Of a DNA stretch of 64,000 nt, positions 1 to 64,000 are shown one piece after another. The position numbers were made by a program, and so were the translations under genes. The notes below the pieces were generated by a model that ran no database searches, was not told where the DNA came from, and worked only from the letters and a program-made list of their open reading frames with translations. This DNA comes from Styela clava (Eukaryota), in contig NC_135258.1 of the NCBI RefSeq assembly GCF_964204865.1, forward strand, positions 10,230,001 to 10,294,000, in the 5' to 3' direction. Position 1 is the stretch's first letter, and every line of letters begins with the position of its first letter.

Positions 1-393
1 ATATACCTTAGAATATAACAACTTGTTGTTCGTTGAATGGTGGACCATACCAATCACCGACGCATGAAAAGGTATTTAGCAAGTGTGGAACTGCGATAAA
101 TTATATTAAATCTGGTTGGTCATTGAGAAATTGTTTGTGGCTTTTTAGCTAAATAATGCCCTGTAAAAAAAAGTTATGGCGGTTCACAGTTCTAAGAAAT
201 TCTGGTTCAACTCGGTTTAATATTATTAATTCATAAAACAACAGTAAAATCTTACTAAGATGATAACAAGATTGCCCTACCATATATACTACTCATCTTT
301 AACTAATTTCATTTAGGTGTTACTGTTAGATAATTTTTTATAGTTATGTATTTTATCCAATTGTTCGCTTATTATCAACATTTTGTTTTTCAG

Positions 394-1582
394 AATGTGC
401 TTCATATGGCGTTCGTGTTAACAGCATCAAGTAAGATATTTTTATACCTATATATTTGAAATTATTTTTGATCTTCCGATCATTTTGTTTCAAAAACGAA
501 AAAAAACGAGTCAGTCGTAATTAATGAGGTATTTGAATAATTGAGAAGTAGAGTTTTTCGGAGATTGTATTACAACAAAAGTATGACGTCAGTAAAAACC
601 ATAAATCACGTTAAAAGTAATATCAGAATATTAAAAACATCTTAAAAAAAACAGGCACATTCCGAAATGGCACGTAGCCTGATGTGCCAACTCTAATCCG
701 AAGTTTAAAAATATGAAAATTGAAAGTATAAAGCGAATTGCGTTTCTAACATTATTTACCCAGCCCAACATTATTTACCCAATTATTTTAGTCCTACATA
801 CGGAGTTATATTCATCAATATTGATAGAAGGAAATCTTGACCCACTCCATTCAATTTATCTCCTTCAATTCAAACTGCTCTCATTTTTTGACCAAACAGT
901 CCAGGTGTTGTGAAAACGAGACTTGTTGAAAATTCAAAATACACAAAAGAGCAATTTGAGAAGGTTAGTTACGTTGCTGTGATATCCACATGAGTTTATC
1001 CATAAAGTGATTACAGGGAGTTGGCCTTGTTGCAACACTGAAAGTCTGCATGAGATTATTTTTGGTGCCTTTTCTGAATGATAATATCAAATTTTTGTTC
1101 CATTTAACAGTCACTTGCATTATACTATACCTATGTAAGTACTTAACTTGTATAAAGGAGAAAGCAGCTATACATCATGCCATAAATCATTTCTAAACAC
1201 AATTGACGAAATATTGAAATAAATGAATTGAAAGTAGGTTGAAATCTAAATATTTCATGCATATATGCATTGAATGCTTGTATTTTATATTGCATATTTT
1301 CAATAAATTTCCGACGAGGATCGTGTAATATATTCGAATAATCGACATGCTTATTGACGGCGGAACTGTATGAAACACTATACACGTGAAAGAATAACAA
1401 AGAATGATATTATAAACATTATATATTTTATCATCTTTCAGATTATGGAAAATTTCAGTAAAATTCACAAGCTTGGATTTATGGAACCAGAAACTATAGC
1501 TGATGGAATAGTATTTTTATGTTCTTCGTCTCACATTACTGGTATAATGCTGCCGGTAGACTCCGGATCTTTGAACGCTTGA
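394..1582 (+). CDS. Classical SDR oxidoreductase, tandem copy 1 (3' part only: exons 394-430, 900-963, 1442-1582)
   Basis: GT-AG exons translate to ECASYGVRVNSIN-PGVVKTRLVENSKYTKEQFEK-IMENFSKIHKLGFMEPETIADGIVFLCSSSHITGIMLPVDSGSLNA*, a typical SDR C-terminus. AATAAA lies near 1628. The 5' exons are upstream of the window. Confidence 0.9.
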
Positions 1583-2382
1583 AAATAACTAATTTTCAAG
1601 TAGCAAATATATACATACCATGTATTAAATAAAATATTAATTCCCAGTTTGTCTGCTTTTTACCAAGTTAGAACGACATTCTGTGTTTTATATCAGCAGG
1701 AACTTTTTCTACTGATTGAGTCACGCAATATAATTTTGCAGCACTTGTATCAGGGTCGAGTCTTAAAATCCTAGGATGGCGCTGTGTAGTCTTGATCATT
1801 ACAATGCAGCACTTGTATCAGAGTGAGGCGATTTCTGGTACTTGATCTTATTAACTCCCATGTGTGAAGTATAGATTCACATAAGAATGAAGAACCAAAA
1901 GCGTTAACAACAGCTCAAATATACGGTGCCTTAAAAACGTCGCGTCCCAAACTTGCCAGCGCAACCATATTTTTGCCATTAGATGCAGGGCAGAATAACT
2001 ATAGTCTTTTTCTTTTTACTTCGAAAAATAGTTAACTTATTTTTAGATTGAATATAGGCCCGCCTTATGATAATTTTGTATTACTCAAATACCTTTTTTG
2101 CAATAGTTTGGACGGGTCAATAAAACAAAAACATTACCCGCGGATTGACGTATCGTACGGGTCGGTTGCTTTAATATGAATAACGACGTAAAGCGGCACA
2201 TTTTTTCAAACTTCACAATGGTCAGACACATTTTGGCGGAAATAAATACCATGGTTGCCCTGAAACATTCGGCAACATCAAGGTTGCGCGTTCAGAAAGG
2301 TCGGCGAGAATAATACCGTCAAACTTTACAATATTGCATTTGACATAACATGTAAATTATCAAGAAAATACATAGCCTAATA

Positions 2383-3774
2383 CAGGGGTGGCCAACACGT
2401 CGATCGCCACGTCTCGAGTAGTCGATCGCGCTTGATGTTGAGTAAATTTAATAACATACCCCAAAAAATTGCCTTGAACCAGTTTCATACAGCAACTGTT
2501 GTGTGTTTTAAAACAGGAAGAATATAGTACTGTAAATGCGCAAAATACGATATTCACATGCATTAATTGGGTATGGACAAGCCCGATAGAGCATATTATT
2601 ATGTGACCAATGCAAGTTTCACTACTGCCAAGTTTTGGAAATGAAGGTACTGAATACCATCTGTCTTGACTGACCAACGATCCTACAACAATTTCTGCAA
2701 TGTGCTGTGTTATTGTCCCACTCCAGGAGTAGTATGATAAATTTTATTCGCAACGTAGCAGTGGCATCAGAATGCCCAATTTTTCCCCTAATTCCAAGCG
2801 ACCAATCGGACTTGAAGAAAATAGTAAATTAGTAAATGTAATATTTATGGTTTGAGAATATTATTTATTCGTTTGTTGAGATAATACATGGATACTTTTC
2901 AAGGTTTTTTGAGGAATTGAAAATACCTACGACTAACAATTAGACAGGCCCTAGATCTGAATTGTATGCTTCGAATAAATCTAAAATAAATAATGAAACA
3001 TTTACTCCATTACATAATCAAATTAACAAATTGAATGGAGCATTAATATGCAAATTTTTGTCGCAATTCCATTGAGAATGCAACCGCAGAGCCGAGCTTA
3101 TTGGCAGTAGGGATGGCGGAATCGAGTCCGGATTCGATTACAGAATCCATTATTCGCGGAATCGACTAGAATCGATTCCGATGCACTGGAATCGATTCTC
3201 GAGTTTAAAACTTTGACTGCAAACTATGTGTAACGTTTTGTGGCAATTCCTTCACATATATGTATAAACTGCTTCACTGCTATGTTGAGTTGCTACGACG
3301 CCGCAAACTTCATTTTATAATATATATATATATATTCCGCTGAAAGGCTTTAACGTTTATTTATTTTGAAAATCTCTGTCGGTTCTGAAGGAATTTTTTG
3401 TGCGACTTTGTCTCCTGTGACAGAGATACCCATACTACTTAGTTTTGGCCTTCTTGTCCGTCCAGAATTTGAACATCGTGCTCTTGTTTGATTTCATATG
3501 GTATTAGGTGGGTAGGTTTATTCGGTAAGATATGTCGAGGAATCGAGATTCGGAATCGAGAATCGAAAATTTAGGAATCGGATAAGAATCGAATACTTGT
3601 AAGTACTTATACTTGGCATCCTTGCAGCGGTGGTATTTTTGTATGCGTGTGTGCAGTTATCTGCGCATTCAGTATTCATCCATTTTTGTTAATGACTTTA
3701 TTATCAATCAGTCGATCGCGAGCTAATTTGGAGATTTTAGTCGATGGCGGTCGAAAGCCGGTTGGCCACCCCTG
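2383..3774. mobile_element. Non-autonomous hAT DNA transposon (spacer of unit 1)
   Basis: TIR CAGGGGTGGCCAAC...GTTGGCCACCCCTG; perfect 8-bp TSD GCCTAATA at 2375-2382 and 3775-3782. Confidence 0.9.
3108..3623. mobile_element. Nested hAT-like element with GAATCG/CGATTC subterminal repeats
   Basis: Ends TAGGGATGGC...GGCATCCTT with many GAATCG repeats near both ends. The TSD ATTGGCA(G/T) is best preserved in the homologous copy at 17677-18129. Confidence 0.7.
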
Positions 3775-4315
3775 GCCTAATAGGTTGGAATCTTTGCAGT
3801 ATTATGATATAAGCAGATACCAAAAACGCCTGACATAAGTAGTGCATAAGTTTAAACAATAGCGCTGTGGGTTATTTGTGCCAATGTTTATAAATACATT
3901 TGAAAGTGGCATGATATTATGTTACACTATTTTATACCTTCAACTTGCGGTACTTCTCAGTACACTCCATCGATGTGGTACTCCCTTTGAAATTTTTGGT
4001 ACACCTTGGGATTGGGGTGTATTGTATACCCGATTGACGAGCACTGCTCTATATCCAATCAAACCTTTAGAAAAATAAAAATTACTATGTTTTACCATCA
4101 TTTCCCCGAAAATCATACGGTTTTCGTGTGCCATGGTAAATACAAATGTGTGCTGTCCCATCCCATCCCGTTCCCATGGATCTATGTATATCTATATATA
4201 AAACAATCACTCATTGTTCGTTTCAAAGCTTCTTCGCACGACTGCGCTGCCGGTATCTTGTTCTGCAACAGTGCTTTGACTAGCCTTTTATTACGCATTT
4301 GGCCTTGGTGCTGTG

Positions 4316-7300
4316 ATGGAGAAGTTCAGCGGAAAAGTGGTGATCATTACAGGTGAATTGAGATAGCTTTATGCGTTATAGTAATCTAAAATTATTATTT
4401 CTCGACAAACTCAAGCAGTTTTTTTGAGTATAATTATTTGACGTAAATGGAGTTTTATAGACAATAGACAGTGCGAGTGGACTTGTGAAATGTTCTAAAA
4501 CGTTAGGCTCAAGCTTCGAAGAAAATGTGAAAAGGGCATAAAACAGTATAATATTTGACTTACTGATTTACCGTATTATTTAACGCGACACCATGATGCT
4601 CAGCTGCTCGCATGAGTTCGCCAAATTTGAACTTTTTTTCAAGGCAAAAGATAATTTACGATGATTAATTATAGGCATACAGCAGTACTACTAACAACTG
4701 AAATTTAATCGTTGTTTAACACATGGGCCAATATTTTTATAAATTGATCCAGTTGCGAGATCACTCTAATCAAATCATACCAGCTCATACGTTAGAGAGT
4801 TGGTTAATTTCGAAAACCTATATGAGCCTGCCGCTACAGGTCTTTCTTGTTCGTTTTTACTTCTACAACAGGTGCATCAAGTGGAATAGGAGAGGCCACT
4901 GCCGTTGCCTTTTCAAAACAAGGGGCAAAATTAACAATTTGTGGAAGAAACAAAGAAAGGCTAGAAGAAACTGCTAAAAAATGTAGAGATAATGGCGCAG
5001 AGGTTTGTCAACTATGTAAACTATTAAATTTAAAGTACTAAAACAACGCATGAGTCGACCAGCATACCTATTCAGCATCCATGAATAAAGTAAATAACAA
5101 CTGAACGTTATAAAAGAGTCGCTGATGAATTAGAGTGGAAACTAATCGACTTGAAGTCAGTTCAACTTCTCTGCTCATAGTATAAAAATACCACAAAAAA
5201 ACTATACCTTTGTTTAAAATAAATATGACGAATTTTAGGTTTTACAAATAGTTGGAGATCTATCAAAGTTTGAAGAATTGAAACCCGTGATCGATATAAC
5301 AGTTAGCAAGTTTTCCAGAATTGATATCTTGATAAACAACGCGGGTCGCCTGGAACATTGTCCAATTTCTGAAGTAAGTTGTGCTTGTATCTTATAAAAA
5401 AAACTCGCAATGATATACGAATATAACAAATAATAGTTGCAATATGTTGCGCAAAAGGATTTATTTGAAAATAGGTGGTAACTGTAGATCCGAATTACTT
5501 TCAACCACCGAATTTCATAAGAATGTGCTTAATGCGCAGCACAGACAATGTTACTTTACAATTCAATTTCCTGCATGATTCTATGATATTACGAGAATAA
5601 AACCAAAACGAAAAAGAACTCTGATCACATGATTTCGTGCCCACCCCCAAGAATCGAAAATTCCCAATTTCGATATTGATTTTTGAATACAATTGTATAT
5701 ATTTATGGTTTCAAGCGAATTCTAATTTATCTGCTACATGGAATATTTCAATCACATTGTGCAATAATATATTGACGGATTTTTAACAACACGAGATCCA
5801 GTGTTCTTCTTAAAATGGGTGAGATTAGAGATATTCCCAAATGCATGTCAAATGGTACAAAAGGAATTTAGAGTCTTCAACATTTCTAATTTATTTATTT
5901 ATCATATTTTAGCTCCAGCTTGATTTATTTGAAGATTTGTTTGCGATTCTTGTTCGTGCACCTGTTTTTCTTTGTAAATATGCATTGCCTCACCTTAAAG
6001 AGACAAAAGGTAAAATAACAATTTTATTCAACCAAAAACTTTGGAAGATTTTTTTCAGTATTTGCTTGTATTTTTTAGGTTGCGTGGTCAATGTGTCAAG
6101 TACAGCAAGTCTCAAAACATTTCCTTTGACATTCAATGTGTCGTACGAAATGTTTAAGGCAGCGTTAGACAATTTCACAAGAGGATTTTCAGCAGGTGTG
6201 TGGAATGAATAAAGCTACCGTTCATTTGTGAACATGAAAAAATCATCTCTATGTACAAAATTCATGATAAAGTAAATAAAATCAATCTAATAGCACAGGT
6301 ATAATACCCTAGGCTTAAAAAAGTATATAACAACTTGTTGTTCGTTGAATGGTGGACCATACTAATCACCGACGCATGACAATGACTTTATCAAGTTTGG
6401 AACTGCGATAAATTATATTAAAACTGGTTAGTCATTGAGAAATTGCTTGTGGCTATTTAACTAAATAATGCCCTGTAAAAAAACAAGTTATGGCGGTTCA
6501 CAATTCTAAGAAATTCTGGTTTAACTCGATTTAATATTATTAATTCGAAAAACAAAAAAACAGTGAAATCTTACTAAGACGATAACAAGATTGTCCCTAC
6601 CATACTACTCAGAGTCCATAAATAATTCCACTTAGGCATTAAATAATTTTTTCATATTCATGCATTTTATCCACTTGTCTACTAATTATCGATATTTTGT
6701 TTTTCAGAATGTGCTTCATATGGCGTTCGTGTTAACAGCATCAAGTAGGATATTTTTAAACGTATATATTTGAAAATATTTTTGATTTACCGTAATTTGT
6801 TTCAAAAACGAAAAAAAAACGAGTCAGTCGTGCATGATGAGATTGTGAATAGTTGAATTTTTCGGAGATTGTATTACAACAATAGTATGACGTCAGTAAA
6901 CGGCATAAATCACGGTAAAAGTAATATCAGAATATTTAAAATATCTTAAAAACAGGCACATTTCCGAAATGGCGCGTAGCCCAATGAGTCAACTCTAATC
7001 CAAAGTTTAAAAATATGAATATTGAAAGTAAAAAGCGAATTGCGTTTCTAACATTATTTACCCAGCAATTGTTTTAGTCCTACATACTGAGTTATATTCA
7101 TCAATATTGATAGAAGGAAATCTTGACCCACCCCATTCAATTTATCTCCTTCAATTCAAACTGCTCTCATTTTTTGACCAAACAGTCCAGGTGTTGTGAA
7201 AACGAGACTTGTTGAAAATTTAAAATACACAAAAGAGCAACAAGAGAAGGTGAGTCACGTTGCTGTGATATCCACATAAGTTTATCTATAAAGTGATTAC

Positions 7301-7870
7301 AGGGAGTTTGCCTTGTTGCAACACTGAAAGTCTGCATGAGACTATTTATGGTGCCTTTTCTGAATGATAATATCAAATTTATGTTCCATTTAACAGTCAC
7401 TTGCATTATACTATACCTATGTAAGTACTTAACTTGTATAAAGGAGAAAGCAGCTATACATCATGCCATTAATCGTTTCTAAACACATTTGAAGAATTAT
7501 TGAAATAAATGAATTGAAAGTAGGTTGAAATATAAATATTCACCAAATATATATGCATTGCATGCTTGTATTTTATATTGCATATTTTTAATAAATTTCC
7601 GATGAGGGCCGTGTAATATATTCGAATAATCGACATGCTTTTTGACGGCGGACCTGTATGAAACACTATACAAGTGAAAGAATAACAAAGAATGATATTA
7701 TAAACATTATATATTTTATCATCTTTCAGATTATGGAATATTTCAGTAAAATTCACAAGCTTGGATTTATGGAACCAGAAACTATAGCTGATGGAATAGT
7801 ATTTTTATGTTCTTCGTCTCACATTACTGGTATAATGCTGCCGGTAGACTCCGGATCTTTGAACGCTTGA
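4316..7870 (+). CDS. Classical SDR (FabG/3-oxoacyl-reductase-like) oxidoreductase, tandem copy 2; 8 exons: 4316-4352, 4872-5002, 5239-5373, 5913-6009, 6079-6195, 6708-6744, 7186-7249, 7730-7870 (252 aa)
   Basis: The spliced ORF is open. Motifs: TGASSGIG (TGxxxGIG), NNAG, VNVSS, YEMFK (YxxxK), GVRVNSINPG. All introns are GT-AG. Confidence 0.93.
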
Positions 7871-8664
7871 AACTAACTCATTTTCAAGTAGCAAATAAAT
7901 ACATACCATGTATTAAATAAAATATTAATTCCCAGTTTGTCTGCTTTTTACCAAGTTAGAACGACATTCTGTGTTTTATATCAGCAGGAACTTATTCTAC
8001 TGATTGAGTCACGCATTATAATGTTGCAGCACTTGTATCAGGGTCGAGTCTTAAAATCCTAGGATGGCGCTATGTAGTCTTGATCAATACAATGCAGCAC
8101 TTGTATCAGAGTGAGGCGATTTCTGGTACTTGATATTATTAACTTCAATGTGTGAGGCATAGATTCACATAAGAATGAAGAACCAAAAGGCGTTAACAAC
8201 AGCTCAAATATACGGTGTCTCAAAAACGTCGCGTCCCAAACTTGCCAGCGCAACCATATTTTTGCCAGTAGATGCAGGGCAGAATAACTATAGTCTTTTT
8301 CTTTTTACTTCGAAAAATAGTTAACTTATTGCTAGATTGAATATAGGCCCGCCTTATGATAATTTTGTATCACTCAAATATCTTTTTTGCAATAGTTCGG
8401 ACGGGTCAATAAAACAAAAACATTACCCGCTGATTGATGTATCGTACGGGTCGGATGCTTTAATAGTCAGATAACGACGTAAAGAGGCACACCTATTCAA
8501 ACTTCACAATGGTCAGACACATTTTGGCGGAAATAAATACCACGGTTGTCCTGAAACATCCGGCAACATCAGGGTTGCGCGTTCAGAAAGGTCGACGAAA
8601 ATAATACCGTCAAACTTTACAATATTGCATTTGACATAACATCGAGAAAATACATGGCCTAATA

Positions 8665-9877
8665 CAGGGGTTGCCAACACGTCGATCGCCACGTCTCGAG
8701 TAGTCGATCTCGTCTGATGTTGAGTAAATTTAATTACATATCCCAAAAAATTGCCTCGAACCAGTTTCATACAGCTCCTTTTGTGTGTTTTAAAACAGGA
8801 AGAATATAGTACTGTAAATGCGCAAAATACGATATACACATGCATTAATTGGGTATGGACAAGCACAATAGAGCATATTATTATGTGACTAATGCAAGTT
8901 TCACTACTGCCAAGTTTTGGAAATGAACGTCGGATCGGACTTGAAGAAAATAGTAAATTAGATACTGAAGTTTGAAATGTAATATTTATGGTTTGAGTAT
9001 ATTATTTATTCGCTGTTTAGATAATACATGGATACTTTTCAAGGTTTTTTGAGGAATTGAAAACACTTACGACTAACAATTAGACAGGCCCTAGATCTGA
9101 ATTGTATGCTTTGAATAAATCTAAAATAAATAATGAAACATTTACTCCATTACATAATCAAATGAACAAATTGAATGAAGCATTAATATGCAAATTTTTG
9201 TGGCAATTCCATTGAGAATGCAACCGCAGAGCCGAGATTATTGGCAGTAGGAATGGCGGAATCGAGTCCGGATTCGAATACAGAATCTATTGTTCGCCCG
9301 ATGCACTGGAATCGATTCTCGAGTTTAAAACTTTGATTGCAAAGAATGTGTAACGTTTTGTGGCAATTCCTTTACATATATGTATAAACTGCTTCACTGA
9401 TACGTTGAGTTGCTACGACGCCGCAAACTTCATGTTACGTATATATATATTTCACTGGAAGGCTTTATTGTTTATTTATTTTGAAAATCTCTGTGGGTTC
9501 TGAAGGATTTTTTTGTGCGATTTTGTCTCCTGTGACAGATTGGATACCCATACTACTTTGTTTTGGCCTTCTTGTCAGTCCAGAATTTGAACATCGTGCT
9601 CTTGTTTGATTTCATATGGTATTAGGTGGGTAGGTTTATTCTGTAAGTTATGTCGGGGAATCGAGATTCGGAATCGAAAATTTAGGAATCGGATAAGAAT
9701 CGAAGACTTGTAAGTACTCATACTTGGAATCCCTAATTTTGTATGCGTGTGTGCAGTTATGTGCGCATTCAGTAGTATTCAGTCATTTTTATTCATGACT
9801 TTATCATCAATCAGTCGATCGCGAGCTATTTTGAAGATTTTAGTCGATGGTGGTCGAAAGCCGGTTGGCCACCCCTG
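8665..9877. mobile_element. Non-autonomous hAT transposon (copy of the 2383-3774 element)
   Basis: Same TIRs and GCCTAATA TSD; carries internal deletions relative to the unit 1 copy. Confidence 0.88.
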
Positions 9878-9911
9878 GCCTAATAGGTTGGAATTTTTGC
9901 AGTATTATGAT

Positions 9912-11901
9912 CAAGGTTCCCTCTAAGGTGCGCAACTGCGCAATTGCGCAGTACCTCCAGACATTTTGCGCAGTAAAATCCCATTCTCGCGCACTTGCAA
10001 CAATATGTTTTCAACGCGTGGGTCATGGGTCGTCATATTTTTAACGCCCATATTAACGCTTAGAATGCCCATATTTGTTTCACGCGTATTTTAGACGCCA
10101 CTGTTCATTGTGATGTCACAAGCGTGTCTATTAGAAGCACTGGATTCGTGTTGTCGCACAGGTATAATTGGTTCGTTTTCTGTATCGAAGTGAACATAAA
10201 AAATATATGGACTGTTTAGATTTAAATAGGTATATGAGGTTGCAAAGCTGGTGTCCACTTTTGTTACAGAAGGTTTGTTGGTTGTTGCTTGTAGCCGCAT
10301 AGTTTGGCTAAACTGGTTGGAATTTGAATGGAAGTGTTATATATTAATTACCGTATGTTTACCAGAAATTACGAAAAAGGCGTTTCAGGCGTTTTCATAT
10401 TTAGCAGGTTAGTGGTTTATTATTTAACCAAATTCAATATACTGTCGTTTTGATCTTACGTACAAGTAAAATGTATATTCAAGAAAGCAAGGCTAAAAAT
10501 AAGAATATTGATTTTAATAGAATGGTTAAATACAACAGTGGACTGGGAGACACTAATTTGAAATCGTGATACCGTTATGCATAGGTTAAAAAACAAACTG
10601 CCAAACTTTCCGAAATTTATCACTATTCCGCGTCAAGGAATGTGATAATCTGCAGAGTTTGTCAGGATGTGGCATCTGGTAGCGATTTAGAAAAGGCAAA
10701 TCATTGGTAGGAATGGGAAGTTGACTATCTAAAACAGGTTCATCCAACCCGTGGCCCGCCGAAGATTTCCGAGTGGCCCGCGCGGTATTATTCGAAGCCC
10801 GATGTCTTTCACAAATCTGAGCCACTATTGAAACCTCTAATAAAATAGTATTCCTCGTCGTACAAACGCGCGAGAAGCACCACCCAGCTATCGAAAGCTT
10901 TTTATGTCTCTTTGTGCTGGGCGTTATTGCAGGAGAGAGATACTTGAAATCATTTTTATCGTCTGCCATGTATTTCAACCTGTTTTTCTGCCTGTTTTCT
11001 GTGAAGCTAGACGAAGCAGTTTTCATGACCTCAATAACTGACAGCACTTTCATGTACGAGAAAATTTTTTCACGAATGAACCATGTCAAATCCCCCGTGA
11101 GATTACTAATTTTTGACAGTCATTCGAAAAATTCTCTTCGCATTGCTATTGTCCATCGCACCGAATATTGACAAACTTGTTGGATAAAAGCAGTGCCATT
11201 AAAATATCTACGTGTGGTAAAAACTTTTGACTTTACTGTATCTTCGTATTTTCATTGTTCTTATAATTTTAGTGTGAGGGTTTTGTTTGTTTTTTCATTA
11301 ACCTGTAGTCGGCGTAGTGAAAACTATAATATACCCACCATGTCAAGTGACCCACGTAGTCATTCGTAAACTACATGTGGCCCCTCGGCCATAAAGGTTG
11401 GACAACCCTAATCTAAAATGTCATTTGGATTTTGGATCATAAAAAGCACATTGACGCACTAGGTGCATTAACTCAGAAGCGAAATTTTGAATCAATGAGG
11501 ACTGGGGAGTAGTTTGAACCTTTTCACCACATTGCCAATTGCTGAAGAGAGTGAAGTTTTGAAAACTCAAGTGAAATAAAGATAGATAGTCATAGATAGT
11601 GTTATACCACGTGTATACCACGCGTATGTGAAAATATACTGAATTGCCACATTCATAGCCAAGCAAAAATTACGGCTATAATTTCATATCCTCATTGTTG
11701 ATAAAAGCAATGATTTTTCAACAACAAAATGCTGATATTGTACACGAAGTATTGTTTATTTACGCAGTACGATATTATATGATAAAATTATACCATTTCA
11801 CAAAGTTTGCAAATATTTTAGGATTCTGCTCAGCCTTAAAATAGTCTTGCTCAATAAAAACAACATTTGCACAATGTGAAATTTTCTTAGAGGGAACACT
11901 G
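9912..11901. mobile_element. Non-autonomous hAT transposon (1990 bp) inserted only in unit 2
   Basis: TIR CAAGGTTCCCTCTAAG / CTTAGAGGGAACACTG; 8-bp TSD ATTATGAT at 9904-9911 and 11902-11909. The empty site (single ATTATGAT) is seen in the other units at ~3801 and ~18311. Confidence 0.93.
10735..11410 (+). mobile_element. Nested hAT (Charlie/Buster-like) element with a decayed transposase C-terminal remnant
   Basis: TIR CAGGTTCATCCAACC / GGTTGGACAACCCTA; TSD ATCTAAAA at 10727-10734 and 11411-11418. The peptide STFMYEKIFSRMNHVKSPVR...SLRIA resembles the hAT dimerisation motif. Confidence 0.85.
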
Positions 11902-12190
11902 ATTATGATATAAGCAGATACCAAAGCCGCCTGACATAAGTAGTGCATAAGTTTAAACAATAGCGCTGTGAGTTATTTGTGCCAATGTTCATAAATACAT
12001 TTGAAAGTGGCATGATATTATGTTACACTATTTTATACCTTCATTCATTCGGTACATCTCAGGACACTCCATCGGTGTGGTATACTCCCCTTGAAATTTT
12101 TGGTACACCTTGGGATTGGGGTGTATTATATACCCGATTGACGAGCACTGCTCTATATTCAATCAAACCTTTAGTAAAATAAAAATTACT

Positions 12191-12292
12191 ATGTTTTACA
12201 ATCATTTCCCCGAAAATCATACGGTTTTCGTGTCCCATGGTAAATACAAATGTGCGCTGTCCCATTCCATCCCGTTCCCATGGACAAGCCTG
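12191..12292. mobile_element. Truncated right end of a hAT MITE at the duplication junction, ~130 bp upstream of the SDR ATG (homologous fragment at ~4087-4186)
   Basis: Matches the right part of the complete element at 48983-49396 (AAAATCATACGGTTTTCGTGTCCCA...CATGGACAAGCCTG). Confidence 0.8.
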
Positions 12293-12421
12293 TATATCTA
12301 TATATAAAACAGTCACTCATTGATCGTTTCAAAGTTTCTTCGCACGACTACGCTGCCGGTATCTTGTTCCGCAACAGTGCTTTGACTAGCCTTTTATTGC
12401 GCGTTTGGCCTTGGTGCTGTG

Positions 12422-15400
12422 ATGGAGAAGTTCAGCGGAAAAGTGGTGATCATTACAGGTGAATTGAGATAGCTTTATGCGTTATAGTAATCTAAAATTA
12501 TTATTTCTCGACAAACTCAAGCAGTTTTTTAGAGTATAATTATTTGACGTAAATGGTGTTTTATAATAGGCAGTGCGAGTGGACTTGTGAAATGTTCTAA
12601 AACGTTAGGCACATGCTTCGAAGAAAATGGGAAAAGAGCATAAAACAGTATAATATTTGTCTTACTGATTTACAGTATTATTTAACGCGACACCATGATG
12701 CTCAGTTGCTCGCATGAGTTCGCCAAATTTGAACTTTTTTTTTAAGGCAAAAGATAGATTACGATGAATAATTATAGGCATACAGCAGAACTACAAACAA
12801 CTGAAATTTAATCGTTGTTTAACACATGGGCCAATATTTTTATAAATTGATCCAGATGCAAGATCACTCTTCCTAAATCATACCAGCTCATACATTAGAC
12901 TAGAGAGTTGGTTAATTTCGAAAACCTATACAAGCCTGCCGCTACAGGTATTTTTTTATTCGTTTTTATTTCTACAACAGGTGCATCAAGTGGAATAGGA
13001 GAGGCCACTGCCGTTGCCTTTTCAAAACAAGGGGCAAAATTAACAATTTGTGGAAGAAACAAAGAAAGACTAGAAGAAACTGCTAAAAAATGTAGAGATA
13101 ATGGCGCAGAGGTTTGTCAACTATGTGAACTATAATTCAAAGTACTAAAACAATGAACGTTATAAAAAAGTCGCTGATGAATTAGAGTAGAAACTAATCG
13201 ACTTAAAGTCAGTTCAACTTCTCTGCTCATAGTATAAAAATACCACAAAAGAACTATACCTTTGTTTGAAATGAAAATGACGAATTTTAGGTTTTACAAT
13301 TAGTTGGAGATCTATCAAAGTTTGAAGAATTGAAACCCGTGATCGATATAACAGTTAGCAAGTTTTCCAGAATTGATATCTTGATAAACAACGCGGGTCG
13401 CCTGGAACATTGTCCAATTTCTGAAGTAAGTTGTGCTTGTATCTTATAAAAAAAATTCGCAATGATATACGAATATAACAAATAATAGTTGCAATATGTT
13501 GCGCAAAAAGATTGATTTGAAAATAGGTGGTAACTGTAGATTCGAATAACTTTCAACCACCGAATTTTATAAGAATGTGCTTAATGCGCAGCACAAACAA
13601 TGTTATTTTACAATTCAATTTCCTGCATGATTCTATGATATTACGAGAATAAATCCAAAACGAAAAAGAACTCTGATCACATGATTTCGTGCCCAGCCCA
13701 GATATTTATTTTTGAATACAATTGTATATATTTATGGTTTCAAGCGAATTCTAATTTATCTGTTACATGAAATATTTCAATCACATTATGCAATAATATA
13801 TTGATTTTTAACAACATAAGATCCAGTGTTCTTCCTAAAATGGGTTAGATTAGAGATATTCCCAAATTTATGTCAAATAGTACAAAAGAAATTCAGACGG
13901 TGACTACAAATTATCTTCAACATTTCTAATTTATTTATTTATCATATTTTAGCTCCAGCTTGATTTATTTGAAGATTTGTTTGCGATTCTTGTTCGTGCA
14001 CCTGTTTTTCTTTGTAAATATGCATTGCCTCACCTTAAAGAGACAAAAGGTAAAATAACAATTTCATTCAACCAAAAACGTTGGAAGATTTTTTTCAGTA
14101 TTTGCTTGTATTTTTTAGGTTGCGTGGTCAATGTGTCAAGTATAGCAAGTCTCAAAACATTTCCTTTGACATTCAATGTGTCGTACGAAATGATTAAGGC
14201 AGCGTTAGACAATTTCACAAGAGGATTTTCAGCAGGTGTGTGGAATGAATAACGCTACCGTTCATTTGTGAACATGAAAAATCATCGCTATGTACAAAAT
14301 TCATGATAAAGTAAATAAAATCAATCTAAAAGCACAGGTATTATACCTTAGGCTTGAAAAAGTATATAACAACTTGTTGTTCGTTGAATGGTGGACCATA
14401 CTAATCACCGACGCATGAAAAGGTCATTAGCAAGTGTGGAACTGCGATAAATTATATTAAAACTGGTTAGTCATTGAGAAATAGCTTGTGGCTATTTAAC
14501 TAAATATTGCCCTGTAAAAAAACAAGTTATGGCGGTTCACAATTCTGAGAAATTCTAGTTTAACTCGGTTTAATATTATTAATTCGAAAAACAAAAAAAA
14601 ACAGTGAAATCTTACTAAGACGATAACAAGATTGTCACTACTATACTACTCAGAGTCATTCATTAAATAATTCCATTTAGGCATTAAATAATTTTTTTAT
14701 ATTTCTGCATTTTATCCAATTGTTTGCTTATTATCAATATTTTGTTTTTCAGAATGTGCTTCATATGGCGTTCGTGTTAACAGCATCAAGTAGGATATTT
14801 TTAAACGTATATATTTGAAAATATTTTTGAATTACCGTAATTTGTTTCAAAAACGAAAAAAAAAACAAGTCAGTCGTGCATGTTGAGATTGTGAATAGTT
14901 GAATTTTTCGGAGATTGTATTACAACCATAGTATGACGTCAGTAAACGGCATAAATCACGGTAAAAGTAATATCAGAATATTTAAAATATCTTAAAAACA
15001 GCCACATTTCCGAAATGGCGCGTAGCCCAATGAGTCAACTCTAATCCAAAGTTTAAAAATATGAATATTGAAATTAAAAAATCGAATTGCGTTTCTAACA
15101 TTATTTACCCAGCAATTATTTTAGTCATACATACGGAGTTATATTCATCAATATTGATAGAAGGAAATCTTGACCCACCCCATTCAATTTATCTTTTTCA
15201 ATTCAAACTGCTCTCATTTTTTGACCAAACAGTCCAGGTGTTGTGAAAACGAGACTTGTTGAAAATTTAAAATACACAAAAGAGCAACAAGAGAAGGTGA
15301 GTCACGTTGCTGTGATATCCACATAAGTTTATCGATATAAAGTGATTGCATGGAGTTGGCCTCGTTGCAACACTGAAAGTCTGCATGAGACTATTTATGG

Positions 15401-15920
15401 TGCCTTTTCTGAATGGTAGTATCATATTTATGTTCCATTTAACAGTCACTTGCATTATACTATACCTATGTAAATACTTAACCTGTATAAAGGAGAAAGC
15501 AGCTATACATCATGCCATAAATCGTTTCTAAACACATTTGACGAATCATTGAAATAAATGAATTGAAACTAGGTTGAAATCTAAATATTCACCAAATATT
15601 GCATGCATTGCATGCTTGTATTTTATATTGCATATTTTCAATAAATTTCCGATGAGGGTCGTGTAATATATTCGAATAATCGACATGCTTTTAACGGCGC
15701 ACCTGAGTGAAACACTAAACACATGAAAGAATAACAAAGAATGATATTATAAACATTATATATATTTATAATCTTTCAGATTATGGAAAATTTTAGTAAA
15801 ATTCACAAGCTCGGATTTATGGAACCAGAAACTATAGCTGATGGAATAGTATTTTTATGTTCTTCGTCTCACATTACTGGTATAATGCTGCCGGTAGACT
15901 CCGGATCTTTGAACGCTTGA
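12422..15920 (+). CDS. Classical SDR oxidoreductase, tandem copy 3; exons 12422-12458, 12981-13111, 13291-13425, 13953-14049, 14119-14235, 14753-14789, 15233-15296, 15780-15920 (252 aa)
   Basis: Same structure as copy 2 with an open spliced ORF; TGASSGIG, NNAG, YEMIK. Confidence 0.93.
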
Positions 15921-16722
15921 AACTAACTAATTTTCAAGTAGCAAATAAATACATACCATGTATTAAATAAAATATTAATTCCCAGTTTGTCTGCTTTTTA
16001 CCAGGATAGAACGACATTCTGTGTTTTATATGAGCAGGAACTTTCTCTACTGATTGAGTCACGCATTATAATTTTGCAACACTTGTATCAGCGTCGAGTC
16101 TTAAAATCCTAGGATGGCGCTGTGTAGGCTTGATCATTATAATGCAGCACTTGTATTAGAGTGAGGCGATTTCTGGTACTTGATCTTATCAACTCCCATG
16201 TGTGAAGCATAGATTCACATAAGAATGAAGAACCAAAAGCGTTAACAACAGCTCAAATATACGGTGCCTTAAAAACGTCGCGTCCCAAACTTGCCAGCGC
16301 AACCATATTTTTGCCATTAGATGCAGGGCAGAATAACTATAGTCTTTTTCTTTTTACTTCGAAAAATAGTTAACTTATTGTTAGATTGAATATAGGCCCG
16401 CCTTATGATAATTTTGTATTACTCAAATACCTTTGTGGCAATAGTTTGGACGGGTGAATAAAACAAAAACATTACCCGCGGATTGACGTATCGTACGGGT
16501 CGGTTGCTTTAATAGTCAGATAACGACGTAAAGCGGCACATTTTTCCAAACTTCACAATGGTCAGACACATTTTGGCGGAAATAAATACCATGGTTGCCC
16601 TGAAACATTCGGCAACATCAAGGTTGCGCGTTCAGAAAGGTCGGCGAGAATAATACCGTCAAACTTTACAATATTGCATTTGACATAACATGTAAATTAT
16701 CAAGAAAATACATAGCCTAATA

Positions 16723-18284
16723 CAGGGGTGGCCAACACGTCGATCGCCACGTCTCGAGTAGTCAGTCGATCGCGCTTGATGTTGAGTAAATTTAATAACA
16801 TACCCCAAAAAATTGCCTCGAACCAGTTACATACAGCGCCTGTTGTGTGTTTTAAAACACGAAGAATATAGTACTGTAAATGCACAAAATACGATATTCA
16901 CATGCATTAATTGGGTATGGACAAGCCCGATAGAGCATATTATTATGTGACCAATGCAAGTTTCACTACTGCCAAGTTTTAGGAATGAACGTACTGAATA
17001 CCATCTGTCTTGACTGACCAACGATCCTACAACAATTTCTGCAATGTGCTGTGTTATTGTTCCACTCCAGGAGTAGTGTGATAAATTTTATTCGCAACGT
17101 AGCAGTGGCATCAGAATGCCCAAGTTTTTCCCTAATTCCAAGCGACCAATCGGAATTGAAGAAAATAGTAAATTAGTAAATGTAATATTTATGGTTTGAG
17201 AATATTATTTATTCGTTTGTTTAGATAATACATGGATACTTTTTAAGGTTTTTTGATGAATTGAAAACACTTACGACTAACAATTAGACAGGCCCTAGAT
17301 CTGAATTGTATGCTTTTCGCAACGTAGCAGTGGCATCAGAATGCCCAAGTTTTTCCCTAATTCCAAGCGACCAATCGGAATTGAAGAAAATAGTAAATTA
17401 GTAAATGTAATATTTATGGTTTGAGAATATTATTTATTTATTTGTTTAGATAATACATGGATACTATTTAAGGTTTTTTGATGAATTGAAAACACTTACG
17501 ACTAACAATTAGACAGGCCCTAGATCTGAATTGTATGCTTCGAATAAATCTAAAATAAATAATGAAGCATTTACTCCATTACATAATCAAATTAACAAAT
17601 TGAATGGAGCATTAATATGCAAATTTTTGTCGCAATTCCATTGAGAATGCAACCGCAGAGCCGAGCTTATTGGCATTAGGGATGGCGGAATCGAGCCCGG
17701 ATTCGATTACAGAATCCATTATTCGCGGAATCGACTAGAACTGCACTGGAATTCCTTCACATATATGTATAAACTGCTTCACTGATAGGATGAGTTGCTA
17801 CTACGCCGCAAACTTCATTTTATATATATATATATATTCCGCTGGAAGGCTTTAACGTTTATTTATTTTGAAAATCTCTGTCGGTTCTGAAGGATTTTTT
17901 TGTGCGATTTTGTCTCCTGTGACAGAGATACCAATACTACTTAGTTTTGGCCTTCTTGTCCGTCCAAAATTTGAACATGGTGCTCTTGTTTGATTTCATA
18001 TGGTATTAGGTGGGTAGGTTTATTCGGTAAGATATGTCGAGGAATCGAGATTAGGAATCGCGAATCGAAAATTTAGAAATCGGATAAGAATCGAATACTT
18101 GTAAGTTGAGTACTTACTTGGCATTCTTAATTGGCAGCGGTGGAATTTTTGAATGCGTGTGTGCAGTTATCTGCGCATTCAGTATTCATTCATTTTTGTT
18201 CATGACTTTATTATCAATCAATCGATCGCGAGTTATTTTGAAGATTTTAGTCGATGGTGGTCGAAAGACGGTTGGCCACCCCTG
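16723..18284. mobile_element. Non-autonomous hAT transposon (third copy of the 2383-3774 element; nested GAATCG element at 17677-18129)
   Basis: TIR CAGGGGTGGCCAAC / GTTGGCCACCCCTG; TSD GCCTAATA. Confidence 0.88.
17091..17540. repeat. 225-bp tandem duplication inside the hAT element
   Basis: TTCGCAACGTAGCAGTGGCATCAG starts at 17091 and again at 17316; it is single-copy in unit 1. Confidence 0.9.
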
Positions 18285-19578
18285 GCCTAATATGTTGGAA
18301 TTTTTGCAGTATTATGATATAAGCAGATACCAAAAACGCCTGACATAAGTAGTGCATAAGTTTAAACAATAGCGCTGTTAGTTATTTGTGCCAATGTTTA
18401 TAAATACATTTGAAGTGGCATGATATTATGTTACACTATTTTATACCTTCAACATTCGGTACATCTCAGTACACTCCATCGATGTGGTACTACTGCCTTT
18501 GAAATTTTTGGTACACCTTGGGGTTGGGGTGTATTGTATACCCGATTGACGAGCACTGCTCTATATTCAATCAAGCCTTTAGAAAAATAAAAATTACTAT
18601 GAATGTTCAGTCCACTTACGTTCCACAGCTAGGGTTGACGTATCATGAATTAGGTCTCAGCACAGACAAAGCTCCTCGAGGCACGGCGATGTGTGACCAC
18701 TGCCTTTGTTTATTTGAATCTGTGAATATTCCGTTTCGTGAATAAGAACTAGGGATGCCAGTTATTCGAAAGCTTTCAATTATTCATCGTGGTGCAATAG
18801 AGCGTTGAAAGGGAATGGCAACAAGTGCGGCGATTTTCCAGTATATGGACAATAGGCGAAGCATTGTGTGTAAAGAAGGATATAACTGGTTGTAGTAGTA
18901 GAATGTTTTGTAGCTTACTTGCTATTGGGTCAAGGGTAGAACAAACGCAGTAATAACTAAATGTATATTTGTCAAGTAAAAACCTGGTCAAGTCGGCCTT
19001 ATTTGATTCGAGAGTTTCTTTTTTTTTTAGCAAAGTGAAAGTTTTGTATAGAGAAACACTTTTCTTCGCGTAATTGTCTTAAAGCACGCATATTAAACAT
19101 CTGCTCAATGTACCGAGTATTCCCAGCAGGGTTGCTTTTTGATGGGCTTTGTCTCTTTGATTTGAGCGCTAGTTCAGTAGTTACTTCGCCTTGAGCAAAA
19201 TTGTATAAAAAGTTGTTCGTTGCCATGCTTGTTCTGGCTTTAGTTATGGAAGACATGAGATTGAGAGAGTAACAATTGTTTTTGAAATCTTTCTGATACA
19301 ACATTATGGAATTCACGAGCCACCAGTCTATAAAGCTGGGCTGGTTACCTCGGGATTAGATTTACCCTTAATTGAGGAAAGGTGACATATGCTTCGGTGA
19401 ATATCATATCTGCGTAAAGCTAAGTCAGGGAAAGCCGAGAGTATGTCACGACAGCGATTGTTAACGGAATGCAGTCTAGCATGCATGCAAATCCTAATAA
19501 GTTATGGCACGCAAGTTAGACACACGATGTGTTTTCGCACCTAACTTTTTTTGTTTATTTTATTCATGTCTACGAAGG

Positions 19579-21315
19579 ATGAGTCGTTCAATAGTTTTAA
19601 GATTTATATCTTGGTATCAAAATTGTTTGATAATACCTTTGGTTCTGACGGCTATAATATTTGGCGCGTTTCTTCATCAATGGCTTGAAGAGGATATTGA
19701 TAGTCCTCTTGAGCTCACAGATGATATCCATTGGAATTATTCAGACAATTTATTTGTGGTCAAGAATGAAATAAAACTTGAACCAATGTCTGCACATGTC
19801 TTGAAGATATACGAGCACTTGTCAAACTTACAAAAATCAAGTGAGTGCCTTGCGTGTCAACCTGCAGGCGACAGAAGAACACTCTGTGATAAATATCCTG
19901 GAAGATATGGCTGTCCTTCCTACGTTATGATTTGGATTATAATTTCTAATAGACAGGGATATACAACGTTTACCTCGTCTGTTCTTCGAAAATATAACAA
20001 CATAGCGGAAAGTGATATTCATTTGTTGACCGACAGATCAGACGAGATTGACTTCAAAACTTTACAAGGATTGTATGGCAGCGGCGCCAAATACTTTAAT
20101 CCAATCGGCGTAAAGCCAGGTGGAACGATGATACAATATTTGCTTAATAAGTTCCTCATGTCTGAGTACAAATTGTTACTATTGCTGGAGGATGATATGA
20201 TTCTCTTGAAAGATTGGTTAAGTTTCATTGAAGAACATATCACGCACACAGACGGAATACTTTCACTTTATCATCCATCCGTGAACCATAGTTTTGCTTA
20301 TGATTGCGAAAATCAAAAAGGCGAATTATGTGTTGGAGAATCAACACAAAATTCTGGCTTTGTTTTGACAAAATCAATCGCTGAATCTTGGCTTTCAAAA
20401 ATTAATGACTCAAAGTCCCATTATGGATGGAATGAATTACTTGAACAGGATTCAATTGAGCTTTTTTACCCAGTAAAATCTCTCACTATGCACATTGGAC
20501 AACAGCATCAAGATAAAGAAAATTGTGGAACAAATGAAGTAGCGCACAGATTTAATCGTTGCGAATATCCATCATGGATAAAAGAACAAATTGAGTTTTA
20601 TTTTGACAGATGCACAAGTCCGGATGAAATTTATCCAGATGATCCAGACTCTATAGAATTTAAAACAAGAATGAAAAAAAGATTCTGGGTTCGTCCTGCG
20701 ATTTCTTATTCATTTTATGGATACAAAACAAGATATATTGCAATTGCTTTAGGAAACGCTGCTCGTGTATCGAGGATTTATCCTGGCTGGAAGATTTGGC
20801 TATACCATGATGATTCAGTACCAGATCCCTATTTACAGACTTTTTGTGAATATGATGCCAGATTTATTGATATGACCGGAACAAAGTTAATAAATCAAAT
20901 GTCTTGGCGCTTTTTGGTAGCTTCGGAGCCAGTTAAAAGGTGGGCGATTCGGGATATCGATTCTCACTTGTTACGAAGAGGAAAAGCAGCTGTAGATGAA
21001 TGGATTGTTTCAGGTAAAAAGTTCCATATTATTAAAGATCATCCCAATCATTCTAAGCATGCAATAAACGGCGGAAGTTGGGGAGGAAATTCCGAAGCTA
21101 TGCCTCATATGAGAGAAGAACTTGAAAAATATGTCATCACCAATGCTTACATGGAAGACATGAATTTTCTAAAAGATATCGTTTGGCCTGTTGCTGAAAA
21201 ATCAGCCTGGATAAACGATGCATACTCTATTCACATGTTTGGTGAAGACCATCCTTTCCCTACCAAATTAGAAGTTGACTGGTCTTTTGTATGTAATGTA
21301 ATTTTATATCCGTGA
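19579..21315 (+). CDS. Intronless type II membrane protein with a GT-A-like glycosyltransferase domain plus a C-terminal uncharacterised GT-like domain (578 aa from Met at 19579; the ORF extends upstream to 19504)
   Basis: Long uninterrupted ORF. N-terminal TM helix CLIIPLVLTAIIFGAFL; GT-A hallmarks ISNR..Y, IHLLTDRS, LLLEDD, P.KSLTMHIG. C-domain motifs ISYSFYG...YPGW...MSWRFL...RDIDS...AAVDEW..SGKKFHIIKDHPNH...INGGSWG. AATAAA near 21352. The Met at 19579 follows a pyrimidine tract and AG. Confidence 0.85.
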   Translation: MSRSIVLRFISWYQNCLIIPLVLTAIIFGAFLHQWLEEDIDSPLELTDDIHWNYSDNLFVVKNEIKLEPMSAHVLKIYEHLSNLQKSSECLACQPAGDRRTLCDKYPGRYGCPSYVMIWIIISNRQGYTTFTSSVLRKYNNIAESDIHLLTDRSDEIDFKTLQGLYGSGAKYFNPIGVKPGGTMIQYLLNKFLMSEYKLLLLLEDDMILLKDWLSFIEEHITHTDGILSLYHPSVNHSFAYDCENQKGELCVGESTQNSGFVLTKSIAESWLSKINDSKSHYGWNELLEQDSIELFYPVKSLTMHIGQQHQDKENCGTNEVAHRFNRCEYPSWIKEQIEFYFDRCTSPDEIYPDDPDSIEFKTRMKKRFWVRPAISYSFYGYKTRYIAIALGNAARVSRIYPGWKIWLYHDDSVPDPYLQTFCEYDARFIDMTGTKLINQMSWRFLVASEPVKRWAIRDIDSHLLRRGKAAVDEWIVSGKKFHIIKDHPNHSKHAINGGSWGGNSEAMPHMREELEKYVITNAYMEDMNFLKDIVWPVAEKSAWINDAYSIHMFGEDHPFPTKLEVDWSFVCNVILYP

Positions 21316-23065
21316 ATATGCACTATAATTTGACAATAGTAAAAAAAATATAATAAAGTAAACATTAAGTACGTTTACAATGCAACTTAAATAACTCCTC
21401 TCTATCCAAGAAGATAATACTACGTGTACAGCCTTGGATAGGACTTTTCAAGTCTTGGGTCACCAATTGAACCTGATATTTGAAAACTTCGAGGTCCAAA
21501 AATACTCTAATGTATTCCTAACATTTAACTTGGTTAAATGAACTTCCTATTTTATTAATTTGAATTTTATAAAAATTGTTCCCTTCCCTAATATTCGTGT
21601 AAATATCTTTCACTGTCAGTTGACGCCAGCTGTTTTTATTATTATCTAGTCTAGTTTCTGTGATTTTATCTTTTAATCGCTGATTTTTATATCCATTTTT
21701 ACTGTGTGTGTTTATAACAAGCGGTGGGCATAACAGTTGAGGGCTCAAATTTGTTTAGTTCAAACTGCACGAAGAACGAGGGGCGACTTTTTACAACTAA
21801 ATTTAAATATGGTTCTCTGAAAAAGTACGCTAAGACGATTCTATAAAGAAATAGATTTGTGGTAGTGTCCACCAAAACTTTAGCACATCGACTTATTTAG
21901 AAAATATAACCAGCCCTTAGGATGTTACGAAATAATATTCGGAAATTCGCACTAACACCAGCGTAAAAAAAAACTAGCACGGCACCCACCTCACGTGTGT
22001 CAACGGCACAAATTTGTGATCCCGGAAATTATTATAGGCATGCAAATTCTGTGCGAGACGAATGCAATACAGCAACTGCACCTCTACTGAATATTTTGCT
22101 GCATCTGTCATTTATAACTTCCAATATATACCGATAGAAATTTGTAGGAAAAGACACGACAAATGGAGCACTGTTCTCGATACGACGGTTTAATTGGTAA
22201 ATCATATGGCAGAACTCTATATCCTAGATCACCACTTAGGCCTTAGAAACTATCAACCACGATGTGTCCACCCAAATCCTGTTTAAAATTTCAACCTCAT
22301 CATTAACGAATAGAAAGTGACATTACATATCGTCACGCTAATAACCGAATCGCGTAAGTCATTTTTAGCAGTTTTGAGAAAAACTTTCTAATGATATTGT
22401 TATGCCATTGAGAGTCAATAATTTGCCATGGTTCAATTTTTTGATCATAGCCGGATTTAAGTTAATTTGTATGACGTAGTTGAGTGACGTCAAAATGGCG
22501 CACTGTGACTTAGGCAGAAATGTGTCTATGACTTGGGGACATACGCAATTTTGCAACTTCACTATATGCACCAGTCCTGAAAACTAAAAATTCCGAAAAC
22601 GAATGTAATTCTCAGTATCCACAATGTCTAATCCCCAAAATAGCTAATCAGTTTCAATTACATTATTTTTTATGTTTAAAAATATATATTTCGTCAATAA
22701 AACACGTTCTGCACACCCACCGAAATAAGACTGAGATTAAATACAAAGAATAAAACAGCGATGCACCCAATATAAAAGTTAACCAAGGTGAATTGGACTC
22801 GGACAATGAATATCACAAGTGCACTCCTTCCTATACCGAAGTATAAATTCAAATTAATACGCGCTAAGCTAGAATCCGAGATGCAAAAACTCGAAAATAC
22901 TTCGCCGAGGTTATTTTGTCTTTGTTACGTCACAATAGTGCTGCGTTACCTATGATAATTCATTATGACGAAAAGTTCGAAACGAGCGAGTTCGAAAACT
23001 GTGATAAATTATAGTCTGGTGACGCCCCAAAGGTGAGGGTGCAGATCCGATGCGCATTCATCATA

Positions 23066-23403
23066 CCGTGTTTCCCCGGAAATAAGACTGGGTCTTATTT
23101 CAATTTTCCTCCGAAAAATAACACTAGGGCTTATTTTCGGGGGAGGTCTTATATTTTCATTTATCAAAAACAACATTACAAAGTAGGGAATTATGATATT
23201 TCCAAATATACAAAATATGAAAACCGATATCCATTTACTTACAAATACATTAACACGTTTTTACTTCAAATAACTGCAAAACATAGATTATTCATCGTTT
23301 AAATCGTGTAGGAGAGATGCTTGCTATCGACTAGGTTAAAAAAAGTTCGCGGTAAGGACTAGGCCTTATTTTAAGGGGAGGGCTTATTTTCGGGGAAATA
23401 CGG
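23066..23403. mobile_element. Tc1/mariner-pogo (Tigger-like) MITE
   Basis: TIR CCGTGTTTCCCCGGAAATAAG / CTTATTTTCGGGGAAATACGG flanked by TA on both sides. Confidence 0.85.
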
Positions 23404-23515
23404 TATGTAAAATTCACCATTCTCATAGGATATTGACTTCAAGGCTTGAAGATTTTTCAAATTTACCGAAGGCAAAGGTAAGTCTGGTTGATGATATAGT
23501 GGAGAAAGCCGTAAA

Positions 23516-24318
23516 CAGTGGTTCTTAACTTTTGTGAGCCTGTCGAACCCCTACGCTCTTCTGCAAGCTTTCGTCGAACCTCATCGTAGAAAGCGGTTTC
23601 ATAAAGAGAAAGCTAATTTTATGCCAGGCTATAGAAAATGATTATTATGGTGTGACTTTATATCTCAATGCATGTGTAAAATGTAATTTTGTAGAAACGG
23701 AAGATAATATTATGCATCAAAAACCTTTGGTAGCTCAAATAGGCGTTTTAATGCATTGTATTGTAGAAATAGAGATATCATATATCGTCTCATCTCCATA
23801 TTGAAGTTGTCCAGAACAGATGTTCATGATTTTAAGCAACCATAGTACTTGAAATTCAAAAACGCCTTGATTTTATATTCATTCAGGTACATTTACTTTT
23901 CTACTTATCCGTAAAACTGAGTTACATAATTAGATATAATAATATGTCGTTCACGCAAATATTTAGCTTTAAACCTATAGTTTGTCATAAATCTATATCT
24001 ATAGGTATTTTGTGCTCAAAAGCAGAAAGCGCCATCATTGAGAAGTACACCAAGCGCATAACATATGTGGCCATGTACTTGAATCCACTGTAGAACAGTC
24101 TTTGACAGATCCCCTAAAAGGCATATTTACCATCTACGCACAGCAGCTACACACGTCTAAGCTATTTTATGAGTTGTTCAAACGTGTAAACTCGTATATC
24201 AGTGATAAACTACATATTGGTTTCATGATATAAAACTGTTTCGAATGACCTTCGTCGAACCCCTAGTGCAGCTCCACCGAACTCAGGGGTTCGATCGAAC
24301 CCGGGTTAAGAAACACTG
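23516..24318. mobile_element. Non-autonomous hAT transposon
   Basis: TIR CAGTGGTTCTTAAC / GTTAAGAAACACTG; subterminal TCGAACCC repeats; imperfect TSD (CCGTAAA / CCGTAAC). Confidence 0.78.
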
Positions 24319-24712
24319 CCGTAACAGATCAGTTTTTATATGAATCACCCTACGAACTGTAATTCGAAGGCCTCGACCTCATCGTGGTCAACGAAACCGA
24401 GTGCTGCTTTCGTATATACTTGATTCCAACAAAATTTGCCACCTGCTCAACATATTGTCAAGCTTGATATGGACGATTCAAAATAGCTACTAAACGTTCT
24501 TAGAAACAAGTTTGATATTTTATCTAGATTCAATCCGGAGCTAAGCTCAACACAGACAGACACCCTATACATGCAGTCTGAACACGGCTGTATGCTACAA
24601 CTTTCATTTTATGGTTTCGGTTTGTTGCAACTTTGAGACAATTTTTCGTATTGAAATTTTAAATTTTTCATTATATAGATTATAGAGGATTGTTCAAGTT
24701 TGCATGAACAAA

Positions 24713-27700
24713 TTACGAAACCAATGCACCGGATTCAATTGGCAGTGATATTCCAGTAATATGTGGGGAAGAACACAAGAATAATATTCCATCTGCTATT
24801 GTCTTCGGCTCCATAAATCCGAACGGTTGAAGTTTTTCGAAGTCTGCTTTGCTCTATATAGAGTAAACGTATTTGTGGAAAATAAATAAAGAGTAAAGTG
24901 GGCAATGCTACTATACGCCTATGAAAATATTTTATAGAAGTTTTTTGTATGTGAATAAATTCAATAGTAATGGCATAAGTAAAGCAAGTGGATACAAAAA
25001 GATTTCTAAACTTACTTTTTCCAAGATATCTTCTGGTACAGTCCGTATCTCTGTATTTGCTTCATTGTTTGTTACAACAGTTCCTGGGCTTCAAGAGGTA
25101 AAAAAATTATTATATAGTATAATATTAAAAAGAAAATCTAGAGCTGCAAGAATAGGCACTATGTTCAAGTCTGAAAGGCCAAAATTGAAATTTTCGTTAT
25201 AGTTAAAAAAACGTAAAAATAAAAGTAAAATTTTGCATTTATTTATCAAAATTAAAACATGAATTTTTGCACCAAGCGAGATGAAGCCAAATGTTTCAGA
25301 ATTTAGGATTTTGAAACTAAAGTTTTAAAGTGTTAACACAGAAAACATTTTGGGTGAAGTAACTTTGGTCTCTTACTCTAACCCTTACTTGACACTGTTA
25401 ACTCGAATACCAAAGGGGCTACATTCCGCCGCAAATCCTCTAGTAAAATGATCCAATGCGCATTTCAACATTCCATAATGTACTTTTCGTGTAGCGTTAA
25501 AATGACGCAACCCAAGAAGACTCGAAACATTGACAACGCAACCTGAAATATATTTTTATTTCTTTTAATTATTTTTTTATAGTTACTATACTAGATCTTC
25601 GGCTTATAAGTTTTGCTTTGAGACTTTTGAGTATCAAAGATTCTACCTCGTTGAAGTCGATTTTTTCATATCACTGGAGCAACTTACTATTTTCAAAAGA
25701 ACCGAAATCGTTTCGGTTCGCCATTGCTTTCACAATTTATTACACTATGATTAGCTGGTGTGCATAGGATTTGCCCCCAACAAGTGTAACTGCGATGACA
25801 ACACAGTCAAATCAAATGCTTTAACCGCCTCAGTACGAAAAGTGACAACTTTCAAATATACCACAGGACACGTGTAACTCGAGTGAATGATTTGATTCGA
25901 CATGAATTTCGATGGCGAGTCATGAGTTTTATAGTCAACTGGGCGATTTTAATTTGCAGTCAGTTGCCTAAATCCAACCCGAGCACTTCAGAAGAAGATA
26001 TACAGGAAAATGAGAAAGCTAGAAAAAAGTAACCACTCATTACTTCTCAAGTACATTTCTCACCTTTCGTTTTCTTTAAATGTGGCAACGCGAATTTACA
26101 AAGGAAGACTGGTGCTCGTAGATTCGTTCGATACAACAACTCAAAATCTTCAAGTTCCATCTAAATATATATCATGTTTGTTGTCGTAAAATTTATGTGA
26201 TTCATACGCTTATTAAACAAAATAGAATACTCTACTTACATCGGCAATGTAACCAAACAATCCACGGCCGGCATTGTTCACCAAGATATCGATGGAAGAA
26301 AATTTTTCGACGGTTTTACTAATTACGGTTCCCAGATTTTCAAATTCGGATAAATCTACAACGATTTCGAACACCTGTAAATTTACGAACTCATAATGTA
26401 CTGAGGTATATGCAGTCACTTCCAAGACGAATCGGATAAATAAATGGATATAGGAATTCTTAATTGTCCGCGATTGGATCGGAATTATTTCAGTTAGGTA
26501 TTTTAATGAAAAAAATATATCAAAGTGTGACAGTTACAATATCCCAGGGTCTTCATTAATTGAATGCTCATACTATGCAGTCTTCACAAATAAGCAGATT
26601 TTGCTCCCGCTATATTGAACAGGAGAGAAATGCTCAAACTTCCGAGTTTCGCGTAGCAAGAATTTACAGAATCAAACCGGACAGTCATAGTTCCCATGGA
26701 TAAAATAATACAGCGAAATTTTGGACGAAATATCAGATTCATACGAAATTTAGAAATGAATAAAAGTAATAGCCTTCCGGCAGAATCAATCTTCAACCAC
26801 TGAAAATTTTGAAGCAATTGGTCCAGTATTCGAAGAGAAAAACGATTTTTTTAATGATAACGATGATGAATAACAAGAACAACAACATAATATTGAAACG
26901 ATCGTTATGTCCACTAACGTGTCCAAAAACGAATTTTTTTGAATTACGTTCAGTGGTTATTTAATGTTCAATATTACCCCACTGAACTAAATAAAATAGT
27001 ATAAAAATAATACTTTAAATATATTTATAAAGTGAAAATATTTTCAAAATCAACAGACTTAAAAGGCTAGAAACCGTTTAGGATAGAATTCAATTATTCC
27101 CTTTTGAACAATTATCCCTAAATCACGGACTGTTTGGGATGTATAGATGCAATGAATAATGCGAGTTTGATCCGAACTAGTCCAATTATTCACGGCTGAG
27201 CTATAGAGTCTATCTTTATATGTCACTATAATAATCACCAACCTCTACCCCGGCATCTCGACATGCCTTTGCTGTATTTGCCAATCCTGCTTTTTCTTTG
27301 TCACAAATAGATAGGTTCGCCCCTTCTTTTGCAAATTCAATTGCGGTAGCTGCACCAATGCCGCTTGCTGCTCCTGTTGAGATAAACTAATTTATTTCAT
27401 GACAAATAGAGTAAATGCGCGGTTGCTTTTCGCAAGAGAACTTCTCAGAGCCTGTGAATTCTTAGTAAAGATAGTTAGTAACACTCAATTCCACGTAAAA
27501 AATGAATTCGTGCTAGCAGGTTCCAATGCTTCTTGCCGTCCATGATGGTTCATATATACGATTGCTCATTCCACCACCAAGTCCATTTCATCTGAATTCA
27601 ATACTCCTATCGTTGTTAATAGGAATCAAAGTTCGACATATTATTTAACTATCTTATCTGCTTTTCCCTCTGTAGTTCCCTACTCAGGTAATTCATCCCA

Positions 27701-27767
27701 AACCTGATGTTTTACACAATGCTTTCTTACCTGTAACGATCACAACCTTCCCAGTAAATCTACTCAT
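24713..27767 (-). CDS. Classical SDR oxidoreductase paralogue A; 7 exons: 27767-27731, 27373-27243, 26374-26240, 26160-26064, 25542-25389, 25088-25016, 24853-24713 (255 aa)
   Basis: MSRFTGKVVIVTGAASGIG...ICDK...NNAG...RTNLRAP...VNVSS...YGMLK...GIRVNSVNPG. GT-AG introns lie at positions homologous to the other SDRs. Confidence 0.92.
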
Positions 27768-28344
27768 AGTTTTTTGACGTGTTATACAGCCCAGTGGTTT
27801 CTGACTATAGACTTGTCATTAGGCATGTTTGCCGTGTCGCTGAATTGTTTGCTCTCAACAATGCTCAATGGCTGCACGCTTAAACAATGCTGACGTATGA
27901 TAAATTGAATCCCTTGGGGTTATAAGTATAACTCACGTATATACACGAATTAGAGTAATGGACCGTTTTGTAAAATTGTTGTAGTTGTATATCATGAGGG
28001 TAGCACTGAGTGAGTGTACAAGTGTCGCTCATTGAATAAATAGGAAAAATTACAAAGGGAAAACTAGTAAACAATGCATAATGCATGCCATAGCTATATA
28101 ACAGCCTGAAACTTAGATACTGACCCAGTGGCCAAAATTTATTTAAGTCTAATTTTATCGACAAGAAAATATGGCACTACTAAATATGATAAATGAATGT
28201 TCTTAAGCTTGATCCTGGCTAGTATTTCCAAAAAAATATAATTTTTCCAATCATTTTTATTTTGCATCTTCTATATTACAACATACACACACTGCTTTTA
28301 ACATTTATAGGACAATGCAATAACAGTATTTCCTCATATGCACA

Positions 28345-31300
28345 TCAAAGTTTGCTCAAAACTCCTGCATCTATTGGTAGACATATCCCAGTTATATGGC
28401 GCGACGAACATAAATATAATATTCCATCAGCTATCACAATTGGCTGCATATAACCAGGCATGGCCCGTTCTTTCATAAATTTTCTTATCTGTTAATAAAC
28501 ATTATATGCTTTACTTTAAAAACGACAGTGTTATCAGGAAATTGAAAACATGATCTATTGTGGATATTCATGCGAAATGATTAATATACCATGCACTTTT
28601 TGGCGTTCCAGAAATATGTGTACCAATATGGAGGTAACTAATTTTGTTCACCTAGTTTACATCAAGGAAGGGACTGAAGCCTATGAGAAGGGGGTATATT
28701 CACTTGGCTAACAAAAACAATCCACAAACTTGTAATAAAACTAAAATGAGTAAAATCGGAATAAAACTATGGCCTAACCATAACCTGGTACACATACTAC
28801 GGGAGTACCCACTTTTTTTATCAAGTTTCATATTTGATAAATTCTGAGTGGTCCCAACTTTAAACATACTACTCAGGCTTGTGAAATCTTAAGGAATTTA
28901 ACGAATGGTAAAATGGACATAGTTATTGGTATATATGTTTATACCTTTACGCCTTCATCTTTAGTTATTGGCTGTTCTGGCCGAATTCTCGTCATCACTG
29001 GACCTGGACTAATATAAACCAATAGAAATTTAATTTTTTATGATTCAGGTATCAATCAATATACAAACTTTCAATATAAATATGAGTTACCAATCTATTT
29101 TTTGCTGTTGCAACACAAATGATGGGAATTACATAAAAAATATAAAACATGGTTTCATACAAATCATCAAACCGATAAAAAGCATTACATATTTTAAAAA
29201 ATCATCTTGGGAGTTGTTTCGTCATTGGCAATGGTATCTATGATTCGCAGTTGCAAAAAGCCTACCATTTACAATAACCGCCATTTAAATTAAAATACTA
29301 ATATTCTGATACAAGTATCCACTCGTCAATATAAATTTTCATTTGTTTTAAAAATCTTGTTTATTTTCACAACAAATTATAGGCAAAGAACAAAAACATG
29401 TAACTTACTTGATACTATTTACGCGTATACCACACTCGAGACATTCTGCAGACATAAAAAATAAACCAAGATTCATAAATTCAATACGACAACTGGGTTT
29501 AGAATAAATAGGAAAAATACACAATGACAGCATTGTTCATGCAATAAATTGTAAACGACGAACCTGCAGCAAATCCCCTTGTAAAATAATCCAATGCACT
29601 TTTTAGCATACCATACGGAACAGATTTCAAGATGGGCATTGTGCGTAAACCGAGTATGCTTGACACGTTAACCACACATCCTAAAATCAGCATTTAAATA
29701 TAAATAACGTACAAACGAGAAATAAGATTATATACCATCATAAATACCTTTACTCTGCTTCAAATACGGGAAAGCATATTTGCAAAGAAAAACGGCAGCA
29801 AGAAGATTTGTTCTAAACAACTTTTCATAATGTTTAACCTCCAGCTGTAAAAAGATTCTGGTTTACTAGATACTAATCCGTTTTGCTTTTTTATCCCGTT
29901 CATATCCCTTCTACAACTTTTCTTCTCTATTTCAATGTAAATATGCGGTTATCTTATTCACAATTTTAAATTAATAAAGTATTATCTTTTAAGTTGTGTC
30001 ATTGAGTTAGCACTTACGTCCACAATAGACGAATAGGATCCAATACCGGCGTTGTTGATTAGGATGTCAATACCTTTGAAGTGTCCAACAGTTGTATTCA
30101 CGATGTGTTGCAAATGGTCAAAATCGGACACATCTCCGATTATTTCTACGACCTGTATGTCACATATAAACTCAGTTCAAATATATATCACAAAAGTAGT
30201 AATACAGCGATTTTAACGCCAAGTCGCCAACATACAACGCCATTTGTAAGGCTATTTTGACGACTCAGATATAGATGGTTTTAGATAGCTATATATATAT
30301 ATATATATATACCGACCTCTGACCCATTATCTTTACATATTTTAGCCGTTTCGTTCAACCTTGCCTTGTTTCTTCCACAGATCGCTAATTTGGCACCTTC
30401 TTTTGAAAATGCTACCGCGGTGGCTGCACCTATTCCACTGGAAGCTCCTAAAACATTTTAAGTTTAGTTTATCAAAACTCTATCTTGCTTCAAGCATTAA
30501 CTGTTCTTCATGCTGAATGTTTGAATATGCTTCGGCAGTATTATATATTTATCAAATGACACGATACAAATGGTATACAGCGGGAGTCGCAACCTACGGC
30601 TCGCGACGCTTCACTGAAATCATAGGCTCATTAAACGAGTAATTGTGACTTATATAATTCTTAGGTTATAATACAATTTTGTTTACACGTTTTTCGCAAT
30701 AAATTCTATTACATAAAGAATATAATCGTCAAAACAGCTGATTTGTTTCTGTATTTAATTATAATTAGACAAATGGCAACGAAACGCAGAAAAGTTGATG
30801 CTAAGTGAAAAGGGTTTAATAGCGCGGAAAATATTCAAATGGAACTTTTTGAGATGCAATGGGGAAATAAATCTATATTTTATTCACGAGATGTATCACT
30901 GCTTGACTTTTATTATAAAAAGTATCTTCTCCATAGAAAACTCTATCCAAATTTGACAAACCATGCGAAAAAAATTCATATGGATGCTTTGAAGTACATA
31001 TGCATGGTGCGGTCTTCGCGCGCTGCTTAAAATTAAACTTCTGATCTTTGTGAAAAAAAATGAGATTCATTGGCCATCAGTTCAGTTTTCAACTTTCTAA
31101 AAAATATGTGCGACCCACCAATGACTTGCAACCCCTAATTTTGGCCCGCCGGCGACAAAAAGTTGCCGACCTCTTGTATACAGTTTTTTTTTCAAAACTT
31201 TCCCCTTCTATAAGGAATATTACGCTTTCTCTGACGTTTTTCGATTTAACGTTTTTAAAACTTGTAAATGTGGTGTTACAAGCATTCAAAAGGCGAAGCA

Positions 31301-31391
31301 GAAATCTCAAATTATATCAGTTAACCTACAGATCCTCCTGCACCATGAACATACCTGTAATAATTACAACTTTTCCTCCAAATTTTGCCAT
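28345..31391 (-). CDS. Classical SDR oxidoreductase paralogue B; 8 exons: 31391-31355, 30447-30317, 30152-30018, 29844-29748, 29680-29564, 29445-29409, 29008-28945, 28488-28345 (253 aa)
   Basis: MAKFGGKVVIITGASSGIG...ICGRN...NNAG...RTNLLAA...VNVSS...YGMLK...GIRVNSINPG. Exon sizes 37/131/135/97/117/37/64 match the tandem copies. Confidence 0.92.
30581..31175. mobile_element. Degenerate hAT MITE in intron 1 of SDR paralogue B
   Basis: TSD GTATACAG at 30573-30580 and 31176-31183; degenerate TIR; shares internal sequence (GCTCATTAAACGAGTAATTGTG) with the element at 50888-51368. Confidence 0.78.
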
Positions 31392-34006
31392 AGCTTCTTT
31401 CACATCAAATTATAGCATTATTTACTTACCGTCGTAGTCGCACACGTACTTAGTACCAGCTTATTCAGCTACACGACTGACTGACTCGTGATAAGAAAAT
31501 CGCGTATAGTTTAATGGGCGTAAGTGTTAAAGTACTGATGGGAATGAATCGCGGAAAAATATTGCAGGGGACGACGTAATTTCGAACGACACAACTCCTT
31601 ATCGAATAGAACAACAAAACAGATCGTGTCAAATACTATGAAATAGATATGTTATTTGTGAATTTTATAGCAGTAAATCCGACGTCTTTTACAAACGTAG
31701 TCAATTATTTACAAAATTACTATAGGTTCAACTGATGGTAGTTTGTGCACACTGAATAAATCACAAACGCCTATGTCATTTGCGTCCATAATGAACAGAT
31801 CAAAGTAGCGGAATAGGCTGCGGGATATTTAAACACTCAAATTAAAATGCAAATCTGCAAAATATTTGCGAGAAATCAATAATGTTTTTACTTTGGAAAC
31901 CTTATTGATGAAACGTCTCTAAGCCTGAGAAGTGAAAAAGTTGCTGCTGAATTATTTGCTACCATACACTACTGTTTTTCAATGTTATTCTGCTGTGAAA
32001 TTTGAATATTCCAATGAAAGAACATCAAAAATAATCAAAATTACTATATAAAGCGAACATTTGATAGCAATCGTGAATAGTAACATGGGAAAGGTAATAG
32101 AGCAACATTATATATTCCTTCACACTCTTAATGAAATTCTTGTCAATGTATCAACCCTTCCTCACGAGTTATCACTGTCCCGGGCAAATGAGTATTAACG
32201 AACGCGTTTGGAACGTGTGCTTTCCGCCGACAAATCAAATCGGCGCTGACCAAAGGCGTTGTGGGATTACGAGGGAATCAACAGAGCGTAGAAGGTTGTA
32301 TTGTTGGGCGGCACGCACTTCCAAATGATGTACGCTTCTGTATTAGTCCAACTGAAGAGACTTACGCTATGAGTATTTCTTAGAGAGTTTGATATCTAAA
32401 AGAAAGAAATGCTAGAATAAAACAATGTATGGAGTGAAAACTATTGCGGTTGTTTGATTTAAAGTCATGCGACACAACAGTAAATTATTTATATCTTTGG
32501 TGTGTTTTGCATCTATTTAGCAACGTTAATTGTTAAAAATGTCGTTTTTGGATAGAAGACTAGCACTAACAAATTCTGAACGATCAATTCGACTAAGACA
32601 AACGTTTTTTCGCCGTCTTCAGTATACGGTCAATCCTAACAGTAACAATCAATTCTGGAGGAATAATTTATGATTAGTATGTCATAAGGGGCATTGTCAA
32701 GGTCAACATTTAACAATTAGCCTTGTATAGATGAACGTACGAAATTGTGGTTTGTCCGTTTCAATTTCCATTCGTTGGTTATAGTCTTTTGCATTTGGAT
32801 CGTATTAAAAGTCTTGAGAAACATGAAATCTTTGTGTTCACATATCGAACACTTCAAATATCACATATAGTATATATATATATACTGTAGTTAGTTGTAT
32901 CTGCTGTGCTGTAAATGTCTGTTACATAAATATTACATTTATTGATTTATAAGATATATTCTGAAAGTAGTGACTTATTTATTGCCGGTGAAGTCCGCTG
33001 ATATTTATAATATTCGAACTGTCAGTATAGATAGAGGATTAGTAGGTAGGCGCGATCCGAGTATACATCGATAGTTTAACAATAGAGCAATGATCAAATA
33101 TTTAGACACGACGACAAGGTCGATTGACGATCGCAATTTGAATAAGATATAAAAGTAATCCCTTTTTAGCGACTTATGCCATCTCCAAGTTTAGAATATT
33201 TAAAATCGATTAGCCTTCAGCCGAGAAAATCAAGTTTTAAAAACCCTGAGAACAACAACTATTCGGCAAAACGTTTCATAAATCCTCTTCGTGGTCAACA
33301 ATAGGTCGAAGGTATTTGTGTATAGTACACCAACGACTTCGCACACTTGAATGAACTCGCTACGGGCGAATTTTGGAATGCGGTTACAATCCACTCCTTA
33401 TAGCAGAATCACTAATAATGGACCACGATTACGCATCTTTTGTGATATATAGGGATATTAATTTGCTTATTCAGTTGATTAATTACTCGGTCGTAAATGC
33501 AACTGATTAACAGAAACAAAGTTTAAATTGAAGTGGCATACGTGGTAAATAAAGGCGATTCTTGCGTAATTCGTGGTGCGAAGCAGAGGCGGTTTTAGGT
33601 TTCACTTAGTGAATCAACCATTTCACATTATGCGAATTAATACAAACAACTCTGAACGACAACAATGAGACGCTGTGGAAAAAAATCGGTCAATTCAATG
33701 GCCTCGACGATCATAATACCGCGCGAGCCGTTGGAAACAAATTCGTCATCGCACAGATGAATTATTGTTAAATAATCGCCTGCGAGCAAAGTGCCATATT
33801 GGTCTTCTTATCTGGGTGATTCAAGCAACGACCTCGGTTTTCTCCATAGTCCAAGCCTGTGTATTTGTATGAATAAGGGAAATTTCATTTTAAGTATATT
33901 TGAACCCATACTAACCCTAACCCATGGGTTTTAACACCCGCATATAGATTGAACCCGCGGATATACACATGGGTTCAAATGTAGGGTCACCTTGTTTCTC
34001 AGTATC

Positions 34007-34324
34007 ATTTTTGTTTGTTTATATTTTAAACTTTTTAGCGTCCGGAAACTTTCCAAGTTCCTAATAAGGGCAGTCATTTGATAATTATTTGATATCAGAT
34101 ATGAGCTGTCCCGAGAATAAGAGTGTGTTTTTATATGTTCTGCGTTAATCTCGCCTGATATATGGATTTTTGTTTGTTTATATTTTAAACTTTTTAGCGT
34201 CCGGAAACTTTCCAAGTTCCTAATAAGGGCAGTCATTTGATAATTATTTGATATCAGATATGAGCTGTCCCGAGAATAAGAGTGTGTTTTTATATGTTCT
34301 GCGTTAATCTCGCCTGATATATGG
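34007..34324. repeat. Apparently perfect 159-bp tandem duplication upstream of the second GT-like gene
   Basis: ATTTTTGTTTGTTTATATTTTAAAC...CTCGCCTGATATATGG starts at 34007 and at 34166. Confidence 0.92.
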
Positions 34325-34640
34325 ATAAATGGTTTAAATGCTATAAATGGTTTTCTAAATCTTTTCCGCTATCACGCTAGTTTACTTCAATAGTTTTTAT
34401 CCAAGTAAAATCCCACTGAATTGTTATATTCCTATTTTTCGTTACTGATGTTATTGTTATTATTTCGCGTAACGATGATTGGGGGCAAAGGAACTTGGGA
34501 TCTTCTGTAAAAAGCCCCCTCAATAAAAATGAAAAAATAAAAAAAACATAACGCCCTAGTTCGGCGATCGCCACGTTAGTTGTTACCAACAGTCAACACG
34601 GTACACTTATGTAATTCCATGTATTTTCTTTTACGAAAGC

Positions 34641-36401
34641 ATGAATAGAAAAGCACATTTATGCTTATGTATGATTCAAAAATATTCAATCTTCCTCATG
34701 TTATTGACGGCCGCAATTTTCGGCGCATTTTGCCGCCAGTGGATTGAAGAAGAATATCATAAGGACATTTACACATTTATTATACTCACGAAAGTACGGA
34801 TGGGGGAGACTGCAGAAAAAATGAACCACATTTGGAGTGACTCTTATAAAGTGACCGAAGATAGAAAATTTGAATCCATTTCCTCGCATGTTTTTGATAT
34901 ATCTAACCACCTTACAGAGTTGAGAAAATCAAGAGAATGTATTGCGTGTCAGACGATAGACAACACACTATGTGATAAATACCCAGGAAGATATGGCTGC
35001 CCTTCTTACATCATGACTGGTATATTACTTTCCAATCGAGTGGGATATACTAAATTTACGTCGTCTGTTATTCGAAAATATAACAACTTAGCAGATATCG
35101 ATATCCATTTGTTCGGCGACAGTTCTGACAAATTTGACCTAAAAACATTACGTGCATGGTACGGCGGTGGAGTAAAGTACCATGGTACAAACGCCGCTAG
35201 GTCAAGAAGTGAGAAGATTCAGTTCTTGCTTGAAATTTTCACCAAATCGAAGTATAAATTACTGATGTTACTGCATGATGATATAGTTCTGTTAAAAGAT
35301 TGGATGGGTTTCATTGAGAAATATATAACACATACAGACGGTTTACTTTCACTTTATCATCCATCTGTGAACCATAGTTTTGCTTATGATTGTAAAAAGC
35401 TCCGAGGCGATTTGTGTGTTGGGGATTTAATAGAAGATTCTGGATTCGTTCTGACAAAATCAATTGCCAAGTTATGGCTTTCTAAAATAAGCAGTTCAAC
35501 TTCCGCACATGCATTAAAAGAACTTCTTCGTACAAATTCAATTCGAATATTATATCCAGTCAAGTCTCTTATGATGTACATCGGTCAGAAAGACCAAGAT
35601 AAAGAAAATTGCGGGATGAATGAAGTAGCTCATAGATTCAATCGTTGCGAATATCCATCATGGATAAAAGAACAAATTGAGTTTTATTTTGACAGATGCA
35701 CGAGTCGGGATGAGATTTATCCAGATGATCCAGACTCTGAGGAATTTGAAACAAAAATGAGAAAGCGATCTTGGGTTCGACCAGCAATTTCCTATTCCTT
35801 TTATGGATACAAAACAAGATATGTGGCAATTGCTTTGGGTAATGCTGCTCGAGTGTCGAGTACATATCCTGGGTGGAAAATGTGGGTTTATCACGATAAA
35901 TCAGTTCCCATTCCTTATCTAGAAACATTCTGCCAACACGATGTTAAACTTGTACAAATGTCAAAATCTACCTTTGTGAATGAAATGACTTGGCGTTTTC
36001 TTATAGCTTCCGAACCAGTCAAAAGATGGATAATTCGAGATATTGACTCACATTTACTTCACAGAGGAAAGGCGGCTGTAGATGAATGGATTGCCTCTGG
36101 CAAAAAATTTCATATTGTCAAAGAAGATGTAGAGCACACAAAACATCCAATAAACGGAGGAAGCTTTGGTGGAACTCATGATGCAATTCCTACAATGAGA
36201 GACGAACTACAAAAATTTGACTTATCAAATGCTTACATGGAAGATATGCGATTTCTAAGATTAATTGTGTGGCCTATTGCTAAAAAGTCTTACTGGATAA
36301 ACGAAGAATTTCCGACCCACGCATATGGAGAAGGTCATCCTTTTCCCACGAAACGGGTAGCACCCTGGGCTTTCGTATGTAACGTAATATTGTGGCCATA
36401 G
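34641..36401 (+). CDS. Intronless type II membrane two-domain glycosyltransferase-like protein, paralogue of 19579-21315 (586 aa)
   Basis: Uninterrupted ORF; TM helix IFLMLLTAAIFGAFC. Collinear with the first copy (TLCDKYPGRYGCPSY, LSLYHPSVNHSFAYDC, RPAISYSFYGYKTRY, WRFL, RDIDS, AAVDEW). Confidence 0.88.
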   Translation: MNRKAHLCLCMIQKYSIFLMLLTAAIFGAFCRQWIEEEYHKDIYTFIILTKVRMGETAEKMNHIWSDSYKVTEDRKFESISSHVFDISNHLTELRKSRECIACQTIDNTLCDKYPGRYGCPSYIMTGILLSNRVGYTKFTSSVIRKYNNLADIDIHLFGDSSDKFDLKTLRAWYGGGVKYHGTNAARSRSEKIQFLLEIFTKSKYKLLMLLHDDIVLLKDWMGFIEKYITHTDGLLSLYHPSVNHSFAYDCKKLRGDLCVGDLIEDSGFVLTKSIAKLWLSKISSSTSAHALKELLRTNSIRILYPVKSLMMYIGQKDQDKENCGMNEVAHRFNRCEYPSWIKEQIEFYFDRCTSRDEIYPDDPDSEEFETKMRKRSWVRPAISYSFYGYKTRYVAIALGNAARVSSTYPGWKMWVYHDKSVPIPYLETFCQHDVKLVQMSKSTFVNEMTWRFLIASEPVKRWIIRDIDSHLLHRGKAAVDEWIASGKKFHIVKEDVEHTKHPINGGSFGGTHDAIPTMRDELQKFDLSNAYMEDMRFLRLIVWPIAKKSYWINEEFPTHAYGEGHPFPTKRVAPWAFVCNVILWP

Positions 36402-38343
36402 AGTTGACTTTCGCCAAATCAACCACCAGTTTTGGCTCGTATATTCCGTCCAGCTGTTTTCAAACCGACATTTCTCAAGAGTATAAATACGTTTGAAATC
36501 ATGGTTGCCAAATCACAACCATTTGTAGTGAAATATTTTCATGCTCCATAGCAAGGCTTTCGGTAAACTATTAAAATAAGGGTTAAATACGAATATATTC
36601 ACCTGTAACAGTCTGAAGTATTATTTTTGCATAAAAGTGGTAAATTTCTCAGGAATGAAATGTTTTTATACTTCGGTCAAATGTTTTTGTATTATTCACT
36701 TTTTTACCTAAAGTTTCCATAATATTGCATTGTATATTTTTTTATACCATGAAATAAGGAACTGTGAGTCGTTTTCATTGTTTTGTCACTTTATTTTATC
36801 TTTTTGGGAAAGGTGACACAGGGAAAACTTGAATGGAATGGTGCTAAACTTGAGTATTCACCACTCCGTCTGATATCGATGTGCCTAATCTGTAAATTTA
36901 CTGAGGCAAAACAATACTTCAAGCTACCAGTTTGACTTTTGCGTTTATCGTACTTAGTCATTATAATACTTCAATTAGATGAAACTAATCACCGTTTTCT
37001 AAGAAGTAAATATTTTCGAACCAATCTACCCATCAAGAGTCACAACACACAAGCCAGTGTTAGTTGGAAAACAGAGAAATTCTATCATTAGGGGTAAGAG
37101 ATTCAAAGTCGCAAAATAGGATTTTCTAGAATCGGGGAAATCACTGTTGTTTTTGTATGTCCTTCAAAGAGGCTAAGCCGCTAAATGTTAAAATAGTCGT
37201 TTAAAGTTTTTGGCTCTTTTTCGGGGAATATTTAAATGACTTTTTTATTTACAACGGAAAAAATATTTTTGTATTGAAATGATGTATTTGCGATATCAAT
37301 AGCATATATATGTTGAAAATGATGACGTGTTGATGACGTCATCACGGAGTTTTGTGATGGTCTTCGCCGGACCAGTGAAAAAGACAGAACGGAGAGCAAA
37401 TCAACCCTTGAATACTGAAGTATGTGGTATTGTGTCACGTATGGGATAAAGAGTCCAATAAATTATATTGTGATCTAATAAAAACGCCATCATTGTTTCA
37501 GGTATTAAAACTGGGCAAATTTGAGATTCTGAGTACACGTATGCCCAGTATGTTCCCCAGCTTTTAATTTTTTGGGGGGTATTTCGAAATTTAGGGGGTG
37601 GTAAATAATTTGCTATTAGCGATTAAACTATTTGTATTCTCAAAAATTGGTATGTATTTCAAAAACGATGTACATGAGGGGTCCCCCAAGTTAATTGACG
37701 GCGAGCCAAAATACACAGCAGAATAAAAATGTAGGGCCAGAAAAGGGGACCGAGAAAAAGTGCGCGACGACACGGCTGGGGTTTAGGGCGCGCTTAAGCG
37801 CCCTGAGAAAATTTTGAGAAATAAGCACCAAAGTAGGCTCTAAGCTTGATTTTAGATACACCTAGCATTGCAGTTTGTTATGTAATGAAATTAATAATTA
37901 TAATATTAGCTGATAGAATTCCCGAGGAATAAATATCAAGCACGGCTTTCATCAAGTAATTTACAACTTATAGTGACTAATGAAGTTACTTGCTCCTCTA
38001 GCTGCTAGCATATGGCATCGTATGAATGGCTACTTTGTTACACATTCCACATTTTTTTGAACATGTTTGTTTGACTTTTGTACGAATCAAGCAATAAATT
38101 AAATTTTGAAATACGCGCGTCAACTGATCATAATGGCGCATAATGTTGTATTCCTTCAGAACTGAAATATTTTGTTGGCAAGGAAGACAAATCGCTGAAG
38201 TTTTATTTTTTCCAATAAAGAAATAAAAACCTTGCCATTCATTTAAAAAATGTCTGTTTTCAGTGCCTAGTTTTCGTTTTGTGACATCTTTAAGCTTTCT
38301 TAATATATGGCTAAAACGGTTTCTAAAATACTGCGGTGTGTAA

Positions 38344-41300
38344 GGGACGGACTAAAAGTAGGCACTTGCAAATTAGGCACTTTTTTAGGCACTTATTTAG
38401 GCACTTTGGAAAAAAAGTAAAAAGGGCGTAATACCTTTTATAAACATAATTAATTAGTTAAAAATGGTCAAATTAAATGTTGAAAACGCAAACTGCAACG
38501 GGCAAACTCAATAACAATATTTAAAACGTAGTATTAAAGGCAGTCGCACGCGCTTGGTCACCACTTATGCTAGGCACATATTTGGGCACTTCGAAAAATA
38601 AATAAAATGGCAGTTATCACTAATAAAAGACAAAGACATAAACATATTACCCACACTGATTAGCCTGGGTAAATATCCAATAGATGCACTTGAGTCTAGT
38701 ACTGGAATTTAGAAATAATAAATTGTTACCGGTAGGCACTTATTTAGGCACTTCGGAAAAGAGGTGAAATGGACGTAGTAACTCCTAAAAAGGTAATGAA
38801 TTAGTTCAAAATATTTAAATTAAATGTTGAACGCGAAAATTGCAACAGTTAAATCCAATAACGATTTTAAAAACGTAGTATTAAAGGGAGACGCACGCGC
38901 TCTGTCACCACGTATGCTAGGCACATATTTGGGCACTTCGAAAAAAGAAGAAAATGGCAATTATCACTAATAAAAGACAGAGACATAAACATATTACCCA
39001 CACTGATTAGCCTGGGTAAATATCCAATAGATGCACTTGAGTTTAGTACTAGAATTTAGAAATAATAAATTGTTACCGGTAGGCACTTATGTAGGCACTT
39101 CGGAAAAAAGGTGAAATGGACGTAGTAACTCCTAAAAAGGTAATGAATTAGTTCAAAATATTTAAATTAAATGTTGAACGCGAAAATTGCAAGAGTTAAA
39201 TCCAATAACGATTTTAAAAACGTAGTATTAAAGGGAGACGCACGCGCTCTGTCACCACGTATGCTAGGCACATATTTGGGCACTTCGAAAAAAGAAGAAA
39301 ATGGCAATTATCACTAATAAAAGACAGAGAAATAAAAATATTACCCACACTGATTAGCCTGGGTAAATATCCAATAGATGCACTTGAGTCTAGTACTGGA
39401 ATTTAGAAATAATAAATTGTTACCGGTAGGCACTTTTTTAGGCACTTATTTAGGCACATCGAAAAAAAGGTGAAATGGGCGTAATAACTTTTAAAATGAT
39501 AATGAATTAGTTGAAAATTGTCAAATTAAATATTGAACACGCAAATTGCAATATGTGAACCGAATAACAATATTTAAAACGTAGTATTAAAGGAGTCACA
39601 CGCGCTCGGTCACCACATATGCTAGGCACATATTTAGGCACTTCGAAAAAAGAAGAAAATCGGAATTATTACCAATAGAAGACAGAGAAATAAAAATATT
39701 ACTCACACTGATTAGCCTGGGCAAATATCCAATAGATGCACTTGAGTCTAGTACTGGAATTTAGAAATGATAAATTGTTACCGGTAGGCACTTTTTTAGG
39801 CACTTCGAAAACATTGTGAAATGGACGTAGTAACTCCTAGAAAGATAATGAATTAGTTCAAAATATTTAAATTAAATGTTGAACGCGAAAATTGCAACAG
39901 TTAAACCCAATAATAATTTTTAAAACTTAGTACTAAAGGGAGACGCACGCGCTCGGTCACCACATATGCTAGGCACATATTTAGGCACATCGAAAAAAAA
40001 AATGGGAATAATCACCAATAAAAAAAAGAAAATAAAAATATTAGTCAAAATGATTAGCCTGGGACTGGGTGAATATCCAATAGATGCACTTGAGTCTAGT
40101 AGTGGTATTTGAGAATAATAAATTGTTACCGGTAGACACCTTTTACCGTGTTTCCCCGAAATTAAGACAGTGTCTTATTTCAAATTTCTTCCTAAAATTA
40201 CCACTAGGGCTTTTTTTCGGGGGATGTCTTATATTTTAATTTATCAAAAACAAAATTACAAAGTAAAGAATTAAGATATGTTCAAATATGCAAAATATAA
40301 AAACCGATATCATTGGGTTTACTTGTTGCAATTTGCATATTAATTTTTTAATTTAAATATTTTAAACTAATTCATTATCTATTTAAAAGTTATTACGCCC
40401 ATTTTACGCATTTTTAGAAGTGTCTAGATAAGTGACTAAAAAGTGCCTACCGGTAACAATTTATTATTCTCAAATATCACTACTAGACTCAAGTGCATTC
40501 ATCGGATATTCAAATAGGCTAATTATTTTGACTAATATTTTTATTTTCTGTATTTTTATTCATGATAATTACCATTTTCTTTATATTTCGAAGTGTCTAA
40601 ATATGTGCCTAGCATATGTGGTGACAGAGCGCGTGCGTCTCCCTTTAATACTATGTTTTAAAAATCGTTATTGGGTTTACCTGTTGCAATTTCCGCGTTC
40701 AACATTCAATTTAAATATTTTGAACTAATTCATTATCTTTATAGGAGTTGCTACGTTCATTTCACCTTTTTTTCGAAGTCCCCACCGGTAACAATTTATT
40801 ATTCCTAAATTCCAGTACGAGACTCAAGTGCATCTATTGGATAGTTGTCCAGGCTAATCAGTGTGGATAATATGTTTATTTCTCTGTCTTTTATTAGTGA
40901 TAATTGCCATTTTGTTTATTTTTCGAGGTGCCTAAATATGTGCCTAGCATACGTGGTGAGAGAGCGCGTGCGTCTCCCTTTAGTACTACGTTTTAAAAAT
41001 CATTACAGTATTGGGATTTAACTGTTGCAATTTTTGCGTTCAACATTTAATTTAAATATTTTGAACTAATTCATTATCTTTCTAGGAGTTACTACGTCCA
41101 TTTCACCTTTTTTTCGATGTGCCTAAATAAGTGCCTACTGGTAACAATTTATTATTTCTAAATTCCAGTACTAACCTCAAGTGCATCTCTTAGATATTTA
41201 CTCAGGCTAATCAGTGTGGGTAATATGTTTAATTCTCTGTCTTTTATTAGTGAATATGCCATTTTATTTATTTTTCGAAGTGCCTAGCATATGTGGTGAC

Positions 41301-41474
41301 CAAGCGCGTACGACTGCCTTTAATACTGCGTTTTAAATATTGCTATTGAGTTTGCCCGTTGCAATTTGCGTTTTCAACATTTAATTTGACCATTTTTAAC
41401 TAATTAATTATGTTTTTAAAAGGTATTACGCCCTTTTTACTTTTTTTCCAAAGTGCCTACTTTTAGTCCGTCCC
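38344..41474. mobile_element. Foldback (Mutator/FB-like) element: long inverted arms built of ~350-bp tandem repeats
   Basis: TIR GGGACGGACTAAAAGTAGGCAC / GTGCCTACTTTTAGTCCGTCCC; perfect 9-bp TSD GGTGTGTAA at 38335-38343 and 41475-41483. The unit marker GATTAGCCTGGG occurs at ~38658, 39005, 39353, 39710 and 40052, with three inverted units in 40430-41460. Confidence 0.92.
40146..40311. mobile_element. Left half of a pogo-like MITE at the centre of the foldback
   Basis: TA-CCGTGTTTCCCCGAAATTAAGAC... is homologous to 23066-23230; the right half is missing. Confidence 0.8.
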
Positions 41475-44400
41475 GGTGTGTAATCCTAATACCCATACGT
41501 ATACATAAGACACCGGTCTATTTCAATTGTTACGAAATAAACGTACTTAAACTGTGATAATGATGTAACGATAGACGGAATCTAAAACTCAAAAGTACCA
41601 CATGAAGTGTTAAACTATTTTACTCAAGTTCGTCGGGCCATTTTAAATCGTTACGCGGGCCGTAATTGGCCCGCGGTTTGGAACCCCTCATCTACACTGA
41701 TAAATATTCCGGAGTCGTTATATTTGAATACAAATATAATTGAGTCAGGAATTACAGTGTGAACTGTGGAATCGGACCTCAAAATTAGGGGGGGTGTTTG
41801 AAATTTTAGGCGGGGTGTTCACCCCCTATAGGGGGGGGGGGGGGGGGGGGGTAGGGAAATCACTGCGTATGCCACATATAGACAATCTATTGCCCTACCA
41901 AGTACTAACCCACAGACAATTCGTCTATAAGAAGGTGCTGAAGTTGAGGTAGCACTATCATACTACCTGAAACTACATGAAATTGTCTTATTCTTCTCCT
42001 AATCGTACCGATATCGGTAATCAACAAATCTCCAATTGGTGCATCACTTATAGACTAATTACTAATGCATACGTATCACAAGAGCTTTCATTCCGTCGAG
42101 ACTAAATGAAGTACAATGTACATAGCGGCAAACACTTTAATATTAAAAAAAATTTAGTGGGCCGGATGCCAGTTTTAGTTAATCATGTTTATTCTCATTT
42201 AATCCATACAGAAACAGTTCGATAAATATCAAACGAATGCATCACTAGCCAGAATACTGCATTGAAGTGCATATTAGTGTGCTACGTGATATGCTTGAAT
42301 ACGAGATAGTCATCTGACAAATCTGATTTATAAACTGCTTTCAATGCTTTCGACGGAAACTAACATAAACTCAAGATTTAATTGATTGGATGAGGCTAAT
42401 GCCCGGTGCAAGAATGGTAAAGAGTACCGTAACTTTTCGACATACGCACTTGTCACACCAAAAAACGATATTGCTCACCCCAGGCTCACCCAAGCGACAA
42501 AGTAATGATTCTTCGCCCGATCTAGGTTGAATTTTTTTTATTCAATAGCAAAATATCGTTATATCGCCCATTCAATAACTGAAGCTGATAAAAACGACTT
42601 GGTAGTAGTAGGACAGGTACGTGATATCACTGAATATGGCAACACTGAACACCAACTTCATAAACATAAAACGAACGCCATTATTATTAACAATATGGCC
42701 TATTACGTCACAATCATATTAGAAAACTGTAAGTGAACGCCAATGAAACGAGCGCTGAAGAATAACTTAAATTTAGGCGGGATCTACTAGTGTCGACCCT
42801 CTCATCCTGCACTGGTTTTACTCTTGATTACTTTCTCGCTTTTTAAATTTTGCGTCGGCGTCATTGTCTGTCAGGAATTAGCTCGCGATGTTTTGTATGA
42901 AAATTATATGATGTACGATAAAGTGCATAGCAAGGAAATCGCAATTTTGTGTAAAGTTTAGTCAGCTAGTTTTCAGGTTTTAGCTAACGTTAATTTTAGG
43001 AAAAGCTAGATTGGATTGTCGTGAAATTTGGAAATATTTGCCTGCTTTCGTACAATTTACCATGAAAAACCGAGCCGGACTAACTGTATGACCATATTCC
43101 TGGGAAACTATAATATATGCTAGTATGCAAACCACCTATGAATATGATTGTTTGCAGAGCATTTCATTTAAATCAGTAGTTTTAGTATATATTATGAGGA
43201 GTTGTTGGTGAGTACCTGTTGACTACCGTAGTCTACATTACCTAGAACTTGGCAGGCTAGGTCAGGTCGCCTCAGGCCACTGCAACCTACTAGCCTACAT
43301 AGGCCTACTAACCTGTGCGGTGGCAGTTGGTCATCGTAATTTTAGGTACAAATTAATAATTTTGATCATTATAAATTATAACGTTAATCAAGTAGGCCTA
43401 TAAGTCTGCGTGTTTATTTTATATATTTCTTCAAAACTCTTAAGTTAAAATTACTTCAATGGTGATTTTGTAATTAATTGAAAGATGTTAAAATGCGAAG
43501 ACGAAAGCGGTTTCTTAAAGTTAAAAATCTTGTTTTGTGGTTGTTTTTAATTGTATCCAGGCTAGGTCCCGCGCGACTCGTTTTGGATTGGGACCCGCAA
43601 TAATTAAGTTGGGGTCTGACTTATTTATAAAGCATTGCGGCAGGAAAAGAGTAGTATCATCCTTGCGGATAAGCTCTTGTGCTGCTATGTCTCTCGGGTT
43701 AGGGCAGCTCTCGACCACAAAATTGTTGCTATGTTAGGTTAATTTCGAAAAATTCGCCAGAATTTCGTAAGATAGTGATAACTTATTGTTTATTCCGCAT
43801 GTAAAGTATTGTATCGTACTCAAATGTTGAGTAAAATAATAAAAAGACTGTCATCAGGTCACGTGAACGAAATCTGTAACGTTATTTCGGAATTAGTTTC
43901 CACCTCATCCATCTATTGAGAGCTTTATTGAATTTCGTCATATTAAAACTAGCTTATACCAGATAGCTAACGCTCACGCAATTTCCCATAAATATGTGTA
44001 AATCGTGTTTTCTATTTAATTTAAAGTAAATGAAAGCATTTCGATGTGGATTTGAAGGCATGTGTACAATTCAATTTATATTCAAATATGAAACCATGTT
44101 TACGTTGACCTGTCTTGAACCAATGCAAACCCGGTACTACTTACTAGTTTATACTAGCACTGGGGCCCAGATTTTTTTCAATACGTCCCAGAATCGATAA
44201 TTTAAGTTTGAATAACAACAGAGAATAGCGTTTATGGCCAGAAAATTATGCTTCCCTGTTCAACGTTGCGTTGCCATGCAATTCATACGTGCGACGTGAT
44301 TGACGCGGCAGCTGTTTATTGTTGGTGTTAGGTAGCTTGCGCCTACCGTTGATACATGTCTTCGATTGCAGCCATGACTTAGGCCGGTGTTCGCTAAAAA

Positions 44401-44849
44401 AATTGTACTTCACGAATCTGAGTGGAAGATTAGAAAATTTACTTTATTTCTGAAGGTTTACAGCTTGTAGGACAAGTGCAGTTTTGTATGGAGAAGTTTT
44501 TTTGAAATGTGTTCAAGCCCGATATAGCTATATGATTGAGCAGGGATAAACGGTGACGTCCCGTCTGCATACAAATGCTTTGGAGCCAAGGGAATATCGC
44601 TTTGTCGTTTGAGTATAATTTTATTTCTATAATGATATCGACAAATTGTGTCTGGCTGTTACGCGATTTTTTAAATAATTTTAGAATGGGAATAAGTTTA
44701 TCAATAGGCTTGTGTTTAGTTGGTACAAGTTTTTGATATCACCACCTAAACAAGTTTACTTGTTCGAGTTTCAACAAGTTCTATTTGTCTATACTTCAGA
44801 TTCACTATTATTTATAATTTAGCCATACAAAGATCTCTTTGGCACCATA

Positions 44850-47800
44850 ATGGTAGAAAAATGTCCACAATACAGTGCTTTGCCGTCTCCCGGGCTTCAA
44901 TATAATACCTGTTACAAGCACGTCCCGCTCTCTTTGAGCACAACCCCACCCGCGGCACACCCTTCATCTTTAGGTGGTACTCCCACCGGGATTGGTCTGA
45001 TGACTGCTCCCAATGCTCCAAGGTTCGGCACAGTAATACCAAGTCGCATCTTTGTTGGAGGAATTGACTTTAAGGTGGGAAAAAGTTATAATACTAGTTA
45101 AACTGCCTTTTACGTATGGGCTGACTGATATTTCGTTCGGAATTAGTTTTGATGAAACGAGAGCGGAACATAATAAGTACTCATTGCCCACGGTCATTGT
45201 ATGTTCGTGTCATCGTAATATTAGAGCTGTATACTGACTATTAATTAAACAAATTTGGAATGTTGTGTTTCAAACGTTGTTCCATTTATTGATGCATTCA
45301 GCGTTGTACTGAATATTTCAAGGGTTTCCAGTTCTGTATGTCTACTCGTGTTCCTCTAGATCAGGGTGGTCCAGACGCAGGTCACATGTGGCCCGCCGCT
45401 CCATTATCTGTGACCCGCATCACATTCGGAGAGAATCAAATAATCGCATTTCGTAATAAAATTAATCAGAAAAATATTTTTACATATTGTTACATCTCTA
45501 ATGGCACTGAATTGACTAGTGTTATGGCTAGCTGTGAGGCAACTAGCGAAGTTGAATGATGTGGTTAGTCTAAATTAGTATCTGACTTTCTGTTTTTTTG
45601 GTCGGGAATATATGCTAACAATATAGGCATCATAGAAAACTAAGAATCAAATGCGGATTCTATTAGCAAATGCAGGCTATGTCTTATAACTATATGTTTG
45701 CACAATGAAAAGTGTTTGTTTTGTATTGCACTGTTTACTTATTTTTGGCTGTATTGTAGCCCGTGAACAATGCAAAAATAATTTTGTGGCCCGCGGAGCC
45801 GACAATGTTGGACCACCCTGCTCTAGATATATTATTCTATTAAATTGTTGCGGTTACATTTGGTATAGAGAGATTTGTACTCGTATTGTATATATATATT
45901 TTTTTTTGTTTTTGTTCTTTCTCAGACAAGCGAAGATGATCTTCAAACGTTTTTTAGTACATTTGGAGCAGTTCGTGACACCAAGATCATACGAGATAGG
46001 GCCGAGGTTTCCAAAGGGTAAATGTCAATTTGATATTGAGCTTGTTTCATGATTATTCGAACAATGTCTTTAATTTAATGCGTTACAATTTGTTTATTTG
46101 AGAATGAGTATGAATTCAAACTTTCGTTTGAGATATCAGGTGATTCTGTATGATCTGGGAGCATTTGAATACATTTTATGCAGTTGTTTTATTGACGCCG
46201 ACTTTTTCTCACGAAACTCGGAGATGTTGATCTTTTGGCTTATATCTGAAGATATCGTACTTTAATAGGGTGTTTCATAATACATATTTTTACTCAAAGT
46301 TACAAATCTAAATTTGATTTTTGAAACTGCCAGAATATGTCATAACTTCTATTTCTAAATTTCAAATTAATTACTCTTCAGTGCAATTCATCACAGCACA
46401 TAAAATGTAATTTGTCAGTTGTCATAGCAATGCTTGAAATTTGATAGTGTGTCAAGTTCTTCATTTAGCGTTTGACGTTTTGGTTCTGATAGTCGAGACT
46501 ATTTTTACAGGTATGGATTTGTAACATTCAGCTCGACTGAAGAAGTCAACAAAGTCATGGACCAGGTGAGAGAATTCATCTGCTGGCTTTTTCTGTGTAT
46601 AGACTCTGCATAGTTATTTTGTGACTTGATTTTCTCTTGGCCTATACGTCCGTCGCTTATTTTCCTTTGGATAACGTTTGCATTCTAAGTTATTGATCAA
46701 AGCTTGATGTACTGAAAAAACACAATCTTGTTTGTAATAGTAAGCATCACTTTCAAATGCAAATTTTGCACAATCCTATTTTCACAGGAGGACTGTCTCT
46801 ACTTAAACGGGAAAAAGTTGAATATTGGACCTGCCATAAGAAAACAACAAATTTATCTACCGAAAGGTTTTGTATACATTCATACATTAATATTACTTTA
46901 AAATGACGTTATTTTGACATCTTTTATGATTCATAGACATCCACGTTCCTGGCCCAGTGTGCAGTTGGGTGGTTCATCCTGGCGGATATGCGTCCTATAC
47001 GAACGCGAATGGAATCACATACTTTTTACCAACACCGCAACTATTGTCTACACAGGTACGCCAATTCTGTGCAGTAATATATTTGCTTTGGATTTTTCCA
47101 TTTCAGCTTATAACCATTTAAGCAAGTCTGAGCTTAAGGCGAACCCCTCAACCAACCAAATCGAAATATGGGAGAAAAATATATCTTCTTCTTGCATCTT
47201 TGAAAATTTATCCAACCTATGTTCGCTCGTATGTGTTTTTTGCGATGTGCTTTGAATATGCAAAATTCTATCACATCTACACTTTATTGACACACTAAAT
47301 TCGTTGAACAGGTTATGCCAAGTCAGCAACCATATGTGATGGCTTACAACGGTGCTGCGGCACCTTCCATCAACGGATTGGGGCAACCAATGACGCAGTA
47401 TGCCGGTTTTAGTCAAGGTACAACAGGAACCCTTCAGCCGATCCACAGCAATATGACTTTGCCATGGAGTCCAACTCAGGTCCATTTTTTTCGTGTTATC
47501 ATTATTTTACCGACATTTCATACACTAGAGATATTTGTACACATTTATGGAAGAAAAGTATTATTTAAGGGGAACATTTCACTTGGTTCGCAGTGGATCT
47601 TGTGTTGTTGCTCTCAAAATCAGACTGGCTGTCAAATGACAGCCCAATATGCCATTTACGTAGCAGTACTTTCGAATGTTGGTTGTTTGTGAGTTTATCG
47701 GTGCAAAGTAGTTTGACATAGCATTACTGCAGTACGTGATGTAGAAACAACTGCCTCTTTATTACGTTTTTTTAATGTGTTTGTTAATAGAATGTCCGAT

Positions 47801-49706
47801 AACTGATACGATTTCTTTTTATTCAAGACTGGCTCCTGTGGACAAATTCTAACTTCCGTCCCGACGTTGGAACATAACCAGCCGATAAGTATGATTCAAT
47901 TGGCATCAACGAATTCAGCACCTGGAAACGTAGCTCCTTCCACCAGAACGCCAGCCAATGCTAACCAAGTAAGATATTTCGTATTTATTTAATAGGTAAA
48001 ATATGGAAAATTCAAATACTTCTAAATATTAAATAATCGTAGTGAAAATTTTCGATATTATTTGAATCTGTTCATTGTAAAAACTTTTATAATTTTCGGA
48101 TTTCAGGTGCTACCTGTACCTAGGAACCGTGTCATGTTCTTTGTGTTTTATTCATCATTGATTGTTTGCGTGCTATGTAAAAATCTTCCACTCTTCTATT
48201 TAAAACAGACAACCCCCGTTGTTGCTGCAGCCGTGCCACAGACGCACATTCAAATTCCAACAAGTTACGTCTGCTCTCCTGTGCCTACCGGTCAACAATC
48301 AGCTGTGCCGATGAGATTCGCCCCTCATCCAGGAACTCAGGTGCTGCATGGGGTTACTGAGCAAGGACAACCCGTGATGCATTCCGTTAACTATGGACAA
48401 CAGGTATTTAGAATTCTATTTTGGGACGTAAAAATTAGAATTGCGACAAATAAAATAATAAATCTGTCGATTTTTATTTTTCTTGACTAAAATTCGCTAG
48501 AGAGCCCTTACTTGAATTTTCGTCCGATTTTTTGTGCCTTTATTTAACATGATACTCGGTTCAATTCGGTTGCGTTACATATAATGTAACACGTTCAATT
48601 GAATGTTAAATGTTCAATACATCCATTATTTACCTATAATTCCGGCGAAAATAGTACAATACTAAACCTGAGCATTTAGATTTTAGTAATATGTCATATA
48701 TACAAGCTAATAAAAAGCATTATGGAATCCTCAGCCAAATTTGTTCAGAACAAGGAATAAATGCGCAATAGTGGTACTGGTAGCGCCACCAAAAATACGG
48801 CGATTTCGTTCTGTTACGATCGGTAGCAATACTAGATTCAAACCCGTGTTCTCTAAGATGTGACTTACAGCCAGCCCAGTCCTCTCATTTTGTACAATAT
48901 ATATTCTGCGTATTTTCGGGGGAATTAGTATTACTCTGGCGTCTACCTGGCTAACTCCGCCCGTGACATTGAGTGTTATGTTCAGGCTTGTCCATGAGAC
49001 ATATTTTCATGTCCCATTCCCATTCCATAGCAATTATGGCTGTCCCATCCCATCCCATGGGATTCCCATAGGAATACAAGGTTTAGCGTCTACTAAATAG
49101 GACTACATGAATGAAGGGACGTGCAAAACAACAAAATTTACGGACTTTGTTAAGTTTATATTTATAACTATTATACTTGTGTGATGTGTCCATCAGCCCC
49201 CTCGCCGCGAAGTATTGTTAATGCTGAATATATTATGCTCTTTATAACTAACAAGAGAGATACGCTCAAATATATGGACGCGAAGTCCATAACGAAATGT
49301 TTTACCATCCCCAAAAATCATACGGTTTTCGTGTCCCACGTGTCCCATGGGAAATACGAGTGTGTGCCATCCCATGGTACGTCCATGGACAGCCTGGTTA
49401 TGTTACGTGTTATATCACAAACCTTCATAATAATTTATGTATTTTCAGATGTTCAATACACCAACCCTTGGATCCAAGCCAAATTCCCATGTTGCGGCTG
49501 GAGTTGGTGATATGGCGACTATTACTATGGCCGACGGTAATGTGGTACCGGCTTATAGTGTACAGCAAGCTGTATATCCTACCATGGGCCTAGTCGGACC
49601 AGGTGAACTAGGAGCCCCTGTGCATTACACTCAGTTGTCGGCGCACCAGGCGAGTGACGTTCTGACTCCTCCACCTACTCCGGAGACACAGTCTCAGAAC
49701 AAGTGA
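44850..49706 (+). CDS. boule: Boule (DAZ family) RRM RNA-binding protein; exons 44850-45074, 45926-46017, 46511-46565, 46788-46866, 46937-47055, 47312-47479, 47828-47968, 48209-48403, 49449-49706 (~443 aa)
   Basis: APRFGTVIPSRIFVGGIDFK (RNP2), DRAEVSKGYGFVTF (RNP1), KKLNIGPAIRKQQ and the DAZ-like YTNANGITYF are diagnostic of Boule. All introns are GT-AG. The exact N-terminus and 5'UTR exons are uncertain. Confidence 0.93.
45362..45820. mobile_element. hAT MITE in a boule intron
   Basis: TIR CAGGGTGGTCCA / TGGACCACCCTG; TSD CTCTAGAT on both sides. Confidence 0.92.
48983..49396. mobile_element. hAT MITE with CCCAT/ATGGG subterminal repeats in the last boule intron
   Basis: TIR CAGGCTTGTCCATG / CATGGACAGCCTG; TSD GTTATGTT on both sides. 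Confidence 0.9.
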
Positions 49707-50887
49707 ATAGGTGTTGGTGAAGTTTCAACAACAACAAATTTTGCTCAGAAAGTTCTGCTTTTAGACTTCCAAAGACAGAAAACTGCCAAAGTGATCATCT
49801 TGAATGTATTTTATGAAATGCTTACACGCGATGATGCTTTCAAAACTATTTGTACATAAAACGCTAGGCTGCGCCTTGTACATAAACATGCCAAGTTCTT
49901 AGGCCAAAAAACTTTATTCTCGACTATTGTGATTTAGAAAATGTATTTTATTCTATACTGTGAAGGATAAACTATAAAGGGAATACGACTTCTTGGCGAT
50001 GCTATAGTCAGTTCGCATGAAATGTTCGCTTTAGTGACTCCAAAGTCCTCTTATCGAGAATTTTGCACTAATATGAGAGGTATATCCAACTTTCCGGAGA
50101 TAGTGAAAAAACAGCGAATTATTAAAGAAGTTTATGAAAAATCAATTTTGTCAATAACACCAGTCTTGTGAATGGGTAACAAAATATTATCAGGTTGCCA
50201 TATGCAAGCGTCCTTAAAGATAGCCATTAGGATTTCTTATTAATGCTATCGTGTCTCAGTGGTGTTTTCATATTTTGCTATAATTTGCTTGCTTATTTTA
50301 AGATTCTATCAAAAATAAAATTGAAGAAATATTAAATTCTTAACACACTGAACAATTGAATATAATCATTATTATTTAATGTTTGATCGAGAGCGTATTT
50401 TTGTTAGTTTAGTTTGTTAGTCCATCGATCGATTGTATAATTTTGTCTGATAAATAAATAATGGTTCCGAATTGATTCATTGTAAACGTAATTTTACTAA
50501 TTGTAAAAAAATGTTCTGTAAAAAAATTATTGAATAAAATATCGTGAAAATTGTGTGTTTGGTCAGTATGTACATTGTAGATCAGTTTTTCTCCATCGAA
50601 TACAATACTAAAACGACCCTACAAAAGCTAGCGAGATATTAGGAGGATGATCTTTGAAGATTCATTCTGTTATATCGTTCCTGTGATCAGCTCAGGGGTT
50701 TCTTCGACTCCACCGCATTTCAATTATTGGGCATATTCAGGCCTGACAGCATTTTTTCATCAAAAAGGATTGTGCTCCCACAGACGAATATTCCTACGAA
50801 AAGGTTGAACATTATTAGGATAGGGTTTTCATATTTATCTCGGGGGAGGGGGCTATGGGTAGCGAGCCGAGATTACATAGTCTACCG

Positions 50888-51368
50888 CATGGGTCAGCAA
50901 CCTTTTGTCGCTCGCGGGCCAAAAATAAGGGTTGCAAGTCATGGGCGGGCCGCACATATTTTTAGAAAGTTGTAAACCGAACGTATGATACTTTTTATAA
51001 TAAAAATCGAGCAGTGATACATCTCTCGAACAGAATATAGATTTATTTCCTCATTGCATTGTATTTCAAAAATTCCATTTGAATATTTTCGGCGCCATTG
51101 AACCCTTTGCACTTAGCCTTAACTTTTCTGCGTTTTGTTGCCATTTGTCTAATTATAATTGAATTATAGGCTCATTAAACGAGTAATTGTGTATTTTATA
51201 CTTGTTAGATTATAATTCAGTCTACACGTGTCTCACAATACTGTTACGTAAAGAATTTAATCGTCAAAACAGCTGTTTTGTTACTATAATTTAGTGAAGC
51301 GTCGCGGGCCGGATTATATCACTCTGCGGGCCGGATCTGGCCCGCGGGCCTTAGGTTGCCGACCCCTG
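50888..51368. mobile_element. hAT MITE
   Basis: TIR CATGGGTCAGCAACC / GGTTGCCGACCCCTG; TSD GTCTACC(G/A); GCGGGCC subterminal motifs. Confidence 0.88.
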
Positions 51369-51644
51369 GTCTACCATATGGCGTTACACAACTTTCCGTC
51401 CAGTTACCAGGCCATGTCGCGTATGGGTTATATGTTTCGGATGCGTCTATTCCCCCTTACATTTTTAACGTATGTTTTTTTGGGGGGGGATCGGTTTAGT
51501 GGCATTGGCGTTAAGACATAAACTCGCACATCCTTTTTAATCATATTTTGCTCTTATTTGCGAGCGATTCACTATAAACCCGACGTTTTTCCCTCCCTTC
51601 AAACGAATCAACTGAGATAGATTGCGTGGTTGTATAGCTTAGAT

Positions 51645-53030
51645 CATAGGTTCTCAAAGTGCTCCGTACGGAGCCCCAGGGCTCCGCGAGAGAAACCCAG
51701 GGGCTCCGCGAGCTATTCGATTACTTTTCAAAATACTGACCAATTTTGTAATTGTTCAAAGAAGCAATAACAGCTTTGATAAAATCTAACACTAATATAG
51801 CCTCGAAATATGGCAAAGAGACGGAGTTAAAAAATGACATTATCTGTAAGCAGCCAGGATTCTTAAGAGGGAGGTGGTTCAATTTCCGCGCAACATTCGC
51901 GATTAAAAAACGGATGAGGAGATTTCTGTTGCGTAAAATATTCAATCCATGACCGATGCGAGCATTTAAAGTGTCTCGTCGTTATAATGTACTTGTGCTC
52001 ATCTTTACTCAACTTTGATTCGAGATTACTATTAGGATTACTAAAATGAAAGAATACTATTCTAATAACATAAAATATGTGATAAACTGCCAACTGTAAA
52101 TAAATTGGAGTCGTATATTTGCGATCTTGGGATTTGTCAAACTTGATTTGTTCTTCCGCACTTAAGATTATTATTAAGCAAGATATCGCCGTTCAAAAAT
52201 ACGAACAATTGAAATTTATTTTATTGCATTCGGCTCCGTCGGTAGTTTCAGAATGAAAAAAGGTACATCGCACGCACAATTGACGATTTCGCAGTTACTA
52301 CGATGAAAATTTAACATAACAGCAAATTTTGTGATTTACTATGTCTATAAAAGCGTTTTCAATCTGAGGTGAGTCTGCTGAAACCAAACATGTGATCTTC
52401 CATTTTAAGTTTTAATATTTTGGAATGCCGCTTTTTAATCAAGAAATTTGAGTTGCGGATCTACCTCTTCATTAATTATTATTTTCAGCAGTTCGTTGCC
52501 GATGACTATAAAATGGTAACATATTTTTCACATTGAACTCATAATTCCCCACGAGAACAAAAAAGCAATTAACGTCGTCCGTCATTGTGTAACAATACAT
52601 TTATATATATGCCGAGGGAAATTTTTTTTTAGGGAGAATAAACACCGGCGTAAAGATTGTAGGTTCAAATACACGCCGCCATGCTGAGGAAAAAATCGGC
52701 GATTGTAACAAAATGCAATCGCGCACATTATTAGCGGCCTTTTAAGTCTTCCAAAAATGTCAAAAGATTCGAACCCGAATTTATTAGTATGTTTGTCAAG
52801 TGTCAAATTTACTGCTTTAGTATATATAATTTATGTTTGAAATTTAGATATATTTATGACTTGTATTAACTCTATTAAAAAAGGTTCAGCATTGGAATTG
52901 AGTAAAGTACTTTTAACTTGCTCAAGAATATTAATCTGAAAGTAACAATTTTAACATTTAATTTGGGGCTCCGTGAATAATAGTCCACAATTCCAAGGGC
53001 TCCGCGACACCAAAAGTTTGAGAACCCCTG
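51645..53030. mobile_element. Non-autonomous hAT transposon (1386 bp)
   Basis: TIR CATAGGTTCTCAAA / TTTGAGAACCCCTG; TSD GCTTAGAT on both sides; GGGCTCCG subterminal repeats. Confidence 0.9.
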
Positions 53031-53497
53031 GCTTAGATAACTATTCGAGAACGAAGTAAATCTGTGGAGAACTTTTATAAGATATATACTGCTACCTTTC
53101 GATATCAGTGGCTTCTTGTACCTTGGCTCGCCCGGAGTAAAAGGCGTCGTATTAAAAAAAGCCCCCTTCCCCTCTCCATTTCGGGCTAGCTATACGTTCT
53201 TGATCAGAGGTGCGATGGCAATCGTGTTCCTCACGCTGATCACTGTTCTCGCACTCATATTTAGGTTATGTCATGTTCTTCATACGAAACACCTTTCTTT
53301 AGGAAATCAAATTCGTGTATAATAGTGACAAATGCAACATGAACTCGGCAGTTGGCACATTGTGTCACGTAACGCTGGCCTATTAAGGCATCCTCCACCA
53401 TGTCAAGTTCAGGCGACTGCAACAAATACATGGAAAACTATTCCCATACACGACATGAACGTCCCCCCTCCCCGCGCTAAATAAGAAACCTCTATTT

Positions 53498-53690
53498 TAG
53501 TGGTTCCCAATTGGGGGCCCTCGGTCACCTGAGGGGGCCACCAAGCAGTTGGAGGGGGGCCACAATGCTAGACACAAAACTAATTTTACTTTACAAGAAA
53601 ACTTACCATTCTTCCTAGTTTATTGCTTGATAAGGTAATTACCTCTGGAATGATACACATGGGGCCATGAAAGAAGGTTGGGAACCACTG
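53498..53690. mobile_element. Small hAT MITE
   Basis: TIR TAGTGGTTCCCAA / TTGGGAACCACTG; GGGGCC repeats; TSD degenerate. Confidence 0.7.
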
Positions 53691-54239
53691 TCCTATTATA
53701 TCTTGGTAAAAACTATATAAATTAGCGTCCATCTCTCCCATAAATATCAATTACAGAAGTTTATAACAAGTGCCTTCAGTAAAAGGTGTCATCATAAAAC
53801 TGCCAGCTATGGAAACTCTTTTACATGGTAATTTGCACCATACATAACGTAGTACATCTAATCATGCTATGTCAAATAAACATAGGTCTTCTCGTTTTCA
53901 GCTGTGTATTGATTTAAAGAGTAAATTTCCCAACCAGATACTTGAGTCACTGTGGCACCAATAGGTTCTCGTACTTATCCTCATCGGCCACAATGATGGC
54001 AATAATGAAGCAAAGAATTCCAAACAATGAAAGTTTATGATCTGTTGTACAACGCTTATGCAAGAGTAAAATATATGTCTAAGACACTGCACATAATAAC
54101 AGGCTTGCAACATAAGCATCAGCAACAACAACAAAGCAATATGACCCGTGACAGCGATATGCCATTATGCATATGATCATTCATGAAAAAAAGAAGTTAA
54201 ACAAAATCTTCATTCTTGTTTATTAACAGTACAAAATCT

Positions 54240-57200
54240 TCATTCTTGTTTAATAGTAACATCTTTCTCTGTTTTAATATTGCGCAATTTGGGTTTGAAA
54301 AAAGAATCCAATTTCACTTGATTTTTGTTGTTCTTCTTTGCAATCGCAGGCTTCTGACATTTTTTGCTATTGTTCGGTTCACAAATTTTGAGAATTTTAT
54401 GCATAGCAGAGGACATAGCACAACTTGCCAAATCAAATTTTAAAACCCATTTCCAATTCTCCGCGACTTGCTTTGAAATGTCTGAGTGAGTCTTGTTCTC
54501 ATCTGGAGATACAATAATATGTTCCACAATATACCTCAGATGTATATGTGAAAATACATGCGTTAGTTCACCAACATGTGATCTAGACTTGATCACAAGT
54601 CCTGACAAATATTTTTCTAACATACCATCTGTGTTTTCAGATATATAATTTATTGTGTGTTTTGTTGGGTGTGTCCCTTTCTCAGAAAAGTGTTTCTTGA
54701 AACTTTTATGTGCTACTTGTTCAGCATTTAAAGTTAGGGTAGGGAATTCCCACAGTTTGGCTAAAAGTCCAGTGTCCGGCCTTTGAGTAACCAACATTTT
54801 GGATTCATTATCAACATGTTTTAATTCAACCACGCTTAATAAGGCAATGTCTTGTCTTGGCGGCTTTTTATCTGCTTTTCTAGGGTAATTCATGACCCCA
54901 AGCGCTGGAAGCCATGGCTTATCAACTGGAAATTTTAAAAAAGATATCGTACAAGATTCTATATCCTCAACATTTTTACTTTTCAACTCTTCAATCTCAA
55001 CTTTTACTCGTTTTGGTGTTTTTGAGTTGTCACCATCTGCTGATGCTTTCCTTTTGTTTTTGTTGTTGTTTTTACCTAACAGTAAGTTTGATACAGAAAT
55101 TGTATTTGTTTTCTTATAATTTTCAACTTCCTTATAACCTTTACAAACACTTCGTAGAGGACATCGCGAGCATACAGGATTTTTTGGCATGCAGACCAAA
55201 GCTCCCAATTCCATCATTGCCTGTCAAATTAATAAATGAAATTTCGCATGTGGCATGTAGTTATGTAAAAAAACAGTTGGATACAATTTCTGATTGAGCT
55301 GACAGAATAAGGATGACAGATGAAAAACTTCTACAGAAAATAAAGACATTTCTCACCATTTCCAGAGAGGGCGAAGAGCCAAGTCAGAATAAAAGTTTTA
55401 TTAATTTTTCTTTTCAAATTTATAGCAAGTGGAAATTTAATGAACATGATTCAAAGTTCTGTAGGATACAACCTACGGGTAAATGCTTGATTAAAATATA
55501 TTGGGCATTTGGATTTAAATTTTTGCAATAGCAAAATATAAGTCTATAAACAAAAAAAGTGCAGATAAAATGAGCAAGTTTATTGACTGGAGAAGTTTCA
55601 ATAATATAATGTTAACTAAAAGAGCAATTTTTGATAGAGATCCACTGGTCCTATGATTGGTCAGTCATATCATATTATTTATATTTAATAAAATACCCAT
55701 ATTACATCTACCTGGTTAAAATCTCCAGGCTGATCAGATGGAATGCTTTTGTCGACTTGATCCCATAAATGATCAGTAACATTTTTTGAAGACACATCAC
55801 CTCCAATAGTAAGAAGACGACTTATAACACGAATCACATTTCCATCCAGAACTCCAACTGATTCGTTGAAAGCTATTGAAGCGATTGCAGCAGCTGTATA
55901 TCTGGTGTATTTTGATGAAAATATTTTTTTTATATTATTTTAAGTAGTTTTTACATTTAACTCCTAACAAGATTCTAGACAGTAGACATGCAGACGCGGA
56001 TACCTTAGGAACTTCAATTTTAGGAAGGATCAGAACCAATTTGGCATTGCTTAAATAATTATTACAACCTGGATAAGGTGTTCCTTAAACACACACACAA
56101 TTGTGATACAACCATTCCCCTTTTTAGGATCAATATCACCAACAAGAAATATGCAGTATCATAACAGGAGTGCGCAAAAACATTACTCATTATCATTGGT
56201 CTAGGTCAGGGGTTCGACAACTTTCAAGAGTCCAGTGCGACCCCAGGTCAATATATATATTTTTCATGAATCTTTAGAGCTTTTTTCACTGGACTTTTGA
56301 TGCTTACGGCCCTGTTTTACAGTAAGCCATGGTACAAACTGCTAAATTTAACATGGTTTGTCAAATCTTAGATGATATGTACATCCATCCTCTATCATAC
56401 CTCAGTGACCCGACCGACCCCATGACCTGTTTGCGACCCTACCTACTCATCACTCCGACCCAATTTGGGGTCGAGACCCCTGGTCTAGGTTCTTGTTTTA
56501 CCTCAAAGTTAAGTAGAAAATGACTATTTTGGGGTACAAATACATTTAAAAAAAATTGAACAGTCTTTCGTCCTTTTCAGTTATTAGACATGTTTTCAAA
56601 AATGATATGAAAAACATCTATTCGATTCAAATTGAGTTAGAATTGAATTAGCACACTGTCAGTGCAAATATGAACATTCGTGTTTCCAAACAAATATCCC
56701 AACAATTTATGTTTATCGATTGAAAAGCACTCATTCATGAACCAGTTTGTTTACTCACCTACCAACTCCTGGAATAAGCTTCATCAAATTAGTCGCGTTC
56801 TCAGGTATTTGTCCATTTAAATCTTTTACAACTTTACAGGCTCCTTCATGCAATCTCCTTGCTCTTGAATAATAACCCAGGCCAGCCCACACTTGATTTA
56901 CTTCCTCCATATTTGCTTTGGCCAAATCGTGAACAGTCGGCCATTTTAACATCCACCTTTCAATACAAAAAACAAACTTTGTGTTATGTGTGGAAACAAA
57001 GGATTTGTGTGAACTTGCAGTACATGTTCATTAAAAATTTAATCCAATGGGCCAGTAAGTCCTATTTTGAAATTATCATTCACCCCACCTATGCATGAAA
57101 AGCCTGTTTCCATTTGTTGTTTAATTTTAAGGTATCATACTATCATCAGCTACTGCACTGTTTGAATGGTCTATAATTGGCCAATATATATATTACAATA

Positions 57201-57715
57201 AGAATGAATAATATCACACAAAAACACAGTGAAATTTCCTCTCCAGTTAGGACATCCCGTATTAGTACATACATCATTTAATATCTACATTATAACAAAT
57301 GGAATTCATGACTACCATCTATTCTACCCCAATTGGAATTGAAACTGACTTTACAAGAGTGAAGTATGTACTCATAAAAATCTGATTTAGTTTAAATGTT
57401 TCGAAGATTTCTTTATAGTCTGACATACTGTTGCATTCATTAAGTTGATTTTTTGGCTTTATTTAGAAAGCGATTCTCTCAAATTGCAATCTAAGTTGCT
57501 CACTTCTTATAGTAATCAATCACTGTGGTCACTCTGGTTTGTTGGAGCATGATCTCAGAAACCCAAACAGCATAAGCATGTTGTTGTTTATTATCAGTCA
57601 ATGCTGCTCTTCTCCAGGGCAGGTCGCGTTTGTTTTGTCTATACCAATCCAAAAGCTCATTTTGTATCAATGAAATATTTTCTTCATCAAATGTGTGAGG
57701 ATTATTGCTTTTCAT
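54240..57715 (-). CDS. MUTYH: Adenine DNA glycosylase MUTYH; exons 57715-57504, 56956-56759, 55901-55712, 55220-54240 (526 aa)
   Basis: [30 protein letters not shown], Hh[34 protein letters not shown], Fe-S loop CX6CX2CX5C, NUDIX-like [10 protein letters not shown] and HVFSH, C-terminal PIP box QVKLDSFF. Confidence 0.96.
56207..56482. mobile_element. hAT MITE in MUTYH intron 2
   Basis: TIR CAGGGGTTCGAC / GTCGAGACCCCTG; TSD GTCTAGGT on both sides. Confidence 0.88.
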
Positions 57716-58715
57716 ATTACCGGTACTAACTAATGTAGACTTGAAAGATTACATAATTCAATTAATAAAGTGCAGCGATTTTCGTTTACAGTCATCACAG
57801 ATAGTACTGAATGTATAATCAAAATATCTTCATGCTTGTACAGCGCCTTGCTCTGAGCAGACGGCATATATATAGGTGGTTGCATGTACAAAACCTTGCT
57901 CGAGTGAAAGGCATGGATAAGCGTCATATAAATCATAAAATACTATGTCAAATGAAGTTAATGAGAAGATTTCAAAACACTTTTACGCAGGCGTTGCATA
58001 TAAGGAAAAAATAGTTGACAAAGTAGCAGCTAAACAGTTATTATTTACTAGTATTGTTTAAATAAAAATGCAAAAAAAATGTTTCGGGTTGAAGTCCCTA
58101 AACTCAAAGTTACCAAGCCACAGCTAATGAAAGGCTCAAGTCAAGTCAATTACTGAGCTGAGTCTTGTCTGCGGTAATTTAATACGAGTCCAAGTCACTT
58201 TATCCGGATACCCAGAGACACAACACAACAAGTTTTTGATAAATGGTGAATAGAGTCAAAATTGACTCTAGTCTCTAACATTCCCAAAACTGCAAAGAAA
58301 TAAGATGAGGAATTATTATCATTTATTACATAATATGAACACCTTTATCAATAAACAATAAAATATATGACGGTCAACGAGGATTAATATTGAGAAAATT
58401 TTAACAATTCAATTGCATGAGAATACAAATGCAGTGATAATAAAGATTATATGCATAATTTTACAGTGAGTTAAACATAATTATGTGGTCACGACAGTGT
58501 TGATAGAAGCACACATACATGCAATAATGTACCAGTAAAAAATTGGGTACCGTACATGGATTGCACAATAAAAAATAATCAGAAGAATGATATTGAATTT
58601 AACAATAATATAAAATCCAATAATAGATAAATTGAAAAAATAGACTTGGCTGTGAGCAGTTTTTAAAAGTAATTTCTTGAGTTGCCTCGAACCAAGCTAC
58701 TGGTACTTAGTATAA

Positions 58716-59654
58716 TTAAATTACATACTGAAACTCAATATCAACATCTTTCATAGCAATTTTAAGATGATCATCCATTATTTCAGATTGGGAAACAGTG
58801 AAATGATTCTTCCAATCACCAACATCGCCTTTACGATAAAACATTTTTTCTTCACCTTCATTAGATTTCCTCATATAGGTGATTGAACAGCGTTTAACGA
58901 TTTCAGCAATTTCTGTTTCATTTCTTTCAACTTCTAAAAAATCACAGATTGACTTGACAACAACATGGAAATCCTTTTTCATGTCTTCATATGAGAGGAA
59001 TTTCACACAATTTTCATTCTTGTGTTTCAGCCAACTTTTGATATGATAGGGGTACCATTCACCTTCAGGAACATGCGTCCACATTTCCCCATTTATCAAC
59101 TGTTTGTAGAATTTATCGAAATTGTCTGTTCGAAGATGAGCAAGCTCCGGAGGTGATGGATATGACGACTTGAAATGAAAATATGATGTTACCATATCTT
59201 TTGGGTTTCGATATAAATAAATGACTCTTGCATCATTTTTGACAATTTTCTCGAAATTAACCAACTCTTCCGGTAAGTGGGTGGTAAATATACGAGGACG
59301 AGTAAAGTGATCCATGACTTCAAACTTGGCTTTTGGCCCATGATCTAAATAAATGGGTTTAGAAAGAAATCCTCCACTCTTTGGACTAAGAAAATTCAAC
59401 CAATTCGAATCTCTGATAAAATAAATCTGCTTTATAACTTCATACATCCAGTGTGTTCCACATTTAGGATAAGTCACAATAAAGACATCACCTTTACGTG
59501 GTTCCCAATTTCTGTATGCATATTTTGCTGCATCCATAGAAAAAGCCGCAATTCCACGAATATTCTTCCATGTTTGTGGTTTGAGTTTCCAATTATTCAT
59601 AAACTGATTGACTTCATCAATTTTTGTTTTGATATCATCAGGAAAGGAATCCAT
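58716..59654 (-). CDS. Cytosolic sulfotransferase (SULT family), intronless CDS, 312 aa
   Basis: 5'-PSB TYPKCGT, catalytic His in THLP, 3'-PB RNPKDMVTSY, RKGDVGDWK, dimerisation motif KNHFTVSQSE (KxxxTVxxxE). An acceptor CTTCAG lies just before G-ATG, and a candidate 5'UTR donor CAG|GTAAG lies at ~60290. Confidence 0.95.
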   Translation of the reverse strand: MDSFPDDIKTKIDEVNQFMNNWKLKPQTWKNIRGIAAFSMDAAKYAYRNWEPRKGDVFIVTYPKCGTHWMYEVIKQIYFIRDSNWLNFLSPKSGGFLSKPIYLDHGPKAKFEVMDHFTRPRIFTTHLPEELVNFEKIVKNDARVIYLYRNPKDMVTSYFHFKSSYPSPPELAHLRTDNFDKFYKQLINGEMWTHVPEGEWYPYHIKSWLKHKNENCVKFLSYEDMKKDFHVVVKSICDFLEVERNETEIAEIVKRCSITYMRKSNEGEEKMFYRKGDVGDWKNHFTVSQSEIMDDHLKIAMKDVDIEFQYVI

Positions 59655-62600
59655 CCTGAAGATTTATCATGACACAGGACTGGACGCCAAAAAAGTTTTT
59701 GTGATATATTATTATTACTGTATTATATTACTACAATAAATCAAATTCCCACTGCAGAATAATTTTAAGTTCTTCTCGTTACTGCGTTATGTAACTGATG
59801 CAATAAAATGTTGTATAAATGTGAAAAACAGAAAGTTAAACAAAGTTCCCCCAAAAATTGAAATTTGAACATGATTGGCCTTGGGGTCTCAAAACCATTT
59901 TGGGTATTGATTGATACTCTCAACCTCTTTTCAATCAAAAAGAAAAAGAAATGGAAAAAAAAAACATGATCAGTATTCTAACAAAATACTTGAATAAAAC
60001 GTAATAATGTATATTTCACAAAATTTGTTAAACTGACCCAAATTCGAACAAGATCCTCCTTTCAAAAAATATATTGGGTATGAATGGATGGTTTCAACGT
60101 CTTCCCAATCAAATAAATTGGAAAAACTCAACCAGTCTTCTAACAAAATACTTTTTTACAATGTAATAATGTGAATTTAACAAAATTCAGAAGAATCATT
60201 AAATTGACCCAAAATTTGAACAAGATGAAAAAACTCAATCAGTTTTCTAGCAAAATACTTTTAACTGCAGAATCCTTGTTTTGTCTTACCTGAAAGTAAA
60301 TCGGATAATCATAATTTAAACTAAATTTGGTATTAAATTTAGAAGCTCATACATTTGCCCACTAGCCTACTGTCAGTTGCTATAGAGGCGAGTATCGGGG
60401 GATGAGTCTGTTTATAACTTAGAATGCAATTCTCTCACTAACAACATAATCCTATTGATTCTAGAATTCATGCTGATAAGAAAACAATATTTTTAAGTGA
60501 AGTGAATCAAGCTTGAGAAAATTATGGAAGAGATTTCAGAAATAAAAATTTCAAAAAGGCGAAATCTCGATTGACATCTGTGCTTTCAGATATACATAAA
60601 GCTAAGGGAAATTCCATTCGTATGTAAAAGTAATATTGATATATATATGCCAATTTTCATCACTTCCAGGTGATTTAGCTAATTTGTTGCTGGAAGCAAA
60701 ATTTAATTGACAAGAATTGCAGTCTAAATCCTGATTATGGGATGGTTTGTTCGACATATGCCAGCGGTTTTCATCTTTCTTGCATATCCGTTATAGCCTA
60801 GTCCGTTCTCAATTCTTTATTTCGTTGCACACGTATGGTTTATCACTTCTTTGGTATCTTTCTTCACACAAATGCATCGAGCACACCTCAATTCACAACA
60901 ACTGAATTTGTAATTGCCGGAGATTCCAATAACAATCACATACAGACATCTGGACATAGGCTAGTTAGTGAGATAAAAGAATATTTGGATGAAACAAAGA
61001 AGCATAAAATATATTATGTGTTTTCTTTTTGTGGAATTTTGCTGTTTTCAACTCATATTGTGAGTCCTTGGTGTGTTAATTCACCTTCAAGTTCTTAAGT
61101 CTGTAAGTTGTAGACTAGTTAATTCCAGGGGGTTATATTGAGCAATGACCCTCCGTACGCGTCCTGCTATACGCTATATTATATAAAGGTTTTTTGAATG
61201 AACATAAATGCAATTTAATCTCATGAAATGCAGAACTGCAACGGCGCCATTTCGATAAAGCTGAGAGCGAGGTGATGTCTCGCCGCTTGTCAGATAGTTC
61301 GCCTCTCGGCTGCAAATTTTGCAGGCAAACTCACAACAAAAGCATGTCCAATGATGGGAATGGATGTTTTTCTGACCTTTATTCCCAGAGAGAGAGAGAG
61401 AGAGATTCATTATTCTTCAACCAGAAAAGCAAGCATTGCAGCAATAATAAAAATATACAACAACATACGCAGTAGAGGCAGAGAAACTCTTCTTTAGCGG
61501 GTGTTCAATCAAAATACTCCGTTTCCCGGTTTCTGACTTATTCTGTGCAACAATAGACCATACACTTCTACGGTATTTATAATTCAAGAAATCAGCAAAT
61601 TTTTCGATATACATATTTTGTTCGACGCGATAACAAACGTTGTGTACTCCGAATGTTCAGTAATGCAATTATCATTTCAGAATTTTTAGCTTGCTTTACA
61701 GCATTACACGTTAAAACTGTTTAGGTAAATTTTCAGTTCGCCAAATGGTATCCCCTAAAATAGAAAAATGTATTTCCCAGGGAATTTTGCCCCGTTCGGA
61801 AATCTCTAGTCTAATGTATCCGAGCTCACATCTATGATAGCCGTTATCTCCAATGTGCATACCATCGATGGTGTTATATCTACGATATAATACCTCTATC
61901 AGTATTTTAAGTGAGGATTGGGACAACAATCTTTTGGAAGATTGCCATGGGTATTTTAACACCGAAACATGTGAATAATTACACCCTTTTACAGTTTAAT
62001 GACGAAAATGCAAGATGCAAATGTAGCGGGTACATTAGGATAGTTACTGTGTATTTTAATATTTTCACCACGTATTGTTAAGTGCATGTTATTTGCCTGA
62101 AACAAGGTCGTTGCTCTCATTCATTTCCCATATATATGATATATTTTATCTTGCTCAGTGTTGCTTGTCTTTATCGTTTTTTGTTAGTTAGAAATTTGGT
62201 TTCATCACCTATACTTGCTTTAAGGTTTTAAAATGATTTCGTTATTTGGATCAATTCGATAGTGCAACTTTACAATATAAAAACATTTGGCATTCAAGAC
62301 ATTATGTGCTTAATTGACCTCTGAAGGAGTCTAGATTGGAGTTACACTCTGTTAACGTGTGTTCAATAACACGGGAGTGTAGACACGCAGATAGGGCCAT
62401 AGCCCCCTGTACAAGTATCGTATCGCGATGTAACTGATCGAAGTTTTGGAATTTAGATGTCCTTCTCGCGATTCGGTTCACAGATGCAAATATACGTGGG
62501 TGCAAATGCACATGGGTGCAAATTTCCGCGGGGTCAATGTAGGCCTATATGCGAATGCTTAAACTTATGGGTGGAAATGTACGGGTGCAAATGTGCTGTC

Positions 62601-63801
62601 ACCATATTTTGCACTCGCTTTTCAAATCTTACCTCATTGCTGTAAATAGTGGCTAATGCTAATCAAATATTAACGCGAACAGTCACAGTGTTGTATTTGA
62701 AAGAACAAGGGCATCAAACATTTCTTTGGTATTTTATATTACATATCAATCAAAATGGTTAATCTATATTGTACAATGGCGTTGAAACGTGGCAAGACAA
62801 AAAACAAGGTCACAAACACGGAATATTCGCCTACCGACATTATAAATGGAATCAACGTTGTCGATCATTTCTATTATAAAATCATAACACATGGTATGTA
62901 TCAATCAAAATGCTCAATCCACCTTGTACAATACTGGTGTTGAACAGCAATAAGGCAATGAAACAATGGCAGCGAAAAACCAGGAGATTCGCCTATCGAC
63001 GAAAGTAAAGGAATATTCTGTGCTTTACTTTCTCGTGTGGGCGAATGTTTCGTCAGCTTTACAAGATGCCAGAAATCCAAAATCAAGGCAAGATGCCATC
63101 GATGCCACGAAGAAAACATTAGCGCTCACACTTGGAACACTGTAAGTGTAGCAGGTAAAATAGATTTAAGCATTTTAGAGGATGCATCTTAATAGCTTGT
63201 TTTAACGCACTGCATATTCCAATATTCTTCAGTTAAAAAAGAACTTGTCCCGTGGACATTTTAGCTATGTATTAGACTCATATGAAGCGTAAATGCCCGC
63301 TTTCTGTAAGAGCCAAACACTTCCAGCAGTGACTTGTTGACGAAACTATAATTGAATCGAGTCGTGGTGCCAAACTTAGTTCTACAGTATGAATACTGCT
63401 ATTAAGCATGATTCGAGTTGAAATAATCAATTTCGTTATAGGATTATATAGAAACTCACCTTTGACGGGTCTGCGTTATTAAGCAAATAGCCAGGTTACT
63501 CATTAACGGAAATGCGTACCTAGTTTGCAGTCATTCTTTTATACAAACATTAGTTTAGGGGGAGACTGTTAGAGATGGTTATGTAATCTCCGTTATGGTG
63601 AGCCAGGCTCGCTGATAAATTGTTTTATTCATTTTAAATATAAATGTTTTAGGGTGTACGAAACCACCAGGCGCTTGGCATCGTTTTTTAAGCTTCGAGA
63701 GCTGATTTTAATTAGAAATTAGTAACCAGCGAGTTTTTTACCATATAAAGATTGGAGGTGTCATTTTGAAATAATTTTTATTCTGTCTACTAGACTTAGA
63801 G

Positions 63802-64000
63802 CAGGGGTCACCAACCTTTTCGAAGCCGAGGGCTACTTTTAGGGTACAGATTAAGCTGCGGGCTACCAGTTCAATGTACACTTCTAAAAAAATCAGTTGC
63901 TCGATTAAGCTTCAATTATTGATATAATTACTGGTATTTAGGGAAGTATACACACAAATAAACTTTAGGATTCTTCAGGAAATCAAACGATTATCACAAC
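63802..64000. mobile_element. Left end of a hAT element running off the window
   Basis: CAGGGGTCACCAACC after an ACTTAGAG target-like 8-mer; GGGCTAC subterminal repeats. The right TIR is not in the window. Confidence 0.6.

What the first reader, a model, noticed from the sequence alone, without database searches (positions are those of the whole stretch)
19579..36401. Two intronless tandem-glycosyltransferase-like genes: candidate horizontally acquired, Golgi-anchored glycan synthases
Seen: two ~1.75 kb uninterrupted ORFs (19579-21315, 34641-36401) in a region where the SDR, boule and MUTYH genes have 3-8 introns. Each has a short cytosolic tail, one TM helix, a Cys-rich stem, a GT-A-like domain (NR..Y / D.S / EDD or HDD / P..SL..HIG) and a second domain (ISYSFYG, YPGW, WRFL, RDIDS, AAVDEW..S.K.FH, GG.WG). 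From memory, not from a search: the second motif set matches an uncharacterised GT-like family common in bacteria and large DNA viruses and patchy in invertebrates, with no vertebrate member that I recognise. Inference: an HGT-derived bifunctional glycosyltransferase domesticated into the secretory pathway, possibly building an extracellular polysaccharide. Tunicate cellulose synthase is an established precedent for HGT of a glycan synthase.
Basis: partly seen in the sequence, partly recalled or inferred. Interest (0 to 1): 0.85.

Follow-up and report, generated by a model that had tools for sequence, protein, structure and literature searches.

The report
Sea-squirt family of double glycosyltransferase genes
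The two long intron-free genes are real, and at least one is probably transcribed; they belong to a family of at least 16 sea-squirt genes for membrane-anchored enzymes with two different sugar-transferring domains, whose closest relatives are in marine protists and giant-virus-like DNA rather than in other animals, so they are likely an old foreign acquisition of unknown glycan function.

Summary

They are not an isolated pair. The genome holds at least 16 intact single-ORF paralogs on four scaffolds, plus decayed copies. Both domains are under purifying selection. Contigs from RNA-like runs of three studies cover ORF2 collinearly.

The C-domain family is large: bacteria, phages, giant viruses, protists and the clam Mercenaria. 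On trees the tunicate clade sits inside a eukaryote-type clade. A grouping with the bacteria/phage clade is rejected (AU p=0.004). The N domain has only environmental relatives, on gene-dense marine contigs with eukaryote-like genes.

Transfer is plausible, but the source looks protist or giant-virus-like and old, not bacterial. Vertical descent with losses is not excluded (AU p=0.39). Polymerase function is untested, and the N-domain DXD varies among paralogs.

First-reader notes s1-809844 and s1-825867 flag similar clusters elsewhere in this genome.

The parts
19579..21315 (+). ORF1: complete uninterrupted coding sequence, 578 aa from the ATG at 19579 (an upstream in-frame ATG at 19504 would give 603 aa)
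19624..19674 (+). ORF1 hydrophobic membrane anchor (CLIIPLVLTAIIFGAFL), preceded by basic residues
   Evidence: read from the translation; the paralog's model has a long N-terminal helix
19843..19914 (+). ORF1 Cys-rich stem module (ECLACQ...C...GC)
   Evidence: the same module occurs 1-3 times in paralogs and in environmental N-domain relatives
19921..20613 (+). ORF1 N-terminal GT-A domain; EDD at 20188-20196 occupies the DXD position
   Evidence: fold inferred from the ORF2 model
20668..21312 (+). ORF1 C-terminal GT-A domain with all family motifs intact (RDIDS 20950-20964, KFHIIKDHPNH 21019-21051, GGSWGG 21070-21087)
   Evidence: domain-only model pLDDT 94.4, pTM 0.90; fold search; motifs
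34641..36401 (+). ORF2: complete uninterrupted coding sequence, 586 aa
   Evidence: model pLDDT 86, pTM 0.78
34683..34733 (+). ORF2 hydrophobic membrane anchor (YSIFLMLLTAAIFGAFC)
34935..35000 (+). ORF2 Cys-rich stem module
35007..35699 (+). ORF2 N-terminal GT-A domain; HDD at 35274-35282 directly follows strand 207-212, the canonical DXD place
35754..36398 (+). ORF2 C-terminal GT-A domain; DID at 36039-36047 directly follows strand 462-466; the family motif FHxxRDHPxH has diverged to KFHIVKEDVEH (36105-36137) and GGxWGG to GGSFGG (36156-36173)
34637..36768 (+). Stretch covered collinearly, without joints, by contigs of three RNA-like runs from three studies; taken as the ORF2 transcript body
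36570..36575 (+). ATTAAA, a possible variant poly(A) signal about 55 nt before the end of one run's contig (36630); no AATAAA on this strand between the stop codon and 37457
   Evidence: suggestive only

Best explanation
The two ORFs are functional members of a tunicate gene family with at least 16 intact copies in this genome. Each copy has a single coding exon.

The proteins are type-II membrane proteins of the secretory pathway, most likely Golgi. They carry a short basic N-terminus, one anchor helix, a disordered and Cys-rich stem, and two unrelated GT-A glycosyltransferase domains facing the lumen.

The C domain belongs to a large, unnamed GT-A family. Its DXD (RD[IV]DS) is invariant in all 16 copies, so I take it as the constant catalytic module that transfers a sugar from a nucleotide sugar with a divalent metal. 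The N domain is a divergent GT2/GT13-like GT-A. In the scaffold-C10 subfamily, which includes both window genes, it keeps an xDD motif like the EDD of GnT-I. In these copies it probably adds a second, different sugar. The protein would then install two consecutive residues, or a repeating disaccharide, on a lumenal acceptor, as LARGE1, PmHS2 and K4CP do.

Origin: both modules come from a eukaryote-type pool (marine protists or their giant viruses). The fusion gene was most likely acquired or assembled once in an ascidian ancestor, long ago, and then expanded by tandem and dispersed duplication.

Shown here: the ORFs, paralogy, folds, motif positions, purifying selection, probable transcription of ORF2, family size, and phylogenetic position away from bacteria and phages. 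Inferred: Golgi location, catalytic activity, bifunctionality, and horizontal origin.
For: Family and gene structure: there are 16 full-length single-ORF matches of 43-64% identity on scaffolds C10, C13, C17 and C18, plus frameshifted or fragmented copies. All but one (C13_b, whose first Met lies inside the domain) start with a hydrophobic N-terminus.

Selection: dN/dS is 0.08-0.24 for the C domain and 0.16-0.34 for the N domain in most pairs. RD[IV]DS is present in 16 of 16 copies.

Lumenal location: four invariant cysteines and a Cys-rich stem are shared with environmental relatives.

Transcription: three small RNA-like runs from three studies cover only 34637-36768, with no joints, and have zero depth in the unique flanks. 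A DNA-like run covers all 30 bins.

Residency: the scaffold is 23.5 Mb. GC3 is 0.31-0.32 against 0.30 in neighbouring host ORFs.

Origin: the N+C fusion was found only in P0001-P0004, and P0001 is 68% identical to a C17 copy. The tunicate clade has support 99/96. It lies inside a clade with support 100/99 that contains Mercenaria, Thalassiosira, EukProt/MMETSP protists and environmental rows. Bacteria plus IMG/VR form a separate clade with support 100/98 (the same picture). Forcing tunicates together with the bacteria/phage clade costs 82.5 lnL, p-AU 0.004. N-domain relatives lie on contigs that are 88-98% coding, next to protein kinase, SNF2+RING, SET and Nma111-like genes. The N domain was not found in IMG/VR.
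Against: No enzymatic, localisation or tissue data exist.

The RNA status of the runs is a guess by the tool, and contigs show neither strand nor transcript ends. ORF1 expression was not tested.

The N-domain DXD position is not conserved across the family. It reads NVE, DSE, SGE or NSE outside the C10 clade. Good structural matches include the non-catalytic accessory domain of LH3. Many copies, and possibly all, may therefore be monofunctional.

ORF2 itself has substitutions at nearly invariant C-domain positions (RDHP to KEDV, W to F).

C-domain fold matches tie across inverting and retaining families, so the mechanism cannot be assigned.

Horizontal origin is not proven. Tunicate and Mercenaria sequences cluster together (support 79-84), and their monophyly is not rejected (p-AU 0.39). 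The source organisms of P0001-P0004 and of most neighbouring rows are unknown. Listing limits and length filters could hide other animal members.
Confidence: 0.55

Rival explanations
1. Vertical descent, not transfer. The C domain, or the whole gene, is an old eukaryotic gene that was present in the bilaterian ancestor. It was kept in tunicates and some bivalves and lost almost everywhere else. The introns were lost, or never gained, in the tunicate line.
For: The C domain occurs in several eukaryotic supergroups: Naegleria, an aphelid, stramenopiles and a haptophyte. Tunicate and Mercenaria rows fall in one cluster (support 79, 80, 84/84). Holding them as one clade is not rejected (p-AU 0.39). 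Codon composition is fully host-like, and the paralogs are deeply diverged.
Against: Among named proteins only one animal species outside the tunicate-type clade appeared. The N domain has no named animal relative at all. All 16 copies lack coding introns in an intron-rich neighbourhood. The animal cluster also contains environmental and MMETSP rows and is poorly supported. This reading needs many independent losses.
Confidence: 0.25
2. Monofunctional enzyme with a pseudo-glycosyltransferase partner domain. Only the C domain transfers sugar. The N domain has become a non-catalytic scaffold, an acceptor-binding module or a dimerisation module, like the accessory domain of LH3 or one domain of each EXT or CHSY subunit. 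Different paralogs may pair up so that each contributes one active site.
Against: The two window genes and their subfamily keep xDD (EDD, HDD, NDD, DDD) at the canonical position. Glu can replace Asp as a metal ligand. The N domain is still under purifying selection in most pairs, and its other invariant residues and cysteines are kept.
Confidence: 0.3
3. Direct, recent transfer from a bacterium or a phage, as the reader's 'bacteria and large DNA viruses' remark could suggest.
For: The C domain is abundant in bacteria and phages. The genes have no coding introns.
Against: Bacterial and IMG/VR rows form their own clade (100/98), away from the tunicate clade. Forcing them together is rejected (p-AU 0.004). 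Identity to bacterial copies is 28-37%, against 44-49% to eukaryote-type ones. None of the 115 fetched bacterial loci, 109 of which encode the C domain, encodes the N domain. Composition is host-like, and the family is old and dispersed.
Confidence: 0.03
4. Processed retrocopies of an intron-containing tunicate parent gene.
For: The coding sequences are intron-free, there are many dispersed copies, and some copies are decayed.
Against: A six-frame search of the whole assembly found no exon-by-exon match. Every full-length hit is one open frame. Copies lie in tandem clusters rather than at random sites. No poly(A) tract was seen after ORF2.
Confidence: 0.05
5. Contaminant DNA or a chance or decaying ORF without function.
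For: None beyond the lack of annotation in protein-family libraries.
Against: The genes lie inside a 23.5-Mb scaffold between host genes. Contigs from a DNA-like run cross the ORF borders. There are 16 intact copies with dN/dS well below 1. The folds are confident. RNA-like coverage comes from three studies.
Confidence: 0.01

Closest known systems
LARGE1/LARGE2, PmHS2, K4CP (tandem GT-A bifunctional glycan polymerases)
   Different: There is no sequence relationship. The relative domain orientation differs (rmsd about 19-20 over both domains). Polymerising activity is unknown here. The domain families are not GT8+GT49 or GT45+GT2.
GnT-I (MGAT1) and POMGnT1, CAZy GT13
   Different: The GNT-I Pfam model gives no hit. 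Identity in structural alignments is 12-15%. Relatives of the N domain score on GT2 (PF00535) instead.
LH3/PLOD3 and mimivirus R699 (collagen glucosyltransferase with a GT-like accessory domain)
   Same: They are the top Foldseek hits over both domains. They set a precedent for a catalytic GT-A domain joined to a non-catalytic GT-like domain, and for a giant-virus homologue of an animal enzyme (PMC9546862, PMC12279948).
   Different: There is no sequence similarity and no lysyl hydroxylase domain. The domain order and the roles of the two domains are unknown here.
PBCV-1 A64R domain 1 (chlorovirus capsid-glycan glycosyltransferase, PDB 2p6w)
   Different: The signal is marginal and covers less than half of the domain. 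Many other GT-A structures match better.
Tunicate CesA and GH6 (established horizontally acquired glycan genes of tunicates)
   Same: They are glycan-related genes of tunicates with a non-animal phylogenetic affinity (PMC7464555, PMC10334666).
   Different: According to those papers, CesA and GH6 point to bacteria. The family here points to eukaryote-type or giant-virus-like relatives, is multi-copy, and its transfer is not demonstrated.

Membership tests
GT-A fold glycosyltransferase superfamily | Single Rossmann-like alpha/beta/alpha domain that matches solved GT-A enzymes over most of its length | tested here: met
GT-A fold glycosyltransferase superfamily | Acidic DXD-type metal and nucleotide-sugar motif directly after the central strand | tested here: met
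   ORF2 has HDD at 212-214 after strand 207-212, and DID at 467-469 after strand 462-466. ORF1 has EDD and DID. The C-domain motif is invariant in 16 of 16 copies. The N-domain motif is kept as xDD only in the C10 subfamily.
CAZy GT13 / Pfam GNT-I (PF03071) | Sequence match to the family model | tested here: not met
   No Pfam family at E up to 1 for ORF1, and only a chance Lipocalin_5 hit for ORF2.
CAZy GT2 / Pfam Glycos_transf_2 (PF00535) | Sequence match to the family model above the gathering score | tested here: inconclusive
   The window proteins give no hit. The homologous region of relatives does: P0033 scores 44.6 bits, P0037 scores 35.2 bits, and a bacterial 281-aa relative scores 41.2 bits, against a cut-off of 23.3. 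Membership is therefore transitive only, as a divergent GT2-like domain.
CAZy GT8 / Pfam Glyco_transf_8 (PF01501), for the C domain | Sequence match to the family model | tested here: not met
   None of 32 C-domain homologues hits any GT Pfam family at E up to 0.1. The structural similarity to glycogenin ties with GT2, GT45 and GT78 enzymes. The nearest Atlas clusters with a Pfam family are GT8 and Nucleotid_trans, at only 127-128 shared features.
Bifunctional tandem-GT glycan polymerases (LARGE, PmHS2, K4CP, EXT/CHSY) | Two glycosyltransferase domains of different families in one chain | tested here: met
   There are two GT-A domains with no detectable mutual similarity (hhalign probability 0.1%).
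Bifunctional tandem-GT glycan polymerases (LARGE, PmHS2, K4CP, EXT/CHSY) | Both active sites competent, with alternating transfer that builds a repeating polymer | not testable with these tools
   Motifs are compatible in ORF1, altered in the C domain of ORF2, and altered in the N domain of most other paralogs. An enzyme assay is needed.
Type-II Golgi membrane protein | Short basic N-terminus, one hydrophobic anchor, a stem, and a lumenal catalytic part with disulfides | tested here: met
   The sequence shows MNRKAH followed by YSIFLMLLTAAIFGAFC. There is a low-confidence stem at residues 49-107, 11 lumenal cysteines, and four invariant cysteines shared with relatives. No dedicated topology predictor was available, and the location itself is inferred.
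Horizontally acquired gene | Recipient clade nested with support inside a donor group, and absent from the recipient's sister lineages | tested here: inconclusive
   The tunicate clade is nested in a eukaryote-type clade (100/99) and separated from bacteria and phages. However, the nearest rows are unnamed, Mercenaria sits beside it, animal monophyly is not rejected, and absence from other animals rests on limited listings.
Horizontally acquired gene | Integrated in the host chromosome, not a contaminant | tested here: met
   The genes lie on a 23.5-Mb scaffold with host genes on both sides. Copies occur on four scaffolds and GC3 is host-like.

The most novel reading that the evidence does not exclude
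The family is a tunicate-specific glycan co-polymerase system assembled from two GT-A modules of protist or giant-virus origin. Paralogs with complementary intact sites (N-active C10 copies, C-active C17/C18/C13 copies) work as hetero-oligomers, as EXT1/EXT2 do. Together they build a lineage-specific secreted polymer of the tunic, for example the sulfated L-galactans of styelid ascidians, whose synthases are, to my knowledge, unknown.
Probability: 0.1. Interest if true: 0.8.

Novelty: new variant of a known kind. Interest (0 to 1): 0.55.

Why it matters
Neither domain is covered by Pfam, NCBIfam or PHROGs. Domain-based surveys of tunicate glycosyltransferases, including the one in the Styela genome paper (PMC7540406), would therefore probably miss a family of 16 genes.

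The C domain defines a very large uncharacterised GT-A family spanning phages, bacteria, giant viruses, protists and a few animals (3,231 representatives at E up to 0.001 for the whole-protein query, most of the listed ones matching the C domain). A tractable animal member would give that family a first function.

If the foreign origin holds, this would be a further glycan gene, after CesA and GH6, that tunicates took from outside animals. This time the source would be the eukaryote or giant-virus pool. It could bear on how the tunic's unusual polysaccharides are made.

Tried and rejected
The source organisms and gene contexts of P0001-P0004, of the Mercenaria genes and of the environmental hits could therefore not be read. 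This is the main gap.
I replaced the genome scan with a degenerate DNA pattern.
- Family libraries gave no usable family for the window proteins or for Mercenaria P0005: Pfam found only a chance Lipocalin_5 hit (E 0.15) for ORF2 (window proteins only); NCBIfam and PHROGs found nothing.
- PDB sequence searches found nothing for ORF2 or for the N-domain profile. The C-domain profile gave only a marginal A64R hit.
- The N domain was not found in IMG/VR. No C-domain gene lies within the 374 kb of N-domain metagenome loci.
- The two domains are not detectably related to each other, so there was no internal duplication.
- The mixture-model (PMSF) careful tree did not finish in 712 s. I report its quick version, plus a careful LG+G4 tree on 62 rows from which I removed long-branch and redundant rows. 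The clade tests used groups that I named after seeing the trees.
- Fold search could not tell inverting from retaining for the C domain.
- Three literature searches found no description of this family.
- I did not run complex prediction, because I claim no specific interaction.
- A search for AATAAA across the whole window was uninformative.
- The species name Styela clava comes from earlier notes of this scan. I did not verify it.


Full report

Yes. The + strand carries an ORF at 19504/19579-21315 (603 or 578 aa) and another at 34641-36401 (586 aa). The next longest ORFs in the 64-kb window are 325 and 312 aa. Only 22% of the window lies in ORFs of 100 aa or more, and GC is about 35%. Chance is therefore excluded.

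The two proteins are 62% identical end to end.

The neighbourhood does contain split host genes. A 70-aa ORF at 26213-26425 (-) covers only positions 48-95 of the SDR model adh_short. 54240-55217 (-) carries the NUDIX_4 domain of MutY/MUTYH. I did not look for boule.

According to earlier notes of this scan the genome is the sea squirt Styela clava; I did not verify that. The window is G000:C10:10230001-10294000, on a 23.5-Mb scaffold.

**2. Anatomy of the proteins**

Neither Pfam, NCBIfam nor PHROGs gives a usable family (Pfam's only hit is a chance Lipocalin_5 match, E 0.15, for ORF2), and no PDB sequence matches.

An AlphaFold2 model of ORF2, built on a 74-sequence alignment, is confident (pLDDT 86, pTM 0.78). 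It shows a long N-terminal helix that contains the hydrophobic anchor, a low-confidence stem (residues 49-107), and two alpha/beta domains at about 120-360 and 380-586.

Foldseek's best hits are enzymes with two GT-A domains in tandem: mimivirus R699, LH3, PmHS2, LARGE1, K4CP and COLGALT1. GnT-I and POMGnT1 also score well.

Both DXD-type motifs sit where GT-A enzymes have them, directly after the central strand. In ORF2 these are HDD 212-214 and DID 467-469. In ORF1 they are EDD and DID.

The two domains show no similarity to each other (hhalign probability 0.1%).

The basic N-terminus, the single anchor, 11 lumenal cysteines and a Cys-rich stem fit a type-II lumenal protein. Golgi residence is an inference.

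**3. It is a gene family, not a pair**

A six-frame search of the assembly finds 16 full-length copies, each a single open frame of 455-622 aa and 43-64% identical to ORF2. They are distributed as follows:
- four on C10 (the two window genes and two more about 340-365 kb downstream of ORF2);
- seven on C17 (six fetched and read as ORFs);
- three on C18;
- three on C13;
- plus a frameshifted copy (C10:10621971-10623521) and fragments (C10:10608152-10608705 and C13:8688896-8691517).

No exon-by-exon match that would mark a spliced parent was seen.

dN/dS is 0.08-0.24 for the C domain and 0.16-0.34 for the N domain in most pairs. It rises to 0.62-0.76 for the N domain among the youngest C17 duplicates.

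The motif table across copies shows:
- RD[IV]DS of the C domain is present in all 16 copies.
- The second C-domain motif, FHxxRDHPxH, is intact except in ORF2 (KFHIVKEDVEH, with GGSFGG) and in C10_d, where it is decayed.
- The N-domain DXD position is xDD only in the C10 subfamily (HDD, EDD, NDD, DDD). Elsewhere it is KSD, DSE, NVE, SGE or NSE. Environmental relatives have DSD.

It keeps a pseudo-enzyme reading of the N domain alive.

**4. Expression**

One search for sequencing runs found 13 holders in four studies. Three runs from three studies have only 48-79 Mb of contigs, against a 377-Mb genome, and the tool guessed them to be RNA. I laid these, together with one large DNA-like run, on 32600-38500.

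The small runs cover only 34637-36768, collinear with the genome and without any joint. Their depth is zero in the unique flanks (32600-33781 and 36934-37524). The DNA-like run covers all 30 bins.

I read this as transcription of ORF2 as an mRNA with an unspliced coding region. There are caveats. The RNA label is a guess, and contigs give no strand, ends or level. The pyrimidine-rich ...ttttcttttacgaaag just before the ATG could be an acceptor for a 5'-UTR intron or for trans-splicing. An ATTAAA at 36570-36575 precedes one contig end.

**5. Relatives of the C domain**

An exhaustive HMMER search of 1.84 billion representatives gave 3,231 proteins at E up to 0.001. The two domains hit separately, in many architectures.

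A profile of 32 short homologues found 1,266 proteins at E up to 1e-8. The named ones come from Mercenaria mercenaria, Naegleria gruberi, Amoeboaphelidium, Chrysophaeum, Pavlovales and Thalassiosira, and from MMETSP and EukProt transcriptomes. Cluster look-ups raised Mercenaria to at least six paralogs on chromosome-scale contigs of 74-86 Mb.

The domain is also widespread outside eukaryotes:
- 427 IMG/VR loci;
- 109 of 115 bacterial loci recovered with a degenerate pattern for FH[IVM]MRDHP, including Azospirillum, Chitinophaga, Verrucomicrobia, Planctomycetes and cyanobacteria, at 28-37% identity;
- giant viruses in BFVD: a Mimivirus relative (E 2.6e-16, 26% identity, TM 0.82), Aureococcus anophagefferens virus and an iridovirus.

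None of 32 members hits a glycosyltransferase Pfam family. The only PDB sequence signal is PBCV-1 A64R domain 1, at E 0.025.

**6. Relatives of the N domain**

These are far fewer, and all are environmental. They share the anchor, the CC..C..C stem module and four invariant cysteines with the tunicate proteins.

They are fused to other glycan-tailoring domains: FkbM methyltransferase, GT29, GT10, GT31 and pyruvyl transferase. By eye there is also a LicD-like domain.

In relatives the N-domain region scores on GT2, PF00535.

The N domain was not found in IMG/VR. A metagenome scan gave 33 loci. The closer ones lie on contigs up to 75 kb long, with 88-98% of the DNA in long ORFs on both strands. 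Their neighbours are a protein kinase, an SNF2+RING helicase, a SET protein, an Nma111-like protease and many ORFans. That profile fits a giant virus or a very compact picoeukaryote, not a bacterium. The most distant hits (26-28% identity) are ordinary bacterial GT2 genes in operon-like arrays.

The N+C fusion itself occurs only in P0001-P0004, from unnamed Logan assemblies. P0001 is 68% identical to a C17 copy over its full length, and P0002 and P0003 are about 46% identical to Styela copies. Other organisms, presumably ascidians, therefore carry orthologues. P0001 groups with one Styela subfamily rather than outside the whole family, which suggests that the subfamilies predate that split.

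**7. Phylogeny of the C domain**

Three trees agree: a FastTree of 454 domains, a quick IQ-TREE with the C20 mixture on 96 rows, and a careful LG+G4 tree with ultrafast bootstraps on 62 rows.

The Styela copies plus P0001-P0004 form one clade (99/96). It sits in an unresolved cluster (84/84) with the Mercenaria clade (93/88), a few environmental rows and one MMETSP row. That cluster lies inside a clade (100/99) that also holds Thalassiosira and EukProt sequences. The bacterial and IMG/VR rows form a separate clade (100/98).

Forcing the tunicate clade together with the bacteria/phage clade costs 82.5 log-likelihood units (p-AU 0.004). Holding tunicates and Mercenaria as one clade is not rejected (p-AU 0.39). 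Both groups were named after I had seen the trees.

GC3 of the two ORFs (0.31-0.32) equals that of neighbouring host ORFs (0.30).

**8. Interpretation**

These are membrane-anchored proteins with two distinct GT-A domains. The C domain has every sign of a working metal-dependent transferase. In the window's subfamily the N domain also keeps a GnT-I-like xDD. The most economical mechanism is therefore sequential transfer of two sugars to a lumenal acceptor. A processive co-polymerase like LARGE1 or PmHS2 is a possibility, not a finding.

On origin, a direct bacterial or phage source is disfavoured. Several observations point to an old acquisition from a marine protist or giant virus into an ascidian ancestor, followed by expansion:
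- the coding regions are intron-free in all copies;
- the N domain is absent from named animals;
- the C domain is extremely patchy in animals;
- the tunicate clade nests among protist and environmental sequences.

I put this at roughly 0.5-0.55, and vertical descent with massive loss at about 0.25.

The Styela genome paper reported only cold-shock genes as transferred, and its glycosyltransferase survey was domain-based (PMC7540406). Three literature searches found no description of this family.

**9. Limits**

Noticed in passing
window 58716-59654 (-): A single-ORF, 312-aa cytosolic-type sulfotransferase (Sulfotransfer_1, E 9e-52; no membrane anchor), about 22 kb downstream of ORF2. It also appears to lack coding introns.
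   Followed up: partly
window 33782-34175 and 37525-38500: Very high-copy interspersed repeats flank ORF2. Summed depth reaches 1e5-2e6 in the DNA-like run, against about 400-600 for unique sequence, and the repeats are also present in the RNA-like runs. Many contigs end at 33983.
   Followed up: no
window 34167-34338: A contig of the DNA-like run X10 skips 170 bp just upstream of ORF2. This is probably an insertion/deletion polymorphism in the promoter-proximal region.
   Followed up: no
G000:C10:10621971-10623521 (L211); G000:C13:8688896-8691517 (L212); G000:C10:10608152-10608705: Decayed family members. One copy is split over three frames with stop codons. Two others are fragmentary remnants, and the C13 one is interrupted by about 1.7 kb of unrelated sequence.
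   Followed up: partly
paralogs L005, L006, L011 (stem regions) and environmental proteins P0051, P0056, P0079: The stem is built from 1-3 repeats of a module CC-x5-EC-x2-C-x9-11-FC-x6-G-x2-GC. The same module precedes the N domain in environmental relatives. I did not search it against any family library on its own.
   Followed up: no
L218 and L222 (marine metagenome contigs of 75 and 44 kb): Two contigs share the gene order SET-domain protein, then an N-domain glycosyltransferase (526 aa or a 2176-aa giant), then an SNF2+RING helicase, in DNA that is about 90% coding with many ORFans. This is probably an uncharacterised giant-virus or picoeukaryote lineage rich in multi-domain glycan enzymes up to 2,726 aa long (L231).
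   Followed up: partly
proteins P0005, P0170, P0177, P0040, P0036, P0298: The hard clam Mercenaria mercenaria has at least six paralogs of the C domain on chromosome-scale contigs. They are joined to a different, unidentified N-terminal region. No other named animal appeared in the lists I could see.
   Followed up: partly
P0079 and P0143 (residues about 340-526): In these environmental proteins the N domain is followed by a segment that looks LicD/fukutin-like by eye (GGTLL...D.D motifs). This was not tested against Pfam.
   Followed up: no
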